Source of the DNA: Candidatus Electronema sp. JM
GTDB lineage: Bacteria; Desulfobacterota; Desulfobulbia; Desulfobulbales; Desulfobulbaceae
Direction: 5' to 3'
Assembly: GCF_048287415.1 (NCBI RefSeq)
Contig: NZ_JBLWEN010000001.1
Span: forward strand, 88,790 to 152,789
Length of the DNA: 64,000 nucleotides
The notes under the pieces are model-generated. The model worked only from the letters and a program-made list of their open reading frames with translations. It had not been told where the DNA came from and searched no databases. Shown here piece after piece: positions 1 to 64,000 of this stretch; within the stretch, counting starts at the first letter, position 1, and every line of letters starts with the position of its first letter. The translations under genes were made by a program, and so were the position numbers.

Positions 1-1486
1 CAATTTGGAAAACGGGGTGATCAAGGCTCGGAATATTTTCATCAAAATCGCGGCCACCGCCCTGACCATCGGCAGCGGCAATTCAGCGGGCGTGGAAGGC
101 CCCATTGCCCAGATCGGCGGCGCACTCGGCTCGCAATTCGGCCAGCGGCTGCGGGTTTCCGGGGCGAGGATGAAGGTTTATGTCGCCGCAGGCTGCGCGG
201 GCGGCGTGGCCGGAATTTTCAACGCTCCGCTGGCCGGGGTCTTTTTCGCGGCGGAGATCATCCTGCTCGGCACCTACGAGATCGCCGCTTTTTCCGCCTT
301 GGTCATTGCCTCAGCGATGGCCACCGTGATTTCGCGGGCTTGGTACGGCGAGGTGGCTGCCTTTCCCATCCCTGCGTATCACATGGTCAATCCGCTGGTG
401 GAATTGCCGCTCTACACCCTGCTGGCTGTCATTATCGGCATCTTGGCGGTGCTGCACATCCGTTTTTTTTATTTTGTCCGCGACCGCTTCGCCGCTCTGC
501 CGCTGCACAGCCAGCTCAAGCCGATTTGCGGGGCCTTTTTTGTCGGCTGCGTCGGCATTTTTTTTCCGCAGGTGATGGGCGACGGCTACGAATACATTGC
601 CGAAGTGCTCGACGGCAAGGGCGAGCTGGGCGTGATGGCCGCCCTCATCCTGCTCAAATCCGCCGCCACTGCTGTGACGCTCGGCTCCGGCGGCGCGGGC
701 GGCGTGTTCGCGCCCTCGCTCTTCATCGGCGCGGTGATCGGCGGTGCCTTCGGCAGTGTGGCTCATGCCTTGCTGCCGGAGCAGACCGCGACCGCAGGGG
801 CTTATGCCACCGTGGGCATCGGGGCCTTTCTCGCCGCCGCAACGCACGCGCCGATGACCGCAATTTTCCTGCTTTTTGAAATGACCGGCAATTATCTGAT
901 CATCATTCCGGTGATGCTCACCGCCATACTCGGCACCGTGGTTGCGGAAAAACTCTACGGCGATTCGATTGACACCGTGGATTTCACCCGCGAAGGCATA
1001 GACATCCACGAAGGACGGGAAGTGGCGGTGCTGAAATCGATCAAAGTCGGCAAAGCGATTACTGAAGATGTGGACTTCATCAGCGAGACAGCGAATATCA
1101 ATCATCTCCTCAATCTTTTTGCTATGGCCGATGATTCATTTTATTTCCCAGTGGTCAATCATGCTGGACACATGGTCGGCGTTGTCTCCATGCAAGATGT
1201 TAAAAATATTATTCATGACGATGAGCAGCGTTGCTGTCATCTTGTCGGCGCAATTTGCAGCCGCGAGGTCATCGCCCTGACTCCTGACCATAATCTCTAT
1301 GACGCAATTCAGCTTTTTGACATCAAAGGCATTGAGGAAATTCCGGTGGTCGAGAATATGGAGGACAAATGGGTGCTGGGCATGTTGAAACGCCGGGACG
1401 TGATCTCGGTGTACAACCGCGAGGTGCTGCGGCGCGGCATCCGCGAAAAAGCGGAGGAAATCAGAATCCTCTGCGCGTCCGCCTGA
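1..1486 (+). CDS. ClC-family chloride channel / H+-Cl- antiporter with C-terminal CBS pair (5' end outside window)
   Basis: The frame is open from the window edge; the TTG at 5 is only the ORF-caller start. ClC selectivity-filter-type motifs GSGNSAGVEGP and GGVFAPSLFIGA are present. Two CBS-like repeats occupy the last ~140 aa (FYFPVVNHAGHMVGVVS, IPVVENMEDKWVLGML). Confidence 0.85.
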   Translation, partial: NLENGVIKARNIFIKIAATALTIGSGNSAGVEGPIAQIGGALGSQFGQRLRVSGARMKVYVAAGCAGGVAGIFNAPLAGVFFAAEIILLGTYEIAAFSALVIASAMATVISRAWYGEVAAFPIPAYHMVNPLVELPLYTLLAVIIGILAVLHIRFFYFVRDRFAALPLHSQLKPICGAFFVGCVGIFFPQVMGDGYEYIAEVLDGKGELGVMAALILLKSAATAVTLGSGGAGGVFAPSLFIGAVIGGAFGSVAHALLPEQTATAGAYATVGIGAFLAAATHAPMTAIFLLFEMTGNYLIIIPVMLTAILGTVVAEKLYGDSIDTVDFTREGIDIHEGREVAVLKSIKVGKAITEDVDFISETANINHLLNLFAMADDSFYFPVVNHAGHMVGVVSMQDVKNIIHDDEQRCCHLVGAICSREVIALTPDHNLYDAIQLFDIKGIEEIPVVENMEDKWVLGMLKRRDVISVYNREVLRRGIREKAEEIRILCASA

Positions 1487-1496
1487 GGAGGCCCGC

Positions 1497-1892
1497 ATGA
1501 AGATCAGGCTTTTTTCCTTCGGCTTCAAATATGGCCGCCCGGAAGCGGACACAGTCTTCGATGTCCGCTTTCTGCCAAATCCCTACTGGGTGCCGGAGCT
1601 GAAGGAGCGCAGCGGTCTCGACGCGGAGGTGGCCGCCTACGTGCTGGAAAGCCAGGCCGGACGGGAATTCCTCTCCCGCTTGGAACCGCTGCTGCTCTTC
1701 ATGCTCGACAGCCACCGGCAGGCTGGCCGCGAGGACTTCAGCTGCGCGGTGGGCTGCACCGGCGGCAGGCACCGCTCCGTGGCTGTGACCGAGCATCTGC
1801 GGCGGTTCTTAGCCGGAACGGCGGGCGATAAATTGGAGTTTTTTCACCGCGATATCGAGCGGACAGATGCACCATCAACTAATTTTCCCTAA
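1497..1892 (+). CDS. Stand-alone RapZ (YvcJ/UPF0042) C-terminal domain protein, lacking the N-terminal P-loop domain
   Basis: ATG is preceded by GAGGAGG, 11 nt after the ClC stop. FGFKYGRPEADTVFDVRFLPNPYW...VGCTGGRHRSV matches my recollection of the C-terminal half of RapZ. There is no Walker A and no room for one upstream. Confidence 0.7.
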   Translation: MKIRLFSFGFKYGRPEADTVFDVRFLPNPYWVPELKERSGLDAEVAAYVLESQAGREFLSRLEPLLLFMLDSHRQAGREDFSCAVGCTGGRHRSVAVTEHLRRFLAGTAGDKLEFFHRDIERTDAPSTNFP

Positions 1893-1904
1893 AGGAGAAC
1901 GAAG

Positions 1905-2960
1905 ATGACTCATGAAGAGCTGCTTCAGGCGATTCAAAGAGCTGCGGATAGCAAAGTGGCACGTTTCAATCTCATCGGCACCCAGCTCAAGGAGCTGCCG
2001 CAGGAACTCTTCGGGTTGAGCAATTTGACCGAACTGAACCTGCGCGGCAACTGCCTGACTGAGCTGCCGCCGGAAATCGGCAGGCTGACCAAGCTGAAAT
2101 CGCTCAACCTCGGCGGCTGCGGCCTGCGCTGTCTTCCTAAAGAAATAGCCAAGCTGAACGCGCTGGAGGAGCTGTATCTGCCCAACAATCTGCTGACGGA
2201 ATTGCCGCCGGAAATCGGCCAGCTCACCCACCTTACCGAACTGAATCTCAACGACAATCAGCTCGAAATGCTGCCGCCGGAGATCGGCAAGCTGACCCGC
2301 CTGCAAGAGCTGTCGCTCAACGGCAACCGCCTGAGCGGGCTGCCTGCGGAATTTTTCCAGCTGACCGAGCTATGCGAGCTGAATCTCGACAGCAACCGTT
2401 TGGCCAGCCTGCCGCCGGAAATTGGCACCTTGGACAAGCTGACTGATTTTTCTATTCTCGACAACCGATTGACCGATCTGCCCGCGACCATTGGCAAGCT
2501 GCGCAGCCTGATCCGCCTCTATCTTGGCGGCAATAAACTGCGCCAGTTGCCGTCGGAAATCACCCAACTGACGAACCTGACCGCCCTCTGTCTCGGCAAC
2601 AACGAGCTGACCGAGCTGCCGCCAGAAGTTTTCCAGCTCACCGGGCTGACTGAGCTGAATCTGCACAGCAACCATCTCAGCGAGCTGCCGCCGGAAATCG
2701 CTAAGTTGAGCGGGCTGGAATCGCTCTGCCTCTACGGCAATAAATTCAATTCCTTCTCGCCTGTGCTTTTCCGGCTGCCGGAACTGACTGAGCTGAATCT
2801 GCACAGCAATCATCTCAGCACGCTGCCGCCGGAAATCACCCAGCTCACCAATCTGGCCGAGCTGCTCGTGGACAACAACCCGCTGATCTCGCCTCCGCCG
2901 GAGATCGCCGAGCAGGGCATTGAGGCGGTGCGGGAGTATTTTGCGGAAACAGAGGCATGA
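1905..2960 (+). CDS. Leucine-rich repeat protein (ROCO-type LRR module only)
   Basis: About 13 tandem 23-aa LRRs (LxELPPEIGxLTxLxxLxLxxNxL). It ends with NNPLISPPPEIAEQGIEAVREYFAETEA, the same LRR-to-Roc linker seen in the ROCO protein at 53413. RBS AAAGGAGAA. Confidence 0.85.
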   Translation: MTHEELLQAIQRAADSKVARFNLIGTQLKELPQELFGLSNLTELNLRGNCLTELPPEIGRLTKLKSLNLGGCGLRCLPKEIAKLNALEELYLPNNLLTELPPEIGQLTHLTELNLNDNQLEMLPPEIGKLTRLQELSLNGNRLSGLPAEFFQLTELCELNLDSNRLASLPPEIGTLDKLTDFSILDNRLTDLPATIGKLRSLIRLYLGGNKLRQLPSEITQLTNLTALCLGNNELTELPPEVFQLTGLTELNLHSNHLSELPPEIAKLSGLESLCLYGNKFNSFSPVLFRLPELTELNLHSNHLSTLPPEITQLTNLAELLVDNNPLISPPPEIAEQGIEAVREYFAETEA

Positions 2961-2973
2961 ACGGATGCTACGG

Positions 2974-5124
2974 CTACGGTTTCGCTTTGGGCAGACTGAT
3001 GGCAAAGACCACGCCGCTTCTGCCGTCATCAAGGTTCCGCACGCTGGCCTTGCCGCCGTGATGCTCCAAAATGGTGCGGACGATATACAGCCCCAAGCCC
3101 ATGTGCGGCCGGTCGTCTTTCACGGGCCGATTTGTTGTCATGGAGTTGAATATCTGCTGCTGGACAGCAGGGTCAATAGTCGGCCCCTGATTGACCACCT
3201 GCATGACAATGAATTCCCCCTGCTCCTCCAGCAGCAGCTCGACCGGCGTTTCCGGCAGATGGAATGAAACCGCATTTTCAACTAATTTGTCGAGGGCCTG
3301 ATGCAGGCGGACTGGATCGCCCTCGACTGCCGCTTCCTGCTCCGGCTGCTGATAGAGAAACTTCACCTCGCTGAAAGCCAACTGCCAGCCATGCTCCAGC
3401 CACATGGAAACGGCCCGGCCCAGATCGAACTGCTCTTTGCTGTCGAGAACCAGGGCATTTTTTAAACTGGCTGCCTCGCGGATTGAGGTGAGCAGGCCTT
3501 CCAGCCGCTGCACATCGCGTTCGGCCCAGCGGATGTACTCCATGATCTGCTTGGGCGGATTTTCCTGCTGCCGCCGCTGCTCCTGCTTGAGATTTTTCAA
3601 CGAAGCGGCGACACCGGCCAGCGGCGTGCGCATTTCATGCTCCAGATTGTCGGCCATCTTCTCCCGATGCTCAATCTGCTGCTGAAGCTGCTCCAGCATG
3701 GAATCCAGAGTCCGGCCCAGATCACCGATCTCATCGTGTGACCGCCGCGCCGGACGGCTGCTGCGGAGATGGCCGTCCGAAGTGATGGCTGTCGCGGCCT
3801 GATCCCGGAGTTTTCTGATCCGGCCTGAGAGGCGGTAGGCGAAGAAGAAAAACACGCCGCCGCCGAAGAGGAAGGCCAAAACGGAAAGGGTGATCGTTTC
3901 CTCAATCATCTGGTTGCCGAGCGCGAGGATGGAGTTGGTGGTCTGCTCAACCACCACCGCAGCAATGACCTTGCCGTTTTCGTGCAGCGGGGCAATGGCG
4001 GCCATTACTTCGGTCTGGCCGTCCTCCATCAGGTATTTGGTGAGCGTGTGCCTTCCTTCCAGCCCTTCCCGGATGCCCTGCATGTCCAGCTCAGTCGGCT
4101 GCGAGGCCTGCTCTTGAATTTTCACATCAGGAGCAATGGTGAAAAAACGGTACAGAGGCCGGAGCAGTTCACCAGCTTGGCGCATGATTTCGGTAAATCG
4201 ATCTGCCTCCTCAGACAGATTTTCAGGATTGCGGAGACTGCCGACCTGCGCCCGGACCCGCTGATTTTGATCCACCACCCGGATGCGGGCATAAGGCCGG
4301 TCCAAGGAACGGAGGATATCCTCTATCGGCTTGGAGGTGCCAAGCAGCCAGCCCGGCTCCTGATTGGCAGAAATATTGGCGGTGCCGATCATGGTGCGGA
4401 CACTCCGCTCCTGCTCATCGTCCACATCAGCTACGATAAAGGCCAGCTTGCTGCCGAGCAGATCAAGGGGAATGCGCAGTTCCAGCACATAGCCTCCGCT
4501 TTTCTGCTTCCATACCCCCTGAATGCGCGGCTCGCTGACCGGAAATTTGATTGGATTGCTCGGCATGAGAAAGGGGCTGATCCAGCCTGGTTCATACGGA
4601 GAAATCAAATACCGCCGCTGGCCTTGCTCATCTTCAATCACCAACTGAAGATGGTCGGAACGATCAAGGCGGAGCGAGCTGCGGCTGCGGTAGATGACCT
4701 GGTCATCTTGCACATCAAAAAAAGCGTAGAGATATTTGTCCTGCTTGCCGGTCAGATGACGGAAGCTGAGGGTTTGCGGCAAATATCCCTCTTGCGGACT
4801 GAGCAGATGCTCTTGACCAAAGGTTTTCGCCTGCTCCAGTTCTGGCTGCCAGTCATCCACATTGCCGTCCAGCCGGATGGTGTTGGAAAGCTGAAACAGG
4901 TAGAGATCGCGGCTTTGGTTGAGTGAGCGGAACTGCTCGCGGTCAAACAGGTCGCTGCGGTTGGTGAGGGCGGCCGCGACGGCCTGCGCCGTGAAATTGA
5001 GGGTGTCTTTCTGGCTGATCATCAGGCTGCGCTTGAGCGTGCTGTTCAGCCGCATTCCCAGCAGCGGGAAGAGCAGCAGCAACAGCGAGAGCAGCGCCAG
5101 TTTAGAGCGGAGGGAAATGCGCAC
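2974..5124 (-). CDS. Sensor histidine kinase with large periplasmic domain, HAMP, HisKA and HATPase
   Basis: GTG start 4 nt after the upstream RR stop. N-terminal TM helix, second TM (VLAFLFGGGVFFFFAY), H-box HEMRTPLAGV, and a G-box region GLGLYIVRTILEHHGG. Confidence 0.85.
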   Translation of the reverse strand: MRISLRSKLALLSLLLLLFPLLGMRLNSTLKRSLMISQKDTLNFTAQAVAAALTNRSDLFDREQFRSLNQSRDLYLFQLSNTIRLDGNVDDWQPELEQAKTFGQEHLLSPQEGYLPQTLSFRHLTGKQDKYLYAFFDVQDDQVIYRSRSSLRLDRSDHLQLVIEDEQGQRRYLISPYEPGWISPFLMPSNPIKFPVSEPRIQGVWKQKSGGYVLELRIPLDLLGSKLAFIVADVDDEQERSVRTMIGTANISANQEPGWLLGTSKPIEDILRSLDRPYARIRVVDQNQRVRAQVGSLRNPENLSEEADRFTEIMRQAGELLRPLYRFFTIAPDVKIQEQASQPTELDMQGIREGLEGRHTLTKYLMEDGQTEVMAAIAPLHENGKVIAAVVVEQTTNSILALGNQMIEETITLSVLAFLFGGGVFFFFAYRLSGRIRKLRDQAATAITSDGHLRSSRPARRSHDEIGDLGRTLDSMLEQLQQQIEHREKMADNLEHEMRTPLAGVAASLKNLKQEQRRQQENPPKQIMEYIRWAERDVQRLEGLLTSIREAASLKNALVLDSKEQFDLGRAVSMWLEHGWQLAFSEVKFLYQQPEQEAAVEGDPVRLHQALDKLVENAVSFHLPETPVELLLEEQGEFIVMQVVNQGPTIDPAVQQQIFNSMTTNRPVKDDRPHMGLGLYIVRTILEHHGGKASVRNLDDGRSGVVFAISLPKAKP

Positions 5125-5128
5125 CGAT

Positions 5129-5821
5129 TCAGGGCTGCCAGCGGTAGCCCATGCCGTATTCCGAACGGATGGCGTTGAATTCTGGGTCAGCTTCCCGGAA
5201 CTTGTCCCGGATGCGGCGGATATGGGCGGCGATGGCGTTGTTGGTCACGATCACGCTGGCCGCCTCCATGAGCTGATCATGATTTTTGACATGGCCGGGC
5301 CGCCGCGCCAGGCAAAGCAGTATCCAAAATTCCGTCAGAGTCAAGCTGACCGGCTCGCCTTTCCAGTGCACCTCTTTGCGGTCCTCGTCAATACGCAAAT
5401 CTTGATGCTCAATGATCCGGTTGTTGGCCGGACTGCTGCGCAGGGCTTCGACCGTGCGGAACAGGGCGGAAATGCGGGCCGGCAGAAAATCCAAGGTGGT
5501 GGTGTCCTTGGTCAGATAATCCCATGCGCCGAGCCGCAGGCCGGAAACCCGGTCCACATCTGAATTGCGGGCGGTGAGGAAAATGATCGGAATCACTGGC
5601 GAAAGCGAGCGCAGATGCTGGCACAGCTCGAAGCCGCCAGCCATCTCCTCGCCGAGCATGATGTCTAAAATGGCCAGATCAGGCAGCGAACGGCTGAAAG
5701 CGGTCATTGCCTCCTGTCTGCTGCTGTAGCTGCTGACTTCATAGCCTTCCCGGTGCAGGGCTTGGGCATAATTGGCCTGAAGCCGTGGGTCATCCTCAAC
5801 CAAGGCGATGCGGTAGGTCAT
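5129..5821 (-). CDS. OmpR/PhoB-family response regulator (REC + winged helix)
   Basis: REC motifs (VEDD, DLAILDIMLG, phosphoacceptor context) and a C-terminal winged-helix tail IRSEYGMGYRW. It lies directly upstream of the kinase. Confidence 0.9.
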   Translation of the reverse strand: MTYRIALVEDDPRLQANYAQALHREGYEVSSYSSRQEAMTAFSRSLPDLAILDIMLGEEMAGGFELCQHLRSLSPVIPIIFLTARNSDVDRVSGLRLGAWDYLTKDTTTLDFLPARISALFRTVEALRSSPANNRIIEHQDLRIDEDRKEVHWKGEPVSLTLTEFWILLCLARRPGHVKNHDQLMEAASVIVTNNAIAAHIRRIRDKFREADPEFNAIRSEYGMGYRWQP

Positions 5822-6018
5822 GGCGGAATGTTGCGGGCGAAATAAGCGGTCATGCTGTTTTTTTAAAACGTTACCACAGATTTTTCTTTTCCGCCAGTTC
5901 GGAATGCGTTGTCATGATTCGTCACCTTTCTTCTCCGACGCGTCATGATTCAGCGGCGGAATGGTCATGGTCATTGATAAAAATACTGACAGGAAGAATT
6001 CTTAGATGGAGAACAATC

Positions 6019-6216
6019 ATGACCACAAAAAAAGCAAACAAACTTGGCAGCCTTCCTGCCGTTGACCCTGGCTCTCTGATGCTGGCTGTTTATGTTTTCG
6101 CGGTGAGTGCGCTGGTGCTGCTTGGCTGGCTTGGCTCCGCCGGCGCCGACGGCAAAACGGATATCGTCTTGGCAAAAACAGAAATTCCGGCGGTGACAGT
6201 TCAAATCCAGCGGTGA
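6019..6216 (+). CDS. Small single-pass membrane protein (hypothetical)
   Basis: ATG with GGAGAA 6 nt upstream. One hydrophobic helix (LMLAVYVFAVSALVLLGWLG). The stop is 4 nt before the next gene. Confidence 0.3.
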   Translation: MTTKKANKLGSLPAVDPGSLMLAVYVFAVSALVLLGWLGSAGADGKTDIVLAKTEIPAVTVQIQR

Positions 6217-6219
6217 ATC

Positions 6220-6747
6220 ATGCGGCACCAGAACATATCACCTGAGTTGCAGTATTGTCCGCAGTGTGGTGACGAATACCGGGCGGACATAGTCCGCTGC
6301 GCCGCCTGCGTTGTTCCTTTGCTCAGTGGTAAAGAGCTGCTGGCACAGCAGCGAGGGCAAGCTGCTGCGCCCCGCCGACCGATCAGCCCGGATGATGAGT
6401 TGGTCACCATCCAGAAAGGGCCGGTGGTGCAGATGCAGATGGTGCAGGCGATGCTGAAGCGGGCGGGCATTCCTTCCTTGGCGGCAGGCGAGTCCTCATC
6501 ATCCTGCGCCAGCGGCGGCTGCGGCGGCCCTAACTTGCTGATTCAAATCAGAAGCAGCGATTATGAGGCTGCCGCTGCGGCACTTGCCGCAGAGTATGTC
6601 CGCAGCACCGGGCTGCGCGATCATGACGTTGCCGCCGCTGGCGCAGTTTTTGACGCGGAAGCCGAAACTGCCCTCTGTCCAGCCTGCGGCTGCCACTTTT
6701 CAACCACGCACGACTCCTGCCCTGACTGCGGCCTCTCCTTTGTCTGA
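6220..6747 (+). CDS. Double zinc-ribbon protein with central DUF2007-like domain (hypothetical)
   Basis: CPQCG...CAAC at the N-terminus and CPACG...CPDCG at the C-terminus. The middle section resembles a small beta-alpha signal-transducing fold (my recollection only). Confidence 0.55.
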   Translation: MRHQNISPELQYCPQCGDEYRADIVRCAACVVPLLSGKELLAQQRGQAAAPRRPISPDDELVTIQKGPVVQMQMVQAMLKRAGIPSLAAGESSSSCASGGCGGPNLLIQIRSSDYEAAAAALAAEYVRSTGLRDHDVAAAGAVFDAEAETALCPACGCHFSTTHDSCPDCGLSFV

Positions 6748-6901
6748 CTTTTTGTTTCCACCTTGATTTTCTCGGCGGAAACGAAAAGTTCTTTTTTTTT
6801 TCAGCCAGGATGATGTACAATTTCTTTTAAAAATCCTGCCAGGCAGCGGCGCGCCGCGCATTCCGCCTGGCTGCGGCAACATTTCAAGGAGAGACAGCAA
6901 C

Positions 6902-7660
6902 ATGAAAAAACTCGCAGCATATGCGGCAGCTGGTCTGATGCTGCTGGCCGTGCATCCGGCGGCAGCAGAGGTCAAATTGGAGACAGAAAGCCAGCGGTTC
7001 AGCTACGCCCTGGGCATGGATTTCGGCACCTATCTGAAAGGGCTGGGCGAGGAGTTTGATCTCAACATCATTGAGCAGGCGATGAAGGATGCCTACACTC
7101 CCGGATCCAAACTGCTGATGACTGCGGAAGAGGCGGCCAAGGCGCAGGAAAACTTCGGCAAGCGGCAGCAGCAGAAGTTCATGGCGATGTTGCAGGCCAA
7201 CAAAGAAGCGGCGAAAAAATTTCTTGATGAGAATAAAACGAAAGAAGGCGTGAAGACTACCGCTTCGGGTCTTCAGTACAAAATCATCAAGGAAGGCAGC
7301 GGAGCTAAACCGACCTCGTCCGACCTCGTCAAAGTGCAGTACAAGGGCACCCTGCTTGACGGCAAGGAATTCGACAGCTCGTACAAACGCAAGGAACCGG
7401 CCAAATTCCGCGTGGATCAGGTCATCCCCGGCTGGACCGAAGCCCTCCAGCTCATGCCGGTCGGCAGTTCTTTTGAGCTGTACATTCCGCCCTCGCTGGC
7501 CTATGGCGACCGGGGTGCGCCGCCGGTGATTCAGCCTGGCTGCCTGCTGAAATTTGAGGTGGAGCTGCTGGAAATCCTGAAGCAGGAGGAAAAGCCGAAG
7601 GCGGAACCGGCGGCAGAGGAGAACAAAGCGGACGACAAGAAGGACGAAGGTAAAAACTGA
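6902..7660 (+). CDS. FKBP-type peptidyl-prolyl cis-trans isomerase (FkpA/Mip-like) with signal peptide
   Basis: Signal peptide [26 protein letters not shown] core [12 protein letters not shown]...[16 protein letters not shown]...[22 protein letters not shown]. Confidence 0.9.
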
Positions 7661-7681
7661 GTTCGTTCTGACGACGGGCAG

Positions 7682-7714
7682 AGCCTGATCCTTTCCGGGA
7701 TCAGGCTTTTTTTT
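7682..7714 (+). terminator. Rho-independent terminator after the FKBP gene
   Basis: AGCCTGATCC (7682-7691) pairs with GGATCAGGCT (7698-7707) and is followed by a T8 run. The hairpin overlaps the last codons of the convergent DUF134 gene. Confidence 0.75.
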
Positions 7715-8003
7715 CTGTCAGTTCATCCTCCTCGAAAATCAAGGCCGCGCCGGAGACCAGCGCATCAGCAGTTTTCTGGCGGGCGGAAGCAAGCAGCCGC
7801 TGCACTGTTCCTCGCGAAACCCCCATCCGCTCCCCAGCCTGTTCTTGAAACAGCCCTTCCAGATCGCAGAGCTTGAGCACCTCCAGCTCGTCGCGAAACA
7901 GCATGATCTGCCTCAGGCTGCGCAGCGGGATGCCGACCGGTTTGAATGCGCTGCTGGGGCAGCCGCCTTCACAGCAGCGTTGTTTCCGGGGGCGCGGCGA
8001 CAT
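7701..8003 (-). CDS. DUF134 (UPF0251) putative DNA-binding protein
   Basis: N-terminal PRPRKQRCC, then FKPVGIP...LFRDELEVLKLCDLEGL.QEQAGERMGVSRGTVQRLL, a sigma-70 region-4-like HTH typical of DUF134. Confidence 0.75.
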   Translation of the reverse strand: MSPRPRKQRCCEGGCPSSAFKPVGIPLRSLRQIMLFRDELEVLKLCDLEGLFQEQAGERMGVSRGTVQRLLASARQKTADALVSGAALIFEEDELTEKKA

Positions 8004-8013
8004 GCGGGGCAGC

Positions 8014-8415
8014 TCAATGGTGGTGGCAGTTGCCGTCGCCTTTGCAGGTCTGCTCAGGCCGCATCAGGGCGAAGCTGCCTGCCAGCAGCCCGGCTGCGGC
8101 ATCCTTGACATGCTTCAGGCCAAGCAATTCAGCACGATAGACCGCAATGCCCACATCCGCGCAGGCCTGCATGGGCCGCGCTCCCATGCCGCCAACCACC
8201 AGTGCGCCGACACCTTTGTTGTGCAGCAATTTCACCGGCCCGACACAGCCGCCTGCGCCATGCTCCACATTGGCGACTGTGTCCACTGAGGCTATGGCCC
8301 CATCCTGAATTTGGATCAGGGTGAACAGATCGCAGTGGCCGAAATGTTCGGAAATTTCCGCATCTAAGCCGCCAGGATTATTGGACGGCACTGCCAGCGT
8401 CATCGTCGCTTCCAT
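8014..8415 (-). CDS. NifB/NifX-family (dinitrogenase FeMo-cofactor-binding fold) protein
   Basis: EHFGHCDLFTLIQI...GAGGCVGPVKLLHNKGVGALVVGGMGARP matches the PF02579-type pattern. Start is ambiguous (ATG at 8415 or 8403). The C-terminus is Cys/His-rich (CKGDGNCHHH). Confidence 0.7.
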   Translation of the reverse strand: MEATMTLAVPSNNPGGLDAEISEHFGHCDLFTLIQIQDGAIASVDTVANVEHGAGGCVGPVKLLHNKGVGALVVGGMGARPMQACADVGIAVYRAELLGLKHVKDAAAGLLAGSFALMRPEQTCKGDGNCHHH

Positions 8416-8627
8416 TTTTTTCGCTCTGCTGAAATTTTTTCTTCTGCGGCAGCCGATTGCTGCCGCACGTTTTGAACATATGCACATTACGCCGCCTGCG
8501 CCAGCATGTCAAGCACGAAAAATCACCGCCTGCCGGTGGACAAGAACAGCGGAATAGTGTACCTTGCAGCAGCTTATCCGCTTCAGAGCAGCGGCGTTCA
8601 GCCTGCTGCCAATTCCCGGAACATCGT

Positions 8628-9194
8628 ATGCGCAGACGTTTTTTTCTTTTTCTTTTTCTTTGTGTTGCCTTGCCCGCTGTCCTGTTTGCGGCAGGAGCTG
8701 AAGATGACAAGCCGACAGTTGCCGGCATCACGCTCACGGCCTCTGGCGGACGGCTGCTGCTGGCCGCCGCTGTCAAAAATTCTTTCACCAAAGAGATGCT
8801 GGAAGGGGTGCAGAACGGCATCCCTGTCATCTTCCGCTTCACCATGAAGCTGGAGCGCGTCCGCAGCTATTGGTTCAACAAGGAACTTGCCGCTCTTGAT
8901 ATCAGCCACACCCTGAGCTACGATCCTATCCGGCGGGAATATCAGATCGTTTTTTCGGAGAAAAAACAGCCGCACAGCACCCGTTCTCTGAGCGAGGCGC
9001 AGCGGCTGATGGCCGAGCTGAAAGGACTTGAAATCGCTAAACTGGATCAGCTTGCCGCTGGTTCAGGCTGCGCCCTGCATATCAAGGCCACGCTGGCGGA
9101 AAATACTTTTCCGCTTGGTCTGCACATGATTATCCCCTTCACTTCGCTGTGGAATATTGAAACCGACTGGCGCACTGTCGAATTCACCTACTGA
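8628..9194 (+). CDS. DUF4390-like periplasmic protein (partner of NtrY-type kinases)
   Basis: ATG at 8628 gives signal peptide MRRRFFLFLFLCVALPAVLFA. It lies immediately upstream of the NtrY-like kinase. The family call is from recollection of this conserved neighbourhood. Confidence 0.55.
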   Translation: MRRRFFLFLFLCVALPAVLFAAGAEDDKPTVAGITLTASGGRLLLAAAVKNSFTKEMLEGVQNGIPVIFRFTMKLERVRSYWFNKELAALDISHTLSYDPIRREYQIVFSEKKQPHSTRSLSEAQRLMAELKGLEIAKLDQLAAGSGCALHIKATLAENTFPLGLHMIIPFTSLWNIETDWRTVEFTY

Positions 9195-9206
9195 GCATGT
9201 GGACCG

Positions 9207-11447
9207 ATGCTGACCCCTGAGCAGCGCAGAAAAAAGCAGCGGCTGATCCGCTGGGTCATAGCCTTCTGCCTGCTGCTGATTCCCTGTCTGATCTGGATGC
9301 AGCGGCAGCTCCTGCAAGGCCAGCTCAACCTGCCGGTATCCAGCACGGTGCTGATCTTCGCCCTGATCAACATCAACGGCCTGCTGCTGCTGCTGCTGCT
9401 TTACCTGATACTCCGCAATCTGGTTGAGCTGCTGTTTGAATGCCGGAACCGAATTATCGGGGCGAGGCTGCGGGCCAAATTGGTGCTTGCCTTTGTCTCG
9501 CTTTCGATTATCCCGACAGCGGCCTTGTTTTTAGTCGCATTAGGATCAGTGTCCACCTCAATGGACTACTGGTTCAACAGCAATGTCGAGGACTCGCTGG
9601 AATCTTCTCTCAAGCTGGCTCAAGGCATATTTCAGGAAACCGAAAACCGGGCCGCCAATATGGGCAGGCAGATCAGTCTGCTGCTGGAAAACATTGATAT
9701 TCGTCTGGAGGACAGCGACGGTCTCCAGCAGCTCTTCAGCAACACCCTTGCTCTTGCCCCTTCCGGCGCGCCAGATGCCTTGGTGCTGATTGATCATCAA
9801 CTGCGGCTGCGGGCCTCTGCCAAAGGGGAGCGGTTGGCTGCAATCGCCCTGCCGGACATCCCCAGCGAGGCACTGCGCCGGGCAGAAAGCAGCCGCAGCC
9901 CGGAGATCGTCACCCGGCAGGTCGGCATCGGCGAGCTGGTGCAGGCTGCTGCGCCGATGCAGTTCAAAGACGGCAGCCGCGCCTTTCTGATCACCAGCCT
10001 GCTCATTCCGTCAGAGCAGTTAGCCCTGATGCAGTCGGTTTCGCAAGGCATCACTGGCTATAAGCAGCTTGTTCTGTTCAAGGCGCCGATCAAGCTGAGT
10101 TTAATCCTCATGCTGCTGATCATCACCCTGCTGATTCTCTTCGGGGCGATTTGGTTCGGTTTTTACATCGCCCGCTCAATGACCAGCTCCATCAACAAGC
10201 TGGCGATCGCCACCCAGCGCATTGCCGAAGGGGATTTGAATTTCACCATCGAGAAGGACTCGGACGACGAGCTGGGCCTGCTGGTGGATTCCTTCAACTC
10301 AATGACCGCCGACCTTTTGGCCAGCAACAGCCAGCTAGCTGAAGCGCATCAGGCCTTGCAGGAGTCAAATCAGATCTCGGAGCAGCGCCGCCGCTATCTG
10401 GAGGCCATCCTCCGCAACGTGGCCGCCGGGGTTATCGCCATCAACGAGCAGCATCAGGTCACGATCATCAATCCCTTTGCCGAAAAGCTGCTGCGCATAG
10501 ACCCCGCGCTCTTCCTGCAACGCGATTTCCATGAGGTGCTGCCCCTCTCGCACGCGGCGATGCTGGAGCAGTTTTTCAGCGACCTGCGCGAGTCCGGCCA
10601 GCGGAGCATTGAGCGGCATCTCAGCCTGACGGTGCGCAAGGGCGAGACCTACTCGCTCTTAGTCAACATCACCCGCCTGCTCGATGACCGCGAGCGGCCC
10701 ATCGGCTACGTCATTGTTTTTGATAATTTGACCAAGCTGGAGAAGGCCCAACGCATCGCAGCCTGGCAGGAAGTGGCCCGCCGCATCGCCCATGAGATCA
10801 AAAACCCGCTCACGCCGATCCAGCTTTCGGCGCAGCGGCTGCGCAAGCGGTATCTGGAAAGCATCAGCAAGGACCGGGAGATATTCGATCAGTGCACAGC
10901 GACCATCATTCAGCAGGTGGACGAGATCAAGCGGCTGGTGACTGAATTCTCCGACTTCGCCCGGATGCCGCGCATCAAGAAGCAGCAGGCGGATTTAACC
11001 GCGCTGGCCGCTGACACGCTGGTGCTCTACCGCGAGGGCTGCAAGCACATTGATTTTCAATTGGAGCGCGGCCAGGTTCCGCCCTTCTCCTTTGATCCGG
11101 TGCAGATCCGCCGCGTGCTGATCAATCTTTTAGACAACGCGGTCAGCGTCCTCAGCAGCGGCGGCGCGGTCAGCCTCGCCATCAGCCTTGACCAGAATGA
11201 GGAAACGGTCAGCGTCTCAGTCAGCGACAACGGCCCCGGCATCCCGGAGGAGGTCAAGCGGCGGCTCTTTGAACCCTACTTCTCCACCCGCAAATCCGGC
11301 ACCGGTCTTGGCTTGGCCATTGCCAACACCATCGTTTCCGAACACAACGGCTCCATCCGCGTGCAGGACAATGCCCCGACCGGCACGACGGTCATCGTGG
11401 AGCTGCCCTTTCTCCGCGAGGAGCCAGCATGTCCGCAAGCATCCTGA
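9207..11447 (+). CDS. NtrY-like sensor histidine kinase (multi-TM, HAMP, PAS, HisKA, HATPase)
   Basis: Four N-terminal TM helices, HAMP (IAEGDLNFTIEKDSDDELGLLVDSFNSM), PAS, H-box IAHEIKNPLTPI, and G-boxes DNGPGIP and GTGLGLAI. Confidence 0.85.
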   Translation: MLTPEQRRKKQRLIRWVIAFCLLLIPCLIWMQRQLLQGQLNLPVSSTVLIFALININGLLLLLLLYLILRNLVELLFECRNRIIGARLRAKLVLAFVSLSIIPTAALFLVALGSVSTSMDYWFNSNVEDSLESSLKLAQGIFQETENRAANMGRQISLLLENIDIRLEDSDGLQQLFSNTLALAPSGAPDALVLIDHQLRLRASAKGERLAAIALPDIPSEALRRAESSRSPEIVTRQVGIGELVQAAAPMQFKDGSRAFLITSLLIPSEQLALMQSVSQGITGYKQLVLFKAPIKLSLILMLLIITLLILFGAIWFGFYIARSMTSSINKLAIATQRIAEGDLNFTIEKDSDDELGLLVDSFNSMTADLLASNSQLAEAHQALQESNQISEQRRRYLEAILRNVAAGVIAINEQHQVTIINPFAEKLLRIDPALFLQRDFHEVLPLSHAAMLEQFFSDLRESGQRSIERHLSLTVRKGETYSLLVNITRLLDDRERPIGYVIVFDNLTKLEKAQRIAAWQEVARRIAHEIKNPLTPIQLSAQRLRKRYLESISKDREIFDQCTATIIQQVDEIKRLVTEFSDFARMPRIKKQQADLTALAADTLVLYREGCKHIDFQLERGQVPPFSFDPVQIRRVLINLLDNAVSVLSSGGAVSLAISLDQNEETVSVSVSDNGPGIPEEVKRRLFEPYFSTRKSGTGLGLAIANTIVSEHNGSIRVQDNAPTGTTVIVELPFLREEPACPQAS

Positions 11448-12796
11448 TCATTGACGACGAAAGCGCCATCCGCGAGAGCCTCTCCGGCATTCTGGAGGAC
11501 GAGGGCTTTCAGCCGCTGACCGCCGCCTCCGCCGAAGAGGGGCTGAACCTGCTGGCGCGGCAGGACGTTGATTTGATTCTTTTAGACATCTGGCTGCCGG
11601 GCATGGACGGCATCGAAGCCCTCAAGCGCATCCGGCAGAACTGGAGCGAGGCCCCGGTGATCATGATTTCCGGTCATGGCAGCGTTGAGACCGCAGTGCA
11701 GACCACCCGCATCGGCGCCTTCGATTTCATAGAAAAGCCGCTCTCTTATGACAAGGTGGTGCTGGCGGTCAACCAGGGCCTGCGGCTGGCCCGCTTGGAG
11801 CGCGAGAACCGCCTTCTGCGCGAGGCCGCGCCTGCCGGAGCGGCGATTATCGGCGAATCCCAAGCCATCCGCCAGCTGCGGCGGCAGATCGAGCGGGTCG
11901 CGCCCACAGACGCTTCCGTGCTGATTCTCGGCGGCCACGGCACCGGCAAGGAGCTGGCCGCGCAGGCTGTGCACCGCCAGTCGTCCCGCGCCGCCAGCCC
12001 GATGGTCGCGGTCAACTGCGCCGCCATCCCAGAGGAGCTGATTGAGTCCGAACTTTTCGGCTATGAGAAAGGGGCCTTCACCGGCGCGGACAAGGCCAAG
12101 CAGGGCAAATTTGACCAGGCCGACGGCTCAACGCTCTTTCTCGATGAAATCGGCGACATGAGCCTGAAGAGTCAGGCCAAGGTGCTGCGCGTCCTGCAAG
12201 AGAAGAACTTCGAGCGGGTCGGCGGCGGCAGGATGATTGAGGTGGATGTGCGCATCCTGGCAGCCACCAACAAGGATTTGGAGCAGGAAATCAAAGCTGG
12301 AAATTTCCGCGCCGACCTTTTCTACCGCCTGAACGTCATCCCGCTGCGCATCCCGGATTTGAAGGAGCGGCTGGAGGACATCCCGCTCCTTGCGGCGGAA
12401 TTCCTCCGCCAGCTCCGCAGCCGGGGCTTGGGCGAGAAGCGTTTAGACGACGGTGCGCTGGCCCTGCTCATGCGCCACAGCTGGCCCGGCAACATCCGCG
12501 AGCTGCGCAACCTGATCGAGCGGTTGGTGATCATGACTCCCGGCCAGCTTATCACCGCCGAGGATGTGAGCTTCTTTCTTCAGCCCAGCGCGGCACGGCC
12601 CATTCAGTCTGTCAGCCTGCCGGATTGGTGCCGCTTCGGCTTCAAGGAGGCGCGGCGGCAATTTGAGCACGATTATCTCTGCAAAAAGCTGGAAGAATGC
12701 GGCGGCAACATTTCCAAGACGGCGGAGACAATCGGCCTGGAGCGCAGCCATCTGCACAAGAAGCTGAAGGCATTGGGCATCAAGGCCGAGGAATAG
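11429..12796 (+). CDS. Sigma-54-dependent response regulator (NtrX/NtrC family: REC + AAA+ + Fis-type HTH)
   Basis: REC (ILIIDDE...DLILLDIWLPGMDG), Walker A GGHGTGKE, GAFTGA loop, ESELFGYEKGAFTGA, and a C-terminal HTH GGNISKTAETIGLERSHLHKKLK. It overlaps the kinase stop by 19 nt. Confidence 0.9.
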   Translation: MSASILIIDDESAIRESLSGILEDEGFQPLTAASAEEGLNLLARQDVDLILLDIWLPGMDGIEALKRIRQNWSEAPVIMISGHGSVETAVQTTRIGAFDFIEKPLSYDKVVLAVNQGLRLARLERENRLLREAAPAGAAIIGESQAIRQLRRQIERVAPTDASVLILGGHGTGKELAAQAVHRQSSRAASPMVAVNCAAIPEELIESELFGYEKGAFTGADKAKQGKFDQADGSTLFLDEIGDMSLKSQAKVLRVLQEKNFERVGGGRMIEVDVRILAATNKDLEQEIKAGNFRADLFYRLNVIPLRIPDLKERLEDIPLLAAEFLRQLRSRGLGEKRLDDGALALLMRHSWPGNIRELRNLIERLVIMTPGQLITAEDVSFFLQPSAARPIQSVSLPDWCRFGFKEARRQFEHDYLCKKLEECGGNISKTAETIGLERSHLHKKLKALGIKAEE

Positions 12797-13061
12797 GGTG
12801 AAGGGCCGACTTGCGCAGGGAATTGCTATCGGCATAGAGCAAGGCATTGCGTGGAAGACTAAACTCGAACCCGCCAGAATCATGCTGTAACGGCATGCCT
12901 GCCGAGCTGATTTGCAGATACACCGTATCGGCAAAGAGACGATTGAACGCCTTCGGGCGGAGATGTAATATGAAATCAAGGATAAATTTGCAATGGCAGA
13001 AAAATTCTGACAGAAGATCAGGAATTGCAAGCATCTCTTTCACCTGAATTAACAAACGCCA

Positions 13062-14159
13062 ATGACTGAAATCACCACAACCATCCCCCACGTCCGCCAG
13101 CGGATTGACGAGATAGACAGCAATATCCTCCGCCTGCTTCAGGAGCGCCTGAGCTGCGCTAAGGAAATCGGCAGGCTCAAGGCGCAGTCCAATCTGCTGA
13201 CTTGGGATCCGCAGCGCGAACGCGCCATTTACGCCCGCCTCTTGGAAGAAAACAGCGGCATCTTCCCGGAAGACGCTGTGCGCAGCGTCTTTCATGAAAT
13301 CATCACCGCCTGCCGCTTGGCCCAGAAACAGGACGAAGTCGCCTTTCTGGGGCCGGAGGGCACCTTCACCCACCTTGCCGGGGTGCGGCATTTCGGCACG
13401 TCCGCCCTCTACCGCCCAGCGGAGTCCATCGAGGATGTCTTCAACGAGGTGGAGAAGGGCCGGGTGCAGCACGGCGTGGTGCCGGTGGAGAACTCCACCG
13501 AAGGCTCGGTCTTCTGGACGCTGGACTCGTTCATGAAGTACAAGGTCAAGATTTGCGGCGAGCTGCAACTGCCTATCCGCCACAATCTCGTGTGCAGCTC
13601 CGGCAGGATTGAGGACATTCAGGCTGTGGCCTCGCACGCCCAGCCGCTGGCGCAATGCCGCGAGTGGCTGCGCAAGCACCTGCCCGGTATTTCCACTCTG
13701 ACCATGCCTTCCACCGCCGCTGCGGCGCAGATGGCGGCGGAGAATCCGAACATCGGCGCAATCGTCAGCGACTTGGCGGTGAAGCTCTACGCGGTGCAGG
13801 TCGCGGTGCCGGGGATTGAGGACTATCAGGGCAACACCACGCGCTTTCTCATCATCAGCAATCACTCGCACTCGCGCAGCGGCAGCGACAAGACCTCGCT
13901 TCTGCTCGGCTTGGCGGACAAGCCCGGCGCGCTGAAGGAGGCGTTGACCATCCTGTCCGACAAAGGCATCAATCTGGCCAAGATTGAATCCAGGCCAATG
14001 AAGGGCAAACGCTGGCAGTACCTCTTCTTCATGGACCTGATCGGCCACATTGAAGACGCGGTGATTCAGGACGGCTGCGAGGCCTTGAAGCAGATATGCT
14101 CCTATTATGAATGGCTCGGCTCCTATCCCAAGGCCGTTGAGCCTGAGGCAGGAATTTGA
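13062..14159 (+). CDS. pheA: Bifunctional chorismate mutase / prephenate dehydratase (P-protein)
   Basis: CM domain (RQRIDEIDSNILRLLQERLSCAKEIGRLK), PDT domain (VAFLGPEGTFTH...VVPVENSTEGSV), and an ACT domain with the ESRP motif (NLAKIESRPMK). Confidence 0.9.
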   Translation: MTEITTTIPHVRQRIDEIDSNILRLLQERLSCAKEIGRLKAQSNLLTWDPQRERAIYARLLEENSGIFPEDAVRSVFHEIITACRLAQKQDEVAFLGPEGTFTHLAGVRHFGTSALYRPAESIEDVFNEVEKGRVQHGVVPVENSTEGSVFWTLDSFMKYKVKICGELQLPIRHNLVCSSGRIEDIQAVASHAQPLAQCREWLRKHLPGISTLTMPSTAAAAQMAAENPNIGAIVSDLAVKLYAVQVAVPGIEDYQGNTTRFLIISNHSHSRSGSDKTSLLLGLADKPGALKEALTILSDKGINLAKIESRPMKGKRWQYLFFMDLIGHIEDAVIQDGCEALKQICSYYEWLGSYPKAVEPEAGI

Positions 14160-14289
14160 CCGCTGGGCTTGCCGCACTCCAAATTTAGCTGACCAATGCT
14201 ATGCTGCGAAGAGCATGATGTCAACTAAGCTGCATTTTTCTCAATGAAGCAGATTTGATGCCGAAGCCGCCGACACGCCGCCTCGTGTC

Positions 14290-14700
14290 CTGCATCCATT
14301 CTTGATGCTGTCAGCTTTCATGCAGCGTATATCAAGCGGCTCCAGCAGACGGTTGAGGATCAATGACCATATTGACAGTCATCCCGGCATGAAGCAGGAC
14401 ATGGAGCTGCTGGTCAACATTCCGGCGGTCGGGCCGCAGACCGGCAGCAAGATGCCCGCAGTCATGAAAGCCCGCCATTTTCAATCTGCCGAGCAGCTCG
14501 CCGCTTATTTGGGCCGGGCACCTCTCGAAGACAGGTCCGGCCAAACTTCGGGCTGTGCCGCACATGGCCGCTGTTGTGGCCGTTCGGCGTAATCCGAACA
14601 TCAAAGCCCCCTATGCACAACTGCTTTCGCGGCAAATCCACAATGTCGGCTTTGGGGGCTGCAATGCGCAAGCTCGCTCATTCTGCTTCGGCGTGGTGCT
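14290..14700 (+). pseudogene. IS110-family transposase remnant (C-terminal third only, at least two frameshifts)
   Basis: Three frames together read ...HPGMKQDMELLVNIPAVGPQTG...FQSAEQLAAYLGRAP...SGQTSG / AAVVAVRRNPNIKAPYAQLLSR / RGKSTMSALGAAMRKLAH. This is the conserved IS110/IS116/IS902 C-terminal region. No N-terminal DEDD domain is present. Confidence 0.7.
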
Positions 14701-14706
14701 CACTTG

Positions 14707-17247
14707 CTATTCTGCTCCAGCTCTATCACTCTCCCCGCTGTCCTCCGCGCCGTCTTCCTCTGCCTCCACATCGCCGGATGAGCGCGCCAAGATGGACATG
14801 TCCACTACCTTTTCGCCCTCGCCGAGATTGATCATCCGCACGCCCTGCGTGTTGCGGCCAATCACCCGGAAGGAGTCCATGGGCAGGCGGATCACCTTGG
14901 CCGAGTTGGCGATCAGCATGACCTGATCGCTGTCCTCCACTTGCAGTGCGCCGACCACCAAGCCATTGCGCTCGCTGGTCTTGATGGTGGAGACACCCTT
15001 GCCGCCACGGCTTTGCAGGCGGTACTCAGAGATGGCTGTGCGCTTGCCGTAACCATTCTCAGTCACAGTGAGGATGGACGTGGACTCGCAGTCGCTCTTC
15101 TTCAGCACCACCGCGCCGACCACCTCGTCCTCGTCCACCAGCGTGATGCCCTTGACCCCGCTGGCGACGCGGCCCATCTCGCGCACGTCATCCTCATGGA
15201 AGTGAATGGACTGGCCGTGCCGCGTGACAAGGAAGACCTCGTCCTCGCCGGAAGTGACAGCCGCGCAGAGTATCTCGTCGTCCTCGCGGATGGTCAGGCC
15301 GATCTTGCCCTTGCGCATGGGCCGCTTGTACTCAGCGATGCTGGTCTTCTTGACGATGCCTTTCTTGGTCACCGTGAGGATGGAGAGGGCCTCGTCAGCA
15401 TGGGCAAGATCAGCTATGGGCAGGATGGCCGCCACCTTCTCGCCCTCGGCCAGCTCCAGCAGATTGACTATTGCCCGGCCTTTCGCTGTACGCCCGCCTT
15501 CAGGCAGCTCATAGACCTTGCGCCAGAAGACGCGGCCCCGGTTGGTGAAGAAGAGGAAGGTGTCGAGCGTCGAGGCGGCATACAGGCCGGAGACAAAGTC
15601 GTCCTTGACATCGGCCATGCCCGCCACGCCCTTGCCGCCGCGCCGCTGCGCCCGGTAGAGACTGAGCGCGGCGCGTTTGATGTAGCCATTGTGCGAGACG
15701 GTGACCACCATCTCCTCGTCGGCGATCATGTCTTCCGGCAGTATCTCATCCGCCGCCTCGATGATCTCCGTGCGCCGCGCGTCGCCGTACTGCTCGCGGA
15801 TCTCGCGGAACTCGTCGCGGATGATCTGCATGACCAGCGCGTCGTCCGCCAGTACCTTCTTCAGCCAGGCGATGCGCTCAAGGATCTCCGCATACTCCTG
15901 CATGATCTTGTCGCGCTCCAAGCCGGTGAGGCGTTGCAGGCGCATGTCCAAGATCACTTGCGCTTGCAGCTCGGACAGAGCGAAGCGCTCCATCAGCCCG
16001 GCCTTGGCCTCCGGCGGGCCAGCAGCGGCGCGGATCATGTCCACCGCCGCGTCGAGATTGTCGAGAGCGATCTTCAGCCCTTCTAAGAGGTGGGCGCGCT
16101 CCTCAGCTTTGCCTAAGTCAAAGGCGGTGCGGCGGTACACCACCGTGCGCCGGTGCTCCAAGAAGTGAACGAGCAGCTGCTTGAGGTTAAGTATCTCTGG
16201 CCTGCCGTTGACGATGCAGAGCATGATCACGCCGAAGCTCTTTTGCAGCGGCGTGAGGCTGTAGAGCTGGTTGATGGTCACGTCCGGGTTCTCGTCCCGC
16301 TTCAGATCCATGACGATGCGCAGGCCGTCGCGGTCAGACTCGTCGCGCACCTCGGCAATGCCCGGCAGCCGCTTCTCCTTCATCAGCAGAGCGATGCGCT
16401 GCACAAGATCGGCCTTGTTCTGCTGATAGGGCACCTCAGTAACAACGATGGCCTCGCCTTCGCCCTTTTTGCGCCGCTCCACGTGCAGCCTGCCGCGCAT
16501 GACGATCCTGCCGCGTCCCGTCTCGTAGGCCTCGCGGATGCCCGCTCTGCCGCAGATGAAGCCGCCGGTGGGGAAGTCCGGGCCGCTGATCTGCTCCAGC
16601 AGCTCCAGCACGCTGATGCCGGGCCGGTCAATCAGCGCGAGCAGGCCGTCCATCAGCTCGCTCAGATTGTGCGGCGGAATCTTGGTGGCCATGCCCACCG
16701 CGATGCCTTCCGAGCCGTTGAGAAGCAGGTTCGGGATGCGCGAGGGCAGGACGGTCGGCTCCTGCTGCGAGCCGTCATAGTTGGGAATGAAATCCACCGT
16801 GTCCTTCTCGATGTCCGCCACCAGCTCCTGATCCAGCCTGCTCATGCGGGCCTCGGTGTAGCGCATGGCCGCCGCCGAGTCGCCGTCCATGGAGCCGAAG
16901 TTGCCCTGGCCGTCCACGAGCGGATAGCGCAGCGAGAAGTCCTGGGCCATGCGCACGATGGTGTCGTACACCGCCGTGTCGCCATGCGGGTGGTATTTGC
17001 CGATCACGTCGCCGACGATGCGGGCCGACTTGACGTAGGGCCGGTTGTGGAATGTGCCCAGCTCGCGCATGGCGTAGAGGCAGCGCCGGTGCACCGGCTT
17101 GAGGCCGTCGCGCACATCAGGCAGGGCGCGGCCGACAATCACGGACATGGCGTAGTCCAGATAGGACTTGCGCAGCTCCTTCTCTATGTCAACGGTCTGA
17201 ATCGCTTCGGGCAGGACTTCGTCCTGCGCTGCTTCTACTGTGGTCAT
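14707..17247 (-). CDS. gyrA: DNA gyrase subunit A
   Basis: An 846-aa full-length match to the GyrA pattern: catalytic region [10 protein letters not shown], the QRDR-type segment [11 protein letters not shown], and a C-terminal beta-pinwheel with an acidic tail. Confidence 0.97.
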
Positions 17248-17280
17248 GCCTTGCCTTGTGTCGTGGTTGCCGGCCGCGGA

Positions 17281-17688
17281 TCAGCGCAGGCCGTTCTCAT
17301 TGAAGAATGCGCTGTACTTCTTGTCTGTGCCCTTGATGTGGCCTTGCAGCCAGTCGCGCAGGAAGTACAGGGTGTCTATGGAGACCGTCAGGCGGCCTCC
17401 CTCAAAGTCGATCTGGAACTCAGTCACCTTCTTGACAAAGGCGGCGTGCTCCTTCACATGCGCCGTTGTGTCCGGGTATTTGAACTGGGCGAAGTACTTC
17501 TCCTCCGCCTTGAAATGGGTGTCGGTGTAGCTGATCAGGCCGCTGAGGATCCTGCCCAGCACATCCTTCCCCTTGCCGCTCTTCATTGCGTCGTGCAGCT
17601 CGTTGATCATCGCCACCAGCTTGCGGTGCTGGCTGTCGATCTCCGCCACATTGACGCTCAAGCTCTCGTCCCACGCTATCAGGCTCAT
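17281..17688 (-). CDS. Bacteriohemerythrin
   Basis: ATG at 17688 with GGGAGGG RBS. WDESLSVNVAEIDSQHRKLV...HF..EE..F......H..EH..F......WL..HI..TD shows the hemerythrin His/Glu/Asp iron-ligand pattern. Confidence 0.85.
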   Translation of the reverse strand: MSLIAWDESLSVNVAEIDSQHRKLVAMINELHDAMKSGKGKDVLGRILSGLISYTDTHFKAEEKYFAQFKYPDTTAHVKEHAAFVKKVTEFQIDFEGGRLTVSIDTLYFLRDWLQGHIKGTDKKYSAFFNENGLR

Positions 17689-17713
17689 TTTGGCACCCTC
17701 CCTGTTTGCTTGG

Positions 17714-18586
17714 TTATTGTGGTGTTGCATTCTTACTGAAATATTTTTTCATGAGAATGAACCGTTCAACAGCGCAATCATTTCTAAGTTTCATGTATTT
17801 GCCATCAAATGGAGTTGGTGCATGCAGGCAGGCGAATTTTTCATCATATACAGTAAGCAGAACACCTCTCGCCCGTGTGAAGAAATCAGCATGTTCTAAT
17901 TTTTTAAGCTTGTTGTCCCAGCCGACTTTTTTTATCCTGTCTGTTCTGCAGATAAAAAAATTTGGCACTTTATCGTAAACAGGAAGGCCTGAAATTTTGC
18001 TGCCGATTGGAGCCACAGGCTGAGAATCAGTCGGATACAAACCTATCTTGCTGTAAGCATGAATTGTAAAAAAAGGAAGGTCAATCACCTTTCCTCCTAA
18101 TATATCAATTCTTGAATCAGAATCTATCAAATAAAGACTATCCTCTATCTTTGTTTTTCTGAAAAAGACAAAATCGTCATCTAAAAAAAGCGTGTACTTT
18201 GTTGCAACGCAACCTAACGCCGCATTTCGTCCTGCGGATATGCCTGAATTATATGGCATGGTTATCTTCTCAACGCTCTTGACTTCTTCTGGATGCAGAC
18301 TGTCATCAACTACAATAATTTTAATAGATGGATAATATTTCCTTATACTCCGCAGAAGACGGACAAGTGCTTTGTAACGTTCAAATGTTTTTATAACAAT
18401 CGTTAGTTCATTCAGCAGCTCGCTGTTGCTTGGAGCGGCAGGTTTTAGTGAATCAAGAAAATTTTGCAGTGCCAATTCAAGATAAATAACAAAATCGTAA
18501 AAAAATTTAGCAACAAATTGAACCCTGCTGCCCATCAGAGCATATTTTATCTTTTTCAGATAAAAAAAAGCGATATTTTTATTCAT
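17714..18586 (-). CDS. Family-2-like glycosyltransferase, strongly AT-rich
   Basis: LTIVIKTFERY...IKIIVVDDS and FLDDDFVF resemble GT-A fold DxD motifs. A hand count of 18101-18200 gives 27% GC. Confidence 0.6.
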   Translation of the reverse strand: MNKNIAFFYLKKIKYALMGSRVQFVAKFFYDFVIYLELALQNFLDSLKPAAPSNSELLNELTIVIKTFERYKALVRLLRSIRKYYPSIKIIVVDDSLHPEEVKSVEKITMPYNSGISAGRNAALGCVATKYTLFLDDDFVFFRKTKIEDSLYLIDSDSRIDILGGKVIDLPFFTIHAYSKIGLYPTDSQPVAPIGSKISGLPVYDKVPNFFICRTDRIKKVGWDNKLKKLEHADFFTRARGVLLTVYDEKFACLHAPTPFDGKYMKLRNDCAVERFILMKKYFSKNATPQ

Positions 18587-19502
18587 GCGACTTGCTTTCC
18601 TTCATTAAATTTTGTTGTTTCTGCTCCTGTAAGCTGGCCAGTTCCTCGCCGGACAGGCCAGTGCTGGCAGCAATAACCTCCAGCGCGACACCGTGCGCCA
18701 GCAGGCTGCGGGCAACAGCGAGCTTCTCCTCACGTTTTCCCTGTTCCATGCCTTGTGCCATGCCCTTCGCCAAGCCATCCTTCTCCGCCTTGGCCAGCGC
18801 TCCCTGCTGGAGCATGATGAAGTCCCGGCGTTTGAACTGCATCTCCAGCTCCTCCTCGTTCAGGGCGGCAGTGTTGGCCAAATCAAAGGCATCAAGCAGC
18901 GGCGGCTCAGTGAAGGTCTTGGGGATGAAGTCAAGGCTGCCAGCGTGCTTGATGAAGTATATCCATTTATCGGTGACGGAATCCAGCTCAGTCTCGCTTT
19001 TGCTGAATTTTGGCAGCTCGATGAAGATCAGCTCAATGTCGCCATTGTACTGAACAAGCTGCTCTTTTTCTCTGAGATCCCAATACGAAATAGCCTTGCC
19101 GAACTCAGGGAACATCGCAAAGTCGGTGATGGTCAGGGCTATGACCGGCTCCAAGCTGGCGTAGTGCTGCGAGCGTTTGAGCTGAGATGAGTAAAGTTTG
19201 GCGGCGTTGTACAACACCCGCTTCTCAAAGCCCTCGACATTCAGCACCTGCATCTCGACGATCACCCTGCGCTGATTGGACAGCACCGCCTTCACGTCCA
19301 CATAGCTGTCTTTCATGCCTTTTAATAGCGGCACCTGATACGGATCAACTATGGTCAGGTCGGTAATTTGCGCATCTTCAAAGTCAATCACGGCATTGAG
19401 GAAGTCAATCAGGATGCCTTTTGACTGCTCGCTGCCGAAGTTTGGCAATCTCTTCTTCAGATAATCCCGTGCTGGCAGCGATGACCGCCGATGCAACGCC
19501 AT
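18579..19502 (-). CDS. Rpn-family (YhgA-like) PD-(D/E)XK recombination-promoting nuclease / putative transposase, paralog 2
   Basis: LIDFLNAV...DLTIVDPY...DSYVDVKA....VIVEMQV shows the nuclease core pattern, with a helical C-terminal tail (LLAHGVALEVIAASTGLSGEEL). Start is uncertain: ATG at 19502 or TTG at 19523. Either start overlaps the upstream paralog by about 100 nt. Confidence 0.65.
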   Translation of the reverse strand: MALHRRSSLPARDYLKKRLPNFGSEQSKGILIDFLNAVIDFEDAQITDLTIVDPYQVPLLKGMKDSYVDVKAVLSNQRRVIVEMQVLNVEGFEKRVLYNAAKLYSSQLKRSQHYASLEPVIALTITDFAMFPEFGKAISYWDLREKEQLVQYNGDIELIFIELPKFSKSETELDSVTDKWIYFIKHAGSLDFIPKTFTEPPLLDAFDLANTAALNEEELEMQFKRRDFIMLQQGALAKAEKDGLAKGMAQGMEQGKREEKLAVARSLLAHGVALEVIAASTGLSGEELASLQEQKQQNLMKESKSHE

Positions 19503-20286
19503 GCGCCAGCAGATTGCGGGCAATAGCGATTTTTTCTTCGTATTTCCCTTCGGTGCGTCCCTCTTCCTTTGAAGACCAGAGCATGGACTGCTGATACGAC
19601 ATATTTAGCATATATTCATCATAGGCTTTGCGCTGCGGCTCATCTAAATTCATCATCCGCAGCCGTGCCGAGGCTTCTTGGATATGCTTGGCCCTGAAAT
19701 CAGGGCGCACTTCGCTGTGCTTGAGCATGTAAATCCATTCATCCAATCCAGACTGCACTTTATCGGGGAAATCCTCAACGCGAATAAGGTAATGCTCAGG
19801 AAATATTTTGCGCACATCGCTGATGCCGAACAGCTCCTGCTGTCTGTTGCTCAGGCTGAGTATATCTTTGCTGTGAACGCCGACAAAATTGGTGGAGCCG
19901 TAATAGAGATAATCTGTGCCGATGCCAAGACTGAAATAGGTGATGCTGACCGAGATGATTTTTTTGATTTCCCGGTACGGCTGGCCTTTTTCTAAATATT
20001 CGGTCATCAGTTTGGCGACACCGTAGGCGATGCGGTGGAAGAAATCGTATTCCGATTTCACCTGCACTTCAATCAGCAGCAACTCGCCTTTGCTGTTTTC
20101 AACCAGCAAATCAACGCGGTTGAATTTATCGAGGCTGTCTTCCTGATTGCTTTCGCTCTCCAAGAGATTGACGACGGTGACATCTTCATCAAGCACGGCA
20201 GTGAGGAAGCCTTCCAGAACGGAAAAATTGGCTTTGTCGCGCAGCAGCTTTTTGATAGCCCAGTCAAAGCGGATGAGTTTTTCCAT
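19405..20286 (-). CDS. Rpn-family (YhgA-like) PD-(D/E)XK nuclease, paralog 1
   Basis: DWAIKKLLRDKANFSVLEGFLTAVL...FNRVDLLVENSKGELLLIEVQV shows the D...E.Q core. The C-terminal tail LLAHGVASAVIAASTGLSEEEI is paralogous to that of the downstream gene. Confidence 0.7.
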   Translation of the reverse strand: MEKLIRFDWAIKKLLRDKANFSVLEGFLTAVLDEDVTVVNLLESESNQEDSLDKFNRVDLLVENSKGELLLIEVQVKSEYDFFHRIAYGVAKLMTEYLEKGQPYREIKKIISVSITYFSLGIGTDYLYYGSTNFVGVHSKDILSLSNRQQELFGISDVRKIFPEHYLIRVEDFPDKVQSGLDEWIYMLKHSEVRPDFRAKHIQEASARLRMMNLDEPQRKAYDEYMLNMSYQQSMLWSSKEEGRTEGKYEEKIAIARNLLAHGVASAVIAASTGLSEEEIAKLRQRAVKRHPD

Positions 20287-20376
20287 GTTACGGTCTATTC
20301 AAAATCAATTACAAGGAAAATTTTTATGGTTATTCCGAGCACAACGAGGAATCTTTGCTGCTTCTGAAACATCCAT

Positions 20377-21864
20377 CTATCGGCTGACACCAGCTTTGCG
20401 CTGGGCTATATCATCCAGTGCTTGCTGAAGCAACTTGGCCTTAGGGTGTTTCATTTTCTGATACAGGTGCAGGCTCCTCTTCCAAGCTGCTTCCGCCTGA
20501 TCAAAATTACCGTATGTCACATACACGCTGCCCAAATTTCCGTATGTGCTCGCCGTTGCTTCTTTTAGCCCCAAGGCTTCGCTGATCTCAAGGCTCTTTC
20601 TGTACATCTCCTCCGCCTTGCCCAATTCGCCGTGTTTGAAGTGTATACTACCCAAATTAGCATACTGTATTGCTGATGTTTCCTTCAACCCCAAGGCTTC
20701 GCTGATCTCAATGCACATCTTGGACATTTTTTTCGCCTTGCCCATCTCGCCGCGTCTTGCATACATATTGCCCAGATTGCCATAATCTTGCGCCATGCAT
20801 TCCCTGCGCCCCAAGGTTTCGTGGATCGCAAGTGCTTTCATGTACATCTCCTCTGCCTCGTCCATCTCGCCGCGCGTAAAGTGTGTATTACCCAGATTGG
20901 CGTACTGGTTCGCTGTTGCTTCCGTCAGTTCCAAGGCTTCGCTGATCTCAAGGCTCTTTTTGTACATTTCCTCTGCCTTGCCCTGCTCGCCACGTATCCT
21001 ATACACATTACCCAGATTCCCGTAATCTTTCGCCATGCCTTCCTTGCGCCCCAAGGTTTCGTGGATCGCAAGTGCTTTTATGTACATCTCCTCCGCCTTA
21101 TATAGCTCACCGCGTGTGCGATACACATTGCCCAGATTACAAATAGCGATTCCCTGTAGCTCGTTGTCCTGATTTGCCTCGCCCAAGGCCAGCACCTTGT
21201 AGTATGCCTCTTCGGCCTGCGCAAATTCCCCTGTGCGGAGGAGTAAGGTGGCAAGCATATTCCAGCCCTCCGCATTGTCCGGGTCAAGCTCCACAGCCTT
21301 CTGATATGCAGTTAGGGCTGCCTTGGTATCGCTCATAAAGGCCAATGCGCCCAAATGCCGGGCGGCGGCGGCTGCTTCCTTGTTCGCCTTCCTTCCTTCT
21401 GCCTCCTTGGTCTTCAGCACTTCAGCAAAGATGGCTTGAGCCAGTTCGGTACGCCCCTGCTCCAAAGCCTTCAAGGCTTCGTTGATGCTCTTTGGTGGCG
21501 CATCCGTCTTGGACAGAGCAGCAATTGCTTCCGTTAATGCCTTGATCTGCTCGTCTTTGGCCTCCAACTGCCCTTGCAATAGCTTTACGGCCAGCTTTCC
21601 CGCATCAACTGCCGGTGCCTTGTCCATGTATTTGTTCCAAACCGCAAGGAAAAAGCCAAGCACCGTCACACTCATCCCAAGCTGGAAGCCATAGGCGAGC
21701 ATCAACTTGATGATCATGCCTGACTCCTCTGGTGAAGGCGGTTGCAGCAGCTTAGAGTCAATGAGCTTAGTGTGGATGCCAAAGACAAGCATCAGGACAA
21801 AGCCCACTAGCACCAGCGGGACAGCCAGATACTTGGCAATCTTCTCAAAGTCTGTGAAGTTCAT
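20377..21864 (-). CDS. Membrane-anchored TPR-repeat protein
   Basis: Two N-terminal TM helices, a coiled-coil stretch, then about 8 TPR units of the YGNLGNVYRxRGExxKAEEMYxKxLxI type. The units are repetitive at the DNA level. Confidence 0.8.
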   Translation of the reverse strand: MNFTDFEKIAKYLAVPLVLVGFVLMLVFGIHTKLIDSKLLQPPSPEESGMIIKLMLAYGFQLGMSVTVLGFFLAVWNKYMDKAPAVDAGKLAVKLLQGQLEAKDEQIKALTEAIAALSKTDAPPKSINEALKALEQGRTELAQAIFAEVLKTKEAEGRKANKEAAAAARHLGALAFMSDTKAALTAYQKAVELDPDNAEGWNMLATLLLRTGEFAQAEEAYYKVLALGEANQDNELQGIAICNLGNVYRTRGELYKAEEMYIKALAIHETLGRKEGMAKDYGNLGNVYRIRGEQGKAEEMYKKSLEISEALELTEATANQYANLGNTHFTRGEMDEAEEMYMKALAIHETLGRRECMAQDYGNLGNMYARRGEMGKAKKMSKMCIEISEALGLKETSAIQYANLGSIHFKHGELGKAEEMYRKSLEISEALGLKEATASTYGNLGSVYVTYGNFDQAEAAWKRSLHLYQKMKHPKAKLLQQALDDIAQRKAGVSR

Positions 21865-22040
21865 GTGTGCTCGTGGTGTATTGCAAGAAACGATGCAGGC
21901 AGGCTGCGGGGACAGTCGCCGCAGCGCCTTTACACATTCGATTCTAAAACTTCCTCATCGCCAACCTACGCTTGGCTGCGCAACTGCTTCGGATAAGGCT
22001 GTATCAACGTTGGCAGGCCAGCTCCGATCTTTTCAAGGCA

Positions 22041-22290
22041 GCCTCCTTTTCTTCCGCGCTCAAGCCCTCTTTTAAAAAGGACAGGCCCTTTTCTTAAAAG
22101 GGCGCATCCTTTCAACGAAAGAGTATCTCCTTTTTTAAATAGGGCTTCCGCTTTTAACAAAAGTGCGCGTTCTTTTCTTAAAAAGAACGCCTCTCTTAAC
22201 GAAAGAGACCTCCCTCTTTAAAAGAGGACACGTCCTATCGAAAAATTAGGGCTTCATTTTCTTAAAAGGACAGCCTCTTTCGTCCAACGG
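22041..22290. repeat. Phased array of ~10 short A/T-cored palindromes with ~21-bp period
   Basis: Units include CCCTTTTCTTAAAAGGG (22086-22102), GCGTTCTTTT-CTTA-AAAAGAACGC (22167-22190, perfect 10-bp arms) and CCTCTTTAAAAGAGG (22213-22227). Unit centres fall at about 22073, 22094, 22115, 22136, 22158, 22178, 22200, 22220, 22242 and 22262. Confidence 0.85.
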
Positions 22291-22336
22291 GGCCGTGCAT
22301 TTGTTCCGCAGCCCCGGTTGTTCGCCGAAGTTCCCT

Positions 22337-25300
22337 TCACACATCCAGCTCAGAAACCTCCAGCGCGTGGTTCTGGATGAACTCGCGCCGTGGCTCGACC
22401 TTGTCGCCCATCAAGGTGACGAACAAATCATCCGCAGCCTCGGCATCCTCAATCCTGACGCGCAGCAGGGTGCGGTTGGCCGGGTTCATGGTCGTCTCCC
22501 AAAGCTGCTCCGGGTTCATCTCGCCCAAACCTTTATACCGCTGCAAATGACTGCCCCGGAAGGTCTCCTCGCGGACAACACGAATCAGCTCGCGCCAATT
22601 TTTAGCCGGAATTTCCTTCTCCTGACCAGAGGCCGCATTCTTGCAGAGGGTGAAACTGCTGCCGATGTGCTCCCTGATTTCAGGATAGAGATCAAGACCG
22701 AGCCGGTATTCGGGAATCAGCGGAATATGCGGCCCGATGACCGCACGGGTGTGGGCCAAACCTTGAAAGGCCGCCTCCGCCTCAAAGCAACTGGGCCGGG
22801 ACGCGCAAACGCGAATGCCGCTGGTGACGGCATTGATGCTGGCGAGCTTATCCAGCAGCCCGTGCAGGAACGCCTCCTCCTTGAATTGATCCGCAGAATG
22901 GACATCGTTTTCAAGCAGGAAGAGGGTGAGCTGCTCCTGAATGTTCATCCGTTCCAAGAAGGTGCTGATGCGCTCAAACAGGGTGAGCTTCTTCAGCAAA
23001 CTGACCAGTTCCTGCCCGGCCAGCACGCTGCCGTTCTCCAAGCGGACTTGCACAAACTGGGCCGCCTGATCGTAAAGGTGGTTGTTGAGCGCGTCCTCAT
23101 CCAGGAAATATTGCTCCTTCTTGCCCCGGCCCAAGCGATAAAGCGGCGGCTGGCCGATATAAACATAGCCTTGCTCGACCAGCGGCAGCATCTGGCGATA
23201 GAAGAAGGTGAGCAGCAAGGTGCGGATGTGCGCGCCGTCCACGTCCGCGTCGGTCATGATGATGATCTTGTGGTAGCGCAGCTTGCTCGCATCAAACTCC
23301 TCCCGCCCGATGCCGGTGCCCATTGCGGCGATCAATTGCTTGATCTCCTCCGAGTCGAGAATCTTGTCGAAACGTGCCTTCTCCACATTCATGATCTTGC
23401 CGCGCAACGGCAGGATGGCTTGGATGGAGCGGTCGCGGCCTTGCTTGGCACTGTTGTGAACAAACACGCCGCTGGCTAAAGCAAAATTGTGCGTGTTCGG
23501 CACTTCGATGTCGTACACATCAATACGCTCGGTCAGCTTCTCCACTGAGACAACGCGGTGGTTGTAATTGCTCACCGCTTCCAGAGCGCGTTCGGTGTTG
23601 TTATCAAAATACCGCTGGCAGAAGGTGTCAAAGCGCAGCAATGATTTGTCCTTTGTGGCAATGCGGTGCTGGCGGTAGCCTTCAAGATCAACTGCGCCGG
23701 GCCGCAGCTCGTGCCGCTTGAGCACGGCCAAAGTTTTCCGGTAATACGTCTGCTGCAACGCAGCTTGGCGGCGGGCGCGGAACTCTGCTGTCCATTGCTG
23801 CTGAGTTTTCTGACTGCGCCACGCCAGCAGCTCGGCATCGCTCCATTGCTCTTTCGCCTTTCGTGACTGCTCCGCACGGGCTTCCGGGTGCTCTTCAAAA
23901 TAGGAACGCACCCGTTCAGCTTGGGCCAAGCGGTTTTCCTCATCCTGCCAGTAGATTTTCTGCGCCTCATTCAACAAAGCGGCATTTTGCTGGCGATATT
24001 CTGCGTTGCTGCGGTAGAACTCCCGCCATTTGTCGGCCATGAAGGCTTTGTACGCCGCATCGTCCCATTGCACTTGAGCGCGTTCAGAGAGCTGCTGCCG
24101 CAACTGCATCATGCGTTGGCTCATCTTGGTGCGGAATTCAGGACTCTGCCGGACAGCCCGACTCTTTTCGATCACATCGGGCCGACGCAGGGTTCGGTCA
24201 GCGTGCTGCCGATGCAGGCGCAAATGCTCTTCCGCCGGAAGCCGCCGGATGTTGGAGGGATTGTTGTTGCGCTTATTGAAATCAAGGTGATGCCGATGTT
24301 CGCCATCTTCAGCCTGATAACCACCTGCCTTGCAGTTATATTTATCGGCAAGGACATGTGTGAATTTCCAGCGGCTGGCATTTGGTTCCCAAACCATTTC
24401 ATAGCCGTCAATGGTGATGCCCGGTTCATTCATATCCGAGAGCTTGCGATACAGCGGCATCAAAGAAGTGCCGACAGTCAGCCGTTCTGCCGGGCAATAG
24501 CTGCCATCGCGAAGCAGGAAGCGGTGATCCGGGGTGCAGACAATCTGCTCGCCATTGTCCAGCGTCACCTGCACAACTTCCTGCTGCCGCTTAGTCAGGC
24601 GCGGATGCAAAATCCGTTCGAGGCCAATCTTGCCGTCTGCTTGAATGGTGTAGCAGAAATGCTCTTTGCCCTGCTCCTGCTCGGCGATCAGCTCCAAAAA
24701 GCTGAGGGCGCGGCCATCGGCCAAAGCCACTTTGGTCTCGCCAGAAAAGCAGCCGCCCGCTGAATCGCCCTCCACGAGAAACAGCTCGCGCTCTGCCGGA
24801 TTCTTCGACTGGCATTCAGCCAGCTTGCCTGCCATCAGCAGAGAAATGCCGTCCTTCTTGCGTGACAAATCACGCGCCTTCCGCGCCGCTTCTCTGGCCC
24901 GCGCCGCCTCGACCGCCTTGCTGAGTATCTGCCGCGCCACCTGCGGGTTGCGCTCCAAGTAATCGCCAAGCTGCTCGGTGCAGATGGAAGCGACGATGCC
25001 CTTCACCTCGGAGTTGCCCAGCTTGGTCTTGGTCTGACCCTCGAACTGCGGATTCGGCACCCGCACTGAAATGATTGCAGTCAGGCCCTCGCGCACATCA
25101 TCGCCCTCCATTTTCTCCTTCATGTGCTTGGGCACAATGTCATCAGTGGCGTATTTGTTGATGCACTTGGTCAGCGCGGCGCGGAAACCCGCCACATGCG
25201 AGCCGCCTTCGCGGGTGTTGATGTTGTTGACAAAGGAAGCCAGCCGCTCAGTGTAGCTGTCCACATATTGCAGACAGACCTCGACCTGCACCTGCTCCTG

Positions 25301-26047
25301 CTCGCCTTCCAGAAAGATCGGCTGCGGATGAATCGGGGTGCGGTTGCGGTTCAGGTGCTCGACATATTCAACCACGCCGCCTTCATAATGAAACACATCC
25401 TCAGCCCCGCTTTGCTCATCCTTCAGGGTGATGTGAACGCCCCGATTGAGAAAAGCCAGCTCGCGCAGCCGGTTGAGGACGATCTCGTATTTGAACACAA
25501 CCGTCTGGGTGAATATCTCCGGGTCTGGCTTGAAAGTAATCGTGGTGCCGGTGTGCTCGCTGGTGCCAACCACCTCCAGCTCGCTGGTCTTTGCGCCGTA
25601 AGAGAAGGTCTGCCGGTAGAGCTTGCCGTTGCGCCGCACCTCAGCGGTGACATGGGTGGAGAGCGCATTGACCACCGACACGCCCACGCCGTGCAATCCG
25701 CCGGAAACTTTATAGGACGAATGATCGAACTTGCCGCCCGCGTGCAAGGTGGTCAGCACCAGCTCAAGAGCGGTCATGTTTTCCGTCGGATGCTTGTCCA
25801 CCGGAATGCCGCGTCCGTTGTCTTCGACCGAGCAGGAACCGTCCTCCAGCAGGATCACCTTAATCTGGTTGCAGTATCCGGCCAGAGCCTCGTCAATCGA
25901 GTTGTCCACCACCTCGTAAATCAGATGATGCAGCCCTTCTTCCGCCGTGTTGCCGATATACATGGACGGACGCTTGCGCACCGCCTCAAGCCCGTCAAGA
26001 ACCTTGATCTGATCCGCCCCGTAGGACGTGTTCTGCTGTTCGCTCAC
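22337..26047 (-). CDS. gyrB: DNA gyrase subunit B, interrupted by an intein
   Basis: GTG at 26047 (AGAAGG 7 nt upstream) gives the canonical N-terminus [31 protein letters not shown]. The GHKL ATPase, transducer and Toprim (EGDSAGG / SAKQGRDR) regions are present. The extein totals about 803 aa once the 433-aa insert is removed. Confidence 0.95.
23453..24751 (-). mobile_element. GyrB intein (433 aa) with HNH-type endonuclease insert
   Basis: The insert lies between EGDSAGG and SAKQGRD. Block [11 protein letters not shown] (Cys codon 24751-24749), block B TPDH, block [15 protein letters not shown], block G VFVHN|S (Asn codon ends at 23453). Internal HNH motif [29 protein letters not shown]. 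Confidence 0.9.
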
Positions 26048-26352
26048 TTGCTTGCCTTCTCTGAAGAATTTATACGGAAAACGGCATGGTTGCGATGCGG
26101 CGCGCCGCATCCTGCCGGAAGCGGCTCATCATACCATAGTTCCGGCAAAAACGGGGAAAAATCTGCGGTTTGCAAGGAATTTTATCCAGATGGCCGCGCC
26201 GCCGCCAAGGAGCATTCCAGCGCGGAGCACTGCTGGCAAAATATGCAATAACGAAGAAAACAGGAACAGCCTGAATACAGTGGCATTTTTTCGCTACGAC
26301 TGGTATGATGGGCGGAGCTTGCCATTTTTATTTTTCATTGAGGAGAAGCGTT

Positions 26353-27045
26353 ATGGAATATTCCCACGAAGTCAAAGAGATGTGCTGCGTCACCAAGGGG
26401 CCGGATCACGGACCTTCGCCCATCCCGCAGGAAGGGCAGTGGAATCAGGTGCGGCAGATCAGCGAAATCAACGGCCTGAGCCATGCGGTCGGCTGGTGCG
26501 CTCCGCATCAGGGGGCCTGCAAGCTGACCTTGAACGTCAAGGGCGGCATTATTGAAGAAGCCTTGGTTGAAACCGTCGGCTGCACCGGCATGACCCATTC
26601 CGCAGCGATGGCGGCGGAAATCCTGCCCGGCAAGACCATTCTGGAAGCCCTGAACACCGACTTGGTCTGCGACGCGATCAACGTGGCCATGCGCGAGTTC
26701 TTCAAGCAGATCAGCTATGGCCGCACACAATCCGCCTTCTCGGAAGGCGGCCTGCCTATCGGCGCGGGCTTGGAGGATTTGGGCAAGGGGCTGCGCACCG
26801 TCACCGGCACCACCTACGGCACCCGCCTGAAAGGGCCGCGCTACTTGGAGCTGGCCGAGGGCTACATCATGGAGCTGGGGCTGGATGCCAACGACGAGAT
26901 CATCGGCTACAAATTCCTCAGAATCGGGCCTATGCTCGACGCGATCAAAAAGGGCGTTGATCCGGCAGAGGCGATGGCCAAGGCCACCGGCACCTACGGA
27001 CGCTTCGCCGAGGCCGTCAAAACAATTGATCCCCGGAAGGAGTAA
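26353..27045 (+). CDS. NifU-N/IscU-like scaffold-domain protein (partner of GGGtGRT protein)
   Basis: ATG at 26353 with GAGGAGAAG RBS. The Cys-containing segments VGWCAPHQGACKL and VGCTGMTHSAAMAAEIL resemble IscU/NifU N-domain motifs. Confidence 0.6.
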   Translation: MEYSHEVKEMCCVTKGPDHGPSPIPQEGQWNQVRQISEINGLSHAVGWCAPHQGACKLTLNVKGGIIEEALVETVGCTGMTHSAAMAAEILPGKTILEALNTDLVCDAINVAMREFFKQISYGRTQSAFSEGGLPIGAGLEDLGKGLRTVTGTTYGTRLKGPRYLELAEGYIMELGLDANDEIIGYKFLRIGPMLDAIKKGVDPAEAMAKATGTYGRFAEAVKTIDPRKE

Positions 27046-27050
27046 CTATC

Positions 27051-28052
27051 ATGGCGCTTTTTGAAGGATACGAACGGAGAATCAGCAAGATCAACGCGGT
27101 GCTGGCCGAACACGGGATCAAGGATTTGGATGCGGCCAAGCAGCTCTGTTTAGATGCGGGCGTGGATGTCTATGCCATTGTCAAGGGCGTGCAGCCGATC
27201 TGCTTTGAGAACGCCTGCTGGGCCTACATCGCCGGTGCGGCCATTGCTTTGAAAAAAAGGCAGAAAAAGGCGGTGGAAATTGCCTCCACTTTGGGCATCG
27301 GCTTGCAGGCCTTTTGCATTCCCGGCTCAGTGGCCGAAAACCGCAAAGTGGGCATTGGTCACGGCAACTTGGCCGCCCGGCTCCTTAGCGAGGAAACAAA
27401 GTGCTTCGCCTTTCTCGCCGGGCATGAGTCCTTTGCCGCTGCGGAAGGCGCCATCGGCATTGCCAGATCCGCCAACCGGGTGCGCACTGAGCCGCTGCGG
27501 GTCATCCTCAACGGCCTCGGCAAAGACGCGGCCTATATCATCTCGCGCATCAATGGCTTCACCTATGTGAAGACACAGTACGACTACTACAGCGGCGCAC
27601 TCAACATTGTTGAGGAAAAGGCGTTTTCCAGCGGCGAGCGGGCCAAAGTGCGCTGCTACGGCGCGGATGACGTGCGCGAGGGCGTGGCCATCAACCACTT
27701 GGAGCTGGTCGATGTGTCCATCACAGGCAACTCGACCAACCCGACCCGCTTCCAGCATCCGGTGGCCGGAACGTACAAGAAGGAATGCCTTGAGCAGGGC
27801 CGGAAGTATTTCTCGGTGGCTTCCGGCGGCGGCACAGGCCGGACGTTGCACCCAGACAACATGGCCGCTGGTCCGGCTTCTTACGGCATGACCGACACCA
27901 TGGGCCGGATGCACAGCGACGCGCAGTTCGCCGGCTCGTCCTCCGTGCCTGCGCATGTCGAAATGATGGGCTTTATCGGCATGGGCAACAATCCGATGGT
28001 TGGCGCATCAGTGGCGGTGGCAGTGGCCTTGCAGCAGGCGGCGGGGCAGTAA
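27051..28052 (+). CDS. GGGtGRT-family protein (function unknown)
   Basis: Contains the family-defining SGGGTGRT motif (FSVASGGGTGRTLHPDN). It starts 5 nt after the upstream gene's stop. Confidence 0.8.
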   Translation: MALFEGYERRISKINAVLAEHGIKDLDAAKQLCLDAGVDVYAIVKGVQPICFENACWAYIAGAAIALKKRQKKAVEIASTLGIGLQAFCIPGSVAENRKVGIGHGNLAARLLSEETKCFAFLAGHESFAAAEGAIGIARSANRVRTEPLRVILNGLGKDAAYIISRINGFTYVKTQYDYYSGALNIVEEKAFSSGERAKVRCYGADDVREGVAINHLELVDVSITGNSTNPTRFQHPVAGTYKKECLEQGRKYFSVASGGGTGRTLHPDNMAAGPASYGMTDTMGRMHSDAQFAGSSSVPAHVEMMGFIGMGNNPMVGASVAVAVALQQAAGQ

Positions 28053-28272
28053 AACAACAGCAGGTCTGCATCACAAATTGGTGCAGACCATGCACAGTTT
28101 ACGGCTCTCGGTAATCAAACAGCAATGAGGACAGGTTCAATTCTGTCCTCAATATCTTTAGTTCATCCGTCAATTGCATCGGCTTTTTCCGAGCGCAGAC
28201 CGGCTGTGATTGGAAATCCGGGAAGATGAATCAATGTGAACGGCCTGAACTGCCACTCTGAACCCGCCTGTC

Positions 28273-31200
28273 ATGCGCATCCTCAAACTCCGCCTGCGCA
28301 ACCTCAACTCCCTTGTCGGCGGGTGGGAGATTGACTTCACCCACCCGGCCTTTGCCGACGGCATCTTCGCTATCACCGGCCCAACCGGCGCAGGCAAGAC
28401 CACTATTCTCGATGCGCTCTGCCTCGCGCTGTATGGCCGCACGCCGCGCTTGGATAAAGTGACGAAGCGCGGCAATGAGATTATGTCTCGGCAGAGCGGC
28501 GAATGCTTTGCCGAGGTGGAATTCTCGGTCGGCAAGGAGGCCCGCCGCTGCTCCTGGAGCCAAGGCCGCAGCCGGAAAAAGGCGGACGGAGAACTTCAGC
28601 AGCCGAAGCGCGAGCTGTCGCTGCTCAACGGCGAGATTCTTGCCAGCAGCGTCAGCAGCGTGGAACAGCTTGTTGAGGAATGCACCGGCATGGATTTCGA
28701 CCGCTTCACCCGCTCCATGCTGCTCGCGCAGGGCGGTTTCGCCGCCTTTCTCCAAGCCTCGCCGGATGAGCGTTCGCCGATTTTGGAGCAGATCACCGGC
28801 AGCACAATTTACAGCGAGATATCCATCCGTGCGCATGAACGCTGGAAACGCGAAAACGACCGCCAGAAGCAGCTTGAGGAACAGGCGGCGGCCTTCCAGC
28901 TTCTCAGCTTGGAAGAAGAGGACGTGCTGCGGCAGGAGCTGGACAGGCTGCGCGGCGAGGTGCGCGTTCAGGGCGACAGGCTGACGCAGCTTGATGCCGC
29001 TCTGAAATGGCTGAAGCGACTTGCTGATCTACGCCAAGACGTGGCAGCGGTCAGCAGGGAGCAGGCCGGGCTGGCTGCGGCGCAAGAGCAGTTTGCCGCC
29101 AGCGAGCAGCGGCTGCGTCTGGACGGACTGGCCCTGCTTGTAGCTGGGGAGCACGCCGCCTTGGCCGCCCGGCGTAAGCAGCAGGCGGATGATCTCAGTG
29201 CAGCGGCAATCTTACGCCGCAGCCTGCCGGAGCTGGAAGCCGCGCTCAAGGCGGCAGACGGGCGGTTGGTCAGCAGCGGCGATGCGCTTGCAGCAGCCAA
29301 AGCAGCGCAGGAGACAGGCCGCGTCCTTATCACCAAAGTGCGCGAGCTGGATTTTCGCTTGCAAGAGAAGCGGGCCGCGCTGCGCAAGCAGGACGAAGCC
29401 TGCGCCGAATTGCGCCGGAAAAATGCTGCTGATCTCGCCGCCTGCGGGAAGCTGGAGCAGGAGCTGCGGCGTGTTCAGGATAGTCAGCAGCAGAGTGCGG
29501 CTTATCTGGCGAAACATGCGGCAGACGAGCGGCTGCTGACAGACTTGACCGGTCTCGGTCAGCAATTGAAGCAGCTTGGCGAGCTGGCCTGGCGGCATGA
29601 GGATGTCAGGCTCGCAGCGGCACTTGCTGAGAAAACCGCTGCCGAGGCGGCGCAGTTCTGGCAGGGCAAAGCTGCGGCGCGGCGCAAGGCGGATGAGCTG
29701 CTTGCCGAAGTGCAAGAGGCACGGGCGGCGGCGGACAACGAATTTGCTCAGCTCCTGCAAGGCCGCCGGGCTGAGGAGCTGTGGCACGAGCAGAACGCCT
29801 TGATCACGCTGACCAAGCTGCTGGCCCAAGCAGATATGCTGGCCAAGGAGCGGGCTGATCTGCATGAGCAGCAGGTTGCGAACAGCGTGGCCAAACAGGT
29901 GCTGGCAGAGACGCTGCGCACGCTGCGGCAGCACTGCAATGCGGCACGGCAGGAGGAGGAAGTCCGGCGGATTGAAGCGGACTTTGCCAAGCGCGTGCTC
30001 AGTCTGGAGGAGCAGCGGGCGCGGCTTCAGGCCGGACAGCCGTGTCCGCTCTGCGGCTCGCCGGAGCATCCCTACGCACAGGGCGGTTTACCTTTGCTGC
30101 ATCAGGCCGAATTGGCCGCGCAGGCAGCCGCTGCGGCCTTGCGGCAGGCTGAGGAAGCTCTGAACAAGGCGGACAAAGAGCAGGCGCGGTTAGATCAGGC
30201 TGCCCAGCATCTCGATGAGCGTCTGACTGAGAAGAACACGGCCATGCAGGCACTTCAGCAGCAGACAGCCAACTGCTGCGCCGAGCTGGCTCTGGTGCCG
30301 GAGCAGCAGCTGTCGGAAATTGAGCAGCGGCTGCATGAGAATCGGCAGACCGTGCAGGCCGCTGAGGCATTGACCAAGAAAATCAGCCAGCTTGGCAAAA
30401 CGCTGGAGCAGCGGCAGGCCGCCTGCATCCAAACTGCGCAGGATGAAAGCAAGGCCGCTGCTGCGCGGGATAAGGCGCAGGAGGCGCGGCAGCGTCTGGC
30501 TGAGGAAGAGCGCAATTTAGCAGAAGATGTGGCGGTAAAGCTGCGGGCGGCGCAAACTGAGCTAGCGGTGTACGGCTGCGCTGAGTTCTCGCTGCGGGAG
30601 ATTGACCAAACCGCCATTGCGTTGACCACCCGCCGCGACACATGGCAGCGGCATCAGCAGCAGCGTATTGCGGCGGAGCAGAAGATTGCCGGGCTTGATA
30701 CAGACGTAAAGGTGCTGCGGGCGGGCATTGAGCAGCGGAACAGGCAGCTTGAGCACGAGGAGCCGCTGCTGCAAGCAGGACGGCAGGAGGCGGAACGGTT
30801 GGCCGCTGAACGGGCCGCGCTCTTTGCCGACAAGCAGCCGGAAGCGGAAGAAAAGCGGCTGGCTGAGGCGGTCAAAGCGGCGGAGCAGGCCGTTGAGCAG
30901 GCGCAGGCGGCGCAGCAGCGACAAGAGAAAACGCTGCATCAGCAACACGCCCTGATCAGCAGCCGGGAGCGTGCCGCTGCGGACAGGATGCCGGAGCTGG
31001 CGCGGCAGGAGGCAGCCTTTGCCGAACGGCTGCGGGCGGGCGGTTTTGCCGATGAAGCGGCTTGGCAGACGGCGCAGCTTGCTGAGGCGGAGCGGGCGGC
31101 CTTGCGGCGGCAGGCGGAAGAGCTGCGTGACCGCCGGACACAGCTTGACGAGCGGCGGCGCGACCGCGAAGCCCGCTTGGCCGAGGAGGAGCAATTAGCC

Positions 31201-31884
31201 CTCACCGACTTGGATCAAGCGCGGCTGGAGGAGGAGCAGGCCGGGCTGACGCTCGCCAGCCGCCGGACAGCGGAGCAGATCGGCTCGCTGACGCAGCGGC
31301 TTGCTGACAACCAGGAGCGGCGCGGCCAGCAGAGCGGCCTGCTCCGTGAGCTGGCGGCGCAGAAAACAGAATGCCTGCGCTGGAAAAGCCTGCATGACCT
31401 GATCGGCTCGGCGGACGGCAAAAAGTACCGCAACTTTGCTCAAGGACTGACCTTTGAGCAGATGGTGCTGCACTCCAACCGCGAGCTGGCCCGCATCCAC
31501 AGCCGCTATCTGCTCCTCCGCGATCCGCAGCAGCCGCTGGAGCTGAGTGTGGCTGATTTCGAGCAGGCGGGCGAAGTCCGCTCCGTCAAAAATCTTTCCG
31601 GCGGCGAGAGCTTCATGGTCAGCCTCGCTCTGGCCCTCGGTTTATCAAGCATGGTCGGCGGCAAGGTGGAATCCCTCTTTCTTGATGAGGGCTTCGGCAC
31701 CTTGGACGACGACGCGCTGGACTCCGCCTTGGCCCGGCTGGCCGAGCTGCGCGGCGAAGGGCGGCTGATCGGGGTGATCTCGCATGTGGCCGCGCTCAAG
31801 GAGCGGATTGCCTGCCAGATTGAGGCCCTGCCCGGCAGCGGCGGGCGGAGTGTGCTGAAAGGGCCGGGCGTGCGGCGGCTGTGA
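28273..31884 (+). CDS. sbcC: SbcC-type SMC-like ATPase (exonuclease subunit C)
   Basis: Walker A GPTGAGKTTILDA, about 900 aa of Ala/Gln/Glu/Arg coiled coil with a central zinc hook CPLCGS, signature LSGGESF, and Walker B LFLDEGFGTLD. Confidence 0.9.
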   Translation: MRILKLRLRNLNSLVGGWEIDFTHPAFADGIFAITGPTGAGKTTILDALCLALYGRTPRLDKVTKRGNEIMSRQSGECFAEVEFSVGKEARRCSWSQGRSRKKADGELQQPKRELSLLNGEILASSVSSVEQLVEECTGMDFDRFTRSMLLAQGGFAAFLQASPDERSPILEQITGSTIYSEISIRAHERWKRENDRQKQLEEQAAAFQLLSLEEEDVLRQELDRLRGEVRVQGDRLTQLDAALKWLKRLADLRQDVAAVSREQAGLAAAQEQFAASEQRLRLDGLALLVAGEHAALAARRKQQADDLSAAAILRRSLPELEAALKAADGRLVSSGDALAAAKAAQETGRVLITKVRELDFRLQEKRAALRKQDEACAELRRKNAADLAACGKLEQELRRVQDSQQQSAAYLAKHAADERLLTDLTGLGQQLKQLGELAWRHEDVRLAAALAEKTAAEAAQFWQGKAAARRKADELLAEVQEARAAADNEFAQLLQGRRAEELWHEQNALITLTKLLAQADMLAKERADLHEQQVANSVAKQVLAETLRTLRQHCNAARQEEEVRRIEADFAKRVLSLEEQRARLQAGQPCPLCGSPEHPYAQGGLPLLHQAELAAQAAAAALRQAEEALNKADKEQARLDQAAQHLDERLTEKNTAMQALQQQTANCCAELALVPEQQLSEIEQRLHENRQTVQAAEALTKKISQLGKTLEQRQAACIQTAQDESKAAAARDKAQEARQRLAEEERNLAEDVAVKLRAAQTELAVYGCAEFSLREIDQTAIALTTRRDTWQRHQQQRIAAEQKIAGLDTDVKVLRAGIEQRNRQLEHEEPLLQAGRQEAERLAAERAALFADKQPEAEEKRLAEAVKAAEQAVEQAQAAQQRQEKTLHQQHALISSRERAAADRMPELARQEAAFAERLRAGGFADEAAWQTAQLAEAERAALRRQAEELRDRRTQLDERRRDREARLAEEEQLALTDLDQARLEEEQAGLTLASRRTAEQIGSLTQRLADNQERRGQQSGLLRELAAQKTECLRWKSLHDLIGSADGKKYRNFAQGLTFEQMVLHSNRELARIHSRYLLLRDPQQPLELSVADFEQAGEVRSVKNLSGGESFMVSLALALGLSSMVGGKVESLFLDEGFGTLDDDALDSALARLAELRGEGRLIGVISHVAALKERIACQIEALPGSGGRSVLKGPGVRRL

Positions 31885-31997
31885 AAGCCTGCCCGGCACT
31901 TCTTTCTTGACAAATGCGGCCCGCCGAAATAAAGTCGGTGTTTATGACCTGTTGCGTAACTGCCCTGCGTTGAGGAGCCGCAAAGCATGTGCTTGAT

Positions 31998-32025
31998 GTA
32001 GGGGCGAAAAATTTTTCGCCCCTGC
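31998..32025. repeat. REP-like element copy 1: perfect 24-nt palindrome AGGGGCGAAAAATTTTTCGCCCCT inside a 28-mer shared with copy 2
   Basis: GTAGGGGCGAAAAATTTTTCGCCCCTGC is identical at 31998-32025 and 60479-60506. It is flanked by the imperfect inverted repeats TATGACCTGTTGCGTAAC (31943-31960) and CTTATGCAAGAGGTCT (32028-32043). Confidence 0.9.
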
Positions 32026-32121
32026 TGCTTATGCAAGAGGTCTGCTGACTGAGGATAAGTTTGCAACAAAACTGGCGGGAACATCCTGCCAAACAAGAAC
32101 TGACATCGGGAGGAGCGGAAA

Positions 32122-32247
32122 ATGGGAGATAAAGGCGGCAAGAAGGATAAAGAAAAGAACAAGAAGCAGCAGGCCCAGAAGCATGACCAGAAGGGCAAGG
32201 CTGCGCCCGCCGCGCAGGAAAAGCCGCCGAAGAAGGCGGAGAAGTAG
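32122..32247 (+). CDS. Small lysine-rich protein (41 aa), absent from the ORF track
   Basis: ATG at 32122 is preceded by GGGAGGAG. It reads MGDKGGKKDKEKNKKQQAQKHDQKGKAAPAAQEKPPKKAEK, with stop TAG at 32245-32247. Confidence 0.45.
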   Translation: MGDKGGKKDKEKNKKQQAQKHDQKGKAAPAAQEKPPKKAEK

Positions 32248-32303
32248 GAGGACAGCTCCCGCCGAGCTGCTGTCTGCGGCTTGGCGGGAGATTGAATCGG
32301 GCA

Positions 32304-32900
32304 ATGATGAAGGACTGCAATGCGATGAAACGGCCAGCAGTTTTTCTTGATCGTGACGGCACCATCAACGAGCAGATGGGCTATGTCAATCATATCAGCC
32401 GCTTTGTCCTTTTGCCCGGCGTGGCGCAGGCAATCCGCAGGCTGAACGAGCATGACATTCCGGCGGTGGTGGTGACAAATCAGTCCGGGCTGGCGCGGGG
32501 CTATTTTCCCGCCTCCCTGCTGGATGAGGTTCACGCGGAGCTGGTGCGGCTGCTGGCAGCGGAAGGGGCGCGGCTGGATGGCATTTATGTTTGTCCGCAT
32601 CACCCGGAGGCGAAAGTGGAGCAGTACCGCCAAGCCTGCCGCTGCCGCAAACCGCAGACCGGGCTGCTGGAGCAGGCCGCCGCCGAGCTTGATCTGGACC
32701 TTGCCCGCTCGTTCATGGTCGGTGACCGCTGGTCAGATTTGGAATGCGGAGTCCGGGCTGGCGCGGCGCCGGTGCTGGTGCTGACGGGCTATGGACGCGG
32801 CGAGCTGGAGTTTATCGGGCCACACAAAAAAATCCAGCCCGCGCTGGTCGCAGCTAATCTGTTGGATGCGGTGGAACAGATTATTCGGCTGAATACTTAG
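32304..32900 (+). CDS. gmhB: D-glycero-D-manno-heptose 1,7-bisphosphate phosphatase (HAD family)
   Basis: HAD motif I FLDRDGTIN, VTNQSG, the Cys cluster CPHHP...CRCRKP, and motif MVGDRWSDLECG. Start is ambiguous (ATG at 32304, 32307 or 32325; the ORF-track start at 32292 is TTG). Confidence 0.8.
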   Translation: MMKDCNAMKRPAVFLDRDGTINEQMGYVNHISRFVLLPGVAQAIRRLNEHDIPAVVVTNQSGLARGYFPASLLDEVHAELVRLLAAEGARLDGIYVCPHHPEAKVEQYRQACRCRKPQTGLLEQAAAELDLDLARSFMVGDRWSDLECGVRAGAAPVLVLTGYGRGELEFIGPHKKIQPALVAANLLDAVEQIIRLNT

Positions 32901-33006
32901 TTTCCAAAAAAAATCGGCATGTTGCACAGGACACTTCCTTTCGGAAGGACATATCCTGCTAATTCCTCTGCACACTGGTGAGGAGGATGGAACATGGATA
33001 GTGAGC

Positions 33007-35025
33007 TTACAGGCCGCGAACTGGCGGCAAGGAAAGGGCAAGCCGGAAGCCCAAGTCGTCGCTGCGGTTGTCCGGCGAGTACCAGTAGCGGAACGCCGCC
33101 CGCACGAACAAGGGTGAGTCGCCCCAGCTACCGCCGCGAAACACGCGGCTCGAGCCTTTCTCAGGGCCAATCGGATTGCCCTTAGGACTGACAGCGTAAT
33201 AACCACTGTTGTACCAATCCGCGCACCACTCCCAGACATTGCCGTGCATGTCGTGAAGGCCCCAAGCGTTGGCCTTCTTTTCACCAACTGGATGGGTTGT
33301 ATTGCCGGAATTTTTGCCGTACCAAGCATAGTCCTGAAGCTGCGCCTCATCATCACCAAAGCACCAAGCCGACTCACTGCCTGCCCGGCAGGCATATTCC
33401 CACTCCGCTTCGGTGGGGAGGCGATAGGTGTGACCTGTTTCCTGACTCAGCCATTGACAGTAGGCAACCGCATCGTCCCAGCTTACATTGATCACCGACC
33501 GCTGCCCTCTGCCCCAGCCCCTGTTTTCTTTACCTGTGGCCTCACAGAAAACATCGTACTCGGCAAAGGTGACTGGATAGCGGCCAATGGCAAAGCTGTC
33601 CAGTTCCACCTCATGCACCGGTCGTGCATCGTCACTGCCATTGCCCTGAATATCTCCCATGCGGAAACGACCGCCGCGTATAAGCATCATCTTTATTCCG
33701 AGTCCACCGCCAAAAGACTCCGGCAAAAGACAAGGTAAGGCAATCTGATCAACGTGCCTGAATATCCCATCAGCAAGATCAACAAAGCGCACGAGCTGAT
33801 CCGTGGCCCGCAGCGGTGTTTGTTCAGCCAACTGCTTCTGCACGATGCCCCAAGCTAAGAGGAACTCCTGCACCGTGTAATGGCTGAAGCGGAAGGCGCG
33901 GTCAGAGTTGCGGTTGAGCAAAGATCGTCCGCCCAGCTCGAACTGCTCCAGCCAGGCTATGTTCGCGTCCGCACGGATGAGCTGCTTCAGCTCATCCTCT
34001 GAGAGTACCCGCGTGCCCTGCCGCTGCATCCGCTCCGCAATCCGCAGGCAGGCCAGAAAGAGTTCCTTGCGCTCAGGCACCTGCTCGCCTTGATGCTGCT
34101 CCCGCAGCTTGCGCACTTCCCGGTCAAGCCATTCCTCCACCGTGTAGGTGTTCCAGTCTTGGCGGCGGCAGTCCTTGGCCAGCAGCTTGTCAATATGCTG
34201 AAGGAGCATGGGCCGCATCCGCAAATCCTGCATGTGCTTGAGCAGACAGTCCGCCTTGGCCCGCTCATCCCTGATCTTCCCAGCCTGAAAGCACAGACGA
34301 TGGTGCCAATGCAAGGGCAGCTTGCGCTCAATGAAGTCCTGCACTTGGGCATCGGTGAAGGGGGAAAGATACAGCACCGGGCAGTGATAGCCGGACAGCA
34401 CCCTGATCTCCGGGCGGCCAAAGCGGTCTGGCTCCATCTCCGGGAAGAACTGCGTCCGGCTGGAGATGAGCACCCGGCGGAAATCCTCGCTGGCGCGCAG
34501 CAGCTCCAGCAGGCGGTCGCGGATGCGCTTCCATGCCTGCGGGTCTTCGTCCAAGGCATCGAGCAGCAGGACGGTCCCGCCCTTGTTCGGCAGAGCCTGC
34601 ACGCGCTCCAAGGTGTCTTTCCCCAGCTTGAACAGGGCGCAGCCATGCCCCTTGGGCCAGAAGCTGGTCAGGTGCATGAGCTTGATCATCAGCAGCAGCG
34701 AGGTCTTGCCCATCCCAGCATCAGAGAGGATGAACATCTGGTGGCGGCCATCCTTCTCCAAAGGCAGACCGCCCTGAAAGAACTCGTTGATCCGCTCAAA
34801 GGCAGGCTGCCGGGCCGCAGAGAGCAGGTCGTCCTGCTGCACATCCGCCGGGTTGCGGTCTTGCAGGAACGGCTCAATGTAGAGGCCGCGCAGGGTTTCA
34901 GGATCAACGAACTCGTCCCGCAGACGGTCAAGCTCCTGCTTCCGCTCGCCGGTCAGTTGCGTGAGCCGCTTCCAAAGATCCTTAATCCACGCTGGCTTGA
35001 CAAAGCTCAGGACTTCCAAGGCCAT
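33007..35025 (-). CDS. NACHT-like STAND P-loop NTPase fused to a C-terminal FGE-sulfatase (SUMF1-type) domain
   Basis: Walker A SDAGMGKTSLL and Walker B VLLLDALDE. The C-terminal ~270 aa carry RGGRFRMGD...PVHEVELDSFAIGRYPVT..EY..F......WDDAVAYCQWLS...YRLPTEAEWEYACRAG...GLHDMHGNVWEWCADWY. RBS AGGAGGG. Confidence 0.8.
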   Translation of the reverse strand: MALEVLSFVKPAWIKDLWKRLTQLTGERKQELDRLRDEFVDPETLRGLYIEPFLQDRNPADVQQDDLLSAARQPAFERINEFFQGGLPLEKDGRHQMFILSDAGMGKTSLLLMIKLMHLTSFWPKGHGCALFKLGKDTLERVQALPNKGGTVLLLDALDEDPQAWKRIRDRLLELLRASEDFRRVLISSRTQFFPEMEPDRFGRPEIRVLSGYHCPVLYLSPFTDAQVQDFIERKLPLHWHHRLCFQAGKIRDERAKADCLLKHMQDLRMRPMLLQHIDKLLAKDCRRQDWNTYTVEEWLDREVRKLREQHQGEQVPERKELFLACLRIAERMQRQGTRVLSEDELKQLIRADANIAWLEQFELGGRSLLNRNSDRAFRFSHYTVQEFLLAWGIVQKQLAEQTPLRATDQLVRFVDLADGIFRHVDQIALPCLLPESFGGGLGIKMMLIRGGRFRMGDIQGNGSDDARPVHEVELDSFAIGRYPVTFAEYDVFCEATGKENRGWGRGQRSVINVSWDDAVAYCQWLSQETGHTYRLPTEAEWEYACRAGSESAWCFGDDEAQLQDYAWYGKNSGNTTHPVGEKKANAWGLHDMHGNVWEWCADWYNSGYYAVSPKGNPIGPEKGSSRVFRGGSWGDSPLFVRAAFRYWYSPDNRSDDLGFRLALSLPPVRGL

Positions 35026-35193
35026 GCTTCCCTCCTTTTTTACTGTTCCTCACCTGCACGACTGTAAATCAGTTCCCAGCCGCAAGCAAGCCGAAAAGCC
35101 CTCTTCGCCTGCCGCAGTTGCAAATTGGCGGCAAGCTGCGTAATATGCTGCGGATGACAATTCTCTCCCGTAACCGCAGCAGACAAGGCCAGC

Positions 35194-38100
35194 ATGAATA
35201 CTACCCAGCCGCCGCCCATCGCCTCCAAGGCTCTTGAAGCCAACTTCCAGCAGACCGCCAGTGCCGTTGCAATTTCTCCCCGCTACGCCCCGCTGCGGGA
35301 GGCCGTGGCCCGCTATCAGGGCTTGTCCGCCCGGCTGGAGCACCTGCTCTACGAAATCAGCCACCCGTTCCGCAACTGGCAGCTCATCATCGCCGAGCTG
35401 CGGCCCTTTGTCCTCAAGAATCTCAATCATTACCTCAGCCATGCGCAGGGGCCGGACTGCTTCGCCCTCTTCAGCTCGATCTTCCTGGACGCGCTGAAGG
35501 ACTCGCGCAAAAACAGCAAGGTCATCGCCCTGACCATGGAGGCCATGCTCGCCTATGCGGACAAAGTCGTCGCCTCGCTCAAGCCGGACATGCTGCCGCT
35601 CTACGGCCCGCAGCTCAACGCTTTTTTCGAGCAGCTCGCCCGCTTGGACGAGATAGACAGCAGCCTGATGGCGCACATGGTGCAGGGCCATCATCCGATG
35701 AAGAAGATGGCGGCCCAGCTCATCAGCCTGAGCCGCAGCGCGGGCGCGGAAACCTTCTCCTGCGCTGCGGCGGCCAAGCTGCTGCGGAAAATCCTCGAAA
35801 TCAACTATGCCTGCTGGCTGGGCGAAGAGGATCCGCAGCCTTGGTTCGAGTCGCAGTGCGGCGGCGGCAGCTGCTGCGGTCAGGCCGGAACCGACTTGGC
35901 GGCGATCTCTCACAGCCGGATGCGCGAGCATCTGACCGCGCTGGAGCAGATCAGCATTGACGAGGATCCGCAGGAGGCCCTCAGCCGCATCTTGGAGCTG
36001 CCCGCGCATATCGACATCGTCCGCCTCTACCGGGAAATCCCCGGCAAATTAGGCGAACATGCTGCGGACACCGACCCGGCGGCGGTGGAGAACCGGAAGC
36101 TCTTCTTCCTCTTCCGCATCATGGAGACCTCCGGCCTCTCGCTCATTCATGAGGAAACCCTGCGCGAGATCAACCGTTCTTTGGTGCAGCTCATCCGCCG
36201 TCAGAGCTTTGACGAGATTGCCGAGTTTTTCACCACCGCCTTTCACTTGCTCAAGGCCAATGTGCGCAAATATCCGCACACTTCGCTGCAATGTATTCAG
36301 GTCATCGGCGGTGAAGTCTTCCAGCGCGGCAACTCGCGTTTAGTTGAAGCCTTCCTCTTCGAGACCGTGCGCTTCGGCTTCCAGCACGCCAATGTCATGG
36401 GCGTGGACGAGGACTGGCAGCCGATCAGCAACCCGGCGCATTTGGCCAACATCCGGGTCTGGCTGAACTTGATCATGCAGGAGCCGAAATGGTGCTCGAC
36501 GCTCTTCTCGGCCCTGATCATCAACCTGCGTCTCTCCGGCACCTGCGTCAAAGACACCGACCTCTTCCAGCGCGACATCACCCAGCTCCTCAATCATCCC
36601 ATCGGCCCGATCTATAACTTGGCCAAGCAGTTCAGCAAGCTGATGCCGGTCTTCTTCAATGAGATCGGCGCGGAAGGCGAGCTGCGCGATGTCTCCACCG
36701 AATTGGATGAACTGCACAAGCGGCACGACGTGCTCATTCATTTTCTCCGCAAGCAGTCGCACGTCGAGTCGTCGAACCTGATTGTCGGCTTCATCCGGGC
36801 CATCTACAGCTTCTGGCTGACCTTGGACAAGAAACCGCTGGCCGCCTATCTGCCGGAAGAAATCCTCAGTCAGGTGGCGAGCAGCGGCCCTTATGTGGAC
36901 GAGCTGCATCTGCTCGCTCAACAGGTGCGCGAGGAATTGGAATACAGCACAGTGGACGAGCTGCTGACCTGGGACGAGGCGGAGCGGAAAGACTGGCTGC
37001 TGCGCCAGAGCGACATTTCCGCTGGCGAGCGCAAACGCTTTGACCTGCTGGTGCGGATGTTCAAGCTGCTCCACCACAAATACAGCTTGGGCATGGATGA
37101 GCTGCGCGGTCAGCTCGAGCACGCGGTGCAGAACGGCTTCCCGGAAATGACCGAGCTGCTGGAGGTTTTGGAGCACGGCGACACCTGGACCTGCTTGGAC
37201 GCAGTGCTGACGCAATTAGAGCAGCTTAAAGAGACCATCCTCAGCGACAAGAAATTTGCGCCGAAGGAGGAAATTTACTACAAGCGGCACATCGCGGTGG
37301 ATATTCCTTCCGTCTATGGCCGCTATTCGGAGCGCAAATTTGACGCGCTCGGCCTGACCTTCCGCTTGGAGAGCCTGGCCAATATTTATTTGGAACGGCT
37401 GAACCGCTCGATCAATCTCGGCTTCATCACCCAAGCCACCTTCATCGGCATCGCCAAAAGCCTCAGCCTCTCTCTCCGCGCCCTGAAGATTGACGGCATC
37501 AGCAGCCGCCGCTTGGACACCTACACCAGCCTGCTCAACTCCTCGATCAGCATCAAACGCTTCACCTACACCCAGCACTTGGACATCTTCCGTGGGTTGT
37601 CAGAAGGGGTGAAGGATGTGATTTATGCCTATTACACCAATATTCATCAGAACAATCTCTCGGTCATCATTCCCCAGATCGGCGGCGAGAATCTGCTGAC
37701 CAAAAACCGGACGCTCTGGGACGAGAAGGACATGTCCTCGACCGTGCACCGCCTTTCCGAGTCCTTCTTCCGCGACCTGATCGCAGCCACCTTCGGCCTC
37801 CAGCATTTGGACAACTTCATCACCCGCATCATCCACACGCTGGAGGCGCAGCGCGACATTCTCGACGAGCAGACCCTCGACCTGCTCATGACCTACAACC
37901 CGGAAATCGCCATCTCCTCGCTCTACAACGAGAATCCGCTCACGCACAACCTGATTCATCTCGGCAACAAGGGCTTCAACCTCATGCTCTTGGCCAACGA
38001 CGGCAAGCCGGTGCCGCCCGCCTTCATCATCACCACTGAAATATTCCGCTGCTGGCAGGCGGTGCAGGGCTTCACCAAGGCGCGGGAGGAGTTTATGCAG

Positions 38101-39444
38101 CGGCTGCACACCTCCATCACCGGCTTGGAGGAGCGCACAGGCCGCCGCTTCGGCTCGCCGGAAAACCCGCTGCTGCTTTCGGTGCGTTCCGGCGCGGCGA
38201 TTTCCATGCCCGGCATGATGACTACGATCCACAACGTCGGCCTGAACGAGGATTTGCTGGAGGAGCTGTGCGTCAAGCACCCGGAGCAGGAGTATTTTCT
38301 CTGGGACACCTACCGCCGCTTCCTGCAATCTTGGGCGATGGGCGAAGGCATGGGCCGCGAGGAGTTCGGCGCGCTGATGAACGCGCACAAGAAACGCTAC
38401 GGCAAGCGGCTGAAACGCGAATTCAGCCCGGCGCAGATGCGCGAGCTGGCTCTTGAATACCGCAACGCCATGCGGCGGCACGGATGCAGCGCGCCGGAAG
38501 ATCCTTGGCTTCAGCTGGTGCGGGCGGTGGAGATGGTGCTGGATTCGTGGAGCACCCATAAAGCCCGCCAGTACCGCCACCTGATGGCCGTCTCCGACGA
38601 CTGGGGCACAGCAGTGATTGTCCAGACGATGGTCTATGGCAACCGCAATCAGCAGTCCGGCAGCGGCGTGCTCTTCACCGCCCATCCCTACCGCAAGGTG
38701 CGGCGGGTCGCGCTCTGGGGCGATTACGCCTCCGGTGATCAGGGCGAGGACATCGTCTCCGGCCTTGTCACCAGCTATCCGATCTCGGTCGAGCAGGCGG
38801 AGCTGGACGGGCGTTCGGTCGAGCAGAGCCTCGAACGCCGCTTCCCGGAGATCTACGAGCAGCTCCTCAGCATCTCCCGCGACTTGGTGTACACTAAAGA
38901 ATGGAACCCGCAGGAGATTGAGTTCACCTTTGAAAGCCCTGACCCGGACGATCTCTACGTGCTCCAGACCCGCGACATGATCACCATCAAGAAGAAGGAG
39001 CATTTCCGGGTCTTCGAGGAAAGCGAGGCGCAGCAGGCGGCGGTGCTCGGCAAGGGCATCGGCGTGAGCGGCTCCGCCATCTCCGGCCTGGCTGTCTTCA
39101 CCGACGAAAACATCCGCCAGCTCCGCCACGAGCAGCCGGACATGCCGCTCATCCTCCTCCGCCAGGACACGGTGCCGGAGGACATCCGGGAAATCTCCAT
39201 GTGCGACGGCCTGCTCACCGCGCGCGGCGGCCAGACCTCGCACGCTTCCGTGGTCGCAACGCGCTTGGAGAAAACCTGTGTGGTCGGCTGCCGCGACTTG
39301 CAGGTCTTCGAGGACAAGGAGCAGGCGGCCATCAACGGCCTTGTGATAAAATTCGGCGACCCGGTCTCCATTGACGGGCGCAGCGGCCTCTTCCTGCGCG
39401 GCATCCATCCGACGCGAGAAGAGGTGCATATTTTGCCGCTGTAG
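35194..39444 (+). CDS. 1416-aa PPDK-like protein: ~900-aa unknown helical N-terminal region + PPDK-type ATP-grasp + swivelling phospho-His domain, with no PEP/pyruvate TIM-barrel domain
   Basis: From about residue 915 it reads HLGNKGFNLMLLA..G.PVPPAFIITTE, LLLSVRSGAAISMPGMMTTIHNVGLN, GVLFTAHPY and GDQGEDIVSG. The mobile domain is GLLTARGGQTSHASVVATRLEKTCVVGC. The protein ends about 65 aa after the catalytic-His motif. Confidence 0.75.
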   Translation: MNTTQPPPIASKALEANFQQTASAVAISPRYAPLREAVARYQGLSARLEHLLYEISHPFRNWQLIIAELRPFVLKNLNHYLSHAQGPDCFALFSSIFLDALKDSRKNSKVIALTMEAMLAYADKVVASLKPDMLPLYGPQLNAFFEQLARLDEIDSSLMAHMVQGHHPMKKMAAQLISLSRSAGAETFSCAAAAKLLRKILEINYACWLGEEDPQPWFESQCGGGSCCGQAGTDLAAISHSRMREHLTALEQISIDEDPQEALSRILELPAHIDIVRLYREIPGKLGEHAADTDPAAVENRKLFFLFRIMETSGLSLIHEETLREINRSLVQLIRRQSFDEIAEFFTTAFHLLKANVRKYPHTSLQCIQVIGGEVFQRGNSRLVEAFLFETVRFGFQHANVMGVDEDWQPISNPAHLANIRVWLNLIMQEPKWCSTLFSALIINLRLSGTCVKDTDLFQRDITQLLNHPIGPIYNLAKQFSKLMPVFFNEIGAEGELRDVSTELDELHKRHDVLIHFLRKQSHVESSNLIVGFIRAIYSFWLTLDKKPLAAYLPEEILSQVASSGPYVDELHLLAQQVREELEYSTVDELLTWDEAERKDWLLRQSDISAGERKRFDLLVRMFKLLHHKYSLGMDELRGQLEHAVQNGFPEMTELLEVLEHGDTWTCLDAVLTQLEQLKETILSDKKFAPKEEIYYKRHIAVDIPSVYGRYSERKFDALGLTFRLESLANIYLERLNRSINLGFITQATFIGIAKSLSLSLRALKIDGISSRRLDTYTSLLNSSISIKRFTYTQHLDIFRGLSEGVKDVIYAYYTNIHQNNLSVIIPQIGGENLLTKNRTLWDEKDMSSTVHRLSESFFRDLIAATFGLQHLDNFITRIIHTLEAQRDILDEQTLDLLMTYNPEIAISSLYNENPLTHNLIHLGNKGFNLMLLANDGKPVPPAFIITTEIFRCWQAVQGFTKAREEFMQRLHTSITGLEERTGRRFGSPENPLLLSVRSGAAISMPGMMTTIHNVGLNEDLLEELCVKHPEQEYFLWDTYRRFLQSWAMGEGMGREEFGALMNAHKKRYGKRLKREFSPAQMRELALEYRNAMRRHGCSAPEDPWLQLVRAVEMVLDSWSTHKARQYRHLMAVSDDWGTAVIVQTMVYGNRNQQSGSGVLFTAHPYRKVRRVALWGDYASGDQGEDIVSGLVTSYPISVEQAELDGRSVEQSLERRFPEIYEQLLSISRDLVYTKEWNPQEIEFTFESPDPDDLYVLQTRDMITIKKKEHFRVFEESEAQQAAVLGKGIGVSGSAISGLAVFTDENIRQLRHEQPDMPLILLRQDTVPEDIREISMCDGLLTARGGQTSHASVVATRLEKTCVVGCRDLQVFEDKEQAAINGLVIKFGDPVSIDGRSGLFLRGIHPTREEVHILPL

Positions 39445-39451
39445 CTGATGG

Positions 39452-39478
39452 CGAAAAAGGGGCGAAGAAAATCGCCCC
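39452..39478 (-). terminator. Rho-independent terminator of the AT-rich operon (hairpin shared with the convergent PPDK-like gene)
   Basis: GGGGCGA (39459-39465) pairs with TCGCCCC (39472-39478). Read on the minus strand, the hairpin is followed directly by TTTTT. Confidence 0.6.
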
Positions 39479-39495
39479 AGTAGAATCAGCGCAAA

Positions 39496-40212
39496 CTATT
39501 GAGCAGTGCCTTTTCGAGGAATCTTCAGCCGTAGTCTTGGATAAATTAAGTTTGGGTTATCCATCAACTGAGGATGCTTCTCTTTATTTGCCAAAATAAT
39601 TTCTTGAACAGAAACGTGGTGTCGTTCAGCGATCTTTCCTAAACAATCGCCTTCCATTACTTGATAGCAGTCTTTGCCTAAATAGCAATCAACAGTCTCC
39701 TTTAGTTCTGTGATATTTTCTGGATTGGCATAGAATATGTAGACTGGCGCGAAAATCAAAGAAACAGCGTACCATCTTTTTTTACGAAATATCCATCTAA
39801 TGTTTATTGTTTTTTCATAAATTTTTTTTATTTTGCTTTTGCAATTTTCAATAAAAATTATGCCGCCGCTCAAGATGCCATCTATTTTATAGACAAAAAC
39901 AGGCAGATTCGACCTGTATTTCCGTATCAATCTATTTCCATATCCTTCCATGTAAAGAAGGATAAAAAACAATGTAAAAACACAGAATGCTATTATTTTA
40001 AATAAAATCATTAAAATCCAAGGAAGCACCCGGAGCGCAAGCCAAGGAATCAACAACATCAATACGAAAAGAATAACAAACGGGAGTGCAACGGATAGCC
40101 ATTCTGATCTTGATGCAGAAAATAGCTGTTCGGAAATAACTTGGAAGAAAAGAATACCTTTTATAAGGTATTCATCTTGAATTTGGTTTAACAGGCTATT
40201 CAGGCGTTCCAT
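39496..40212 (-). CDS. Island gene D: polytopic membrane protein with C-terminal LysM domain
   Basis: There are 3-4 hydrophobic helices (LSVALPFVILFVLMLLIPWLAL, ILMILFKIIAFCVFTLFFILLY, AVSLIFAPVYIFY). The LysM-like C-terminus is YQVMEGDCLGKIAERHHVSVQEIILAN...IYPRLRLKIP. The start overlaps the gene C stop by 17 nt. Confidence 0.7.
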   Translation of the reverse strand: MERLNSLLNQIQDEYLIKGILFFQVISEQLFSASRSEWLSVALPFVILFVLMLLIPWLALRVLPWILMILFKIIAFCVFTLFFILLYMEGYGNRLIRKYRSNLPVFVYKIDGILSGGIIFIENCKSKIKKIYEKTINIRWIFRKKRWYAVSLIFAPVYIFYANPENITELKETVDCYLGKDCYQVMEGDCLGKIAERHHVSVQEIILANKEKHPQLMDNPNLIYPRLRLKIPRKGTAQ

Positions 40213-41437
40213 CTCTCCTTATTGATTCAGGGTGTATATTAATATCCGCACTTTCTTCTTGTTGATCCTGTTGTTTTTCCTCGCTGGATGACTTTTCTCC
40301 AATAAGAGCAGCTCCTTGGTCTGACAATCTTCCTACCTTCTGCACAAGTGATTTGGCAATATCCTCAAACCTCCATTCGCCGATCACACCTTTTTCAACG
40401 AAAATTTTTAATATTTCTATACAAGTTGAATTCTCTTCAACACGCATCTTCTCTTCCCTGTCTATTTGCTGTTTGACAAATGAAAGCAATTCTCTGTCGT
40501 TTGGATTTTCTGGATTGCATATTGCAATAATTCCGCGCCAATTACCAATTGACAGGAGCGGCGACAGCAGCGTTTCCCTATTTAGCCTATGATTGAATTC
40601 AATTCGCTGCATTTCAAGCTGCTTCTCAAATTCAATCTGCTTGATTCGCATCTCTGCTTCCATTTTCTTCAATTCAAAATTCATACTTTGTTCCAGCAGG
40701 ATAGTTTGCCTATAAAGCTCAATTTTCCTATCCTTAAATAGCAGCTCCTGTCTCATGGACTCTATCTCCATTTTCTGCTGCATCAGCCGTTTTTCCATTT
40801 CAGCCTTTATGGCATCTACCGAGAATTGCTCCTGAATGATTTTTTCTTGATTTTTTGCATCTATCGTCCCCAGCTTTCCATCAATCAGCCTTTTGCTGAT
40901 GGATTCATGTGGCGACAGCGTAACGAATGGAGGACGGCTTAACTTGAATCCTAAGTCATGAATTTTATTGCCATATATCAATTGACTTTTAAGCTCCTCA
41001 ACAACAGCTCGTTCTGCCTGCGATGCCTGCTCGTTCGCATAGTTTCGACAGATAGGCCGGATTATATCAAGAGCTGACTCTTTTAAAAAATCCCGAATGT
41101 CTCTCCTTCCATTCTGCACAATAAGCAATGGATTATCTATGCAATAAGTCAATGTGACTTCAGCTTGAAAAGGGAGTTCGTCAGCACAAGGAATACTTAC
41201 TGAAAAAAGAATTGAATATTCCGACAGATCAACTTCATAATACACCTTATATGTGCCGATGAGAATGTCGCCAGCTGTCGGCCCGCCATTTTTTCCTGCG
41301 TAAACAACAATTGGCGGACAATTTTCTCCAAGAAAGACATGTGCCTTTCCGAATTTCGGCGATTCAGGCCGTTTGAAGGAAAATTTTTCCAGTTTTCTCT
41401 CAATAACAAGCGGATATTCTTCAGGAGCGAAATCCAT
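40196..41437 (-). CDS. Island gene C: SPFH/band-7-like N-terminal domain + long coiled coil (flotillin-like architecture), putative
   Basis: FSVSIPCADELPFQAEVTLTYCIDNPLLIVQNG..DIRDFL resembles the SPFH beta-alpha core. Residues ~195-290 are Glu/Lys/Met/Gln-rich heptad-like sequence. The start overlaps the gene B stop by 17 nt. Confidence 0.5.
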   Translation of the reverse strand: MDFAPEEYPLVIERKLEKFSFKRPESPKFGKAHVFLGENCPPIVVYAGKNGGPTAGDILIGTYKVYYEVDLSEYSILFSVSIPCADELPFQAEVTLTYCIDNPLLIVQNGRRDIRDFLKESALDIIRPICRNYANEQASQAERAVVEELKSQLIYGNKIHDLGFKLSRPPFVTLSPHESISKRLIDGKLGTIDAKNQEKIIQEQFSVDAIKAEMEKRLMQQKMEIESMRQELLFKDRKIELYRQTILLEQSMNFELKKMEAEMRIKQIEFEKQLEMQRIEFNHRLNRETLLSPLLSIGNWRGIIAICNPENPNDRELLSFVKQQIDREEKMRVEENSTCIEILKIFVEKGVIGEWRFEDIAKSLVQKVGRLSDQGAALIGEKSSSEEKQQDQQEESADINIHPESIRRDGTPE

Positions 41438-42929
41438 TTTTTATCTCTGTTAAAATTTTCAAGGAAGTTTCAGATTCATCAGACCATTTTTCTAAGTACG
41501 CGCAAATGCAATTGCGATTTCTTGGAATACGAGAGACATCATATAAAATTCTTGCGAGAGTTTTCCAGAATTTTCCGTGCATGTCAATATGTTTCAGCCA
41601 CTTGAATATTTCAGTAAGAGCAAGTCGTCTGATTGGCTCCGAATCAAAAACTCTTTGCAGCAGACGGACAATGAGTTCTTCCGTCTTTGCTTTCTCTTCC
41701 GCAAGAATAAGAAGGCTCGGATGCTGGGAGCCGTCTTTAATTGACCAAGAAATACGCATCAAATCTGAAAATATAAGCAGAGACAAGCGATGAAGCGAGG
41801 ATTTTTTCTCCTGCCGTCCCCATTGGTTAAGAGATTGCAGAACGAGAACCGACGAACTTGATTGCTTGAAGAGCCATTTGACAGCATAAGCTATATCTTT
41901 AAAGAGTATTCCGTTGCCTGAATTTGCAATATTTCTTAAATCTTCGAGAGCTTGTTCAGGAAAATGCTGACCAAGACAAGAGCAATATGCGAAAATTGCA
42001 GTTTGATTCAATTTGACTGAATTTTTCAGACTACTCCAATAATGAATACTATTTAAAGAAAGTTGAGCAACATCTTCGTTTTCATCATATAAAACAACTG
42101 CAAGCGCAAATCCAACTAATTTTTGGATAGATTGACTTTCTGATTTTGCCCAAGGCAACAATATTTGGTCACGAACCGGTTGAAATTCATACCGTGCCAG
42201 CCGACCCGCTGTTGCTGCTGCTCTCAGTCTGATTTGAGAATTTTCATGTTTCCCTAACTCAAACAACCATTGCAGCATTGCTTTTGCATAAACATCACGT
42301 TCATGCCAGATGTGATGCAAAACAGTTTCTGGAGTTTCTTGGTCATCAAATGCAACTTTCTTGACAGGACTTTTGCCGCATTCGGTAACTTCGCAATCAT
42401 TTTCAAGATGCGCTGATATGTCTTTAAGCCACTGACTCCTTTTCTTTTCCTCTATCTCTTCGTCCAGATTAGAAGTATTTTCTATCTCCGCTTCCTTCCG
42501 CGACTGCAACCGAATGATATTTTGCAAATACTGGCTCGCCTCATCAACTAATCGGTAATTGCAGCCATTAAACACTGACAGTGAAATGATAAAACTGCGC
42601 CTGCTTTTGCAGCTATCAAATATAGATTCGATAGAAGAATCAAACGATTTATCTTTGTCCGCTTGCGTTTTTTGGCCAGAATAATTGCTCTGATCTCCGG
42701 CGATTATCGAGCCAGTATTATTTATATTGCTGTTTGATGCATGAAACCCTCCAGTGTAATTATAATTTTTAATTATTTGAATAATAGTTCTGCTGTTCTC
42801 TGTAAAATCATCTGTTTCGTTCGTATGTATTTTATTGTATTTTATAGATTCTTCAACAGATTTTATACCGTCATCTTCAGAAAGATGATCAATTTTTTCA
42901 AAGAAATTTTCTTCGTCGCCTTGTTCCAT
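41421..42929 (-). CDS. Island gene B: hypothetical protein with an acidic/Asn-rich N-terminus and a HEAT/ARM-like helical repeat body
   Basis: A 502-aa ORF at about 35% GC. The HEAT-like motif IRLRAAATAGRLARY is present. The N-terminal motif TGSIIAGDQ echoes the gene A C-terminus. I recognised no enzymatic motif. Confidence 0.6.
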   Translation of the reverse strand: MEQGDEENFFEKIDHLSEDDGIKSVEESIKYNKIHTNETDDFTENSRTIIQIIKNYNYTGGFHASNSNINNTGSIIAGDQSNYSGQKTQADKDKSFDSSIESIFDSCKSRRSFIISLSVFNGCNYRLVDEASQYLQNIIRLQSRKEAEIENTSNLDEEIEEKKRSQWLKDISAHLENDCEVTECGKSPVKKVAFDDQETPETVLHHIWHERDVYAKAMLQWLFELGKHENSQIRLRAAATAGRLARYEFQPVRDQILLPWAKSESQSIQKLVGFALAVVLYDENEDVAQLSLNSIHYWSSLKNSVKLNQTAIFAYCSCLGQHFPEQALEDLRNIANSGNGILFKDIAYAVKWLFKQSSSSVLVLQSLNQWGRQEKKSSLHRLSLLIFSDLMRISWSIKDGSQHPSLLILAEEKAKTEELIVRLLQRVFDSEPIRRLALTEIFKWLKHIDMHGKFWKTLARILYDVSRIPRNRNCICAYLEKWSDESETSLKILTEIKNGFRS

Positions 42930-42942
42930 TTTTGATCTCTCT

Positions 42943-43353
42943 TCATTTTTTATTTATTTGATCCCTGCCTATAAAAGTCCCTTCATTGACAAAGGTGGAA
43001 TTTTTGATAAGCACACCTCCTGTTTGCACAATTCTTTCTACCTTTACCCCATAAAGCCGTGCGATATCTAACGCTAATTCCTGATCTTCTTGGAGCAGCT
43101 TTTTCACTTGAAAGTGCAGAGTCTTCTGCGCATCTTCTTCTGAAGGATCCCGTACCACATCTTCTGCCGCCATTTTCACACCTTCAACTCTTGCAGAAGA
43201 ACGGGAAGAAATTTTTGTCCAGACAGCCTTGGCCGTCTCCCATCCGTCAGAACCTATTTTTTCTAACGCTCCTCCCAGTATCTGTCCCCCACCGCTCAAC
43301 AGATAAGGAAGTACTGGCACTAAAGAAGAAACAACCATTTCAGCAAGTTCCAT
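42943..43353 (-). CDS. Island gene A: small helical protein (136 aa) resembling N-terminal adaptor modules of conflict-system NTPases
   Basis: LVPVLPYLLSGG..ILGGALEKIGSDGWETAKAVWTKI...DPSEEDAQKTLHFQVKKLLQEDQELALDIARL is followed by EGTFIGRDQ. It is the first gene of the operon, 13 nt upstream of gene B. Confidence 0.55.
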   Translation of the reverse strand: MELAEMVVSSLVPVLPYLLSGGGQILGGALEKIGSDGWETAKAVWTKISSRSSARVEGVKMAAEDVVRDPSEEDAQKTLHFQVKKLLQEDQELALDIARLYGVKVERIVQTGGVLIKNSTFVNEGTFIGRDQINKK

Positions 43354-43653
43354 AGTTTTTTCTCAATGTCTCAAGTTGTTCCAGCAGCCAGAGCAATTCA
43401 GGCTTGACAAGGGCAGGCTGCCGATGAATACTGCGCTGCTCAGTATGTGATCACCTGCAATAAATTTCAAGTATTTTAAAAGGGCTTTTGAGCTGCCTTG
43501 CTGCCTGTCTCGGCGGTGCAACAGCGGAGGCCGTCACATCGTTTACATTGAAAAAACAAGGCTACAGGTCACAGCTTGGATTGAGCATTTACGTCGAGGA
43601 AGTTTTCAAATTATCTAAAAACTGAAATACTACAGCTTGCATGTCCGGCAGCT

Positions 43654-45081
43654 TTAATACGCCCCCTTGCCGCTGATCATGCAGCCGACCGTTTTGAGGA
43701 TGATCTTCAGATCGCCGACAAGGGAGTGATTGAGGACATACCAGTCATCCAGCTCAATTCGCTCCTGATAATTTTCCGTATCGCTGCGTTTGCTCACCTG
43801 CCACAGCCCGGTGATGCCCGGCTTCATCGAGACATAGCGGCCCGCGCTCGGCCCGCCGCTGCCCTTGTAGTATTCCTCCAGCTCTCTGCCGACGATAGGC
43901 CGTGCCCCGACCACGCTCATTTCGCCTTTCAGGACGTTGATAAACTGGGGGAATTCATCCAAGCTGCTGCGGCGGAGAAAACGGCCCATCCGCGTCACAC
44001 GGGGGTCATGCTTGAGTTTGAAGGTGCTGCGCCATTCCTCGGCCAAGGCAGAATCACGTTCCAGCAGCTCGTGCAGCTTCTTATCTGCGTCCACCACCAT
44101 CGTGCGAAACTTCAGGCATTCAAATTCCCGGCCTGTCGCGGTGATCCGCCGATGGCGGTAGATCACCGGCCCTCTGCTGTCCAATTTAATCAGCAGCATG
44201 ATCAAGAACATCAGCGGCGCGGTCAGGATGAGGATAAGTAGTGAAAAAACGATATCAAAGCTGCGCTTCCAGCTATGATCTGGGTTGAAGCTGAGAACCA
44301 GCATTTCGCCGATGGACTGTATCTCCGCGTGATGTAAACCGAAAATATAGAGATCAGGCACCAGATAGAGCTGTGCGCCGAGGTCGCGGCATTCGCGCAG
44401 GATCCAGAAGATTTTCCGCTCCGCCCGCATCGGCAAGGCGATATACACGTAGTCAATGTCGTTGACCATCAGATATTCGCGCAAATCACGGATTCTGCCG
44501 AGCAAGGGTTTGTTGACCGCAAGATGGCCTTTTTGCTCCAGCTTGTCGTCAAAAAAACCCAGCACTTCGATGCCCGCCCACGGAATGGCCTCGGTCTGCT
44601 GGGCCATCCGCACCCCCAGTTCGCCCGCGCCGATGACCACCGCATGGCGGATGTTTTTGCCCTGCGCCCGGTAATGGCGCAGAAGCTGACGCACTGCCAA
44701 ATGGGAAAGGAAAAGCAGCAGCGGCGTGGTCAATGACCAGACGATGAAGATTGCCCGCGAGTAGCCTTCCGAAACTTTGCAGATGAAGAAATAGAAAAGC
44801 AGGATGCCGACAACTGCCGCCCAGGCCTTCAGGATGACGAAAAATTCCAGATAGAGCTTCCAGCCCCGCCACGAGCGGTAAAGCTGAAAATAATGAAAGC
44901 TGATAAAACTGGCGACAAAAACGACAGCCTCAAGCCAGGTGTAGTATTGGCTCCACGGCACCTGATGCCAATCCACCAGCAAGCTGAGATAGCCGCAGAC
45001 CAGCAGGCAATCGAGAATATGCAGCAGTTTGTAGATGGACGAGGTGCGCTGACGCAGGTTCCACGACAGGGCAGGGGACAT
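43654..45081 (-). CDS. Polyprenyl-phosphate hexose-1-phosphate transferase (WcaJ/EpsB-type bacterial sugar transferase)
   Basis: Four to five N-terminal TM helices and a Rossmann-like linker. The C-terminal PF02397-type core is KRSFDIVFSLLILILTAPLM...DSRGPVIYRHRR....G..F...KFRTM...A........KHDPRVTRMGRFLRRSSLDEFPQFINVLKGEMSVVGARP. Confidence 0.85.
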   Translation of the reverse strand: MSPALSWNLRQRTSSIYKLLHILDCLLVCGYLSLLVDWHQVPWSQYYTWLEAVVFVASFISFHYFQLYRSWRGWKLYLEFFVILKAWAAVVGILLFYFFICKVSEGYSRAIFIVWSLTTPLLLFLSHLAVRQLLRHYRAQGKNIRHAVVIGAGELGVRMAQQTEAIPWAGIEVLGFFDDKLEQKGHLAVNKPLLGRIRDLREYLMVNDIDYVYIALPMRAERKIFWILRECRDLGAQLYLVPDLYIFGLHHAEIQSIGEMLVLSFNPDHSWKRSFDIVFSLLILILTAPLMFLIMLLIKLDSRGPVIYRHRRITATGREFECLKFRTMVVDADKKLHELLERDSALAEEWRSTFKLKHDPRVTRMGRFLRRSSLDEFPQFINVLKGEMSVVGARPIVGRELEEYYKGSGGPSAGRYVSMKPGITGLWQVSKRSDTENYQERIELDDWYVLNHSLVGDLKIILKTVGCMISGKGAY

Positions 45082-45084
45082 GGA

Positions 45085-46020
45085 TTAACGTGCCCAGCCT
45101 TGCCAGCCGGGATTCATGCTGAGTGTTTTCGCCCAAGACCGGGGCAGCAGGCGGTGCCGTCTGCCGAGCTGATAGGCGATGAATTTGCCTGCATTGCGGC
45201 AAAACCATTCCGGCAGGAGCTGGTATTTTTTCCGGGCCAACAGCAAGGCCAGCTCGGAACGCACATACTGCCTGCCTGCGCCGCCAGCCCCGCCGAACTG
45301 CCGCAGCAGAGCCTGCTCTTCGGCATGAAGCACGCCAATGTCGAAATACCGCCGCGCTTCCTGCATGATAGAGTAATTATGAGAATGCCAGACAAGGGCC
45401 TCGCTGACGTAGAGCACATCATAGCCGTTTTCAAGCAGTTTGGCCAAGGTCAAGGTGTCTTCGCCAAAAAGAAGCCGCTGCGGGAAATAACCAGCAGTAG
45501 CCAGCGGCTCCCGTCGCCATGCGGCAAAGGAATTGGAGATGAAAATGGTTTTGAAGCCGAATTTGGCTCGATCGTTCCAGCGGCGGCATTGCGCCTGCTC
45601 TGGATAATTGAAACGGCGCAGATGCTCGCTGAACAGCGTGGCATCTTGGGCCGGAAGCTGGCGGCCATAGGTGGCGGCCAGCCTGTCTTTATCGTGAAAA
45701 GGCCGGACTAATCGCTCCAGCGCGTCATCTGCCGCCGGAATTGCGTCTTGGCTCATGCAGATGAGAATTTCGCCGGAGGTCTGCTGGGCAGCCCAAGTGC
45801 GAGTGCCGCCGTGATCAAAATCCTGCTGAGGAATTTCCAGCAGGCGGATGGCCGGATTGGTGGTCTGATGCCGCCGGATGATGCTCAAACTGTTGTCAGT
45901 GGAGCCGGAATCCACCAGCAGAATTTCGTCGGGCAGCAAGGTCTGCCGGGCCAGCGCAGTGAGCAGCTCGTCCAGCCAGTACCCGCCGTTCCAAACAGGA
46001 ATAATGAGCGAGACGGTCAT
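45085..46020 (-). CDS. Family 2 glycosyltransferase (rhamnosyltransferase-like)
   Basis: SLIIPVWNGGYWLDELL.....Q......EILLVDSGSTDNS shows the GT-A N-terminal pattern. A 3-nt gap separates it from each neighbouring gene. Confidence 0.8.
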   Translation of the reverse strand: MTVSLIIPVWNGGYWLDELLTALARQTLLPDEILLVDSGSTDNSLSIIRRHQTTNPAIRLLEIPQQDFDHGGTRTWAAQQTSGEILICMSQDAIPAADDALERLVRPFHDKDRLAATYGRQLPAQDATLFSEHLRRFNYPEQAQCRRWNDRAKFGFKTIFISNSFAAWRREPLATAGYFPQRLLFGEDTLTLAKLLENGYDVLYVSEALVWHSHNYSIMQEARRYFDIGVLHAEEQALLRQFGGAGGAGRQYVRSELALLLARKKYQLLPEWFCRNAGKFIAYQLGRRHRLLPRSWAKTLSMNPGWQGWAR

Positions 46021-46023
46021 GCG

Positions 46024-47334
46024 TCACAGCTCGTTCTGCCACTCAGCCAGCAGTCGCAAGGCCAGCTCGGCCCGCTGGCCGCCTCGGTCTTTTTTGCGCA
46101 CTCGGCCCGACAGCGGCGGGAAGAGGCCGAAGTTGACATTCGAGGGTTGAAAATGGGCCGGATCGGTTTCAGTGAGATGACGGATAAGTGCGCCAAGAGC
46201 AGTGCCTGCGGGCGGCGCGGCCATTGTTTGCCCCTGCGCCAAGCGGGCGGCGTTGATACCTGCCAGCAGACCCATCGCCGTTGACTCCACATAGCCCTCG
46301 ACCCCGGAAAGCTGTCCGGCAAGGAAGAGGCCGGGCCGCTTTTTCATCTGTAAAAATGGATCAAGCAAGACCGGGGCGCAGATGAAGGTGTTGCGGTGAA
46401 TGGAGCCGAGACGGACGAACTCCGCCTGCTCCAAGCCGGGAATAGTGCGGAAAACCCGCTGCTGCTCGGCATAGGTGAGCTTGGTCTGGAAGCCGACGAG
46501 ATTGTACGAAGTGCCGTCGAGGTTCTCGGCCCGCAGCTGGACAACCGCGTGCGGCTCCCTGCCGGTGCGCGGATCAGCCAAGCCGACCGGCTTCATCGGC
46601 CCGAAACGCAGGGTGTCCTTGCCGCGTGCGCACATCACCTCAATCGGCAGGCAGCCCTCAAAATACTTCGGCTCCTCGAACGCCTTCAGCGGCACGGTTT
46701 GGGCATTGCCGAGCAAGTCAATGAAGGCGTTGTACTCCGCCTCATCCATCGGGCAGTTGAGGTAATCGCCCGGCGTGTCGTCATCCCAGCGCGATTTGCG
46801 GTAGATACGCTTCATGTTGAGCGAGTCTGCGGCCACAATCGGGGCGATGGCATCGTAGAAAGCGAGATGCTGTTCTCCGGTCAGAGCGATCAAGCTGGCG
46901 GTCATGGCCTCGGAGGTCAGCGGCCCGGTGGCGAGAATCACCGGCCTGTCCGTCTCCGGCAGGGCTGTGACTTCCTCGCGGATGACGGTGATGCGCGGAT
47001 GCGCGTCCATAACTCTGGTCAGATATTCAGCAAACTGCTGCCGGTCAACCGCCAGTGCTGTGCCTGCCGGAACCGCGCTGGCCTCCGCCGCCCGGATGAC
47101 CAATGAATACAGCCGCCGCATTTCCTCTTTCAGCAGGCCGACCGCCGAATCCGGCGCATTGGAGCGCAGCGAGTTCGAGCAGACTAATTCGCCGAGCAGC
47201 TCGGATTCGTGCGCCGGGCTGAAGCGCGTCGGCTTCATCTCGTATAATTCGACGGAGCAGCCGCGCTGCGCAGCCTGCCAAGCGGCCTCGCAGCCCGCTA
47301 AGCCGCCGCCGATGATTTTAATGGATGCGGTCAT
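46024..47334 (-). CDS. trmFO: Methylenetetrahydrofolate--tRNA-(uracil-5-)-methyltransferase
   Basis: FAD-binding [16 protein letters not shown], then YEMKP..FSPAH....[12 protein letters not shown] and a GID/TrmFO-type C-terminal half. The 436-aa length is typical. Confidence 0.85.
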
Positions 47335-47340
47335 GAAAAA

Positions 47341-48318
47341 TCAGTCCTTGCGCCTGCTGATGCTGACGCGTTGCAGCAGGCGGTTCTGGTCTTTGGCACC
47401 GTCATAGGCAATGACAAGCTGCCAGCTGTCCTGCCGCTCCTCAAGCACAGCCAAGCCCTCAGCCTTGGAGTCCTCGTCCGGCGGCGCAATTTCACCAAGC
47501 AGACACAGCCTGCCCATATCCTCCGGCCTGCGGTCTTTGCCCGGCACCGTGTCTTTGCCGTTCCAATGATAAATTTGATACGAATCTGTCCCGTCGCCCA
47601 CCGGCCCGGCCAAGATCAAAAAACCGTCAGCAACAGTGGCGAGATCGCGGATACCCCGCCCGCCGAGCCGGACATACAGCAGCTCGTATTGTTCCGGCTC
47701 CTCCCAACGCAGCCGCAGCACCGGGACGTAATTGTCCCGGAAGACCGGTCCCCGGAAACCGACATGCAGCCAGCCGTCCTTGACAGCAAGGCCTTCAATG
47801 TCAACGCCGTTCTCTTTGCTGGGAATGCCGCAGAAGGCTTTCAAGGCCGGATCATTATAAATGATGCCGCGCAGACTGATTCTGTCCTTCGCCAGCTCCT
47901 TGCCGTCTTCATTCAGCCGCAGGCGGAAGAGCCAGTCCCGGCTGACCTCGTCTTCAATTTTGTCCTGATGAAAAGTCTCCCGGTTTTCCTTCCAGTTGCG
48001 TTCTTTCTTGATCTTCTTCCGTTTGGAGGAGTGCGAGCCGATGACGTAAGCAAGATCGCCTTCAACGCAGATGCCTTCAATATCCAGCTCCTTGCCTTGC
48101 GTTACGAGGATACTGTGCGCCGCCACGCAGCTGCCGTCGCTGTTTATCGTAAGAAACTGAATGCGATTCTCGTCTCCGTCATGGCCTGATGCCTCGTCTG
48201 CGCCGATGATTAAAAAGGAGCGGAACTTTGCGACCGCGCTCACATTCTCAAGGGCCAAAATTTCGCCTGATATGCTTATAAAGCAAGCAGGTGCCATATC
48301 CTCATTTCTCCATAACAT
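47341..48318 (-). CDS. DUF3616-like protein (hypothetical)
   Basis: Repeated D(I/V)EG(I/L)(A/C)V motifs (DIEGICVEG, VDIEGLAVKDGWLHVGFRGP, AEGLAVLEE) match my recollection of DUF3616. The start overlaps the upstream stop by 17 nt; an alternative internal Met exists. Confidence 0.45.
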   Translation of the reverse strand: MLWRNEDMAPACFISISGEILALENVSAVAKFRSFLIIGADEASGHDGDENRIQFLTINSDGSCVAAHSILVTQGKELDIEGICVEGDLAYVIGSHSSKRKKIKKERNWKENRETFHQDKIEDEVSRDWLFRLRLNEDGKELAKDRISLRGIIYNDPALKAFCGIPSKENGVDIEGLAVKDGWLHVGFRGPVFRDNYVPVLRLRWEEPEQYELLYVRLGGRGIRDLATVADGFLILAGPVGDGTDSYQIYHWNGKDTVPGKDRRPEDMGRLCLLGEIAPPDEDSKAEGLAVLEERQDSWQLVIAYDGAKDQNRLLQRVSISRRKD

Positions 48319-48967
48319 TATATTTCTTAATATGCCTGAAAGCGGTCAACGCATCAAGGATGAAATCAAGCGATCCGGCTGGGCCATTGTAATGATAGAC
48401 ATTCTTCTTAGCCATGACCAATTCTCCGATATGCACTGGTGAAAAATCAGGATCAGCGCATGAAAGCTGGAACCATTCTCCTTCTTTTTTTTGAAACTTC
48501 CCCTGCATGGCTTCGATATCATAATTTGCCACCTGGTCATCTGTCGCCCGCCACATATTGTAGCTGCCATGCCCGACAAGCACGATGCTTTGATATTTTG
48601 GATCAGTGAGAACGTTCATGAAATCCGCTTTGGTAGCCGCAAAAAAATAGTCTATTTTTTCTCCTCTTGCATTAAAATACCACGTCCATGCCGGGTAGCT
48701 TCCCAAAAAGCCGAACGGCGGCGCCCAATAATCATAATCTGAAAAGGCATGTGCGGACAGCAGAATTGCGGCGTTCTTATCTGTTTTTGTAAGTAAATTT
48801 GAAGTGAATGCAATCGCCGCTATTGGTATATAAACTGCGATAAGAATAACAACATATTTTATCAGAGGCTTAATGCTGATAGTTCCAAATTTTTTCTTAA
48901 ATATAACGTGATATAAGCTCATGGGTGTCGTGCATGTTGAAATGATATAGCTTTTTCTTATGATCAA
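48302..48967 (-). CDS. AT-rich membrane-anchored hypothetical protein
   Basis: N-terminal TM helix YVVILIAVYIPIAAIAF. I assigned no family. The ORF-track start at 48967 is TTG, and ATG at 48922 is an alternative. Composition is visibly AT-rich compared with both neighbours. Confidence 0.5.
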   Translation of the reverse strand: MIIRKSYIISTCTTPMSLYHVIFKKKFGTISIKPLIKYVVILIAVYIPIAAIAFTSNLLTKTDKNAAILLSAHAFSDYDYWAPPFGFLGSYPAWTWYFNARGEKIDYFFAATKADFMNVLTDPKYQSIVLVGHGSYNMWRATDDQVANYDIEAMQGKFQKKEGEWFQLSCADPDFSPVHIGELVMAKKNVYHYNGPAGSLDFILDALTAFRHIKKYNVMEK

Positions 48968-49025
48968 AACTCTCAGCGTATATCCATGTCGTCACCTGAC
49001 ATGGCTTTAAATTGAAAAAGCAATG

Positions 49026-50480
49026 TTATAGATCACAACTTGGATTGAGTGTATTGTCCTTCATTTTTTTCACCGGCAGGCTGATGAAAAACGCCGCGCC
49101 CTGCCCCTGCGCACTCTCAACCGTGATTGCGCCACCGTGCTTGGTGATGATCTCGCGGGTCACAGCCAAACCAAGGCCGCTGCCCTTGCCAACTTCCTTG
49201 GTGGTGTAGAAAGGATCAAAGATTTTCTCCATATCCACTGCCGCGATGCCGGGGCCGTTGTCGCGCACTTCAATACGGAGCAGCCCTTCCTCTGCCGCGA
49301 TGCCTGCTTTGAGCAAAATCTGCCCTGCGCCGTCCAAGGCTTGCGCTGCATTGCGGAGAATATTGATCAGAGCCTGCTGGAGCTGCCGCTTGTCAGCGCA
49401 GAAGAGGCCGTCCTGCGTGATTTCAGTGCGGAACTCAAGCGTGTCCGGGATGTCGCCTTTGACCAATTTGCAGGTCTCGCGGATGAACGCGCCCAGCTCC
49501 AGCTCTTTGGGCCGCACTTCGCGGTCATGGGCGAACTCCAGCAGAGAGCGGATGATGTTCCGCGCCCGGTCTGTTTCCTCGTCTATCTGCGCGGCCATTT
49601 CAAGCAGAAAGTCGCTGTCCGGCAGGTTTGCCTCCTGCAATTCTTCCAGCAGTATCTGCGCCGAGGTGCTGGCGTTGGAAAGCGGGTTGTTCAGCTCATG
49701 CGCCACGCCCGCCACCAAAGTGCCGACCGCCGCCATCTTTTCGCTCTGGACGAGCTGCTTCTCGCGCTTGTCTAAAATCTCCATCATGTGACAAATCGCC
49801 TTGCTCACCGCCTGGATTTCCACCGGATCAGCAGCATCTTCCCAGCAGGTGAAATTGCCTGCGGCGATGCTGTGGGTGTAATCCACAATATGCTGAAGCG
49901 GCTGCACAATCAAATTGCGCATCTGCCTGCCAAGAAGCAGGGCCATGCCAGCCACAGCAGCGACAAGGAGCAGTCCGGCAACTTTCAGGCGGGCCAGCTT
50001 CCGGTCTATCGCCTCGCGGATGTTCCGGTTCATCGCCCCAGACAGATTCACCAGCTCCTTGCCTGCGCTGCGGATGGCCTCCTCATTCAGATGACGGCGA
50101 TTCGTCTGAAAGAAGGCGAATTCCGCATCCATGAGCTGGCGATAGCGGAACAGCTCGTCCTGCAAGCGCACCTTAGCCTTGCGGTCTTCCCCAACCTGCT
50201 TTTCCCGAAGCAGCATGAAGGCATTCTCAATCTGCGCTTGGTTCTCAAGGAACTCCTGCTGCTCGCGGTACAGGAGCCAGTTCTTCTCATAACGGCGGAT
50301 TTCCAGCACGGTGTCAGTCAGGGCGGCGACAGACTCCAAGGTGGAGACGCGCTGGCGGATGTCGGCAAGGCCCACAGCCACCATGAGGGTGATCGTGGCG
50401 GCCAGCAGCACCATCAGGCAGTAGCCAAGCTGGATGCGCCGGACAAGGCTGTTCGGTAGACGGCTGATAATGGATTGCAT
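49026..50480 (-). CDS. Sensor histidine kinase (TM, HAMP, HisKA, HATPase), orphan
   Basis: ATG at 50480 (MQSIISRL). Two TM helices, H-box VAGVAHELNNPLSN, and G-boxes DNGPGI and GSGLGLAV. Confidence 0.85.
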   Translation of the reverse strand: MQSIISRLPNSLVRRIQLGYCLMVLLAATITLMVAVGLADIRQRVSTLESVAALTDTVLEIRRYEKNWLLYREQQEFLENQAQIENAFMLLREKQVGEDRKAKVRLQDELFRYRQLMDAEFAFFQTNRRHLNEEAIRSAGKELVNLSGAMNRNIREAIDRKLARLKVAGLLLVAAVAGMALLLGRQMRNLIVQPLQHIVDYTHSIAAGNFTCWEDAADPVEIQAVSKAICHMMEILDKREKQLVQSEKMAAVGTLVAGVAHELNNPLSNASTSAQILLEELQEANLPDSDFLLEMAAQIDEETDRARNIIRSLLEFAHDREVRPKELELGAFIRETCKLVKGDIPDTLEFRTEITQDGLFCADKRQLQQALINILRNAAQALDGAGQILLKAGIAAEEGLLRIEVRDNGPGIAAVDMEKIFDPFYTTKEVGKGSGLGLAVTREIITKHGGAITVESAQGQGAAFFISLPVKKMKDNTLNPSCDL

Positions 50481-50726
50481 AATGCAATAGTGCTCTCTGA
50501 AATGCAACAGCCCTTGCAGGCCCAAGCAGTCTGACCTTTTCTATGCAATCGGGCCAGACTGTTGCCTCTTGCAGCAGCGGCAGGCTGACAGGCTGAATCC
50601 GCACCTGCGCTTGTCAGCGTATATCAAGGCATTGCTGGCGTTTTTCTCAACTGGCACAGACCTTGCATTAATTAAACCAAGTGTACTCGGAACTTCCGCT
50701 TTTCACCACATACAAGGAGAAAAATC

Positions 50727-50912
50727 ATGAAACTCGCCTGCACGCTCCGCTGTCTGCTTGAAGAAACCTTTGCCGCCGCCGCTTTTGCTGAAGAAGGCCA
50801 GCATGAAACCGCACGGGAGCTGCTCCGCAAGGAGGAGGCCGAGCGGGCCGCCCGCCGGGCTGCGTCAGTCGGCGGCGACTGCTGCCTGACAGCGGCAGCC
50901 CCTGCCGCATGA
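50727..50912 (+). CDS. Small hypothetical protein (61 aa)
   Basis: ATG with AAGGAGAAAAATC upstream. Its N-terminal motif is shared with the following micro-ORF (see findings). Confidence 0.4.
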   Translation: MKLACTLRCLLEETFAAAAFAEEGQHETARELLRKEEAERAARRAASVGGDCCLTAAAPAA

Positions 50913-50934
50913 AGTCAGCAGTCAAAGGAATAAA

Positions 50935-51000
50935 AATGCAGCTCAACAGCCTGCTCCGCCTGCTGGCAAAGACTTTTGCCGAGGAGGGCGGGCATAAATG
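50935..51000 (+). CDS. Micro-ORF (21 aa) paralogous to the N-terminus of the preceding small ORF
   Basis: MQLNSLLRLLAKTFAEEGGHK, with AAAGGA 7 nt upstream of the ATG. Too short for the ORF track. Confidence 0.25.
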
Positions 51001-51341
51001 AAGGGGAGCAAAGCACGTGCTGCAGCTGCTCCGCCAGCAAAAGAAAGCAGCCTGCCACTCTCGCCGCCGCCATCTGACACCAGCGCGGCTCAACTCGGCA
51101 CTCTTCTGTTTTTTTCTCGCAGCATCCTAAAAATACGGCTGTTTCAGCCTGCCGTGTTATTTCAGCGTTCTTCCTGCTGAAATAATGTGTCAGGCTGCTG
51201 TTTTCCTCTTTGCTTCCGCCGCAGAATTGAGTAAATAACTCCCGCTGAAGCTGCGTGCGCAGCACTGTCTGCCAGTCTGCGCCGCAACCTGCTCTGCCTG
51301 CAAACAAATTGAACCACTTCAACATAAAGGAGAGACCAACG

Positions 51342-52265
51342 ATGTACATGTACCTGCCTGTCGCCCTCACCAGCGTGAACTTCCTGCTGGTGTCGGGCAT
51401 CGGATTCACGGTCGGAATGCTGTCCGGCCTTTTCGGCGTGGGAGGTGGCTGGCTGATGACCCCCCTGCTGATGATGATCGGCATTCCGCCCACCATTGCT
51501 GCGGGCACGGACGCGAACCAGATTGTGGCCGCCTCCACCTCCGGCATGTACACCCACTGGCGGCTGGGCAATGTGGACTACAAGATGGGCATCTGTCTGC
51601 TCATCGGCAGCTTCCTCGGCGGCGCTTTCGGCGTGCAGGTCATCAAAGTGCTCACCGCCACTGGCGGCGCGGACTTCCTGATCAAGATCACCTACGTGCT
51701 CATGCTGGGCATAGTCGGCTCCTTCATGTTTGTCGAGAGCCTGACAGCGATGAAGAAGGCCAAGAGCGGCGAGGCCAAGCCTGCCGCGCCAAAGGACAAT
51801 GCCAAGAAGAGCCTGATCATGCGTCTGCCCTTGCAGACCACCTTTGAGAAGTCCGGCGTGTCCTTCTCCGCGCTGGTGCCGGTGGGCCTTGGCGCCTTTG
51901 TCGGCCTGCTGGCGGCGATCATGGGCGTGGGCGGCGGCTTCCTCATGGTGCCGGTGATGATCTACATGCTGCGCATTCCGATGCACGTGGTGGTCGGCAC
52001 CAGCCTGTTCCAGATCCTCTTCACCTGCATTGAGGTGACCTTCCTGCAAGCCTACTACAACCGGACTGTTGACTTCCTCCTCGCCCTGCTCCTCCTGATC
52101 GGCTCGGTCTTCGGCGCACAGATCGGAGCGAAGCTGGGCCGCAAGCTGCACGGCGACCAGCTCAAGATCCTCCTTTCCGTCATCGTCCTGTCCGTGACCG
52201 TGAAGCTGGTTTTCGACTTGATACTCCAGCCTGCCAACCTGCTTTCCTACGCTGGAGGACATTGA
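51342..52265 (+). CDS. TSUP-family (TauE/SafE) anion exporter/permease
   Basis: ATG at 51342 with AAAGGAGAG RBS. The internally duplicated 4-TM halves each carry a G.GGG..M.P.L motif (GLFGVGGGWLMTPLLM and IMGVGGGFLMVPVMIY). Confidence 0.85.
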   Translation: MYMYLPVALTSVNFLLVSGIGFTVGMLSGLFGVGGGWLMTPLLMMIGIPPTIAAGTDANQIVAASTSGMYTHWRLGNVDYKMGICLLIGSFLGGAFGVQVIKVLTATGGADFLIKITYVLMLGIVGSFMFVESLTAMKKAKSGEAKPAAPKDNAKKSLIMRLPLQTTFEKSGVSFSALVPVGLGAFVGLLAAIMGVGGGFLMVPVMIYMLRIPMHVVVGTSLFQILFTCIEVTFLQAYYNRTVDFLLALLLLIGSVFGAQIGAKLGRKLHGDQLKILLSVIVLSVTVKLVFDLILQPANLLSYAGGH

Positions 52266-52267
52266 TC

Positions 52268-53029
52268 ATGCGCATGATGAAAACAGCCCTGCTCGCAGCC
52301 GCCGCGCTCGCGCTCTCCGTTCATGCCGCCGCTGCGGCAAGCATTCAGGCCGCTCCGTCGGACATCAAAATATCCCTGTTCTACCACGGCGCGGCTGTGG
52401 AGGTCAAAGGACAGGCTGCGCCGGGCGAGGACGTGCTGGTCAAAGTCACGCCCTCCGAGCAGCATGAGTTCCACCTCAAATACAAGGGCAAGGCCGCAGG
52501 CATCTTCTGGATGAAGCTCGGCACCTTGGTGTTTGAGAACCTGCCCAGCACCTATCTGCTCGCCTCCTCCGGCCCGGTTGACAAGGTGCTGGACGCGGAG
52601 GCGCGGACTGCCGAGAACGCGGGCTTGGACGCTTTGCAGAAGAAGGCGGTGATCAAGGCGGAGAAAGGCGCGATGCCTGCTGGCGACTGGTTCGGCCAGT
52701 TCCTTGATTTCAAGAAGAAGGAGAAGCTCTACAATGTTGAGGAAGGCACGGTGAAGGTCGGCGCGGACGGCAGCTACAGCTACACGCTGGCCTGGCCGTT
52801 CCAGGCTCCTCCGGGCAGCTACAAGATTGAGGCTGTCACCGCCAAAAACGGCAAGGTGACAGGCCACGCCGAGACAGCGCTCACGGTTGAGCTGACCGGC
52901 ATTGTCGCCCTGCTGGCTAAGATGTCCGCTGACAACCGCACGCTGTACGGCATCATCTCCATTGTCGTGGCTGTCGCCGCCGGTTTCGGCGTGGGCATGA
53001 TCTTCAAGAAGGGCGGCGGCTCGCACTGA
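52268..53029 (+). CDS. TIGR02186/Alph_Pro_TM-like protein (signal peptide + C-terminal TM anchor)
   Basis: Signal peptide MKTALLAAAALALSVHAAAA and C-terminal helix LYGIISIVVAVAAGFGVGMIF. The family call rests on recollection of its usual pairing with a TSUP permease. Start is ambiguous (52268, 52274 or 52277). Confidence 0.5.
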   Translation: MRMMKTALLAAAALALSVHAAAAASIQAAPSDIKISLFYHGAAVEVKGQAAPGEDVLVKVTPSEQHEFHLKYKGKAAGIFWMKLGTLVFENLPSTYLLASSGPVDKVLDAEARTAENAGLDALQKKAVIKAEKGAMPAGDWFGQFLDFKKKEKLYNVEEGTVKVGADGSYSYTLAWPFQAPPGSYKIEAVTAKNGKVTGHAETALTVELTGIVALLAKMSADNRTLYGIISIVVAVAAGFGVGMIFKKGGGSH

Positions 53030-53061
53030 GCATTTCGTTCGGGACGACGCAGCATGTTCAG

Positions 53062-53093
53062 GGGCAGGCCGCTGGTCTGCCCTGTTTTTATTT
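53062..53093 (+). terminator. Rho-independent terminator after the TSUP operon
   Basis: GGGCAGGCC (53062-53070) pairs with GGTCTGCCC (53074-53082, including one G-U pair) and is followed by TGTTTTTATTT. Confidence 0.7.
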
Positions 53094-53208
53094 GCGCACC
53101 GCCGTGCTTGCAGGGTGATTGCGGAACAGGCGGAAAATTGGTTGAATGGGCAGCGTGGCCACGTAGGGGCGGCTCGCGAACCGCCTCCTACTATGCTGTG
53201 AATCATGC

Positions 53209-53293
53209 TTGCACTATAGTGGAAGCAGCCATTGCACTACAGTGGAAACCTCGGTTGCACCATAGTGCAAACATCGGTTGCACTATAGTGCAA
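53209..53293. repeat. Four 16-bp palindromic sites (TTGCACTATAGTGCAA consensus) on an exact 23-bp period
   Basis: Copies start at 53209 (TTGCACTATAGTGGAA), 53232 (TTGCACTACAGTGGAA), 53255 (TTGCACCATAGTGCAA) and 53278 (TTGCACTATAGTGCAA, a perfect palindrome). Confidence 0.9.
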
Positions 53294-53311
53294 CCGCAAG
53301 CCACAGCCTGC

Positions 53312-53326
53312 TGGCCGCTTGGCTGC
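53312..53326 (+). promoter_or_regulatory. Candidate sigma-54 (-24/-12) promoter
   Basis: TGGCCGCTTGGCTGC fits the TGGC-N8-TGC spacing of the TGGCACG-N4-TTGC consensus. It lies 19 nt downstream of the palindrome array and 87 nt upstream of the ROCO ATG. Confidence 0.3.
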
Positions 53327-53412
53327 GAGGAAGCTGCAAGTATCCGAGCCATGCTCGAAGGCATTGCAGGGGCACCCTTAGCACAACCACACACCCACGG
53401 AGGAACGAGGCG

Positions 53413-55434
53413 ATGAGCAAAGAAGAAGCCTTGCAGCTAATTAAAGAGGCTGCGGAGACAGGGGCAACGTGGCTTAATCTCTTTAATCAAGGATTGAGTG
53501 AAATACCACCTGAGGTGTTTGCGCTTAAGCAGCTCACCTATCTTGGTCTCACTCATAATCGTCTCGCCTTTCTACCGCCAGAACTGTTTGAGATGAAGCA
53601 GCTCACCCAGCTTGAACTCAGCGACAATTGCCTTATCTCATTACCGCCTGAGGTGTTTACACTCAAACAATTAACCTTGCTTAACCTCATTCGCAACCAC
53701 CTTGTCACCCTACCGCCAGAGATTAATCAACTACCCAAGTTAAAAGATATTTGGTCTTTCGATAACCCCCTCGTCTCTCCTCCTTACGAAATAGCTATCA
53801 AAGGCATCTCAGCCATACGCGAATACTTCGCTGAAATGGAAGGCGAGAGCAAGGAGCTGGCCGAGGTCAAGATCATCCTTGTGGGCGAAGGCGCATCGGG
53901 CAAGACCTCATTAGTCAGGCGGCTGCGCGGGGAGCAGTTCGACCCGCACGAGCCAATGACGCACGGCATCAGCATCAACAAATGGCGGCCCGCAAGCGCA
54001 GGCCAGCTGCCCTGCTGCAATGTCTGGGACTTCGGCGGCCAAGAGATCATGCACGCCACGCACCAGTTTTTCCTTTCCCGCCGCAGCCTGTACGTCCTTG
54101 TCCTCGACAACCGGCGCGACGAGCGGCCCGAATACTGGCTGCGCTACATCGAAACCTTCGGCGGCGATTCGCCGGTCTTAGTGGTGCTCAACAAGCAGGA
54201 CATCAATCCCGGCTTTGATCTCAACCGGCCTTTTCTGCACGAGAAATACCCGTTCATCAAGGGCTTTTGGCCGCTTTCCTGCCACAGCGGACAGGGCATG
54301 GCGGCATTCACGCAAGCCTTGCACGAGGAGTTAGACAAGGTGCCCTTGAGCAAGAACCGCTGACCCGCAACCTGGTTCCGGGCAAAGGAAAAGCTGGAGC
54401 AGCTGCACGAGCCGCGCATCAACTACGAACGCTTCGAGCAAATCTGCCTTGAAGCCGGGGTGAAGGGCGCGACCACGCAGCAGGTCTTGGTGGATTTCCT
54501 CAACGATCTGGGCACGGTCATTCACTTTGATCAATTTGAGCTGAACGATCATCACGTCCTTAATCCGCAATGGGTGACAGAGGCGGTGTACAAGATCATC
54601 AACGCGCCGTCGGTGGCACATGCCAAGGGCCTGCTGCACGTGGATGCGCTGGCGGACATCTTAGCAAAGAAGAAGGACAGCGAGCATCGTTATTATCCCG
54701 CTGATCACCATTACATCATCGAGCTGATGAAGAAGTTCGAGCTGTGCTATCAAGTGGGTGAGAGCGAGGTGCTGATACCGCAGCTTTTGGCCGTGCCTGA
54801 GCCTTCCTTCACCTTTTATTACAGCAATGCCCTGCGTTTTGTTCTCCATTATGAGGACTTCCTGCCGCCGTCTGTCATGCCCCGCTTTATTGTCAATCGG
54901 CATAAAGAGATTCAAGGCGAACTGCGCTGGCGCAGCGGCGTTGTCCTGAAGAATGCGCAGCTTGATGCCAGCGCGGTGGTGCGGGCGGATGACGAGGCCC
55001 GCCGCATTCATATCGCTGTGACCGGCAAGGAGCGCAAAATCTTCCTCGCCCTGATTTGGCTCACTCTGCGGGAAATCAATGCGGGCTTTGAAGGCTTGAA
55101 GGTCAGCGAGCGCGTGCCCATGCCGGATGAGCCGGAACGCAGCGTGGATTACGAGACACTTCTCAGCTATGCGGAACAGGGCTTGGAAAAGATTATCCCC
55201 GAAGGCACGAAAAAGGCATATAGTGTGAAAGAGCTGCTGGAACGGGTGCATTTCGCCAATGAAAGCGAGGGCAGGCAGATGCTGGCTTTGGCTGAGGGTG
55301 AACGGAAAGGCGGAGCAGTGAACAAAACAGGCGCCGCATTGAACACCATGTTCAAGCTGGAGCCTTCAGTTTTTGGCGTGGGAATCAACCTCAATGCGAT
55401 GTTTGACGCTCTGCTGAAATGGCAGAGGAAGTAA
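53413..55434 (+). pseudogene. ROCO protein (LRR - Roc GTPase - COR) interrupted by one in-frame TGA at 54361-54363
   Basis: LRRs, then the linker NPLVSPPYEIAIKGISAIREYFAE. Roc G1 GEGASGKTS, G3 WDFGGQE, G4 NKQD. The COR region is (TGA)PATWFRAKEKLEQLHEPRINYERFEQIC...VLVDFLNDLGTVIHF...IIELMKKFELCY. ORFs 53278-54363 and 54460-55434 share a frame, with no other stop between them. Confidence 0.8.
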
Positions 55435-55545
55435 GCCCGCAACCGCTTGGGCCTGAGAATCCTAAGTGCTTGGGATTTTGGCCGAGGCGTTGCTTTGAAT
55501 AACTCGCGCAGCTTATTGGCTGCTCTGAAGATAAAGAAATCTGCA

Positions 55546-55785
55546 ATGAGATGCGTATGCTGCGGAGGGCCGCTCAAAAGCGGCACAGTGACATTCAGCT
55601 ATGAGGATGAGGAAGCATACATCTTTGTTGAGCATGTTCCGGCTGATGTATGCAGTCATTGCGGCGAGAAAGTGTATTCCCCGGCTGTTGCGGACATGCT
55701 GCTGGATATCGCTCAAAGGAAGAGCGAGCCAGTCAAGATGCTCCATATCCCTGTTTATGATTTTGCTCAAACGAAGAGAACATGA
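55546..55785 (+). CDS. YgiT-type (MqsA N-terminal-like) zinc-finger protein, no HTH domain
   Basis: MRCVCCGG...GTVTFSYEDEEAYIFVEHVPADVCSHCGEKVYSP shows the CxxC...CxxC YgiT pattern. The stop overlaps the next start (ATGA). Confidence 0.7.
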   Translation: MRCVCCGGPLKSGTVTFSYEDEEAYIFVEHVPADVCSHCGEKVYSPAVADMLLDIAQRKSEPVKMLHIPVYDFAQTKRT

Positions 55786-57314
55786 CTCCACCTGTCGGCC
55801 TGGCCAAGCACGAGCAGCTGCAAGCGCTTGCAGCTCAATACGGCTGCCCTGTCCTGGAATACAGCGAGAAGGTCAGCGTGCCGTTCCTCATCCTCATTCA
55901 GCTCAATGCGGAGCAGCTGCGGCAGGAAGGCTGGCTGCCGCTACACGTCACGGAAGAGAAGGTGAAAATCCTCACGCACCGCGCCCCGGACGAGGTCGCC
56001 GCCGCTGTCCGCCAGACGCTGGGCGAGGTGGAGCTTGATTTTGTCCTCACTGTGCCGCATGACTTTATCCGGGTCTTTGAGCACAGCTGCGATCTCAACC
56101 CCAGATTCCCCATGCCCGCAGGCCGCACGCCGCTGGCCAGAGTGCGCACTTACTTCGCAGGCCGCCGCTCGCTTTTCGCGCACTACCGCACCTTGATGGC
56201 CAAAAGCCGCACCGATCTGGCCACCGTCCGCACCGCGCTGTCCTTCATGACCATCGCCCTGCTCGGCGTGCGGGTCTTCGGCCTGGGCACGCTGGCAGTG
56301 CTGGAGCTGCCGCTCTTTCTCCTCGGCGCATGGGTCTGCGTTGACAGCATCGTCAGCTACCTGCCTGCCCGCCGGGTGAAAAGCCGTCTGCCCGCCTGCT
56401 CCGGCACCACGCCGACCAACGGCACCACAGTCTTGGCGGCCTCGAACGCGGAGGATTTCCCGCTCTTCCGCCGCCTGCCTGAGACACCGGGCGCAGCCGC
56501 CTTGCGGGCAGGCTGGACCAAGCTCACCCCGCTGATGCGCCGCCGCTTTCTCGCCAGCGACCGCACCGACATGGCCGAGGAGCGGACAACGCTGGCCTGC
56601 CTCCGCACCAAAATGGCGAAGGCGCGCACCGGCCTGGCTTTTGTCCGCACCGGCCTGGCCTTTTTCTCCCTCGGCTTCGGCCTGATGCGGGCCTTTCCCG
56701 AAGTCATTTATTGGCACATCTTAGATGTGAGTTTGATGGCCGCCGGAATCCTCATGGCACTGGAAGGCTTCTTCTGGTATAAAAAAGGTCGGCCTGCGGG
56801 CGAGGAAGGGCAGGCTTCGGTGGAGAAAGCGAACAAGGCGGGCACGATCTGGGATTTCTTCTTCCCGCATGTCGCGGCCTGCCCCAGCCCCAATCCCCTG
56901 CAAACCCCGCCAGTGCGCCGCTCGCACGCGCCGGGCCTCTGGGCGACCACAGGTCTAGCTTTGGAGCGCACCGTCTTAGCTGACCGCCGCAATGTCATGG
57001 CGCGGCTACGGACGGTCATGGCCCGCTCGCGCACGGGCATGGCCTTCATCCGCACCGGCCTGAGCATCCTGCTGATCGGTGTCACCTTCTTGGTCTCCTT
57101 CCCGGATGCGGGCCTGCTCTGGCAGCTGCTCGACTGGTGCCTGATCCTCGGCGGCTCCGTCTTAGTTGCGGACGGCTTTTACTGGACGGTGCCTGCGGAG
57201 CGGAAACGGACGGAGTTCCCCTACTGCTTCGCGGATTTGGAAATAGCTCTGGCGGATTACGGCATTCCCTCCCGCCATTGGCGGAAGACGGTGTTTTATC
57301 GTGCAAGCAAGTAA
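55782..57314 (+). CDS. Membrane protein: T2SSE_N (GspE/MshE N-terminal-like) domain + three DUF202 (YidH-like) modules
   Basis: The N-terminal ~100 aa fit the GspE_N pattern (QYGCPVLEY...LNAEQLRQEGWLPLHV.EEKVKILTHRAPDEVAAAVRQTLG.VELDFVLTVPHDFIRVFE). There are three RTxLAxxRTxLA motifs (SRTDLATVRTAL, ERTTLACLRTKMAKARTGLAFVRTGLA, RNVMARLRTVMARSRTGMAFIRTGL), each followed by paired TM helices. Confidence 0.7.
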   Translation: MTPPVGLAKHEQLQALAAQYGCPVLEYSEKVSVPFLILIQLNAEQLRQEGWLPLHVTEEKVKILTHRAPDEVAAAVRQTLGEVELDFVLTVPHDFIRVFEHSCDLNPRFPMPAGRTPLARVRTYFAGRRSLFAHYRTLMAKSRTDLATVRTALSFMTIALLGVRVFGLGTLAVLELPLFLLGAWVCVDSIVSYLPARRVKSRLPACSGTTPTNGTTVLAASNAEDFPLFRRLPETPGAAALRAGWTKLTPLMRRRFLASDRTDMAEERTTLACLRTKMAKARTGLAFVRTGLAFFSLGFGLMRAFPEVIYWHILDVSLMAAGILMALEGFFWYKKGRPAGEEGQASVEKANKAGTIWDFFFPHVAACPSPNPLQTPPVRRSHAPGLWATTGLALERTVLADRRNVMARLRTVMARSRTGMAFIRTGLSILLIGVTFLVSFPDAGLLWQLLDWCLILGGSVLVADGFYWTVPAERKRTEFPYCFADLEIALADYGIPSRHWRKTVFYRASK

Positions 57315-58539
57315 CGAGACGCTCCTGACGGCCTTGGCCCGGAAGGGCGTTCTGCCGGCAGAGACGCTGGCGGAGATTGAGCAGGCCGCCACGCTGCGCG
57401 GGCTGGCGCCTGCGACGCTGCTGGTCTATGAGTACAATGTGCCGCGCGTCACGCTGCTGGAGGCCTTGGCTGAGATTCACGCCTGCCAGCCGGTGGAGTA
57501 TGATGAGCGGCTGCCCATCCCGCCGGACTTCCTGCCCAAGCTCTCCGGTCCGGCCTTGCTGAAGGAAGGCTGGTTCCCCATCTTCTTGGAGGAGGACGGC
57601 ACTGTGACGGTCGCCGCCTCCAACCCTGCCGCGCCGGGCCTGTGCGCTTCGGTGCGGCAGACGCTCGGATGCAGCAATGTGGTCTGCATGGTCACCCTGC
57701 CGGAGGACGTGCAGTGGTTCATTCAGGATTATCTGCACGCGCCGCCCGGCCTGCTTATCGGCACTGAGCGCACTGGCCTGGCCTATTGGCGCAACACCAT
57801 GGCCCAGTGGCGGACGCTGCTCGCCTGCTGCCGCACCGACATGGCCAAGGCGCGCACAGCACTGGCCTTTGGCCGCTTTGGCCTCTCGCTGATCACGGTC
57901 GCCATGACCTTGCTGCGCCTGACTCCGCCGCGCCTGCCCAAGCCTGCGGCCTTCCTCCTCCTGGCTTTGGGCCTGCTCTGCAACGGACTGGGCGTGGCGG
58001 TGTATCTGCGGATCCGCCGCTCGCAGCTACGCCCGCCCGGCAGCCAGACGATCATGGAAGTGACTGCGGCCACCATCTCGTTCTTGGAGCAGTACCATTT
58101 CCCGGAAGAGCTGAAGGGCAGCCTGCCGCCGCCGCAGACCGGCGCATCCATGCTCGCCCGCCTGGGAGAGCTGCTCGCCGACTACTCGACCATCCTTTTC
58201 CCGGCTCCGCCCAGCCGCGAGCGCACGCATCTGGCCCGTGAGCGCAACGTGCTGGCGGCCCAGCGCACGGTGGCTGCTTGTTACCGCACCATCTATGCCC
58301 GCGCCCGCACTGGGCTGGCCTTCACCCGCACTGGCGTGAGCTTCTTCAGCTTTGGCGTGGGCCTGATCCTCTATTTCGGCCTCGGCCTGAACACCATCTT
58401 TGATGCGCTGCTGATTGCCGCAGGCCTGCTGATGATCACCGACGGCCTGCTCTGGTATCTGCCGGTGCGCAAAGAGCAGGCCGAGCTGCCGCGCTCGCGC
58501 AGCGGTGCCCTGGCTGGCTGGGAGGATGACGACGAATGA
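57301..58539 (+). CDS. Paralogous membrane protein: T2SSE_N-like domain + two DUF202 modules
   Basis: GTG start overlaps the upstream gene by 14 nt. ARKGVLPAETLAEIEQAA...LSGPALLKEGWFPIFLEEDGTVTVAASNPAAPGLCASVRQTLG...MVTLPEDVQWFIQDYL is followed by RNTMAQWRTLLACCRTDMAKARTALAF and ERNVLAAQRTVAACYRTIYARARTGLAFTRTG. Confidence 0.7.
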   Translation: MQASNETLLTALARKGVLPAETLAEIEQAATLRGLAPATLLVYEYNVPRVTLLEALAEIHACQPVEYDERLPIPPDFLPKLSGPALLKEGWFPIFLEEDGTVTVAASNPAAPGLCASVRQTLGCSNVVCMVTLPEDVQWFIQDYLHAPPGLLIGTERTGLAYWRNTMAQWRTLLACCRTDMAKARTALAFGRFGLSLITVAMTLLRLTPPRLPKPAAFLLLALGLLCNGLGVAVYLRIRRSQLRPPGSQTIMEVTAATISFLEQYHFPEELKGSLPPPQTGASMLARLGELLADYSTILFPAPPSRERTHLARERNVLAAQRTVAACYRTIYARARTGLAFTRTGVSFFSFGVGLILYFGLGLNTIFDALLIAAGLLMITDGLLWYLPVRKEQAELPRSRSGALAGWEDDDE

Positions 58540-59942
58540 AGATCCTGCACCGCATCTGCCTGTCTGACGCGATCAACATCTGCCTTTTGGTGCTGATCGG
58601 CCTCTTTGCGATCCACTCCTTTGACGAGCTGCTGGCCAAGTTCCGCTTCACCACGATTGCTGACGGCCTCAACGCGGCCTTTTTGGAAATGCGCATCGCC
58701 GAGAAGAACTATCTTCTTTACGGCGACAAGGAGGCCCTGAACTCCATTTCCACCCGCATTGCTGAGACTGTCCCGGTCTTGGAGAAAGAGCGGGAGAACA
58801 TCGAGCAGGTCACGGGCGGCAGCGACTACAAGTACCTTGTCCAGCTGCTGGCCGAGTACCGCAGCGATGTCCTTGCCCTGCGAGACGGGCATGGCGCGGA
58901 CAAGCGGGTGCGGGAGTCCGGCCACAGCCTGCGCGCCTTCTCCGAACATCTCACCGCCATGGAGCGGGACAAGGTGGCGCAGATCATCGAGCGCTCGAAA
59001 GCCGTGCTCCGTCATTCCTTCTGGGCGGTGATCTTCTTCGCCTTTGTCTTCACCCAGTGGAATGCGCGGAGCATCCGCCGTTCCCTTCGGCAGGTGGAGC
59101 AGCTGACACGCTCGATTGCCAAGGGCGAGTTCTCCCTTATCCAAGAGAAGCCAGCGGCAGATGAGCTGGGTTCCATCGTCCAGGCGATCAGCACGATGTC
59201 GGACGAACTGAACCGGCGCGAAGAGGAGATTGTCCGCTCCAAGCGCCTGGCTTCCATTGGTGTGTTGGTGGCCGGTGTGGCCCATGAGCTGAACAATCCG
59301 CTCAACAACATCTCCATGATTGCGCAGACCTTCACAGAGCTGCACGACAAGCTGAACAGCGGGCAGCAGCTGGAGTTCATGGCCCAGATTGATGAGGAGA
59401 CCGAACGCCTGCGGGTGACAATCAAGAACCTGCTTGATTTCTCCAAGCCCAAGGAGAAGGAAATGGAGCCGCGCTGCCTGAACGAGGTGGCGCAGAAATG
59501 CATTGGCTTAGTGCAGAACATGCTGACCATCGGCAACATCCGCACCAAGCTGGCCTTGGCCGAAAACCTGCCCCAGCTCTGCTTGGACGAGCACCAGATT
59601 CAGCAGGTGCTGGTGAACATGCTGATCAACGCCATTCAGGCCATGCCGCCCGGCGGCGTGCTCAGTGTCAGCACCCGCCTGCTGCCTGAGCAGCACATGG
59701 CGGAAATAGAAATCAGCGACACCGGCAAGGGCATTCCGCCGGAGCTGATCAACCACATCTTCGACCCCTTCTTCACGACTAAAGACGAGGGCGGCACCGG
59801 CCTTGGTCTCTGGGTCAGCTACGGAATCATCAAAAACCACGGCGGGGAGATTCACGTCAAGAGCACAGTGAACAAGGGCACGACCTTCACTGTCACCCTG
59901 CCGACAGACTTGGAGCGATGTCAGCTATGCACAGCATCATGA
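58536..59942 (+). CDS. Sensor histidine kinase (TM, HAMP, HisKA, HATPase)
   Basis: ATGA overlap with the upstream gene. H-box VAGVAHELNNPLNN, N-box NMLINAIQAM, and G-boxes DTGKGIP and GTGLGLWV. Confidence 0.85.
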   Translation: MKILHRICLSDAINICLLVLIGLFAIHSFDELLAKFRFTTIADGLNAAFLEMRIAEKNYLLYGDKEALNSISTRIAETVPVLEKERENIEQVTGGSDYKYLVQLLAEYRSDVLALRDGHGADKRVRESGHSLRAFSEHLTAMERDKVAQIIERSKAVLRHSFWAVIFFAFVFTQWNARSIRRSLRQVEQLTRSIAKGEFSLIQEKPAADELGSIVQAISTMSDELNRREEEIVRSKRLASIGVLVAGVAHELNNPLNNISMIAQTFTELHDKLNSGQQLEFMAQIDEETERLRVTIKNLLDFSKPKEKEMEPRCLNEVAQKCIGLVQNMLTIGNIRTKLALAENLPQLCLDEHQIQQVLVNMLINAIQAMPPGGVLSVSTRLLPEQHMAEIEISDTGKGIPPELINHIFDPFFTTKDEGGTGLGLWVSYGIIKNHGGEIHVKSTVNKGTTFTVTLPTDLERCQLCTAS

Positions 59943-60307
59943 TTATTGACGACGAACGGATAGTGGGCGACATGGCCAAACTGTCCCTCAGTCAGGATGG
60001 CTACGATGTGGAAACGTTTCTCGACGGCGAGAGCGCGCTGAGGCGGCTCAAGGAGAAGAGCTTCGCTGTCGTGGTCACGGATTTGAAGATGAAAGGCGTG
60101 GACGGGCTGGAAGTCTTGCGCAACGTCAAGCAGCTTTATCCGGCAACAGCGGTGATCATGATCACTGCCTTCGCCAATCTTGATGTGGCCATCGAGGCTC
60201 TGCGCGACGATGTTTTTGATTTCTTCCCCAAGCCGGTGAAGATCAAAGACCTGAAAGCGTCGGTCAAGCGGGCAGTGGAAAAGGGAAACATGCCGCAGGC
60301 AGGCTGA
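59927..60307 (+). CDS. Single-domain response regulator (CheY-like REC)
   Basis: IMIIDDE...VVVTDLKMKGVDGLEVL...VIMITAF......A......DFFPKP. Start is ambiguous (59918, 59927 or 59939); 59939 would give an ATGA overlap with the kinase stop. Confidence 0.85.
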   Translation: MHSIMIIDDERIVGDMAKLSLSQDGYDVETFLDGESALRRLKEKSFAVVVTDLKMKGVDGLEVLRNVKQLYPATAVIMITAFANLDVAIEALRDDVFDFFPKPVKIKDLKASVKRAVEKGNMPQAG

Positions 60308-60370
60308 GTCTGTGGCTGCTGTCGGCGATGGAGTTCTTCCTGGCAGCTTATGCTCTGGCAGAGGACACCA

Positions 60371-60448
60371 TTATGCTTGACAAGAGGACAACGTTATCCT
60401 CTTGCGGAGCATAACATTATGCTCTTTGGCTGCATAGTGCTATGCAGC
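60371..60448. repeat. Two consecutive hairpins related to the REP/MITE-like family
   Basis: TTATGCTTGACAAGAGGA (60371-60388) pairs with TCCTCTTGCGGAGCATAA (60397-60414) with a 3-nt internal mismatch. GCTGCATAG (60429-60437) pairs with CTATGCAGC (60440-60448). Confidence 0.75.
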
Positions 60449-60478
60449 GGCAGCAGCAAATATGGTCGTGGCAATGGT

Positions 60479-60506
60479 GTAGGGGCGAAAAATTTTTCGC
60501 CCCTGC
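60479..60506. repeat. REP-like element copy 2 (identical 28-mer containing the 24-nt perfect palindrome)
   Basis: GTAGGGGCGAAAAATTTTTCGCCCCTGC is identical to 31998-32025. Confidence 0.9.
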
Positions 60507-60542
60507 AGCATTGCGGAAAACATGCAAAGGAGGAACGAGGCG

Positions 60543-60674
60543 ATGAACAAAGAAGAAGCCTTGCGGCGGATTAAACACGTGGAGGAGACAGGAGCAACGA
60601 GGCTTGATCTGAGCTTTCAAAGATTGACTGAACTGCCGCCTGAACTCTTTCAAATAAAAAATGAACCAACTTGA
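60543..60674 (+). pseudogene. Truncated duplicate of the ROCO/LRR gene 5' end (43 codons)
   Basis: GGAGGAACGAGGCGATGA(A/G)CAAAGAAGAAGCCTTGC is shared with 53399-53434, with one mismatch in 36 nt. The product MNKEEALRRIKHVEETGATRLDLSFQRLTELPPELFQIKNEPT* parallels the ROCO N-terminus, then terminates where the PpsA-like ORF begins. Confidence 0.7.
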
Positions 60675-63261
60675 TAGTTCTGCCGACAAAGGAGCAACTC
60701 TCCGCAGCCTGTGGACTGCCTTGCTCAAGCTGCTGCCGGGCCGCAGCGCGCCGCCAGTCAGCCCGCGTCTGGTCTTTGAACGCTTTCAGAAGGTGCTGGC
60801 CAGCAACAATCAGGCTTTGGAGATCATTGCCGATCTGGGCGAGAAGCTGGGCGGCGACTACCTCTTTGACATGCGCTATGTTGAGTCCTCGGTTGAGGAG
60901 CTGATTGCGGCGGTGCACAGCTCAGTGCTGGCGGTGAATGAGCTGTGCGGCGACCGTCACGCCAAGCTGCATCAGGTGCATGAGCGTCTGAGCGAGGACT
61001 TGCGCCTGACCCTGGCTGGCCGTGAAGACCGCGAGGGGCCGCTGATCTTCACGCTGGATGAGATCCGCCCGCGCAACTGGGCCTTGGTCGGCGGCAAGGC
61101 CGCGCACTTGGCGGTGATGCGGCATGATCCGCAGCTGCGCGTGCCGGACGGCTTTGTCATCACCGCCCGCGCCTACAACGATCTGATTGACCATAACGGC
61201 CTGCGGCAGCAGCTCACTGCTTTTGAGGAGCTGATGTCCGCCACTGAGCCGGATGCCGACCTGCTGGAGGAGCAGCGCAGCTTGATTGAACAGGCCGTGC
61301 TCGCTGCCGCGCCGCCGCCGGGCCTGTTGGACGCGCTTGCCCAAGCAGCAGGCCGTCTGCCGCAGACCAGCAAGCCGCTCTTCTTGGCGGTGCGCAGCTC
61401 GGCGCAGGAGGAAGACATGGACTTCTCCTTTGCCGGCCAGTTCACGTCGGTGCTCAACGTGCCTGCCCAGCCGGATGCGCTCTTTGCTGCTGCCCGCGAG
61501 GTGATGGCCAGTCTGTTCTGCGCCGGGGCTGTGTCGTACCGCCGCCGCGTCTTCCCGGATGAAGGCAAGATGGCTATTGCCGTGGTCTGCCAGCGGATGG
61601 TGGATTCCCGCAGCAGCGGCATCGTCTTTTCGGTGGACACCATGCAGCTCGCTCACGACACGATGGTGGTGGTGGCCGCGTGGGGCCAAGGCGAGGCGGT
61701 GGTGGAAGGCGGCACAGCCACTGACACCTTCCAGCTCCACAAGGGGCCGCCGCTGCGCATCGCTGCCCGGCAGGTGGCGGACAAAGAGCAAGGCCTCTTT
61801 GCCGGAGCCGAGAGCGGCCTGACCAGCCGGGCCATCGCCAAGGAGCTGCGCACTGCGTCCTGTCTCTCAGACGATGAGCTGCTCCAGCTTGGCAGCACAG
61901 CCCTGCACTTGGAAACGCTCTTCAAGCGGCCGCAGGACATCGAATGGGCCTTTGACAGCAGCGGCCAGCTCTACATTCTCCAAGCCCGGCCCTTGGTGCT
62001 CAACACCCCGGCGCGGGAAAAGGCCCTGCCAGTCCGTGTGGAGCAGCACGAGGTCATCTGCGCCGGACAAGGCAAAGTGGCCCAGCAAGGCATTGCCGCC
62101 GGGCCAGTGCATTTGGTCAATTTTGCTGAGGAGACCGGCGAGTTCACGGAAGGCTCAGTGCTGGTCACGCACCACGATTCCTCCCGCCTCGTCACCTACA
62201 TCCAGCGGGCCGCCGGTGTCATCACCGAGACCGGCACGCCGGTCAGCCACATGGCCACCATCTGCCGCGAGTTCCAAGTGCCCTGCTTGGTCAATGTGGG
62301 CAGCATCCTCGGCAAGGTGCGCGAAGGCGAGCTGATCACCGTGGACGCGGAAGACCGCCGCATCTATCGAGGCTTAGTTGACGAGCTGCTGGTCTATCGC
62401 GCCACCTCCTGCATCAACCTGATGTCCAGCCGCGAGTTCCGCCTGCTCCGCCGCATTCTCAAGAAGGTCTCTGAGCTGCATCTGGTGGATCCGATGATGC
62501 AGGACTTCAGCATAGACGGCTGCCGCACCTATCACGACATTCTCCGCTTCTCGCATGAGTCAGCAGTGCAGGAGATGGTCAACCTTGGCCGCGATGAGCG
62601 GCGGCTGATCAAGGGCAGCATCGTCCGGCCGATGAAGCTGCCCATTCCCACCGGCATTCTGGTGATTGACATCGGCGGCGGCCTTGCCTCTGACGCGCCT
62701 GAGCGCGATGTGCCGTTTCAGGCCATTGCTTCCGTGCCCTTCCGTGCTGTGCTGCAAGGGATGCTCTTCCCGGAGATATGGCACAACAATCCTATGCCGG
62801 TAGGCATCCGCGACCTGATGAACAGCATGTTCAGTCCGATCCGCGAAGAGGCGGCGGAGCAGTACAGCGGCCACAACATCGCCATCATCGGCGGAAATTA
62901 TGTCAATCTTTGCTTTCGTCTGGGCTATCATTATAATATTATAGACGCGCACTGCGGCGAGGCGGAGCAGAACAACCATCTTTACTACCGCTTTCTGGGC
63001 GGCGTGACGGACATGACCAAACGCTCGCGCAGGGCGGCGATGATCGCGCAGATACTCAAGGAGTTCGAGTTCAATGTCCAGACCAAAGGCGACCTGGTCA
63101 CAGCCCGGCTCTCGCGCCTGCCGCAGCGGGAGGCCGAGCGCGCGCTGGACATCCTTGGCAGACTGGTGGGCTACACCCGCCAGCTGGATGTGCGCATGGA
63201 GAGCGACAATGATCCGGGCAGATATGCCGAAGCGTTCCTGAACGGGGAATACAGGGTTTGA
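60661..63261 (+). CDS. PpsA-like protein: PEP synthase-type ATP-grasp + swivelling phospho-His domain + ~300-aa non-canonical C-terminal domain
   Basis: NWALVGGKAAHLAVM, LAVRSSAQEEDMDFSFAGQFTSVLNV, MAIAVVCQRMVDSRSSGIVFSVD, QDIEWAFDSSGQLYILQARPL, and the mobile domain AGVITETGTPVSHMATICREFQVPCLV. The C-terminal region lacks the PEP-utilizer TIM-barrel motifs I know (no GTNDLTQ-like segment). Confidence 0.75.
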   Translation: MNQLDSSADKGATLRSLWTALLKLLPGRSAPPVSPRLVFERFQKVLASNNQALEIIADLGEKLGGDYLFDMRYVESSVEELIAAVHSSVLAVNELCGDRHAKLHQVHERLSEDLRLTLAGREDREGPLIFTLDEIRPRNWALVGGKAAHLAVMRHDPQLRVPDGFVITARAYNDLIDHNGLRQQLTAFEELMSATEPDADLLEEQRSLIEQAVLAAAPPPGLLDALAQAAGRLPQTSKPLFLAVRSSAQEEDMDFSFAGQFTSVLNVPAQPDALFAAAREVMASLFCAGAVSYRRRVFPDEGKMAIAVVCQRMVDSRSSGIVFSVDTMQLAHDTMVVVAAWGQGEAVVEGGTATDTFQLHKGPPLRIAARQVADKEQGLFAGAESGLTSRAIAKELRTASCLSDDELLQLGSTALHLETLFKRPQDIEWAFDSSGQLYILQARPLVLNTPAREKALPVRVEQHEVICAGQGKVAQQGIAAGPVHLVNFAEETGEFTEGSVLVTHHDSSRLVTYIQRAAGVITETGTPVSHMATICREFQVPCLVNVGSILGKVREGELITVDAEDRRIYRGLVDELLVYRATSCINLMSSREFRLLRRILKKVSELHLVDPMMQDFSIDGCRTYHDILRFSHESAVQEMVNLGRDERRLIKGSIVRPMKLPIPTGILVIDIGGGLASDAPERDVPFQAIASVPFRAVLQGMLFPEIWHNNPMPVGIRDLMNSMFSPIREEAAEQYSGHNIAIIGGNYVNLCFRLGYHYNIIDAHCGEAEQNNHLYYRFLGGVTDMTKRSRRAAMIAQILKEFEFNVQTKGDLVTARLSRLPQREAERALDILGRLVGYTRQLDVRMESDNDPGRYAEAFLNGEYRV

Positions 63262-63273
63262 CAAGGAGACGGA

Positions 63274-63717
63274 ATGCAGCTTACAACCACGGCCAGCGAC
63301 AGCTCTGACCTGCTCATTATTGATGACGAGCCGATCATCGGCAAGCGGCTGCAACACACCTTCAGCAAAATTGGACTGAACGCGCAGGCCTTCACCAGCC
63401 CGCAGGCGGCGATGGAGCGTATCAGCAGTGCGCCGGTCCATGTGGTGATCACCGATTTCCGCATGAAGGGCATGGACGGCCTGGAGGTCTTCCGCCAGGT
63501 CAAAAAATTGAGTCCGCGCAGCAAGGTGATCATCATCAGCGGCTACGCCAGCCCGGAGACGGTGGACATCGCTTTTCAGGAAGGGGTGTTCGATTTTCTC
63601 GTCAAGCCGTTCCGCTTGGACGAACTGAAGGAGGCGGTGCGTCGGGCGCTGGAGGAGATCAGCAGGGAGCGGAAAGCAGAAGCGTCAGCCGCGCCATCTC
63701 CAGTGTATGGCATGTAG
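63274..63717 (+). CDS. Single-domain response regulator (CheY-like REC)
   Basis: RBS AAGGAGA. LLIIDDE...HVVITDFRMKGMDGLEVF...VIIISGY......A...G..DFLVKPF. Confidence 0.85.
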   Translation: MQLTTTASDSSDLLIIDDEPIIGKRLQHTFSKIGLNAQAFTSPQAAMERISSAPVHVVITDFRMKGMDGLEVFRQVKKLSPRSKVIIISGYASPETVDIAFQEGVFDFLVKPFRLDELKEAVRRALEEISRERKAEASAAPSPVYGM

Positions 63718-63753
63718 AATTGTCCCCTGCGTTGAGTGGCTACGTGATGCAGC

Positions 63754-63771
63754 AGGGGCGAAAAATTTTTC
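63754..63771. repeat. REP-like element copy 3, truncated after the left arm and loop
   Basis: AGGGGCGAAAAATTTTTC matches the first 18 nt of the 24-nt palindrome and then diverges (ACACCTTATATT...). The upstream motif CCCTGCGTTGAG (63725-63736) is shared with copy 1 (31963-31974). Confidence 0.75.
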
Positions 63772-63860
63772 ACACCTTATATTAGAGCCTGTTACTGTTA
63801 ACACTAGACCTCTTGCGTAAGTCACAACTTATTGATAAAAGAAGCTATGACCTGTTAGCA

Positions 63861-64000
63861 TTATTTGATTGCAATCACGATCAAGGCAAAAACGACAAAC
63901 CCGATGAACATGACATCCAGTTTGTCAAACCGGGTGAAGATGCGGCGGAATCCCTTCAGCCTTCTGAACAGCCGCCCGACTTCATTCCGTTTTTCATACA
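63861..64000 (-). mobile_element. IS5-family (DDE_Tnp_1-type) transposase gene, 3' end only (continues beyond the window)
   Basis: The minus-strand translation YEKRNEVGRLFRRLKGFRRIFTRFDKLDVMFIGFVVFALIVIAIK* matches the conserved Y..RN.vER.F..LK.fRRi.tRydK C-terminal signature of IS5-family transposases. Confidence 0.7.

What the first reader, a model, noticed from the sequence alone, without database searches (positions are those of the whole stretch)
39496..43353. AT-rich four-gene operon (helical adaptor / HEAT-like / SPFH-coiled-coil / TM-LysM) matching no named system
Four minus-strand ORFs are packed as one translational unit. There is a 13-nt gap, then two 17-nt start/stop overlaps: ATGGATTTCGCTCCTGA at 41421-41437 and ATGGAACGCCTGAATAG at 40196-40212. 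Composition is foreign: my hand count gives 36% GC for 39841-39940 against 63% for 39301-39400 in the adjacent gene. The unit ends at a hairpin + T5 terminator (39452-39478) and starts after a 300-nt leader.

Products:
- A (136 aa) is helical. Its pattern (LP.L....G...WE.AK.VW..I....DP.D.DA...L...VKKLL..D..LA.DIARL, then GTFIGRDQ) recalls, from memory, the N-terminal adaptor modules that precede NTPase or effector domains in cyanobacterial and actinobacterial conflict systems.
- B (502 aa) has an acidic, Asn-rich N-terminus with a similar GSIIAGDQ motif, then HEAT/ARM-like helices.
- C (413 aa) has an SPFH/band-7-like head plus a long coiled coil, a flotillin-like architecture.
- D (238 aa) is a 3-4 TM protein with a C-terminal LysM peptidoglycan-binding domain.

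I saw no catalytic motif anywhere. The architecture suggests a membrane- or envelope-directed assembly, possibly an abortive-infection or envelope-stress module. Nearby lie a NACHT-FGE-sulfatase NTPase and other mobile-looking DNA. I know of no described defence, secretion or division system with this gene set.
Basis: partly seen in the sequence, partly recalled or inferred. Interest (0 to 1): 0.85.

Follow-up and report, generated by a model that had tools for sequence, protein, structure and literature searches.

The report
Bell-type death switch with SPFH–LysM sensor
A horizontally acquired four-gene operon in a cable bacterium pairs a small 'Bell-type' membrane-attacking protein, through a shared 22-residue motif, with a HEAT/SPFH/LysM membrane module instead of the usual NLR-type ATPase, which suggests a new envelope-linked way of triggering cell suicide in filamentous bacteria.

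Summary
The window matches Candidatus Electronema sp. JM, a cable bacterium. The cassette (A, B, C, D in that order) recurs in at least 10 loci from Electronema and cyanobacteria (Microcoleus, Okeania, Chamaesiphon MAG). In some of them B is split in two, and D's ectodomain varies.

The decisive finding concerns A and B. A's C-terminus and B's N-terminal region share a ~22-aa motif (GG[IV]HI..S.[IV].N.G..[IV]G.[DN]Q), significant in all 7 loci tested. A's helical domain belongs to a family of 545 representatives. Relatives of A carry published BASS amyloid-signalling motifs and lie directly upstream of NB-ARC, NACHT or nSTAND NTPases that repeat their tail motif.

So A–B follows the Bell/BASS gene-pair logic. 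The differences are that the receptor is a HEAT solenoid with no P-loop, the motif fits none of seven published classes tested, and the pair is always linked to a TM-less SPFH protein and a polytopic membrane protein (periplasmic LysM here). No defence, phage or plasmid database hit was found, and no literature describes this gene set.

Verdict: a new variant of a known kind. Cell killing, amyloid formation and the trigger are all inferred.

The parts
43354..43561 (-). Conserved proximal leader, containing the promoter-like TTGAAA-N17-CATACT (43470-43442) and a ~85-nt 5'UTR.
   Evidence: Three-way alignment of the Electronema-type copies (window, L006, L089). About 200 nt are conserved and the last ~120 nt are nearly invariant. 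No significant RNA fold was found (z +1.35).
42943..43353 (-). Gene A, 136 aa: a small Bell-type helical protein (the putative membrane-targeting effector) with a C-terminal motif.
   Evidence: ORF. Orthologues occur in all cassette loci at 39-83% identity. Residues 3-102 match a family of 545 representatives. The N-terminus MELAEMVVSSLVPVLPYLL is hydrophobic with an acidic residue at position 2. P13, P16 and L18 are nearly invariant and W45 is invariant.
42958..43023 (-). Shared motif, copy 1: A residues 111-132, TGGVLIKNSTFVNEGTFIGRDQ.
   Evidence: Local alignment of the A tail against the B N-region gives z 5.9 with 0 of 2000 shuffles reaching the score. The motif is conserved in 9 A orthologues.
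41421..42929 (-). Gene B, 502 aa: acidic N-terminus, the motif, a small helical mid-domain, then a HEAT/ARM alpha-solenoid. It has no P-loop.
42690..42755 (-). Shared motif, copy 2: B residues 59-80, TGGFHASNSNINNTGSIIAGDQ.
   Evidence: It lies in a region predicted as disordered in the monomer (pLDDT < 50 for residues 56-108).
41436..42335 (-). B's HEAT/ARM-like alpha-solenoid, residues ~199-498: the putative docking or sensing scaffold.
   Evidence: This is the most conserved part of the family, with 61 invariant columns.
40196..41437 (-). Gene C, 413 aa: a divergent SPFH/Band-7 protein with no membrane anchor. The start overlaps B's stop by 17 nt.
   Evidence: Pfam Band_7 at residues 57-193 (nt 40859-41269). 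7 of 9 family members match Band_7. No hydrophobic segment. No sequence relative in the PDB.
40568..40840 (-). Electronema-specific E/K/Q/M-rich (coiled-coil-like) insertion in C, residues ~200-290.
   Evidence: Absent from the five cyanobacterial orthologues in alignment A4. Composition.
39496..40212 (-). Gene D, 238 aa: polytopic membrane protein with a C-terminal LysM domain. The start overlaps C's stop by 17 nt.
   Evidence: ORF. The TM module (residues 38-163, nt 39724-40101) is homologous to the N-terminal part of the cyanobacterial D proteins at 27-34% identity. LysM covers residues 183-232 (nt 39517-39666). A basic loop at 122-146 (9 K/R) precedes the last TM segment, which places LysM in the periplasm (positive-inside rule, inference).
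39449..39478 (-). Intrinsic terminator that ends the operon.
   Evidence: a 7-bp stem with 6 G-C pairs, followed by T5.

Best explanation
The cassette is a horizontally acquired conflict (regulated cell-death) module built on the Bell/BASS 'amyloid-signalling' principle, but with a new kind of receptor.

A is the executioner. It is a small helical Bell-type protein whose hydrophobic N-terminal helix is kept sheathed until its C-terminal ~22-residue motif is refolded. B carries the same motif ahead of a HEAT solenoid, and so occupies the position that an NLR-type STAND NTPase holds in canonical pairs.

B has no NTPase to drive oligomerisation. I infer that the two always-linked partners supply both the assembly platform and the signal: C (a soluble SPFH protein, from a family known to form large rings or cages on membranes) and D (a polytopic membrane protein whose variable periplasmic domain is a peptidoglycan-binding LysM here).

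The proposed sequence is as follows. A perturbation at the envelope is sensed by D. D recruits or rearranges C oligomers. These cluster B, and the clustered B motifs nucleate a cross-beta template. That template converts A's motif, and A then permeabilises the membrane of the affected cell in the filament.

Shown: operon structure, conservation of the four-gene set, the shared motif, A's family membership and that family's canonical pairing with NLRs, B's fold and lack of a P-loop, and the SPFH and LysM domains.

Inferred: amyloid formation by the motif, the killing activity of A, the B-C-D contacts, the nature of the trigger, and the direction of signalling.

The confidence of 0.5 is for the whole statement. 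For the narrower claim that A-B is a Bell/BASS-type motif-coupled pair with a non-NTPase partner, I would give about 0.75.
For: (1) Conserved cassette. The order A, B (or B-N plus B-C), C, D is found in Electronema (window, L006+L088, L089), Microcoleus L001, Okeania L002/L009/L010, metagenomes L003-5 and L087, a Cyanophyceae MAG L008 and a Chamaesiphon MAG L011/L012.

(2) Shared motif. The A-tail against B-N-region alignment gives z 3.8-9.3 in all 7 loci tested. There are only two copies in the window. The region is disordered in the B monomer model.

(3) A's family. There are 545 representatives, mostly 135-165 aa, with a conserved N-terminal helix (consensus MD...LA....LAP.LPYLLK.GEKAAE) and variable G/S/T/N-rich tails. 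The domain is fused to NACHT/STAND or CHAT in longer members.

(4) Canonical pairs among A's relatives. In L014 the tail is NVIASGERAVAIGGNASGNTVSTGD and the next gene is an nSTAND1 protein starting NVIAQGERSIAVGGQATNNEIYSGD (z 12). In 18 of ~45 evaluable metagenomic loci the tail is repeated at the N-terminus of the gene immediately downstream (z 5-15). Those partners are NB-ARC+TPR, NACHT+HEAT (with Pfam EAD10 over the motif), nSTAND1 or AAA_16.

(5) Published BASS classes. Tails of A's relatives score as members of published classes: 40.7, 35.9 and 18.0 bits on C09, and 13.6 bits on C02 (dataset of PMC8086366).

(6) Literature. Bell proteins are ~120-140 aa with a hydrophobic N-terminal helix and an acidic residue at position 2-3, are collinear with and often overlap the partner gene, and occur in multicellular bacteria (10.1101/2020.01.06.895854). 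A Bell-type protein, Bab, kills through amyloid signalling from a non-NLR partner, Agp (10.1101/2024.11.07.622273).

(7) Receptor-like behaviour of D. The TM module is constant and the ectodomain is variable: LysM, TPR+LysM, TPR plus another domain, or another domain alone.

(8) Conflict-system signatures. The cassette proteins diverge faster (63-79% identity) than the adjacent host gene (85%) between two Electronema genomes. Composition is foreign. Neighbouring genes include PIN, Trypco2, CHAT, ParE and a STAND-FGE protein.
Against: - No sequence or fold link from A to the solved Babybell structure 9H9V or to HeLo/MLKL. A's model is poor (pLDDT 54), so its fold search is uninformative.
- The cassette motif fits none of the seven published BASS classes tested (at most 9.2 bits, which is background) and no solved amyloid motif. 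Its amyloid nature is therefore unproven.
- In B the motif is internal (residues 59-80, after an acidic ~58-aa extension), not at the extreme N-terminus as in NLR partners.
- Within-locus A/B motif pairs are not significantly closer than between-locus pairs (391 of 5040 permutations).
- A-like domains also occur fused to CHAT proteases, which fits an adaptor role as well as an effector role.
- Nothing here shows B-C-D contacts, a trigger, or toxicity.
- No PADLOC model matches. Neighbourhood enrichment for defence genes was not tested statistically.
- Chamaesiphon, one of the hosts, is not filamentous.
Confidence: 0.5

Rival explanations
1. It is a non-lethal envelope or membrane-microdomain scaffold. 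C (SPFH) organises a membrane patch that D's LysM anchors to peptidoglycan, and B and A are structural accessories. The shared motif is only a beta-zipper that holds A on B permanently. The function would be envelope maintenance or stress tolerance in filaments, not cell death.
For: SPFH proteins are classically scaffolds and protease regulators, and LysM is a peptidoglycan anchor (established knowledge; Pfam hits). There is no catalytic or known toxin domain. No PADLOC hit. No locus-specific co-variation of the motif. The cassette sits next to polysaccharide-synthesis genes in the window (Bac_transf and GT2).
Against: A's homologues are systematically paired with STAND NTPases by matching terminal motifs and carry published BASS motifs. 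That is a signalling and death context, not a housekeeping one. The cassette is rare and patchy: 22 B clusters in 5.8 billion proteins, and ~4 of 185,579 species representatives in a pattern-limited scan. It is compositionally foreign, and it evolves faster than the adjacent host gene. The window's flank is not conserved in other loci.
Confidence: 0.17
2. The polarity is reversed, or A is only an adaptor. A's helical domain would be an EAD-like homotypic adaptor rather than an executioner. The membrane proteins would be the effector: D acting as a holin-like or pore-forming TM protein, gated by the SPFH protein C. B and A would then form the cytoplasmic sensing or regulatory end.
For: A-like domains occur fused to CHAT proteases on either side, as expected for adaptors. 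Pfam EAD10 covers the motif region of one NLR partner, and Kaur et al. interpret such modules as adaptors (PMC7159879). D has 3 strongly hydrophobic segments and C has none. SPFH proteins are known regulators of membrane proteins (established knowledge).
Against: Most A-family members are stand-alone ~140-aa proteins with nothing but the helical domain and a tail, so in canonical pairs they must be the output. The most conserved part is the hydrophobic N-terminal helix, as in Bab, where that helix is needed for killing. D's variable ectodomain looks like an input rather than an output. A does not match any Pfam EAD model.
Confidence: 0.15
3. It is a remnant of a phage lysis or mobile-element cassette (holin-like D with a LysM cell-wall-binding module), or a selfish addiction module, with no host function.
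For: GC is low and GC3 is ~0.35 in a GC3 ~0.8 genome. D's LysM resembles the LysM of phage endolysins and transglycosylases (PHROGs E 9e-6 to 6e-3). PIN-toxin genes lie next to the cassette in L006, L089 and L001.
Against: No relative of B in 2.9 million viral contigs or in 72,556 plasmids. PHROGs has no hit for A, B or C. There is no integrase, tRNA or flanking direct repeat. All four ORFs are intact and conserved across phyla, and the 3' junction is the same in two Electronema genomes. This indicates maintained function.
Confidence: 0.04

Closest known systems
Bell-domain / BASS-motif / NLR gene pairs of multicellular bacteria (Dyrka et al. 2020, bioRxiv 10.1101/2020.01.06.895854); analogue of fungal HET-S/NWD2
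   Same: A small (~136 aa) helical protein has a hydrophobic N-terminal helix, an acidic residue at position 2 and a C-terminal ~22-aa G/N/Q-rich motif. The same motif is present near the N-terminus of the next gene's product. The genes are collinear and almost abutting. The hosts are mostly filamentous. A's homologues form such pairs with NB-ARC, NACHT and nSTAND proteins and carry published BASS motifs.
   Different: The partner B has no NTPase and no TPR or WD arm; it is a HEAT solenoid. The motif belongs to none of the published classes tested, and in B it is internal, behind an acidic extension. Two further genes, for an SPFH protein and a TM protein with LysM, are obligatorily linked. 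B/C-family genes are absent from 68 loci of other A-family members.
Bab/Agp abortive-infection system of E. coli ECOR25 (Ibarlosa et al. 2024, bioRxiv 10.1101/2024.11.07.622273)
   Same: It sets the precedent that a Bell-type executioner can be activated through a shared ~20-aa amyloid motif by a partner that is not an NLR. It is a two-gene collinear arrangement whose output is membrane damage.
   Different: [quoted passage not shown] Here the partner is HEAT plus SPFH plus TM-LysM, neither A nor B hits EAD10, and A shows no detectable sequence similarity to Bab(1-90), PDB 9H9V. Function has been demonstrated for Bab/Agp but not for this cassette.
Effector-associated domains (EADs) of NTP-dependent conflict systems (Kaur, Burroughs, Iyer, Aravind 2020, PMC7159879; 2021, PMC8195603)
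   Same: The same small non-enzymatic module is present on two products of adjacent genes and couples a core component to an effector. These systems are enriched in multicellular prokaryotes. Some iSTAND systems also carry TM segments with peptidoglycan-binding domains.
   Different: No Pfam EAD model matches A or B. There is no NTPase, vWA, MoxR or GTPase core. The duplicated element is a 22-residue beta-motif, not a folded domain. SPFH and LysM are not discussed as system components in those papers: LysM does not occur, SPFH appears only in a reference title, and one 'Band-7' occurrence in PMC7159879 was not read.
SPFH/Band-7 scaffolds (stomatin, HflK/C, flotillin FloA/FloT, QmcA/YbbJ-NfeD pairs)
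   Same: C has a Band_7 domain above Pfam's cut-off, and it is encoded next to, and translationally coupled with, a membrane protein.
   Different: C has no TM or hairpin anchor, no NfeD partner, no FtsH context and no detectable sequence relative in the PDB. The coiled coil is lineage-specific.

Membership tests
Bell/BASS amyloid-signalling gene pair | A small (~100-140 aa) helical protein with a hydrophobic N-terminal helix and an acidic residue at position 2-3. | tested here: met
   A is 136 aa and starts MELAEMVVSSLVPVLPYLL. The model gives 3 helices. The family consensus is MD...LA....LAP.LPYLLK, and the N-terminal helix is the best-conserved part. The criteria are those given.
Bell/BASS amyloid-signalling gene pair | Homology of the helical domain to Bell or Babybell domains. 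| tested here: inconclusive
   No Pfam model exists for Bell. Profiles A3 and A5 do not reach 9H9V, HeLo or MLKL. A's model is too poor for fold comparison. There is indirect support: A's homologues (E down to 1e-17) carry published BASS motifs (classes C09 and C02) and pair with NLRs.
Bell/BASS amyloid-signalling gene pair | A C-terminal ~20-25-aa motif repeated at the N-terminus of the adjacent, collinear gene product. | tested here: met
   z 3.8-9.3 in 7 loci, with a 13-nt intergenic gap. Deviation: in B the motif is at residues 59-80, not residues 2-25.
Bell/BASS amyloid-signalling gene pair | The partner is an NLR-like STAND NTPase (NB-ARC or NACHT, plus TPR or WD). | tested here: not met
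   No Walker A in any of the 22 B homologues. No NTPase Pfam hit. The fold is a HEAT solenoid.
Bell/BASS amyloid-signalling gene pair | The motif belongs to a described BASS class. | tested here: not met
   All 18 cassette motifs score at most 9.2 bits on HMMs of classes C01, C02, C03, C06, C07, C09 and C12, while cross-class background reaches up to 12.8 bits. The controls score 13.6-40.7 bits. Only a validation subset of the published data was used, and the other classes were not tested.
Bell/BASS amyloid-signalling gene pair | The motif forms amyloid or prion-like assemblies and transmits the fold. | not testable with these tools
   Needs fibril assays, ThT binding, ssNMR or in-vivo foci. 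The only indirect signs are G/N/Q-rich composition with alternating hydrophobic residues, and disorder in the monomer model.
Bell/BASS amyloid-signalling gene pair | Occurrence in multicellular or filamentous prokaryotes. | tested here: met
   Hosts are Ca. Electronema (cable bacteria), Microcoleus and Okeania. That these taxa are filamentous is from my own knowledge. Exceptions: a Chamaesiphon MAG (unicellular, colony-forming), although Dyrka et al. also list Chamaesiphon as BASS-bearing.
Bab/Agp (BASS11 / TGP) system | The partner has TPR, GreA/B-C and PIN domains, and the motif is BASS11 (within EAD10). | tested here: not met
   No such domains in B, and no EAD10 hit on A or B at E <= 1. 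PIN genes lie near some cassettes but as separate 151-157-aa proteins.
EAD-coupled NTP-dependent conflict systems (Kaur et al.) | A Pfam EAD1-11 domain on both partners, plus an NTPase, vWA or GTPase core. | tested here: not met
   No EAD hit for A or B or among the 25 families listed for 103 A-family members (52 families matched in all). No NTPase in the cassette.
SPFH / Band 7 (for C) | A Band_7 domain above the curated threshold. | tested here: met
   29.0 bits against a 23.6-bit cut-off. 7 of 9 orthologues match, best E 3.6e-8.
SPFH / Band 7 (for C) | An N-terminal membrane anchor (TM or hairpin), as in stomatin, HflK/C and flotillin. | tested here: not met
   No 19-residue window with Kyte-Doolittle hydropathy >= 1.6. 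The N-terminus is charged in all orthologues.
LysM peptidoglycan-binding domain (for D) | A LysM domain above the threshold, located outside the cytoplasm. | tested here: met
   Pfam LysM scores 28.5 bits against a 20.9-bit cut-off. The periplasmic location follows from the positive-inside rule (9 K/R in loop 122-146 before the last TM segment) and is an inference.
Known anti-phage defence systems (PADLOC-DB v2) | Any component matches a defence-system model. | tested here: not met
   0 families for A-D at E <= 1.

The most novel reading that the evidence does not exclude
This is an NTPase-independent amyloid-signalling death switch. An SPFH ring or cage on the inner membrane, coupled to the cell wall through a receptor-like membrane protein with interchangeable periplasmic domains (LysM here), serves as the oligomerisation platform. 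That platform nucleates the motif of a HEAT adaptor and so fires a Bell-type pore former. It would work as an envelope-integrity or 'damaged neighbour' sensor that sacrifices single cells in multicellular filaments (cable bacteria, filamentous cyanobacteria).
Probability: 0.3. Interest if true: 0.85.

Novelty: new variant of a known kind. Interest (0 to 1): 0.7.

Why it matters
Amyloid (prion-like) signalling from a receptor to a Bell/HeLo-type executioner is known from fungi, and since 2020-2024 from bacteria. In every described case the receptor is an NLR-type NTPase, or in one case an RNA-polymerase-binding TPR-GreAB-PIN protein.

This cassette would add a third receptor type that works at the membrane. 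It has no nucleotide switch and is tied to an SPFH scaffold and to a wall-binding membrane protein with swappable ectodomains.

If the mechanism holds, three things follow:
- SPFH proteins gain a concrete role in bacterial regulated cell death.
- Motif nucleation is shown to be drivable by a structural oligomer instead of an NTPase.
- There is a testable handle on programmed cell death in cable bacteria, whose centimetre-long filaments share a periplasm and conductive fibres, and in bloom-forming filamentous cyanobacteria.

It also defines a new motif class that can be used to mine genomes. Finally, it documents cross-phylum sharing of the cassette between cyanobacteria and Desulfobulbaceae, most simply explained by horizontal transfer.

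Tried and rejected
- **Structure of A.** The AlphaFold2 model from only 4 close sequences had pLDDT 54. The Foldseek search against the PDB gave only generic helical bundles at E > 0.1, so it is not usable.
- **Sequence link to Bab, HeLo or MLKL.** Profiles of 9 and 103 sequences against the PDB returned only designed helical repeats, through a helix-capping pattern (AAEEV.DPSD.DA..AL). Rejected as uninformative.
- **Pfam on 103 A-family members.** No family covers the domain. The weak YadA_head hits come from the tails.
- **Motif profile against the PDB.** There is a single chance hit to a beta-strand segment of NahF, and no HET-s, RHIM or Bab. I also considered by eye a resemblance to HET-s 'HGGIRISDQ'. 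I dropped it because that stretch is the flexible loop of HET-s (from memory) and the profile search did not support it.
- **Locus-specific co-variation of the A and B motifs.** Not significant (p ~0.08).
- **B as a degenerate NLR.** The B-family HMM against the NLR partners' sensor arms gave nothing, and there is no Walker A.
- **Phage or plasmid carriage.** None found.
- **Structured RNA.** Rfam finds nothing in the window, and the fold of the 5'UTR is not better than shuffles.
- **Insertion signatures.** No tRNA, no integrase and no convincing flanking direct repeats.
- **Uninformative look-ups.** Three context look-ups (P0133, P0184, P0034) gave short contigs or unrelated neighbours.
- **Genome-collection scan for B.** It was pattern-limited and did not recover the Electronema genomes themselves, so its species count is a lower bound.

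Full report
**1.

Four minus-strand ORFs occupy 39496-43353:

| Gene | Coordinates | Length |
|---|---|---|
| A | 42943-43353 | 136 aa |
| B | 41421-42929 | 502 aa |
| C | 40196-41437 | 413 aa |
| D | 39496-40212 | 238 aa |

The A-B gap is 13 nt. GC is 0.36 for 39841-39940 and 0.63 for 39301-39400. The cassette as a whole is 38.8% GC, against 57% for the window. Its GC3 is 0.33-0.38, against 0.84 and 0.73 in the two flanking genes. A 7-bp G+C-rich hairpin followed by T5 ends the unit at 39478-39449. A 300-nt leader with a promoter-like TTGAAA-17-CATACT precedes A. B is 100% identical to a hypothetical protein of Candidatus Electronema sp. JM, a cable bacterium of the Desulfobulbaceae.

**2. 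What the four proteins are**

- **C** matches Pfam Band_7/SPFH above the curated cut-off, as do 7 of 9 orthologues. It has no hydrophobic anchor and no sequence relative in the PDB. Its long coiled-coil-like stretch is an Electronema-specific insertion of ~75 aa.
- **D** has a C-terminal LysM domain. Before it come hydrophobic segments at about residues 38-60, 62-88 and 147-163. A very basic loop (9 K/R in residues 122-146) precedes the last segment. By the positive-inside rule this puts LysM in the periplasm (inference).
- **A** has no family hit. Its model is poor (pLDDT 54) but shows three long helices and a short beta tail.
- PADLOC, NCBIfam and PHROGs recognise nothing beyond LysM.

**3. 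The gene set is conserved**

B's family is rare: 22 clusters among 5.8 billion proteins. A pattern-limited scan of 185,579 species genomes found only cyanobacteria. Wherever enough DNA is available, the same genes appear in the same order:

- Microcoleus (L001).
- Okeania (L002/L009, L010).
- Metagenomic cyanobacteria (L003-5, L008, L087).
- A Chamaesiphon MAG (L011/L012).
- Two further Electronema lineages (L006+L088, and L089).

Identities to the window proteins are 39-83% for A, 41-91% for B and 30-91% for C. For D, the TM module is 27-34% identical and the LysM 47-49% identical in the cyanobacterial copies, and the whole protein is 63-89% identical in the other two Electronema copies.

The variations are informative:

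- In many cyanobacterial loci B is split into a 177-196-aa protein (acidic region, motif, small helical domain) and a 355-361-aa HEAT protein.
- D keeps its membrane module, but its ectodomain changes. It is LysM alone in Electronema, and TPR+LysM in L001, L003 and L008. L002 has TPR plus an unrelated C-terminus. L087 has an unrelated domain and the gene is inverted.

**4. The key feature is a motif shared by A and B**

A ends with TGGVLIKNSTFVNEGTFIGRDQ (residues 111-132), and B contains TGGFHASNSNINNTGSIIAGDQ (residues 59-80). The same pairing is present in every locus, with the consensus GG[IV]HI..S.[IV].N.G..[IV]G.[DN]Q. Local alignment of the A tail with the B N-terminal region beats shuffles in all seven loci tested, with z between 3.8 and 9.3. 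These are the only two copies in the window. In the B model the motif lies in a disordered stretch.

**5. What A's family tells us**

An exhaustive HMMER search with A found 545 representatives at E <= 1e-3, of which 79 are at E <= 1e-10. Most are 135-165 aa and match A's residues ~3-102. Their N-terminus is strongly conserved (MD...LA....LAP.LPYLLK.GEKAAE), with W45 invariant. Their tails are variable and rich in G, S, T and N. A few members are fused to NACHT/STAND NTPases or to CHAT proteases.

- **Genomic context of relatives.** P0037 ends in NVIASGERAVAIGGNASGNTVSTGD. The next gene encodes an nSTAND1-pentapeptide protein that begins NVIAQGERSIAVGGQATNNEIYSGD (z 12).
- **Metagenome scan.** A scan with a sub-alignment of the family returned 68 loci. 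In 18 of ~45 evaluable loci the tail is repeated at the N-terminus of the gene immediately downstream, with gaps of -3 to 64 nt and z of 5-15.
- **Identity of the partners.** They are NB-ARC+TPR, NACHT+HEAT (whose motif region is recognised by Pfam EAD10), nSTAND1 or AAA_16 proteins.
- **Published motif classes.** I scored these tails against HMMs built from the published BASS dataset (supplement of PMC8086366). They behave as class members: 40.7, 35.9 and 18.0 bits for class C09, and 13.6 bits for C02. Cross-class background reaches at most 7.6-12.8 bits.

This is the arrangement described by Dyrka et al. as Bell-domain/BASS/NLR pairs. The Bab/Agp work showed that such a pair mediates abortive infection through amyloid templating of a Bell-type pore-forming protein. 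A also meets the descriptive Bell criteria: its size, the hydrophobic N-terminal helix with an acidic residue at position 2, and a collinear, nearly abutting partner gene.

**6. Where this cassette departs from the known kind**

- B, which sits in the receptor position, is not an NTPase. It is not detectably related to the sensor arms of the NLR partners.
- All 18 cassette motifs score at background on all seven BASS classes tested (at most 9.2 bits). They find no solved amyloid motif. Neither A nor B hits EAD10.
- In B the motif lies behind a conserved acidic ~58-aa extension, rather than at the extreme N-terminus.
- B is always accompanied by the SPFH protein and the D-type membrane protein. 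Conversely, none of the 68 loci of other A-family members encodes a B- or C-family protein. More distant A proteins with this motif class (P0035, P0036) again sit next to B-like genes.
- I found no paper that links SPFH or LysM with Bell, BASS or EAD systems. The search is limited to the open-access library.

**7. Mechanism proposed**

The steps below are inferred. What has been shown is listed in sections 1-6.

By analogy with HET-S/NWD2 and Bab/Agp, clustering of B motifs would nucleate a cross-beta template. That template would convert A's motif and release A's N-terminal helix to attack the membrane. B lacks an NTPase to drive oligomerisation, so the obvious candidate platform is C. SPFH proteins are known to build large rings or cages on membranes (established knowledge). 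C would be positioned by D, whose variable periplasmic domain (LysM, peptidoglycan-binding) looks like the input.

The module would then report an envelope-level event, such as phage attack, wall damage or a breach in the filament, and kill the affected cell.

The evidence does not decide between this and a reversed polarity, nor between it and a constitutive scaffold (see the rival explanations). Within-locus co-variation of the motifs is not significant, and A's fold could not be compared with Babybell.

**8. Origin and evolution**

The cassette's composition (GC 0.36-0.39) is similar to its flanks in Okeania and in some metagenomic cyanobacterial loci (L002, L010, L003; flanks 0.37-0.40). 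It is lower than the flanks in L001 and L008 (0.47-0.48), and it is strongly foreign in both Electronema genomes tested (0.39 against 0.57-0.61). This fits transfer into cable bacteria from a low-GC donor.

The 3' junction is the same in the window and in a second Electronema genome: D lies convergent with a 1415/1416-aa PPDK-like gene. The PPDK-like proteins are 85% identical, while A, B, C and D are 71, 76, 79 and 63% identical. The cassette was therefore probably present before these lineages split, has diverged faster than its neighbour, and has not ameliorated.

The proximal ~200 nt of the leader are more conserved than the coding sequence among three Electronema copies. They do not form a significantly stable RNA structure, so a promoter or operator role is more likely.

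No phage, plasmid, tRNA, integrase or flanking-repeat signature was found.

**9. Verdict**

This is a real, conserved, horizontally acquired operon. Its A-B half belongs to a known kind, the Bell/BASS-type motif-coupled executioner-receptor pairs. The receptor architecture (HEAT plus SPFH plus a membrane protein with a LysM or other ectodomain, and no NTPase) and the motif class are new. I rate it a new variant of a known kind, with interest 0.7. The functional claims (amyloid formation, killing, envelope trigger) remain to be tested.

Noticed in passing
L006:6910-7365 (-), L089:177-632 (-), L001:11807-12280 (+): A 151-157-aa PIN-domain gene lies next to the cassette in two Electronema copies (divergent, upstream of A) and in Microcoleus (downstream of D). 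The Electronema and Microcoleus PINs are homologous (26% identity, E 9e-13). The window copy lacks it (tblastn finds nothing). It may be a facultative fifth component or just a neighbouring toxin.
   Followed up: partly
L006:5783-6691 versus window 38536-39441; L088:1978-6225: In the second Electronema genome, a 302-aa duplicate of the C-terminus of the PPDK-like protein (88% identical to the window's) lies upstream of PIN and the cassette. The full-length gene lies downstream of D. PIN plus the cassette is therefore bracketed by direct repeats of the PPDK 3' end, which may be a trace of how the island moved or recombined.
   Followed up: partly
window 43354-43561 (-): The proximal leader of the operon is more conserved than the coding sequence among three Electronema copies (the last ~120 nt are nearly invariant). 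It has no significant RNA fold (z +1.35) and no Rfam hit. It may be an operator or promoter region.
   Followed up: partly
window 39496-43353; L006/L088: The cassette keeps GC3 ~0.35 in genomes with GC3 ~0.75-0.84, although it appears to predate the split of two Electronema lineages (adjacent PPDK-like proteins 85% identical). This lack of amelioration is unexplained.
   Followed up: partly
window 33007-35025 (-): A 672-aa protein has a C-terminal FGE-sulfatase domain (E 3.9e-60) and a STAND-like N-terminus: P-loop-like DAGMGKTS, LLLDALDE, and only sub-threshold nSTAND3/NPHP3_N hits. This architecture was reported for cyanobacterial conflict systems (PMC7159879). It carries no copy of the cassette motif.
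   Followed up: partly
window 22337-26110 (-): gyrB is interrupted by an intein. The Intein_splicing domain lies between the DNA_gyraseB and Toprim domains, and the ORF is 1257 aa.
   Followed up: no
window 17714-21864 (-): A second low-GC island (0.45-0.49) carries two PD-(D/E)XK 'transposase' family genes (PDDEXK_2), a GT2 glycosyltransferase and a 495-aa TPR protein.
   Followed up: no
window 35194-39444 (+): A 1416-aa protein has PPDK_N and PEP-utilizers domains only in its C-terminal third. The ~950-aa N-terminal region has no Pfam match. It is conserved (85%) and syntenic in a second Electronema genome.
   Followed up: no
window 47341-48967 (-): A low-GC stretch (0.44 at 48-49 kb) carries a DUF3616 protein and a 221-aa ORF with no Pfam hit.
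   Followed up: no
L003:6592-7407, also L004 and L005: Immediately upstream of the cassette in one cyanobacterial lineage lie a Trypco2-domain gene, a 96-aa coiled-coil gene and a 42-aa fragment. This looks like the remains of a trypsin-Trypco conflict system. An AAA_15/AAA_21 ATPase and a ParE toxin are also nearby.
   Followed up: no
L002:9086-10008: In Okeania sp. KiyG1 the SPFH gene is called as two ORFs (173 + 99 aa) and D ends in a non-LysM domain. IS605-family transposase genes lie nearby. This copy may be decaying.
   Followed up: no
window 39131-39145 and 43639-43653: A 15-nt inverted repeat (AGCAGCCGGACATGC / GCATGTCCGGCAGCT, 93% complementary) brackets the cassette. One arm lies inside the PPDK-like gene and the other directly after the stop codon of the sugar-transferase gene. 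It may be chance.
   Followed up: no
L058:1575-5942 (product residues 4-77): Pfam EAD10 (24.6 bits against a 24.1-bit cut-off) covers the motif-bearing N-terminus of a NACHT-HEAT partner of an A-family protein. This suggests that EAD10 and the published BASS class C09/BASS11-like motif describe overlapping entities.
   Followed up: partly
window 27051-28052 (+): A GGGtGRT-family protein (E 1e-193) lies next to a NifU-like ORF, between gyrB and an SbcC-like ATPase (28273-31884).
   Followed up: no

What the first reader, a model, noticed from the sequence alone, without database searches (positions are those of the whole stretch)
42943..42980. Shared G-x-(F/I)-I-(G/A)-x-D-Q motif at the gene A C-terminus and the gene B N-terminus
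Gene A ends ...TGGVLIKNSTFVNEGTFIGRDQINKK. Gene B, about 55 residues in, has IIKNYNYTGGFHASNSNINNTGSIIAGDQSNY (roughly 42640-42735). Each protein therefore carries a similar IKN...G..I.G.DQ beta-strand-like segment at the end that faces its partner in gene order. I recall GGD(F/I)VGRD(K/Q)-type segments as recurrent N-terminal elements of STAND NTPase and TIR-type conflict proteins, where they may mediate oligomerisation. Here the motif is split across two adjacent small ORFs, which suggests co-assembly or an ancestral fusion or fission.
Basis: partly seen in the sequence, partly recalled or inferred. Interest (0 to 1): 0.5.

Follow-up and report, generated by a model that had tools for sequence, protein, structure and literature searches.

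The report
Shared amyloid-type motif links death-effector pair
Two neighbouring genes in a horizontally acquired island of a cable bacterium carry the same short glycine/asparagine-rich motif, arranged like known bacterial "amyloid signalling" pairs in which a sensor protein switches on a membrane-attacking suicide protein; here the sensor is an unusual type without an NTPase domain, and it is always encoded together with an SPFH protein and a membrane protein that often carries a cell-wall-binding LysM domain.

Summary
Gene A (42943-43353, minus strand, 136 aa) ends with TGGVLIKNSTFVNEGTFIGRDQIN. Gene B (41421-42929, 502 aa) carries TGGFHASNSNINNTGSIIAGDQSN at residues 59-82. The match beats composition-preserving shuffles (p about 2-4e-4). 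It is the only region that aligns between the two family profiles (hhalign E 2.9e-6). It is conserved in nine A/B pairs from Electronema and filamentous cyanobacteria, and cognate pairs are more alike than non-cognate ones (p = 0.004).

A belongs to a large family (578 clusters) with a ~100-aa helical N-domain and hypervariable G/N/V/I-rich tails. Many tails match published BASS6, BASS2 or BASS9 motifs, and the N-domain also occurs fused to STAND NTPases and CHAT proteases. This is the Bell-type cell-death effector family.

B is not an NLR. It has an acidic leader, the motif, and an ARM/HEAT-like solenoid. A and B begin a conserved low-GC operon, A-B-SPFH-membrane protein (LysM in the window and some relatives), that is foreign to the Electronema genome (39% against 58% GC).

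Best reading: an amyloid-signalling regulated-cell-death module of a new, NTPase-less architecture with a motif outside BASS1-9. Amyloid formation, toxicity and the trigger are inferred. The "split motif" and A/B fusion/fission idea is not supported.

The parts
43442..43470 (-). Sigma-70-like promoter candidate upstream of gene A (TTGAAA-17-CATACT).
   Evidence: This is a consensus match only, and the number of such sites in the region is not above the shuffled expectation.
43039..43353 (-). Gene A residues 1-105: Bell-like helical N-domain. It begins ME + hydrophobic helix (ELAEMVVSSLVPVLPYLLSGGG).
   Evidence: AF2 gives a helical bundle with pLDDT of about 85. An exhaustive HMM search finds 578 related clusters, mostly 130-160 aa. 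The same domain is fused to STAND/NACHT NTPases and to CHAT. tblastn gives E 6e-10 to the effector side of a canonical effector/NLR-like pair in Aulosira.
42943..43038 (-). Gene A residues 106-136 plus stop: disordered C-terminal tail carrying the shared motif (core residues 111-134, window 42952-43023).
   Evidence: pLDDT is below 40. The motif alignment is, conservation, and coordinates.
42765..42929 (-). Gene B residues 1-55: acidic leader of mostly low model confidence (15 D/E against 6 K/R).
42684..42755 (-). Gene B residues 59-82: the partner copy of the shared motif (TGGFHASNSNINNTGSIIAGDQSN).
   Evidence: The region is disordered in the AF2 model.
41430..42332 (-). Gene B residues 200-500: ARM/HEAT-like alpha-solenoid. 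No P-loop or NOD domain is present.
   Evidence: AF2 pLDDT is about 90. Foldseek hits are armadillo, importin-alpha and SF3b HEAT proteins with probability up to 1.0 and E about 1e-3. Pfam finds no NTPase. HEAT_2 is flagged in one homologue.
40196..41437 (-). Gene C: SPFH/Band-7 domain protein (413 aa) without a hydrophobic anchor. It overlaps B by 17 nt.
   Evidence: Pfam PF01145 scores 29 bits against a cut-off of 23.6. It is conserved downstream of B.
39496..40212 (-). Gene D: polytopic membrane protein (238 aa) with a C-terminal LysM domain (residues 183-232, window 39517-39666). It overlaps C by 17 nt.
   Evidence: Pfam LysM scores 28.5 bits against a cut-off of 20.9. Homologues carry TPR plus LysM.
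39459..39478 (-). Terminator-like GC-rich hairpin followed by a T-run, 18 nt after the stop of D.

Best explanation
Genes A and B are the effector and the trigger of an amyloid-signalling regulated-cell-death module of the Bell/BASS type.

A is a Bell-family protein. Its helical bundle sheathes a hydrophobic N-terminal helix (the presumed membrane-attacking element), and it ends in a disordered tail of about 25 residues rich in G, N, V and I. B carries the same motif behind an acidic leader, followed by an ARM/HEAT-like repeat domain.

Proposed mechanism, inferred by analogy with HET-S/NWD2, Bell/NLR pairs and Bab/Agp:
1. A signal makes B cluster.
2. B's motifs nucleate a cross-beta fold.
3. 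That fold templates the identical motif in A.
4. A's N-terminal helix is released, the membrane is permeabilised, and the cell dies.

Unlike canonical systems, B has no NOD/NTPase oligomerisation domain. I infer that the two co-operonic proteins supply clustering and input: the SPFH protein, whose family generally forms large membrane-associated oligomers (my background knowledge), and the membrane protein D, which carries LysM here. The trigger may be related to the envelope or to peptidoglycan.

The whole four-gene operon is a low-GC island acquired horizontally by Electronema, most likely from a filamentous cyanobacterium-like donor.

Shown here: the motif sharing, its conservation and within-pair covariation, A's family membership, B's fold class, the operon conservation and the foreign origin. 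Inferred: amyloid formation, toxicity, the direction of signalling, and the roles of C and D.
For: 1. The motif is shared beyond composition and only there.
2. It is conserved at the A C-terminus and in the B N-region in nine independent pairs. Cognate pairs score 60.6 against 46.0 for non-cognate pairs (permutation p = 0.0036, or 0.033 without the strongest pair). Pair-specific changes are striking, for example L016 A 'QGGGVAFGSGSEVNNPGTISGRDVN' against B 'AGGGVAFGTQSVVSNLGSIAARDVS'.
3. A's N-domain family has 578 clusters, typically 130-160 aa, starting M-D/E plus a hydrophobic helix. Of 118 tails, 41 match published BASS6 above a 99.5% shuffle threshold, 6 match BASS2 and 5 match BASS9.
4. 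The domain is also fused to STAND/NACHT NTPases and to CHAT. A hits the effector of a canonical pair, Aulosira BAZ78632.1 with the NLR-like BAZ78633.1, which share 'SG..SVA.GGSVSG.IITGDNN'.
5. These features fit the Bell definition in Dyrka et al. (doi 10.1101/2020.01.06.895854).
6. Motif composition is G 23%, N 11.5%, V and I about 11% each, with K, L, P and E depleted. This is the bias reported for BASS motifs.
7. Both motifs are disordered in monomer AF2 models next to confident folded domains.
8. The genes are collinear and 13 nt apart, as in published pairs.
9. A non-NLR partner has an experimental precedent in Bab/Agp (doi 10.1101/2024.11.07.622273).
10. An NLR-side motif starting about 50 residues in also has precedent (BASS9 nlr_20, residues 51-73).
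11. All identified hosts are multicellular filamentous bacteria: Electronema, Microcoleus and Okeania.
12. Neighbours at other loci are toxin-antitoxin, PIN, Trypco2 and CHAT type genes.
Against: - There is no experimental or computational test of fibril formation here. ArchCandy, AmyloComp and AF-multimer were not available.
- B has no NOD/NTPase, so the canonical nucleation mechanism is missing.
- The motif does not fall into BASS1-9. The mean best score is at most 31, against 68 between A and B.
- None of the four proteins matches PADLOC.
- The Bell assignment rests on family architecture and tails, not on a direct comparison with the founder Bell sequences.
- The covariation test rests on only nine pairs, and one pair contributes much of the signal.
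- The covariation would also arise if both motifs co-evolved with a third partner.
Confidence: 0.68

Rival explanations
1. The shared segment is an ordinary heterotypic interaction strand, not an amyloid. It would mediate beta-augmentation or a small beta-solenoid interface that holds A and B in a stable soluble complex, for example with B acting as an inhibitor or chaperone of A. No templating or prion-like switch would be involved.
For: The motif is shared, conserved and co-varies within pairs, which any direct A-B contact would predict. B lacks an oligomerisation NTPase. The acidic leader next to the motif could keep it soluble.
Against: A belongs to a family whose hypervariable tails include many matches to experimentally amyloid-forming BASS classes. 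The composition and the C-terminal/N-terminal layout are those of amyloid signalling pairs. Homotypic, same-sequence motifs are typical of templating rather than of complementary interfaces.
Confidence: 0.15
2. Both motifs are docking peptides for a common third component of the operon, the SPFH protein C or the membrane protein D. A and B would then be recruited independently to the same membrane platform rather than to each other.
For: C and D are invariably co-encoded with A and B. Covariation between A and B could be indirect, through a shared receptor.
Against: In the wider A family the same tail logic operates in two-gene pairs without SPFH or LysM partners, for example the Aulosira pair. 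No matching motif or obvious receptor site was seen in C or D.
Confidence: 0.08
3. The similarity is a compositional artefact of Asn/Gly/Ile-rich low-complexity sequence, or a relic of an ancestral A-B fusion or fission with no present function.
For: Both segments are G/N/I/V-rich. The pairwise BLASTP E-value is only 0.004.
Against: Shuffles that preserve the composition of the motif segment itself reach the observed score in 1 of 5000 trials. The profile-profile E-value is 2.9e-6. The motif is conserved at 40-50% overall protein identity across phyla, with pair-specific covariation. No fused A-B protein was found, and each protein has a full copy of the motif.
Confidence: 0.03

Closest known systems
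Bell-domain effector / NLR gene pairs with bacterial amyloid signalling sequences (BASS1-10), Dyrka et al. 2020 (doi 10.1101/2020.01.06.895854)
   Same: - The effector is a 120-150 aa protein with a helical N-domain that starts with an acidic residue and a hydrophobic helix.
- A motif of about 25 aa, rich in G, N, V and I, sits at its C-terminus and is repeated near the N-terminus of the product of the next collinear gene.
- The hosts are multicellular filamentous bacteria.
- Relatives of A's N-domain carry BASS6-, BASS2- and BASS9-like tails and are also fused to STAND NTPases.
   Different: - The partner B has no NB-ARC or NACHT domain. It has only an ARM/HEAT-like solenoid.
- The motif lies outside BASS1-9 by sequence. 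The nearest resemblances are partial, to BASS7, BASS2 and the GRDQ of BASS1/BASS8.
- Two further genes (SPFH, and a membrane protein with LysM in several members) are obligatory neighbours.
- The host phylum is Desulfobacterota. [quoted passage not shown]
- Here the locus is present through a horizontally acquired island.
Bab/Agp abortive-infection system of E. coli (BASS11), Ibarlosa et al. 2024 (doi 10.1101/2024.11.07.622273)
   Same: A small Bell-related effector and a large non-NLR repeat-containing partner are encoded by adjacent genes and share a motif of about 20 aa. That study gives experimental proof that such a pair signals by amyloid templating and kills the cell.
   Different: - Agp is TPR-GreA/B-C-PIN with the motif at residues 2-25. 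B is an acidic leader, the motif at residues 59-82, and an ARM/HEAT-like domain with no nuclease or RNA-polymerase-binding domain.
- Bab has the shorter 'Babybell' domain of about 80 aa. A's domain is about 105 aa.
- Bab/Agp has no SPFH or LysM genes.
Fungal HET-S/NWD2 and other HeLo/HeLL effector-NLR amyloid pairs
   Same: The logic is the same: the receptor's N-terminal motif templates the effector's C-terminal motif, which releases an N-terminal membrane-targeting helix.
   Different: They are eukaryotic, the receptor is an NLR, and the motif families are different (HRAM, sigma, PP). No detectable sequence or structural similarity to A was found.
Effector-associated domains (EADs, for example Pfam EAD10 PF19954), which the Pfam names link to STAND-NTPase conflict systems
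   Same: The concept is the same: a short module shared by an effector and its partner couples the two. EAD10 gives weak hits over the BASS6-like tail or N-terminal region of two relatives, P0050 and Aulosira BAZ78633.1.
   Different: Neither A nor B matches EAD10 or any other EAD model at E <= 0.1.

Membership tests
Bell-domain cell-death effector family (Dyrka et al. 2020) | Short protein (about 120-140 aa) with a helical-bundle N-domain of about 100 aa. | tested here: met
   A is 136 aa. In the AF2 model, residues 1-105 are helical with pLDDT of about 85 and the tail is disordered.
Bell-domain cell-death effector family (Dyrka et al. 2020) | Hydrophobic N-terminal helix with an acidic residue at position 2 or 3. 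| tested here: met
   A starts MELAEMVVSSLVPVLPYLL. The family consensus starts MD...LA....LAP.LPYLLK.
Bell-domain cell-death effector family (Dyrka et al. 2020) | The N-domain is homologous to that of effectors in canonical effector/NLR pairs and also occurs as the N-terminal domain of NLR-like NTPases. | tested here: met
   tblastn gives E 6e-10 to Aulosira BAZ78632.1, whose neighbour is a P-loop STAND protein sharing its tail motif. P0057 and P0175 are fusions to NACHT/AAA_16/nSTAND domains, and four others are fused to CHAT. Of 118 family tails, 41 match BASS6. A direct match to the founder Bell sequences or HMM could not be made, because the domain is not in Pfam or NCBIfam.
Bell-domain cell-death effector family (Dyrka et al. 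2020) | Structural relation to the Babybell, HeLo or MLKL-type folds. | tested here: inconclusive
Bell-domain cell-death effector family (Dyrka et al. 2020) | Membrane-targeting, cell-killing activity. | not testable with these tools
   This needs expression and toxicity assays.
Bacterial amyloid signalling sequence (BASS) pair | The same motif of about 20-25 aa occurs at the effector C-terminus and in the partner's N-terminal region, encoded by adjacent collinear genes. | tested here: met
   The intergenic gap is 13 nt. Nine orthologous pairs show it.
Bacterial amyloid signalling sequence (BASS) pair | Enriched in G, N, Q, V and I, depleted in K, P and L, with beta-propensity. | tested here: met
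   G 23%, N 11.5%, V 10.5%, I 11.3%; K 2.3%, L 1.3%, P 0.3%. Q is not enriched (3.8%). Beta-arch propensity (ArchCandy) was not computed.
Bacterial amyloid signalling sequence (BASS) pair | The partner is an NLR (NB-ARC or NACHT plus TPR or WD repeats). | tested here: not met
   B has no NTPase domain in Pfam, NCBIfam or PADLOC. The AF2 and Foldseek results show only an ARM/HEAT-like solenoid.
Bacterial amyloid signalling sequence (BASS) pair | The motif sequence belongs to one of the named classes BASS1-9. | tested here: not met
   The mean best local score to samples of each class is 21-31 (z at most 4.7 over shuffles), against 68 (z 24) between the A and B motifs.
Bacterial amyloid signalling sequence (BASS) pair | Forms amyloid fibrils or prion-like foci, and the receptor side seeds the effector side. 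| not testable with these tools
   This needs ThT, EM or ssNMR measurements and in vivo foci or cross-seeding assays.
Bab/Agp (BASS11) antiphage system | The partner has a TPR-GreA/B-C-PIN architecture and the effector has a Babybell domain of about 80 aa. | tested here: not met
   B has no TPR, GreA/B-C or PIN domain. A's domain is about 105 aa.
EAD10 (Pfam PF19954) effector-associated domain | Match to the Pfam model. | tested here: not met
   There is no hit for A or B at E <= 0.1. Only relatives with BASS6-like motifs give weak hits.
SPFH/Band-7 (gene C) and LysM (gene D) | Pfam model matched above the gathering score. | tested here: met
   PF01145 scores 29.0 bits against a cut-off of 23.6. 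PF01476 scores 28.5 bits against a cut-off of 20.9.

The most novel reading that the evidence does not exclude
The A-B-SPFH-membrane protein operon is a previously undescribed, NTPase-independent amyloid-signalling suicide module. In it, an oligomeric SPFH scaffold and a membrane protein that often binds peptidoglycan through LysM replace the NOD domain as the clustering and input device. Envelope or cell-wall damage (from phage, a predator or injury) would then be converted directly into amyloid nucleation and Bell-mediated killing of a single cell. Filamentous bacteria would use this to sacrifice individual cells, for defence or for programmed filament breakage (necridia-like), and the module has moved between cyanobacteria and cable bacteria.
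Probability: 0.2. Interest if true: 0.8.

Novelty: new variant of a known kind. Interest (0 to 1): 0.55.

Why it matters
Amyloid templating as a signalling switch is established in fungi and animals. In bacteria it is established for Bell/NLR pairs and for one E. coli antiphage system.

This locus would extend it in four ways:
- a conserved four-gene architecture whose trigger protein has no nucleotide-binding oligomerisation domain;
- a motif class outside BASS1-9;
- a link to SPFH and, in several members, LysM (cell-envelope) proteins;
- a first case in cable bacteria, which are uncultured, centimetre-long multicellular filaments where regulated death of single cells could matter for filament integrity and phage control.

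The pair-specific covariation of the two motifs gives a natural experimental handle. Because the operon is a compact island of about 4 kb, it can be tested heterologously.

Tried and rejected
- Pfam, NCBIfam and PADLOC scans of A and B found nothing useful.
- A sequence search of the PDB with the A profile returned only designed helical repeats, which are noise.
- Scans of genome contigs and metagenome contigs with the B profile returned only 1 and 4 loci. More pairs had to be collected through the look-up of encoding contigs on the closest A homologues.
- The replacement search with B's N-terminal module found only stand-alone N-pieces and no new fusions.
- I tried to tie the A family to an accession listed in Dyrka's Table S2. 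Exact-string searches of tails and the Aulosira accessions found no match, and a second plasmid tblastn added nothing.
- With six pairs, the cognate against non-cognate comparison showed no signal (55 against 51). The signal appeared only after three more divergent pairs were added.
- The idea that B hides a Walker A motif in 'TECGKS' was rejected. There is no G-x4-GK[ST] spacing and no NTPase fold.
- The idea that the similarity reflects a DNA repeat was rejected (51% nucleotide identity; no long repeat).
- No tRNA or flanking direct repeats mark the island borders, and no integrase was looked for.

Full report
**1. What is in the sequence**

The finding lies in a run of four tightly packed minus-strand genes:
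- A: 42943-43353, 136 aa.
- B: 41421-42929, 502 aa, starting 13 nt after A's stop.
- C: 40196-41437, 413 aa, overlapping B by 17 nt.
- D: 39496-40212, 238 aa, overlapping C by 17 nt.

A promoter-like site lies upstream of A (43470-43442). A strong hairpin followed by a T-run lies just after D (39478-39459). The block has 39% G+C against 58% for the rest of the window. The window is from Candidatus Electronema sp. JM, a cable bacterium, because A and B have 100% identical database entries under that name. The upstream neighbour is a Bac_transf sugar transferase and the downstream neighbour is a PPDK-like gene. Both are at host G+C.

**2. The observation**

Both quoted segments are present. The aligned block is A residues 111-134 (TGGVLIKNSTFVNEGTFIGRDQIN, window 42952-43023) against B residues 59-82 (TGGFHASNSNINNTGSIIAGDQSN, window 42684-42755). 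Eleven of 24 residues are identical, and nucleotide identity is 51%. Those for B are about 40 nt off, and the 'IKN' correspondence is out of register.

Statistics:
- BLASTP of A against B gives E = 0.004.
- At most 2 of 5000 composition-preserving shuffles reach the observed score, including when only the B motif segment itself is shuffled.
- A profile-profile comparison of the two families aligns this block and nothing else (E 2.9e-6).
- A loose pattern for the motif occurs only twice in the six-frame translation of the window.

The refutation condition 'compositional artefact' is therefore not met.

**3. Conservation**

The word-indexed search found A homologues only in Electronema. The tail pattern GGV.I.[ND]STF.N.GT..G..[QK]IN is kept in all of them. 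B homologues at 40-50% identity carry YQGGIHI.DS.I.N.GN.VGNDQT at the same position.

Fetching the contigs showed the same operon in filamentous cyanobacteria and in metagenomes. It consists of a small A-like gene, B, an SPFH gene, and a membrane protein with TPR and, in several cases, LysM. The A-like proteins are about 40% identical to A and end in the same motif, for example SITIGGVHIAGESTVANLGNIVGGNQTIGK.

Across nine A/B pairs, the motif of A resembles the motif of its own B more than those of other Bs. The mean local score is 60.6 against 46.0, with permutation p = 0.0036, or 0.033 without the most divergent pair. Some changes are visibly pair-specific: GGGVAFG...RDV occurs in both partners of L016, and HI.G.A.V.A.NI.GG.Q in both partners of L014. 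Covariation of this kind is what a homotypic contact predicts. With only six pairs it was not detectable.

**4. What A is**

An exhaustive profile search found 578 clusters at E <= 1e-3. Nearly all are 130-160 aa. They share about 100 N-terminal residues (M-D/E..LA....L.P.LPYLLK.GEKAAEEA...) and have wildly different tails rich in G, N, V and I.

Those tails are not random. Of 118, 41 match the published BASS6 motif above a 99.5% shuffle threshold, 6 match BASS2 and 5 match BASS9 (reference motifs from Dyrka et al., Table S2). Longer members fuse the same N-domain to NACHT/AAA_16/nSTAND NTPases or to CHAT proteases.

A itself hits (tblastn E 6e-10) a 147-aa protein on an Aulosira laxa plasmid. 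That protein's tail (VSVIASGNNSVATSGSVSGIINTGDNN) is repeated at the N-terminus of the next gene (IFVPGERSVGVGGSISDSVIITGDNN), which encodes a 1206-aa P-loop STAND protein. This is a textbook effector/NLR amyloid-motif pair.

The AF2 model of A is a helical bundle (residues 1-105, pLDDT about 85) with a disordered tail (pLDDT below 40). Size, the acidic residue at position 2, the hydrophobic first helix, the bundle, the variable tails and the NLR fusions are the published defining features of the Bell domain.

I could not compare A directly with the founder Bell sequences, and the domain is absent from Pfam and NCBIfam. Structure searches gave nothing significant. The authors of the Bab structure note that Bell folds vary greatly in topology. 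Only one such gene is present in the window.

**5. What B, C and D are**

- B has no NTPase domain.
- Its AF2 model has a low-confidence N-terminal 200 residues, comprising the acidic leader, the disordered motif and a linker. Residues 200-500 form a confident alpha-solenoid (pLDDT about 90) whose Foldseek neighbours are armadillo, importin-alpha and HEAT proteins.
- In Microcoleus, Okeania and one metagenomic lineage, B is split into a 177-196-aa N-piece (leader + motif + helix) and a 355-361-aa solenoid piece. A search with the N-module found it only as such stand-alone pieces. This is the only fission seen. No A-B fusion exists in the data.
- C matches SPFH/Band-7 above the Pfam threshold and lacks a hydrophobic anchor.
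- D has a strongly hydrophobic N-terminal half, a basic loop and a C-terminal LysM domain. Its topology is not settled.
- None of the four proteins matches PADLOC.

**6. Mechanism**

The anatomy matches amyloid signalling as described for fungal HET-S/NWD2, bacterial Bell/NLR pairs and the experimentally validated E. coli Bab/Agp system. In those systems the trigger protein clusters and its motif adopts a cross-beta fold. That fold templates the same motif on the effector, and the effector's N-terminal helix is released to attack the membrane.

The motif composition here has the bias reported for BASS motifs: G 23% and N 11.5%, with K, L and P depleted. A non-NLR trigger has a precedent in Agp. 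A trigger-side motif that starts about 50 residues in also has precedent.

What is new is the absence of any oligomerisation NTPase and the constant company of an SPFH protein and a membrane protein. I infer, without direct evidence, that C and D provide the clustering platform and the input, perhaps related to the envelope. All of the following remain inferences: amyloid formation, toxicity of A, the direction of signalling from B to A, and the trigger.

**7. Rivals**

- A non-amyloid A-B interface would explain sharing and covariation equally well. It is disfavoured mainly by the family context (confidence 0.15).
- A shared third-partner docking site cannot be excluded (0.08).
- Chance, composition, or a relic of fusion or fission is essentially excluded (0.03).

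**8. Comparison and novelty**

By membership, A is a Bell-type effector, and the A/B motif behaves as a BASS-type pair. The system fails two tests for the canonical class. The partner is not an NLR, and the motif is not one of BASS1-9. Its mean best score to any class is at most 31, against 68 between A and B, with only partial echoes of BASS7, BASS2 and the GRDQ of BASS1/BASS8. It is also not Bab/Agp and not a Pfam EAD.

Full-text searches found no paper linking amyloid signalling with SPFH, LysM, cable bacteria or Electronema. The operon has 36-40% G+C in every host but sits in 58% G+C DNA in two Electronema genomes, in different local arrangements. This indicates horizontal acquisition, plausibly from filamentous cyanobacteria, which hold the nearest relatives. 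All named hosts are multicellular filaments, in line with the published association of Bell/BASS systems with multicellularity.

I rate it a new variant of a known kind, of moderate to good interest.

Noticed in passing
window 39496-43353; L010 5582-7527: The four-gene operon has 39% G+C while both Electronema genomes have about 58% around it. In cyanobacterial hosts the operon (36-40%) is close to its flanks. It looks like a horizontally acquired island, but no tRNA or flanking repeats were found at its borders, and no integrase was looked for.
   Followed up: partly
L004 5465-7068; L005 4677-6340; L009 1513-3176; L015 1440-3055: In Microcoleus, Okeania and one metagenomic lineage, gene B is split into a motif-bearing N-piece (177-196 aa) and an ARM/HEAT-like C-piece (355-361 aa). 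The two pieces are separated by 2 nt or overlap by 4 nt. The N-piece was found only as a stand-alone protein.
   Followed up: partly
window 40196-40240 (C-terminus of gene C); L007 2518-3510; L015 3070-4038; L016 8265-9308: The SPFH proteins of the operon end in an acidic stretch followed by a semi-conserved P[DE]E[IF]SR-like peptide (HPESIRRDGTPE in the window). This could be a docking peptide for B's solenoid or for D's basic loop.
   Followed up: no
L012 4911-9127 (Aulosira laxa NIES-50 plasmid3, BAZ78632.1/BAZ78633.1): This is a canonical Bell-like effector plus STAND NTPase pair sharing a BASS6-like motif. It does not appear in Dyrka's Table S2. The N-terminal 80 residues of the NTPase, which include the motif, give a weak Pfam EAD10 hit, which hints that EAD10 and BASS6 may describe the same element.
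   Followed up: partly
L001 4592-4894; L004 9807-10280; L010 4910-5365; L015 6846-7433; L016 4132-5250 and 11106-11399: Neighbours of the operon in other genomes are typical conflict or toxin-antitoxin genes: Trypco2, PIN, CHAT peptidase, BrnT, UPF0175/DUF3368 and a nucleotidyltransferase.
   Followed up: no
window 35194-39444 (+) and 28273-31884 (+); L010 2487-4691: A 1416-aa protein with PPDK_N and PEP-utilizer domains only at its C-terminus converges on the island, and SbcC lies further on. In the second Electronema genome the A/B genes also sit beside PPDK-like and SbcD genes, but in the opposite relative orientation.
   Followed up: no
window 18000-21000 and 48000-49000: Two further patches have lowered G+C (44-49%) against the background of about 58%. 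They may be additional foreign DNA.
   Followed up: no
L009 891-1512; L015 4114-4983: In the Okeania-like contig L009, no A-like ORF of at least 90 aa precedes the B N-piece, so A may have been lost or degraded. In L015 the D-like membrane protein is on the opposite strand and lacks TPR and LysM. In L005 the SPFH gene appears broken into two ORFs.
   Followed up: no

What the first reader, a model, noticed from the sequence alone, without database searches (positions are those of the whole stretch)
55546..60307. Translationally coupled operon: YgiT zinc finger, two T2SSE_N-DUF202 membrane proteins, histidine kinase, CheY-like REC
Five co-oriented genes are joined by ATGA or longer overlaps at 55782-55785, 57301-57314, 58536-58539 and around 59927-59942. 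The two central paralogs fuse a GspE/MshE N-terminal-type domain to 3 and 2 DUF202 (YidH-like, RTxLAxxRTxLA) membrane modules. In MshE that N-terminal fold is a cyclic-di-GMP receptor. I do not recognise this fusion as characterised. The arrangement suggests a membrane signalling complex, possibly nucleotide-second-messenger gated, that feeds a two-component pair. It is headed by an MqsA-N-like zinc finger with no DNA-binding domain.
Basis: partly seen in the sequence, partly recalled or inferred. Interest (0 to 1): 0.6.

Follow-up and report, generated by a model that had tools for sequence, protein, structure and literature searches.

The report
Arginine-ladder membrane pair with kinase operon
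A cable-bacterium operon encodes two uncharacterised membrane proteins that together carry five copies of the hairpin that builds the yeast polyphosphate channel, each extended by a strictly conserved ladder of arginines; they always travel with a sensor kinase, a receiver protein and usually a PEP-synthase-like enzyme, and their function is unknown.

Summary
Five co-oriented genes with the stated overlaps lie at 55546-60307, in Candidatus Electronema sp. JM. HMMs and fold searches confirm the YgiT finger, the MshEN-type heads, 3+2 DUF202 modules, a HAMP histidine kinase and a REC-only protein.

The interpretation needs three corrections.
1. The zinc finger is not part of the system. It is absent from 80/80 related genomes. 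In close relatives it is the partner of a DUF4258 toxin-like gene, so it is an orphaned antitoxin-like insert.
2. The c-di-GMP idea is not supported. The MshEN binding motif, strict or relaxed, is absent from 240/240 family members, and gene 2 lacks the binding subdomain.
3. The conserved unit is gene2-gene3-HK-REC, usually followed by a PEP-synthase-like dikinase without a PEP/pyruvate domain.

New here: each DUF202 module is a 2-TM hairpin whose first helix carries 5-6 heptads of R-T-x-L-A-x-x. That gives 29 invariant arginines. Two rungs per module align with the pore-lining K24/R31 of yeast Vtc1.

Best model, about 0.35: a 3+2 five-hairpin, VTC/TehA-like arginine-lined conduit or binding tube for an anion, under two-component control. 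No literature describes it.

The parts
55546..55785 (+). g1: 79-aa YgiT-type zinc finger. It is an orphaned antitoxin-like gene and not part of the conserved system.
   Evidence: TIGR03831 scores 42.4 bits. It is absent from 80/80 related loci. It is paired with DUF4258 in L085, L086 and L088. A remnant of the DUF4258 3' end lies upstream.
55782..57314 (+). g2: 510-aa membrane protein with a half MshEN head and three DUF202 hairpin modules.
55782..56096 (+). g2 residues 1-105: C-terminal alpha/beta subdomain of an MshEN/GSPII-type domain. The c-di-GMP-binding four-helix subdomain is missing.
56103..56381 (+). g2 module 1: Arg ladder (R115-R150, plus R108 in this genome only), then TM1 and TM2.
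   Evidence: AF2 helices 115-166 and 172-200.
56535..56792 (+). g2 module 2: Arg ladder R254-R289, then TM1 and TM2.
   Evidence: AF2 helices 250-304 and 310-352.
56937..57209 (+). g2 module 3: Arg ladder R396-R424, then TM1 and TM2.
   Evidence: AF2 helices 390-439 and 445-476.
57301..58539 (+). g3: 412-aa membrane protein with a full MshEN-fold head and two DUF202 hairpin modules.
57301..57741 (+). g3 residues 1-147: MshEN/GSPII fold with a degenerate nucleotide motif.
57745..58026 (+). g3 module 1: Arg ladder R157-R192, then TM1 and TM2.
   Evidence: AF2 helices 156-206 and 214-241.
58201..58482 (+). g3 module 2: Arg ladder R308-R343, then TM1 and TM2.
   Evidence: AF2 helices 308-359 and 365-394.
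58536..59942 (+). g4: membrane histidine kinase. It has TM1, an extracytoplasmic helical domain of about 135 aa, TM2, HAMP, HisKA and HATPase_c.
   Evidence: It is adjacent to g3 in 57/71 genomes.
59918..60307 (+). g5: single-domain receiver (CheY-like). The DD, D55, T and K positions are present. It is the most conserved gene of the set, at 68-86% identity.
60481..60504 (.). Perfect palindrome GGGGCGAAAAATTTTTCGCCCC, a terminator-like element 174 nt after g5. It is the probable end of the transcription unit in this genome.
   Evidence: (I6).
60661..63261 (+). 866-aa PEP-synthase-like dikinase. It has a PPDK_N ATP-grasp domain, a phosphohistidine swivel domain, and a family-specific C-terminal domain of about 290 aa in place of the PEP/pyruvate barrel. 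It is a paralogue of the enzyme that follows g5 in most genomes.
   Evidence: The neighbourhood count is 52/60.
63274..63717 (+). Second single-domain receiver. It is paired with the dikinase, as it is in Desulfurivibrionaceae and other loci.
51255..53029 (+). TauE/SafE-family permease (51255-52265) and Alph_Pro_TM protein (52262-53029). They are frequent upstream neighbours of the pair. Here they are separated from it by an inserted LRR-Roc-COR gene and g1.
   Evidence: Alph_Pro_TM lies upstream in 26/58 genomes.

Best explanation
The core is a conserved, uncharacterised module: g2, g3, HK and REC, usually with a PEP-synthase-like dikinase. It occurs in Desulfobulbales (including cable bacteria), Nitrospirota/Thermodesulfovibrionales and a few other sulfur-cycling lineages.

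Shown:
- g2 and g3 are ancient paralogues that are always adjacent and translationally coupled.
- Together they supply five DUF202 hairpins.
- Each hairpin's first helix is a continuous helix of about 50 residues. Its cytoplasmic 30-35 residues repeat R-T-x-(L/M)-A-x-x.
- The Arg of 29 rungs is invariant across phyla.
- Rungs 4 and 5 of each module occupy the DUF202 profile positions of Vtc1 K24 and R31, which line the yeast polyphosphate channel.

Inferred:
- One g2 and one g3 assemble into a closed five-hairpin ring. This would resemble the VTC pentamer or the five-hairpin TehA/SLAC1 anion channels.
- The inner helices of the ring continue into the cytoplasm as an alpha-helical barrel. Its lumen is lined by arginine (heptad position a) and threonine.
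- This tube binds or conducts an anionic ligand, probably one bearing phosphate or a sulfur oxyanion.
- The two MshEN-like heads have lost the c-di-GMP site and act as docking domains for cytoplasmic partners, either the receiver or the dikinase.
- The HAMP kinase and the stand-alone receiver either control the assembly or report its state.
- The dikinase is the enzymatic partner.

g1 is an unrelated toxin-antitoxin remnant.
For: - Co-conservation in 80 species genomes: g2 74/75, HK 68/71 within 10 kb, REC 64/68, dikinase 52/60. The same order appears in complete genomes of Thiovibrio and Hydrosulfovibrio and in Nitrospirota.
- The 14-nt g2/g3 overlap is conserved across phyla.
- All five module types match PF02656.
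- Heptad statistics: a = R 97%, b = T 76%, d = L/M 76%, e = A 82%. The Arg is 98-100% conserved at all 29 rungs, 100% at 28 of them.
- The Vtc1 sequence matches PF02656 with K24 at profile position 1 and R31 at position 8. The modules match from rung 4 at position 1.
- VTC is a 3:1:1 pentamer whose five TM1 helices form the pore. K24 and R31 line it and R31 forms the constriction (PMC9911596).
- The AF2 model of g2 has pTM 0.80 with three long hairpins.
- A singleton protein carries five DUF202 modules in one chain (P0316).
- The a/d/e pattern resembles the hpphhph repeats of alpha-helical barrels, in which a and d face the lumen (PMC8503928).
Against: - No experiment exists, and no heteromer model could be computed.
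- The modules have two TM helices, not the three of Vtc1 and YidH.
- Several Nitrospirota carry two g2 paralogues plus g3, which is 8 modules (L027, L034, L035, L037, L054).
- No natural g2-g3 fusion was among the 150 best-scoring of 1.84 billion representatives, where a five-module chain would rank first.
- Relatives with 15-24 heptads before a single hairpin (P0261, P0264) look more like a long coiled-coil stalk than a pore.
- Twenty-nine arginines in one lumen need counter-charges.
- The ligand is unknown. No polyphosphate gene is in the cluster.
Confidence: 0.35

Rival explanations
1. Accessory sensor or scaffold. g2 and g3 form a non-conducting membrane complex that senses a membrane or cytoplasmic cue. 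It modulates the adjacent HAMP kinase by direct contact, as LiaF, YycHI or BceAB-type partners do for their kinases. The arginine ladders would be polar zippers or a stalk that positions the MshEN heads.
For: - g3 and the HK are adjacent in 57/71 genomes and share an ATGA overlap here and in L001, L087 and L088.
- The receiver is single-domain and very conserved at 68-86% identity, which suggests protein-protein outputs.
- Relatives with very long ladders look like stalks.
- Conserved acidic residues at c and g positions (D260, D263, E266, E267, E314, D180) could pair with ladder arginines.
Against: - The kinase has its own extracytoplasmic domain of about 135 aa.
- An invariant Arg at every a position in 29 heptads is stronger conservation than a scaffold would seem to need.
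- The homologous positions in Vtc1 line a pore.
- The toroid and TehA fold hits suggest an arc of a ring.
Confidence: 0.3
2. The MshEN heads are cyclic-di-GMP (or other nucleotide) receptors that gate the membrane complex and so feed the two-component pair.
For: - The g3 profile matches PilF, PilB and MshE sequences.
Against: - The strict motif and the relaxed motif of Wang et al. 2016 are absent in 240/240 members. A control built from a recalled VcMshE-like N-terminal sequence was detected twice.
- The glycines at motif positions 3 and 10 are replaced, and the first RLG is not conserved.
- g2 lacks the binding subdomain.
- XpsE, with similar substitutions, does not bind (PMC5013675).
- No GGDEF, EAL or HD-GYP family is among the Pfam hits of any gene called in the seven related loci L001-L004, L085, L087 and L088.
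Confidence: 0.07
3. A remnant or variant of a type II secretion or type IV pilus machine, as some database names suggest ('type II secretion protein', 'GspE N-terminal domain-containing').
For: Source annotations. The MshEN fold.
Against: The proteins have no T2SSE ATPase domain. No pilin, secretin or platform gene appears in any of the loci examined.
Confidence: 0.02

Closest known systems
Eukaryotic VTC polyphosphate polymerase/translocase (Vtc1/Vtc3/Vtc4), transmembrane DUF202 domain
   Same: - Same Pfam family, PF02656.
- Five DUF202 units per presumed assembly: 3+1+1 in VTC, 3+2 here.
- Basic residues 7 apart at the cytoplasmic start of TM1. Vtc1 K24 and R31 correspond to ladder rungs 4 and 5.
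- Built from unequal subunits.
   Different: - Two TM helices per module, not three.
- The ladder is extended to 5-6 rungs and projects into the cytoplasm.
- No TTM polymerase and no SPX domain.
- The modules are concatenated in two chains.
- The partners are a histidine kinase, a receiver and a PEP-synthase-like dikinase.
- Assembly and substrate are untested.
Bacterial YidH/DUF202 small inner-membrane proteins
   Same: DUF202 core with the ERTxLAWxRT motif. Function is unknown; YidH showed no D-alanine export activity (PMC10299036).
   Different: YidH is a single module of about 115 aa with three TM helices and two rungs. It has no cytoplasmic head domain and no kinase neighbourhood.
MshE/PilB/PilF/GspE N-terminal (MshEN, GSPII) domains
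   Different: - The tandem 24-residue c-di-GMP motif is missing.
- Half of the domain is missing in g2.
- The domain is fused to a membrane domain instead of a secretion ATPase.
- This architecture is not in the published MshEN catalogue.
TehA/SLAC1 anion channels and designed circular tandem-repeat toroids
   Different: There is no detectable sequence relationship. TehA has all five hairpins in one chain and no cytoplasmic ladder.
PEP synthase, pyruvate phosphate dikinase and rifampicin phosphotransferase family (for the co-conserved neighbour)
   Same: ATP-grasp PPDK_N domain and a phosphohistidine swivel domain with the S-H motif.
   Different: The C-terminal 290 aa match no Pfam family and no PDB sequence. 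The paralogues sit next to single-domain receivers. The acceptor substrate is unknown.
DUF4258 / YgiT-type zinc-finger gene pairs (putative type II toxin-antitoxin; MqsA N-terminal finger)
   Same: g1 matches TIGR03831. In relatives it lies directly behind a DUF4258 gene, with a 4-nt overlap in L088.
   Different: The DUF4258 partner is deleted here. g1 has no HTH domain (TIGR03830 scores 16.8 bits against a 61.8 cut-off).

Membership tests
MshEN domain (PF05157) as c-di-GMP receptor | Match to the Pfam model at or above the gathering score. | tested here: met
   g3 scores 33.4 bits against 23.1. g2 scores 22.6, just below the cut-off and covering the C-terminal subdomain only.
MshEN domain (PF05157) as c-di-GMP receptor | MshEN/GSPII three-dimensional fold. 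| tested here: met
MshEN domain (PF05157) as c-di-GMP receptor | Tandem 24-residue motif RLGxx(L/V/I)(L/V/I)xxG(L/V/I)(L/V/I)xxxxLxxxLxxQ, or the authors' relaxed form. | tested here: not met
   0/120 in the g3 family and 0/120 in the g2 family. A control built from a recalled VcMshE-like sequence was found twice. The motif definition is from PMC5013675.
DUF202 (PF02656) | Match to the Pfam model at or above the gathering score. | tested here: met
   47.6 and 45.2 bits against 23.4. All 30 isolated modules match at E<=0.01.
DUF202 (PF02656) | Three transmembrane helices per unit, as in Vtc1 and YidH. | tested here: not met
   Each module has two helices in the membrane by hydropathy and by AF2.
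VTC-type pentameric polyanion channel | Five DUF202 units forming one pore with TM1 innermost. | not testable with these tools
   The count of 3+2 = 5 is consistent, and g2 models as a 3-hairpin arc. No heteromer prediction or coordinates were available.
VTC-type pentameric polyanion channel | Basic residues at the positions of Vtc1 K24 and R31. | tested here: met
   Invariant Arg occupies both positions in all five modules. The Vtc1 sequence was recalled from memory. Its numbering agrees with PMC9911596.
VTC-type pentameric polyanion channel | Catalytic TTM tunnel domain and SPX sensor domains in the complex. | tested here: not met
   No such Pfam hits occur in any gene of the operon or its neighbours.
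Two-component system | HisKA plus HATPase_c kinase, and a receiver with the acidic pocket, phospho-acceptor Asp, Thr and Lys. | tested here: met
   The g5 sequence shows DD11-12, D55, T83 and K105.
MqsA antitoxin | N-terminal zinc finger plus C-terminal HTH DNA-binding domain, next to an MqsR toxin. | tested here: not met
   The finger alone is present. TIGR03830 scores 16.8 bits against 61.8. The partner in relatives is DUF4258, not MqsR.
PEP synthase / PPDK | PPDK_N, then the PEP-utilizers swivel domain, then the PEP-utilizers_C TIM barrel. | tested here: not met
   The first two domains are present (250 and 62 bits). The C-terminal 286 aa match no family. PDB matches end at residue 577.
GspE/PilB secretion ATPase | T2SSE ATPase domain. 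| tested here: not met
   Absent from g2 and g3.

The most novel reading that the evidence does not exclude
The module is a bacterial counterpart of the eukaryotic VTC machine. A dikinase-type enzyme (ATP-grasp plus phosphohistidine) would be docked through the MshEN heads onto a 3+2 DUF202 ring. It would feed a phosphate polymer or other phosphorylated polyanion into an arginine-lined tube and across the cytoplasmic membrane, with the kinase and receiver setting the rate. This would be a polyphosphate or phospho-polymer export route unknown in bacteria. It would be present in cable bacteria and other sulfur-cycling anaerobes.
Probability: 0.08. Interest if true: 0.9.

Novelty: new variant of a known kind. 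Interest (0 to 1): 0.6.

Why it matters
DUF202 is a large family. Its only understood members form the polyphosphate channel of eukaryotic VTC, and no bacterial member has a function. This family offers an unusually clear handle for three reasons:
- The stoichiometry is fixed at 3+2.
- It has 29 invariant arginines that can be mutated.
- It has a fixed set of partners: kinase, receiver and a dikinase with an unknown acceptor.

It is restricted to sulfur-cycling lineages that include cable bacteria. If the pair is a conduit for a polyanion, that would be a new transport principle in bacteria and would date the VTC pore architecture to before eukaryotes. If the pair is a sensor, it is a new class of kinase accessory. 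The work also removes two misleading leads, the c-di-GMP idea and the zinc finger.

Tried and rejected
- Sequence searches of g2 and g3 against PDB chains found nothing. Profiles of g2 and of single modules also found no VTC chain. Only the g3 head matched, to PilF, PilB and MshE.
- hhalign of the module profile against one recalled Vtc1 sequence was weak (probability 1.7%, E = 0.03). It did place R38 of the module on R31 of Vtc1.
- The module profile was searched against 1.84 billion representatives to look for a natural g2-g3 fusion. None was found. It did reveal one five-module singleton and the long-ladder relatives.
- A PADLOC scan gave no defence-system match for the operon.
- Promoter and terminator scans were no better than shuffles.
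- Literature searches for DUF202, YidH, MshEN architectures, PPDK_N with two-component genes, and Alph_Pro_TM gave no description of this system.
- A type II secretion or pilus role and a defence-system role were considered and rejected.


Full report
**Origin and observation**

The window is from Candidatus Electronema sp. JM, a freshwater cable bacterium; gene 3 is 100% identical to a protein of that organism.

- g1 runs 55546-55785, and its stop overlaps the g2 start in ATGA at 55782-55785.
- g2 runs 55782-57314.
- g3 starts at GTG 57301, 14 nt before the g2 stop.
- g3 and g4 overlap in ATGA at 58536-58539.
- The g4 stop at 59940-59942 overlaps the 5' end of g5. Possible g5 starts are 59918, 59927 and 59939.

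A perfect palindrome, GGGGCGAAAAATTTTTCGCCCC, lies at 60481-60504 after g5.

**Domains**

- g1 matches the YgiT finger model TIGR03831 (42.4 bits), but not the full MqsA model.
- g2 and g3 both match DUF202 above the Pfam threshold.
- g3 matches MshEN above threshold (33.4 bits).
- g2 scores 22.6 bits against a cut-off of 23.1.
- g4 is a HAMP-HisKA-HATPase_c kinase with an N-terminal TM helix and an extracytoplasmic stretch of about 135 residues.
- g5 is a receiver-only protein with all phospho-acceptor residues.

**The cyclic-di-GMP idea**

Wang et al. 2016 define the receptor by two tandem 24-residue motifs and give a relaxed search pattern (PMC5013675). Neither pattern occurs in the first 200 residues of any of the 120 g3-type or 120 g2-type proteins. 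A control built from a recalled VcMshE-like N-terminal sequence is found twice.

The profile alignment to PilF shows that the second motif has Ala for Gly at position 3 and Tyr-Gly for Gly-Leu at positions 10-11. The first RLG lies in a variable N-terminus. The paper notes that XpsE, with comparable substitutions, does not bind. The MshEN-DUF202 architecture is not in that paper's catalogue; a search of its supplement for DUF202 and YidH gave no hit. I therefore rate nucleotide gating as unlikely, though only a binding assay can exclude it.

**Gene neighbourhood**

A pattern scan of one genome per species found 225 genomes with a g3 relative, and the best 80 loci were fetched. By their titles, about 47 are Nitrospirota (Thermodesulfovibrionales, Sulfobium, Dissulfurispiraceae) and about 30 are Desulfobulbales or 'delta'. 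The rest include one Thiotrichaceae and Hydrosulfovibrio.

Mapping the window's proteins onto these loci gave these counts among assessable loci:

| Neighbour | Count |
|---|---|
| g2 directly upstream of g3 | 74/75 |
| Kinase adjacent to g3 | 57/71 |
| Kinase elsewhere within 10 kb | 11 more |
| Receiver | 64/68 |
| PPDK_N + PEP-utilizers protein downstream | 52/60 |
| Alph_Pro_TM (with TauE) upstream | 26/58 |
| Two further PEP-synthase-like paralogues directly upstream of g2 | 12/58 |

Annotated contigs from Thiovibrio, Hydrosulfovibrio ferrireducens and a Nitrospirota MAG show the same order and the same 14-nt g2/g3 overlap.

In this genome the PEP-synthase-like gene at 60661-63261 and a second receiver at 63274-63717 follow the operon. 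All paralogues share a C-terminal domain of about 290 aa that matches no Pfam family and no PDB sequence. The PEP/pyruvate barrel is absent.

**The zinc finger**

g1 has no homologue in any of the 80 loci. Only six close relatives exist in 5.8 billion clusters, all 79 aa and 67-85% identical.

- In L088 the order is LRR-Roc-COR, PIN, DUF4258, finger, g2, g3, HK, REC. DUF4258 and the finger overlap by 4 nt.
- In Candidatus Electronema aureum the DUF4258-finger pair lies elsewhere, away from g2.
- In L087 and in the window the DUF4258 gene is gone. DNA similar to its last 40 nt persists upstream of the finger's ATG.

g1 is thus the surviving half of a toxin-antitoxin-like pair that landed against the start of g2. 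It arrived together with an LRR-Roc-COR gene that separates the pair from TauE and Alph_Pro_TM in Electronema.

**The modules and the arginine ladder**

A module HMM finds three full-length copies in g2 and two in g3. The DNA shows the same five places as a 21-nt periodic repeat. Every isolated module matches PF02656. Each module is one continuous helix of about 50 residues followed by a second helix of about 30. Hydropathy puts only the last third of the first helix, and the second helix, in the membrane.

The cytoplasmic part of the first helix repeats R-T-x-(L/M)-A-x-x. Over 52-54 diverse homologues the heptad positions are a = Arg 97%, b = Thr 76%, d = Leu/Met 76% and e = Ala 82%. In 28 of 29 rungs the Arg is 100% conserved, and in the other it is 98% (6, 6 and 5 rungs in g2; 6 and 6 in g3). 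Mean column identity of the alignments is 61-64%.

The Pfam DUF202 model begins at rung 4 of a module. A yeast Vtc1 sequence matches the same model with K24 at position 1 and R31 at position 8. That sequence was recalled from memory; its numbering agrees with the paper. Rungs 4 and 5 therefore correspond to K24 and R31.

In the cryo-EM structure, VTC is a 3:1:1 pentamer. Its five TM1 helices form the channel, K24 and R31 line it, and R31 makes the narrowest point (PMC9911596).

**Model**

From this I infer that g2 (three hairpins) and g3 (two hairpins) close a five-hairpin ring. Four further observations fit this inference.

- The a/d/e heptad pattern resembles the hpphhph repeats of alpha-helical barrels, whose a and d residues face the lumen (PMC8503928).
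- One singleton protein (P0316) has five DUF202 modules in a single chain.

The likely result is a tube lined by arginine and threonine. It would start about 45 A inside the cytoplasm and continue into the membrane, and it would bind or conduct an anion. Phosphate-bearing polyanions are suggested by analogy with VTC and by the dikinase partner. Sulfur oxyanions are suggested by the TauE neighbour and the lineage distribution. The heads would dock partners, and the kinase and receiver would regulate the assembly or read it out.

**Weaknesses of the model**

- No VTC chain appeared in any sequence-profile search or among the fold-search hits shown.
- The modules have two TM helices, not three.
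- Some Nitrospirota have two g2 paralogues.
- No g2-g3 fusion was among the 150 best-scoring of 1.84 billion representatives.
- Relatives with 15-24 heptads before one hairpin look like stalks.
- I could not compute a heteromer or inspect coordinates.

The main rival has similar weight: a non-conducting accessory complex of the kinase, with the ladder acting as a zipper or stalk.

**Novelty**

The proteins are annotated only as DUF202, YidH-like or 'GspE N-terminal domain' proteins. Searches of 8 million papers found nothing on the fusion or the cluster. E. coli YidH remains without function. The parts are known families, but the architecture, the ladder and the conserved module are not described. 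I file it as a new variant of a known kind, with interest 0.6.

Noticed in passing
window 53278-55434: The LRR-Roc-COR (ROCO-type GTPase) gene is split by a single in-frame TGA at 54361-54363. The window reads KNR*P where the Electronema KV orthologue, one 649-aa ORF, reads KNQWP. It is a pseudogene, a sequencing error or a read-through codon.
   Followed up: partly
window 60529-60650 (copy of 53399-53520): A 122-nt copy (79% identical) of the 5' end of the LRR-Roc gene sits as a stub just before the PEP-synthase-like gene. In Electronema KV the same interval (L006 13003-17283) holds PIN-like, NB-ARC/TPR and DUF1016-like ORFs. The gap after g5 is therefore an insertion hot spot.
   Followed up: partly
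window 60481-60504 and 63747-63777: Related palindromic elements (GGGGCGAAAAATTTTTCGCCCC and a 90% complementary copy) follow g5 and the second receiver gene. They may be a repeated bidirectional terminator or a small repeat element.
   Followed up: no
window 53209-53277: Three tandem 23-nt units (TTGCACTATAGTGGAAGCAGCCA and variants) lie immediately upstream of the LRR-Roc gene.
   Followed up: no
window 18001-22000 and 40001-44000: Two low-G+C stretches (0.47-0.51 and 0.40-0.43, against about 0.58 elsewhere). The second abuts sugar-transferase and glycosyltransferase genes at 43654-46020.
   Followed up: no
P0261, P0264, P0263, P0267, P0273 (metagenomic proteins): Relatives with a single DUF202 hairpin preceded by 15-24 uninterrupted RTxLAxx heptads. 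This is an arginine-ladder helix that could be 150-250 A long.
   Followed up: partly
P0316 (476 aa, 2-kb Logan contig): A singleton protein with five DUF202 modules in one chain, each with the short two-rung ladder.
   Followed up: partly
L027, L034, L035, L037, L054 (Nitrospirota): These loci carry two g2-type paralogues in tandem before g3. They may be alternative three-hairpin subunits.
   Followed up: no
window 60661-63261 and paralogues in L001 and L002: Up to four PEP-synthase-like paralogues per locus share a C-terminal domain of about 290 aa with no known family. Each sits next to a single-domain receiver or a kinase. They look like a family of two-component-associated dikinases with an unknown acceptor.
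   Followed up: partly
window 1905-2942: Another leucine-rich-repeat coding region is related to the LRR part of the Roc-COR protein (tblastn hits, 39-55% identity).
   Followed up: no
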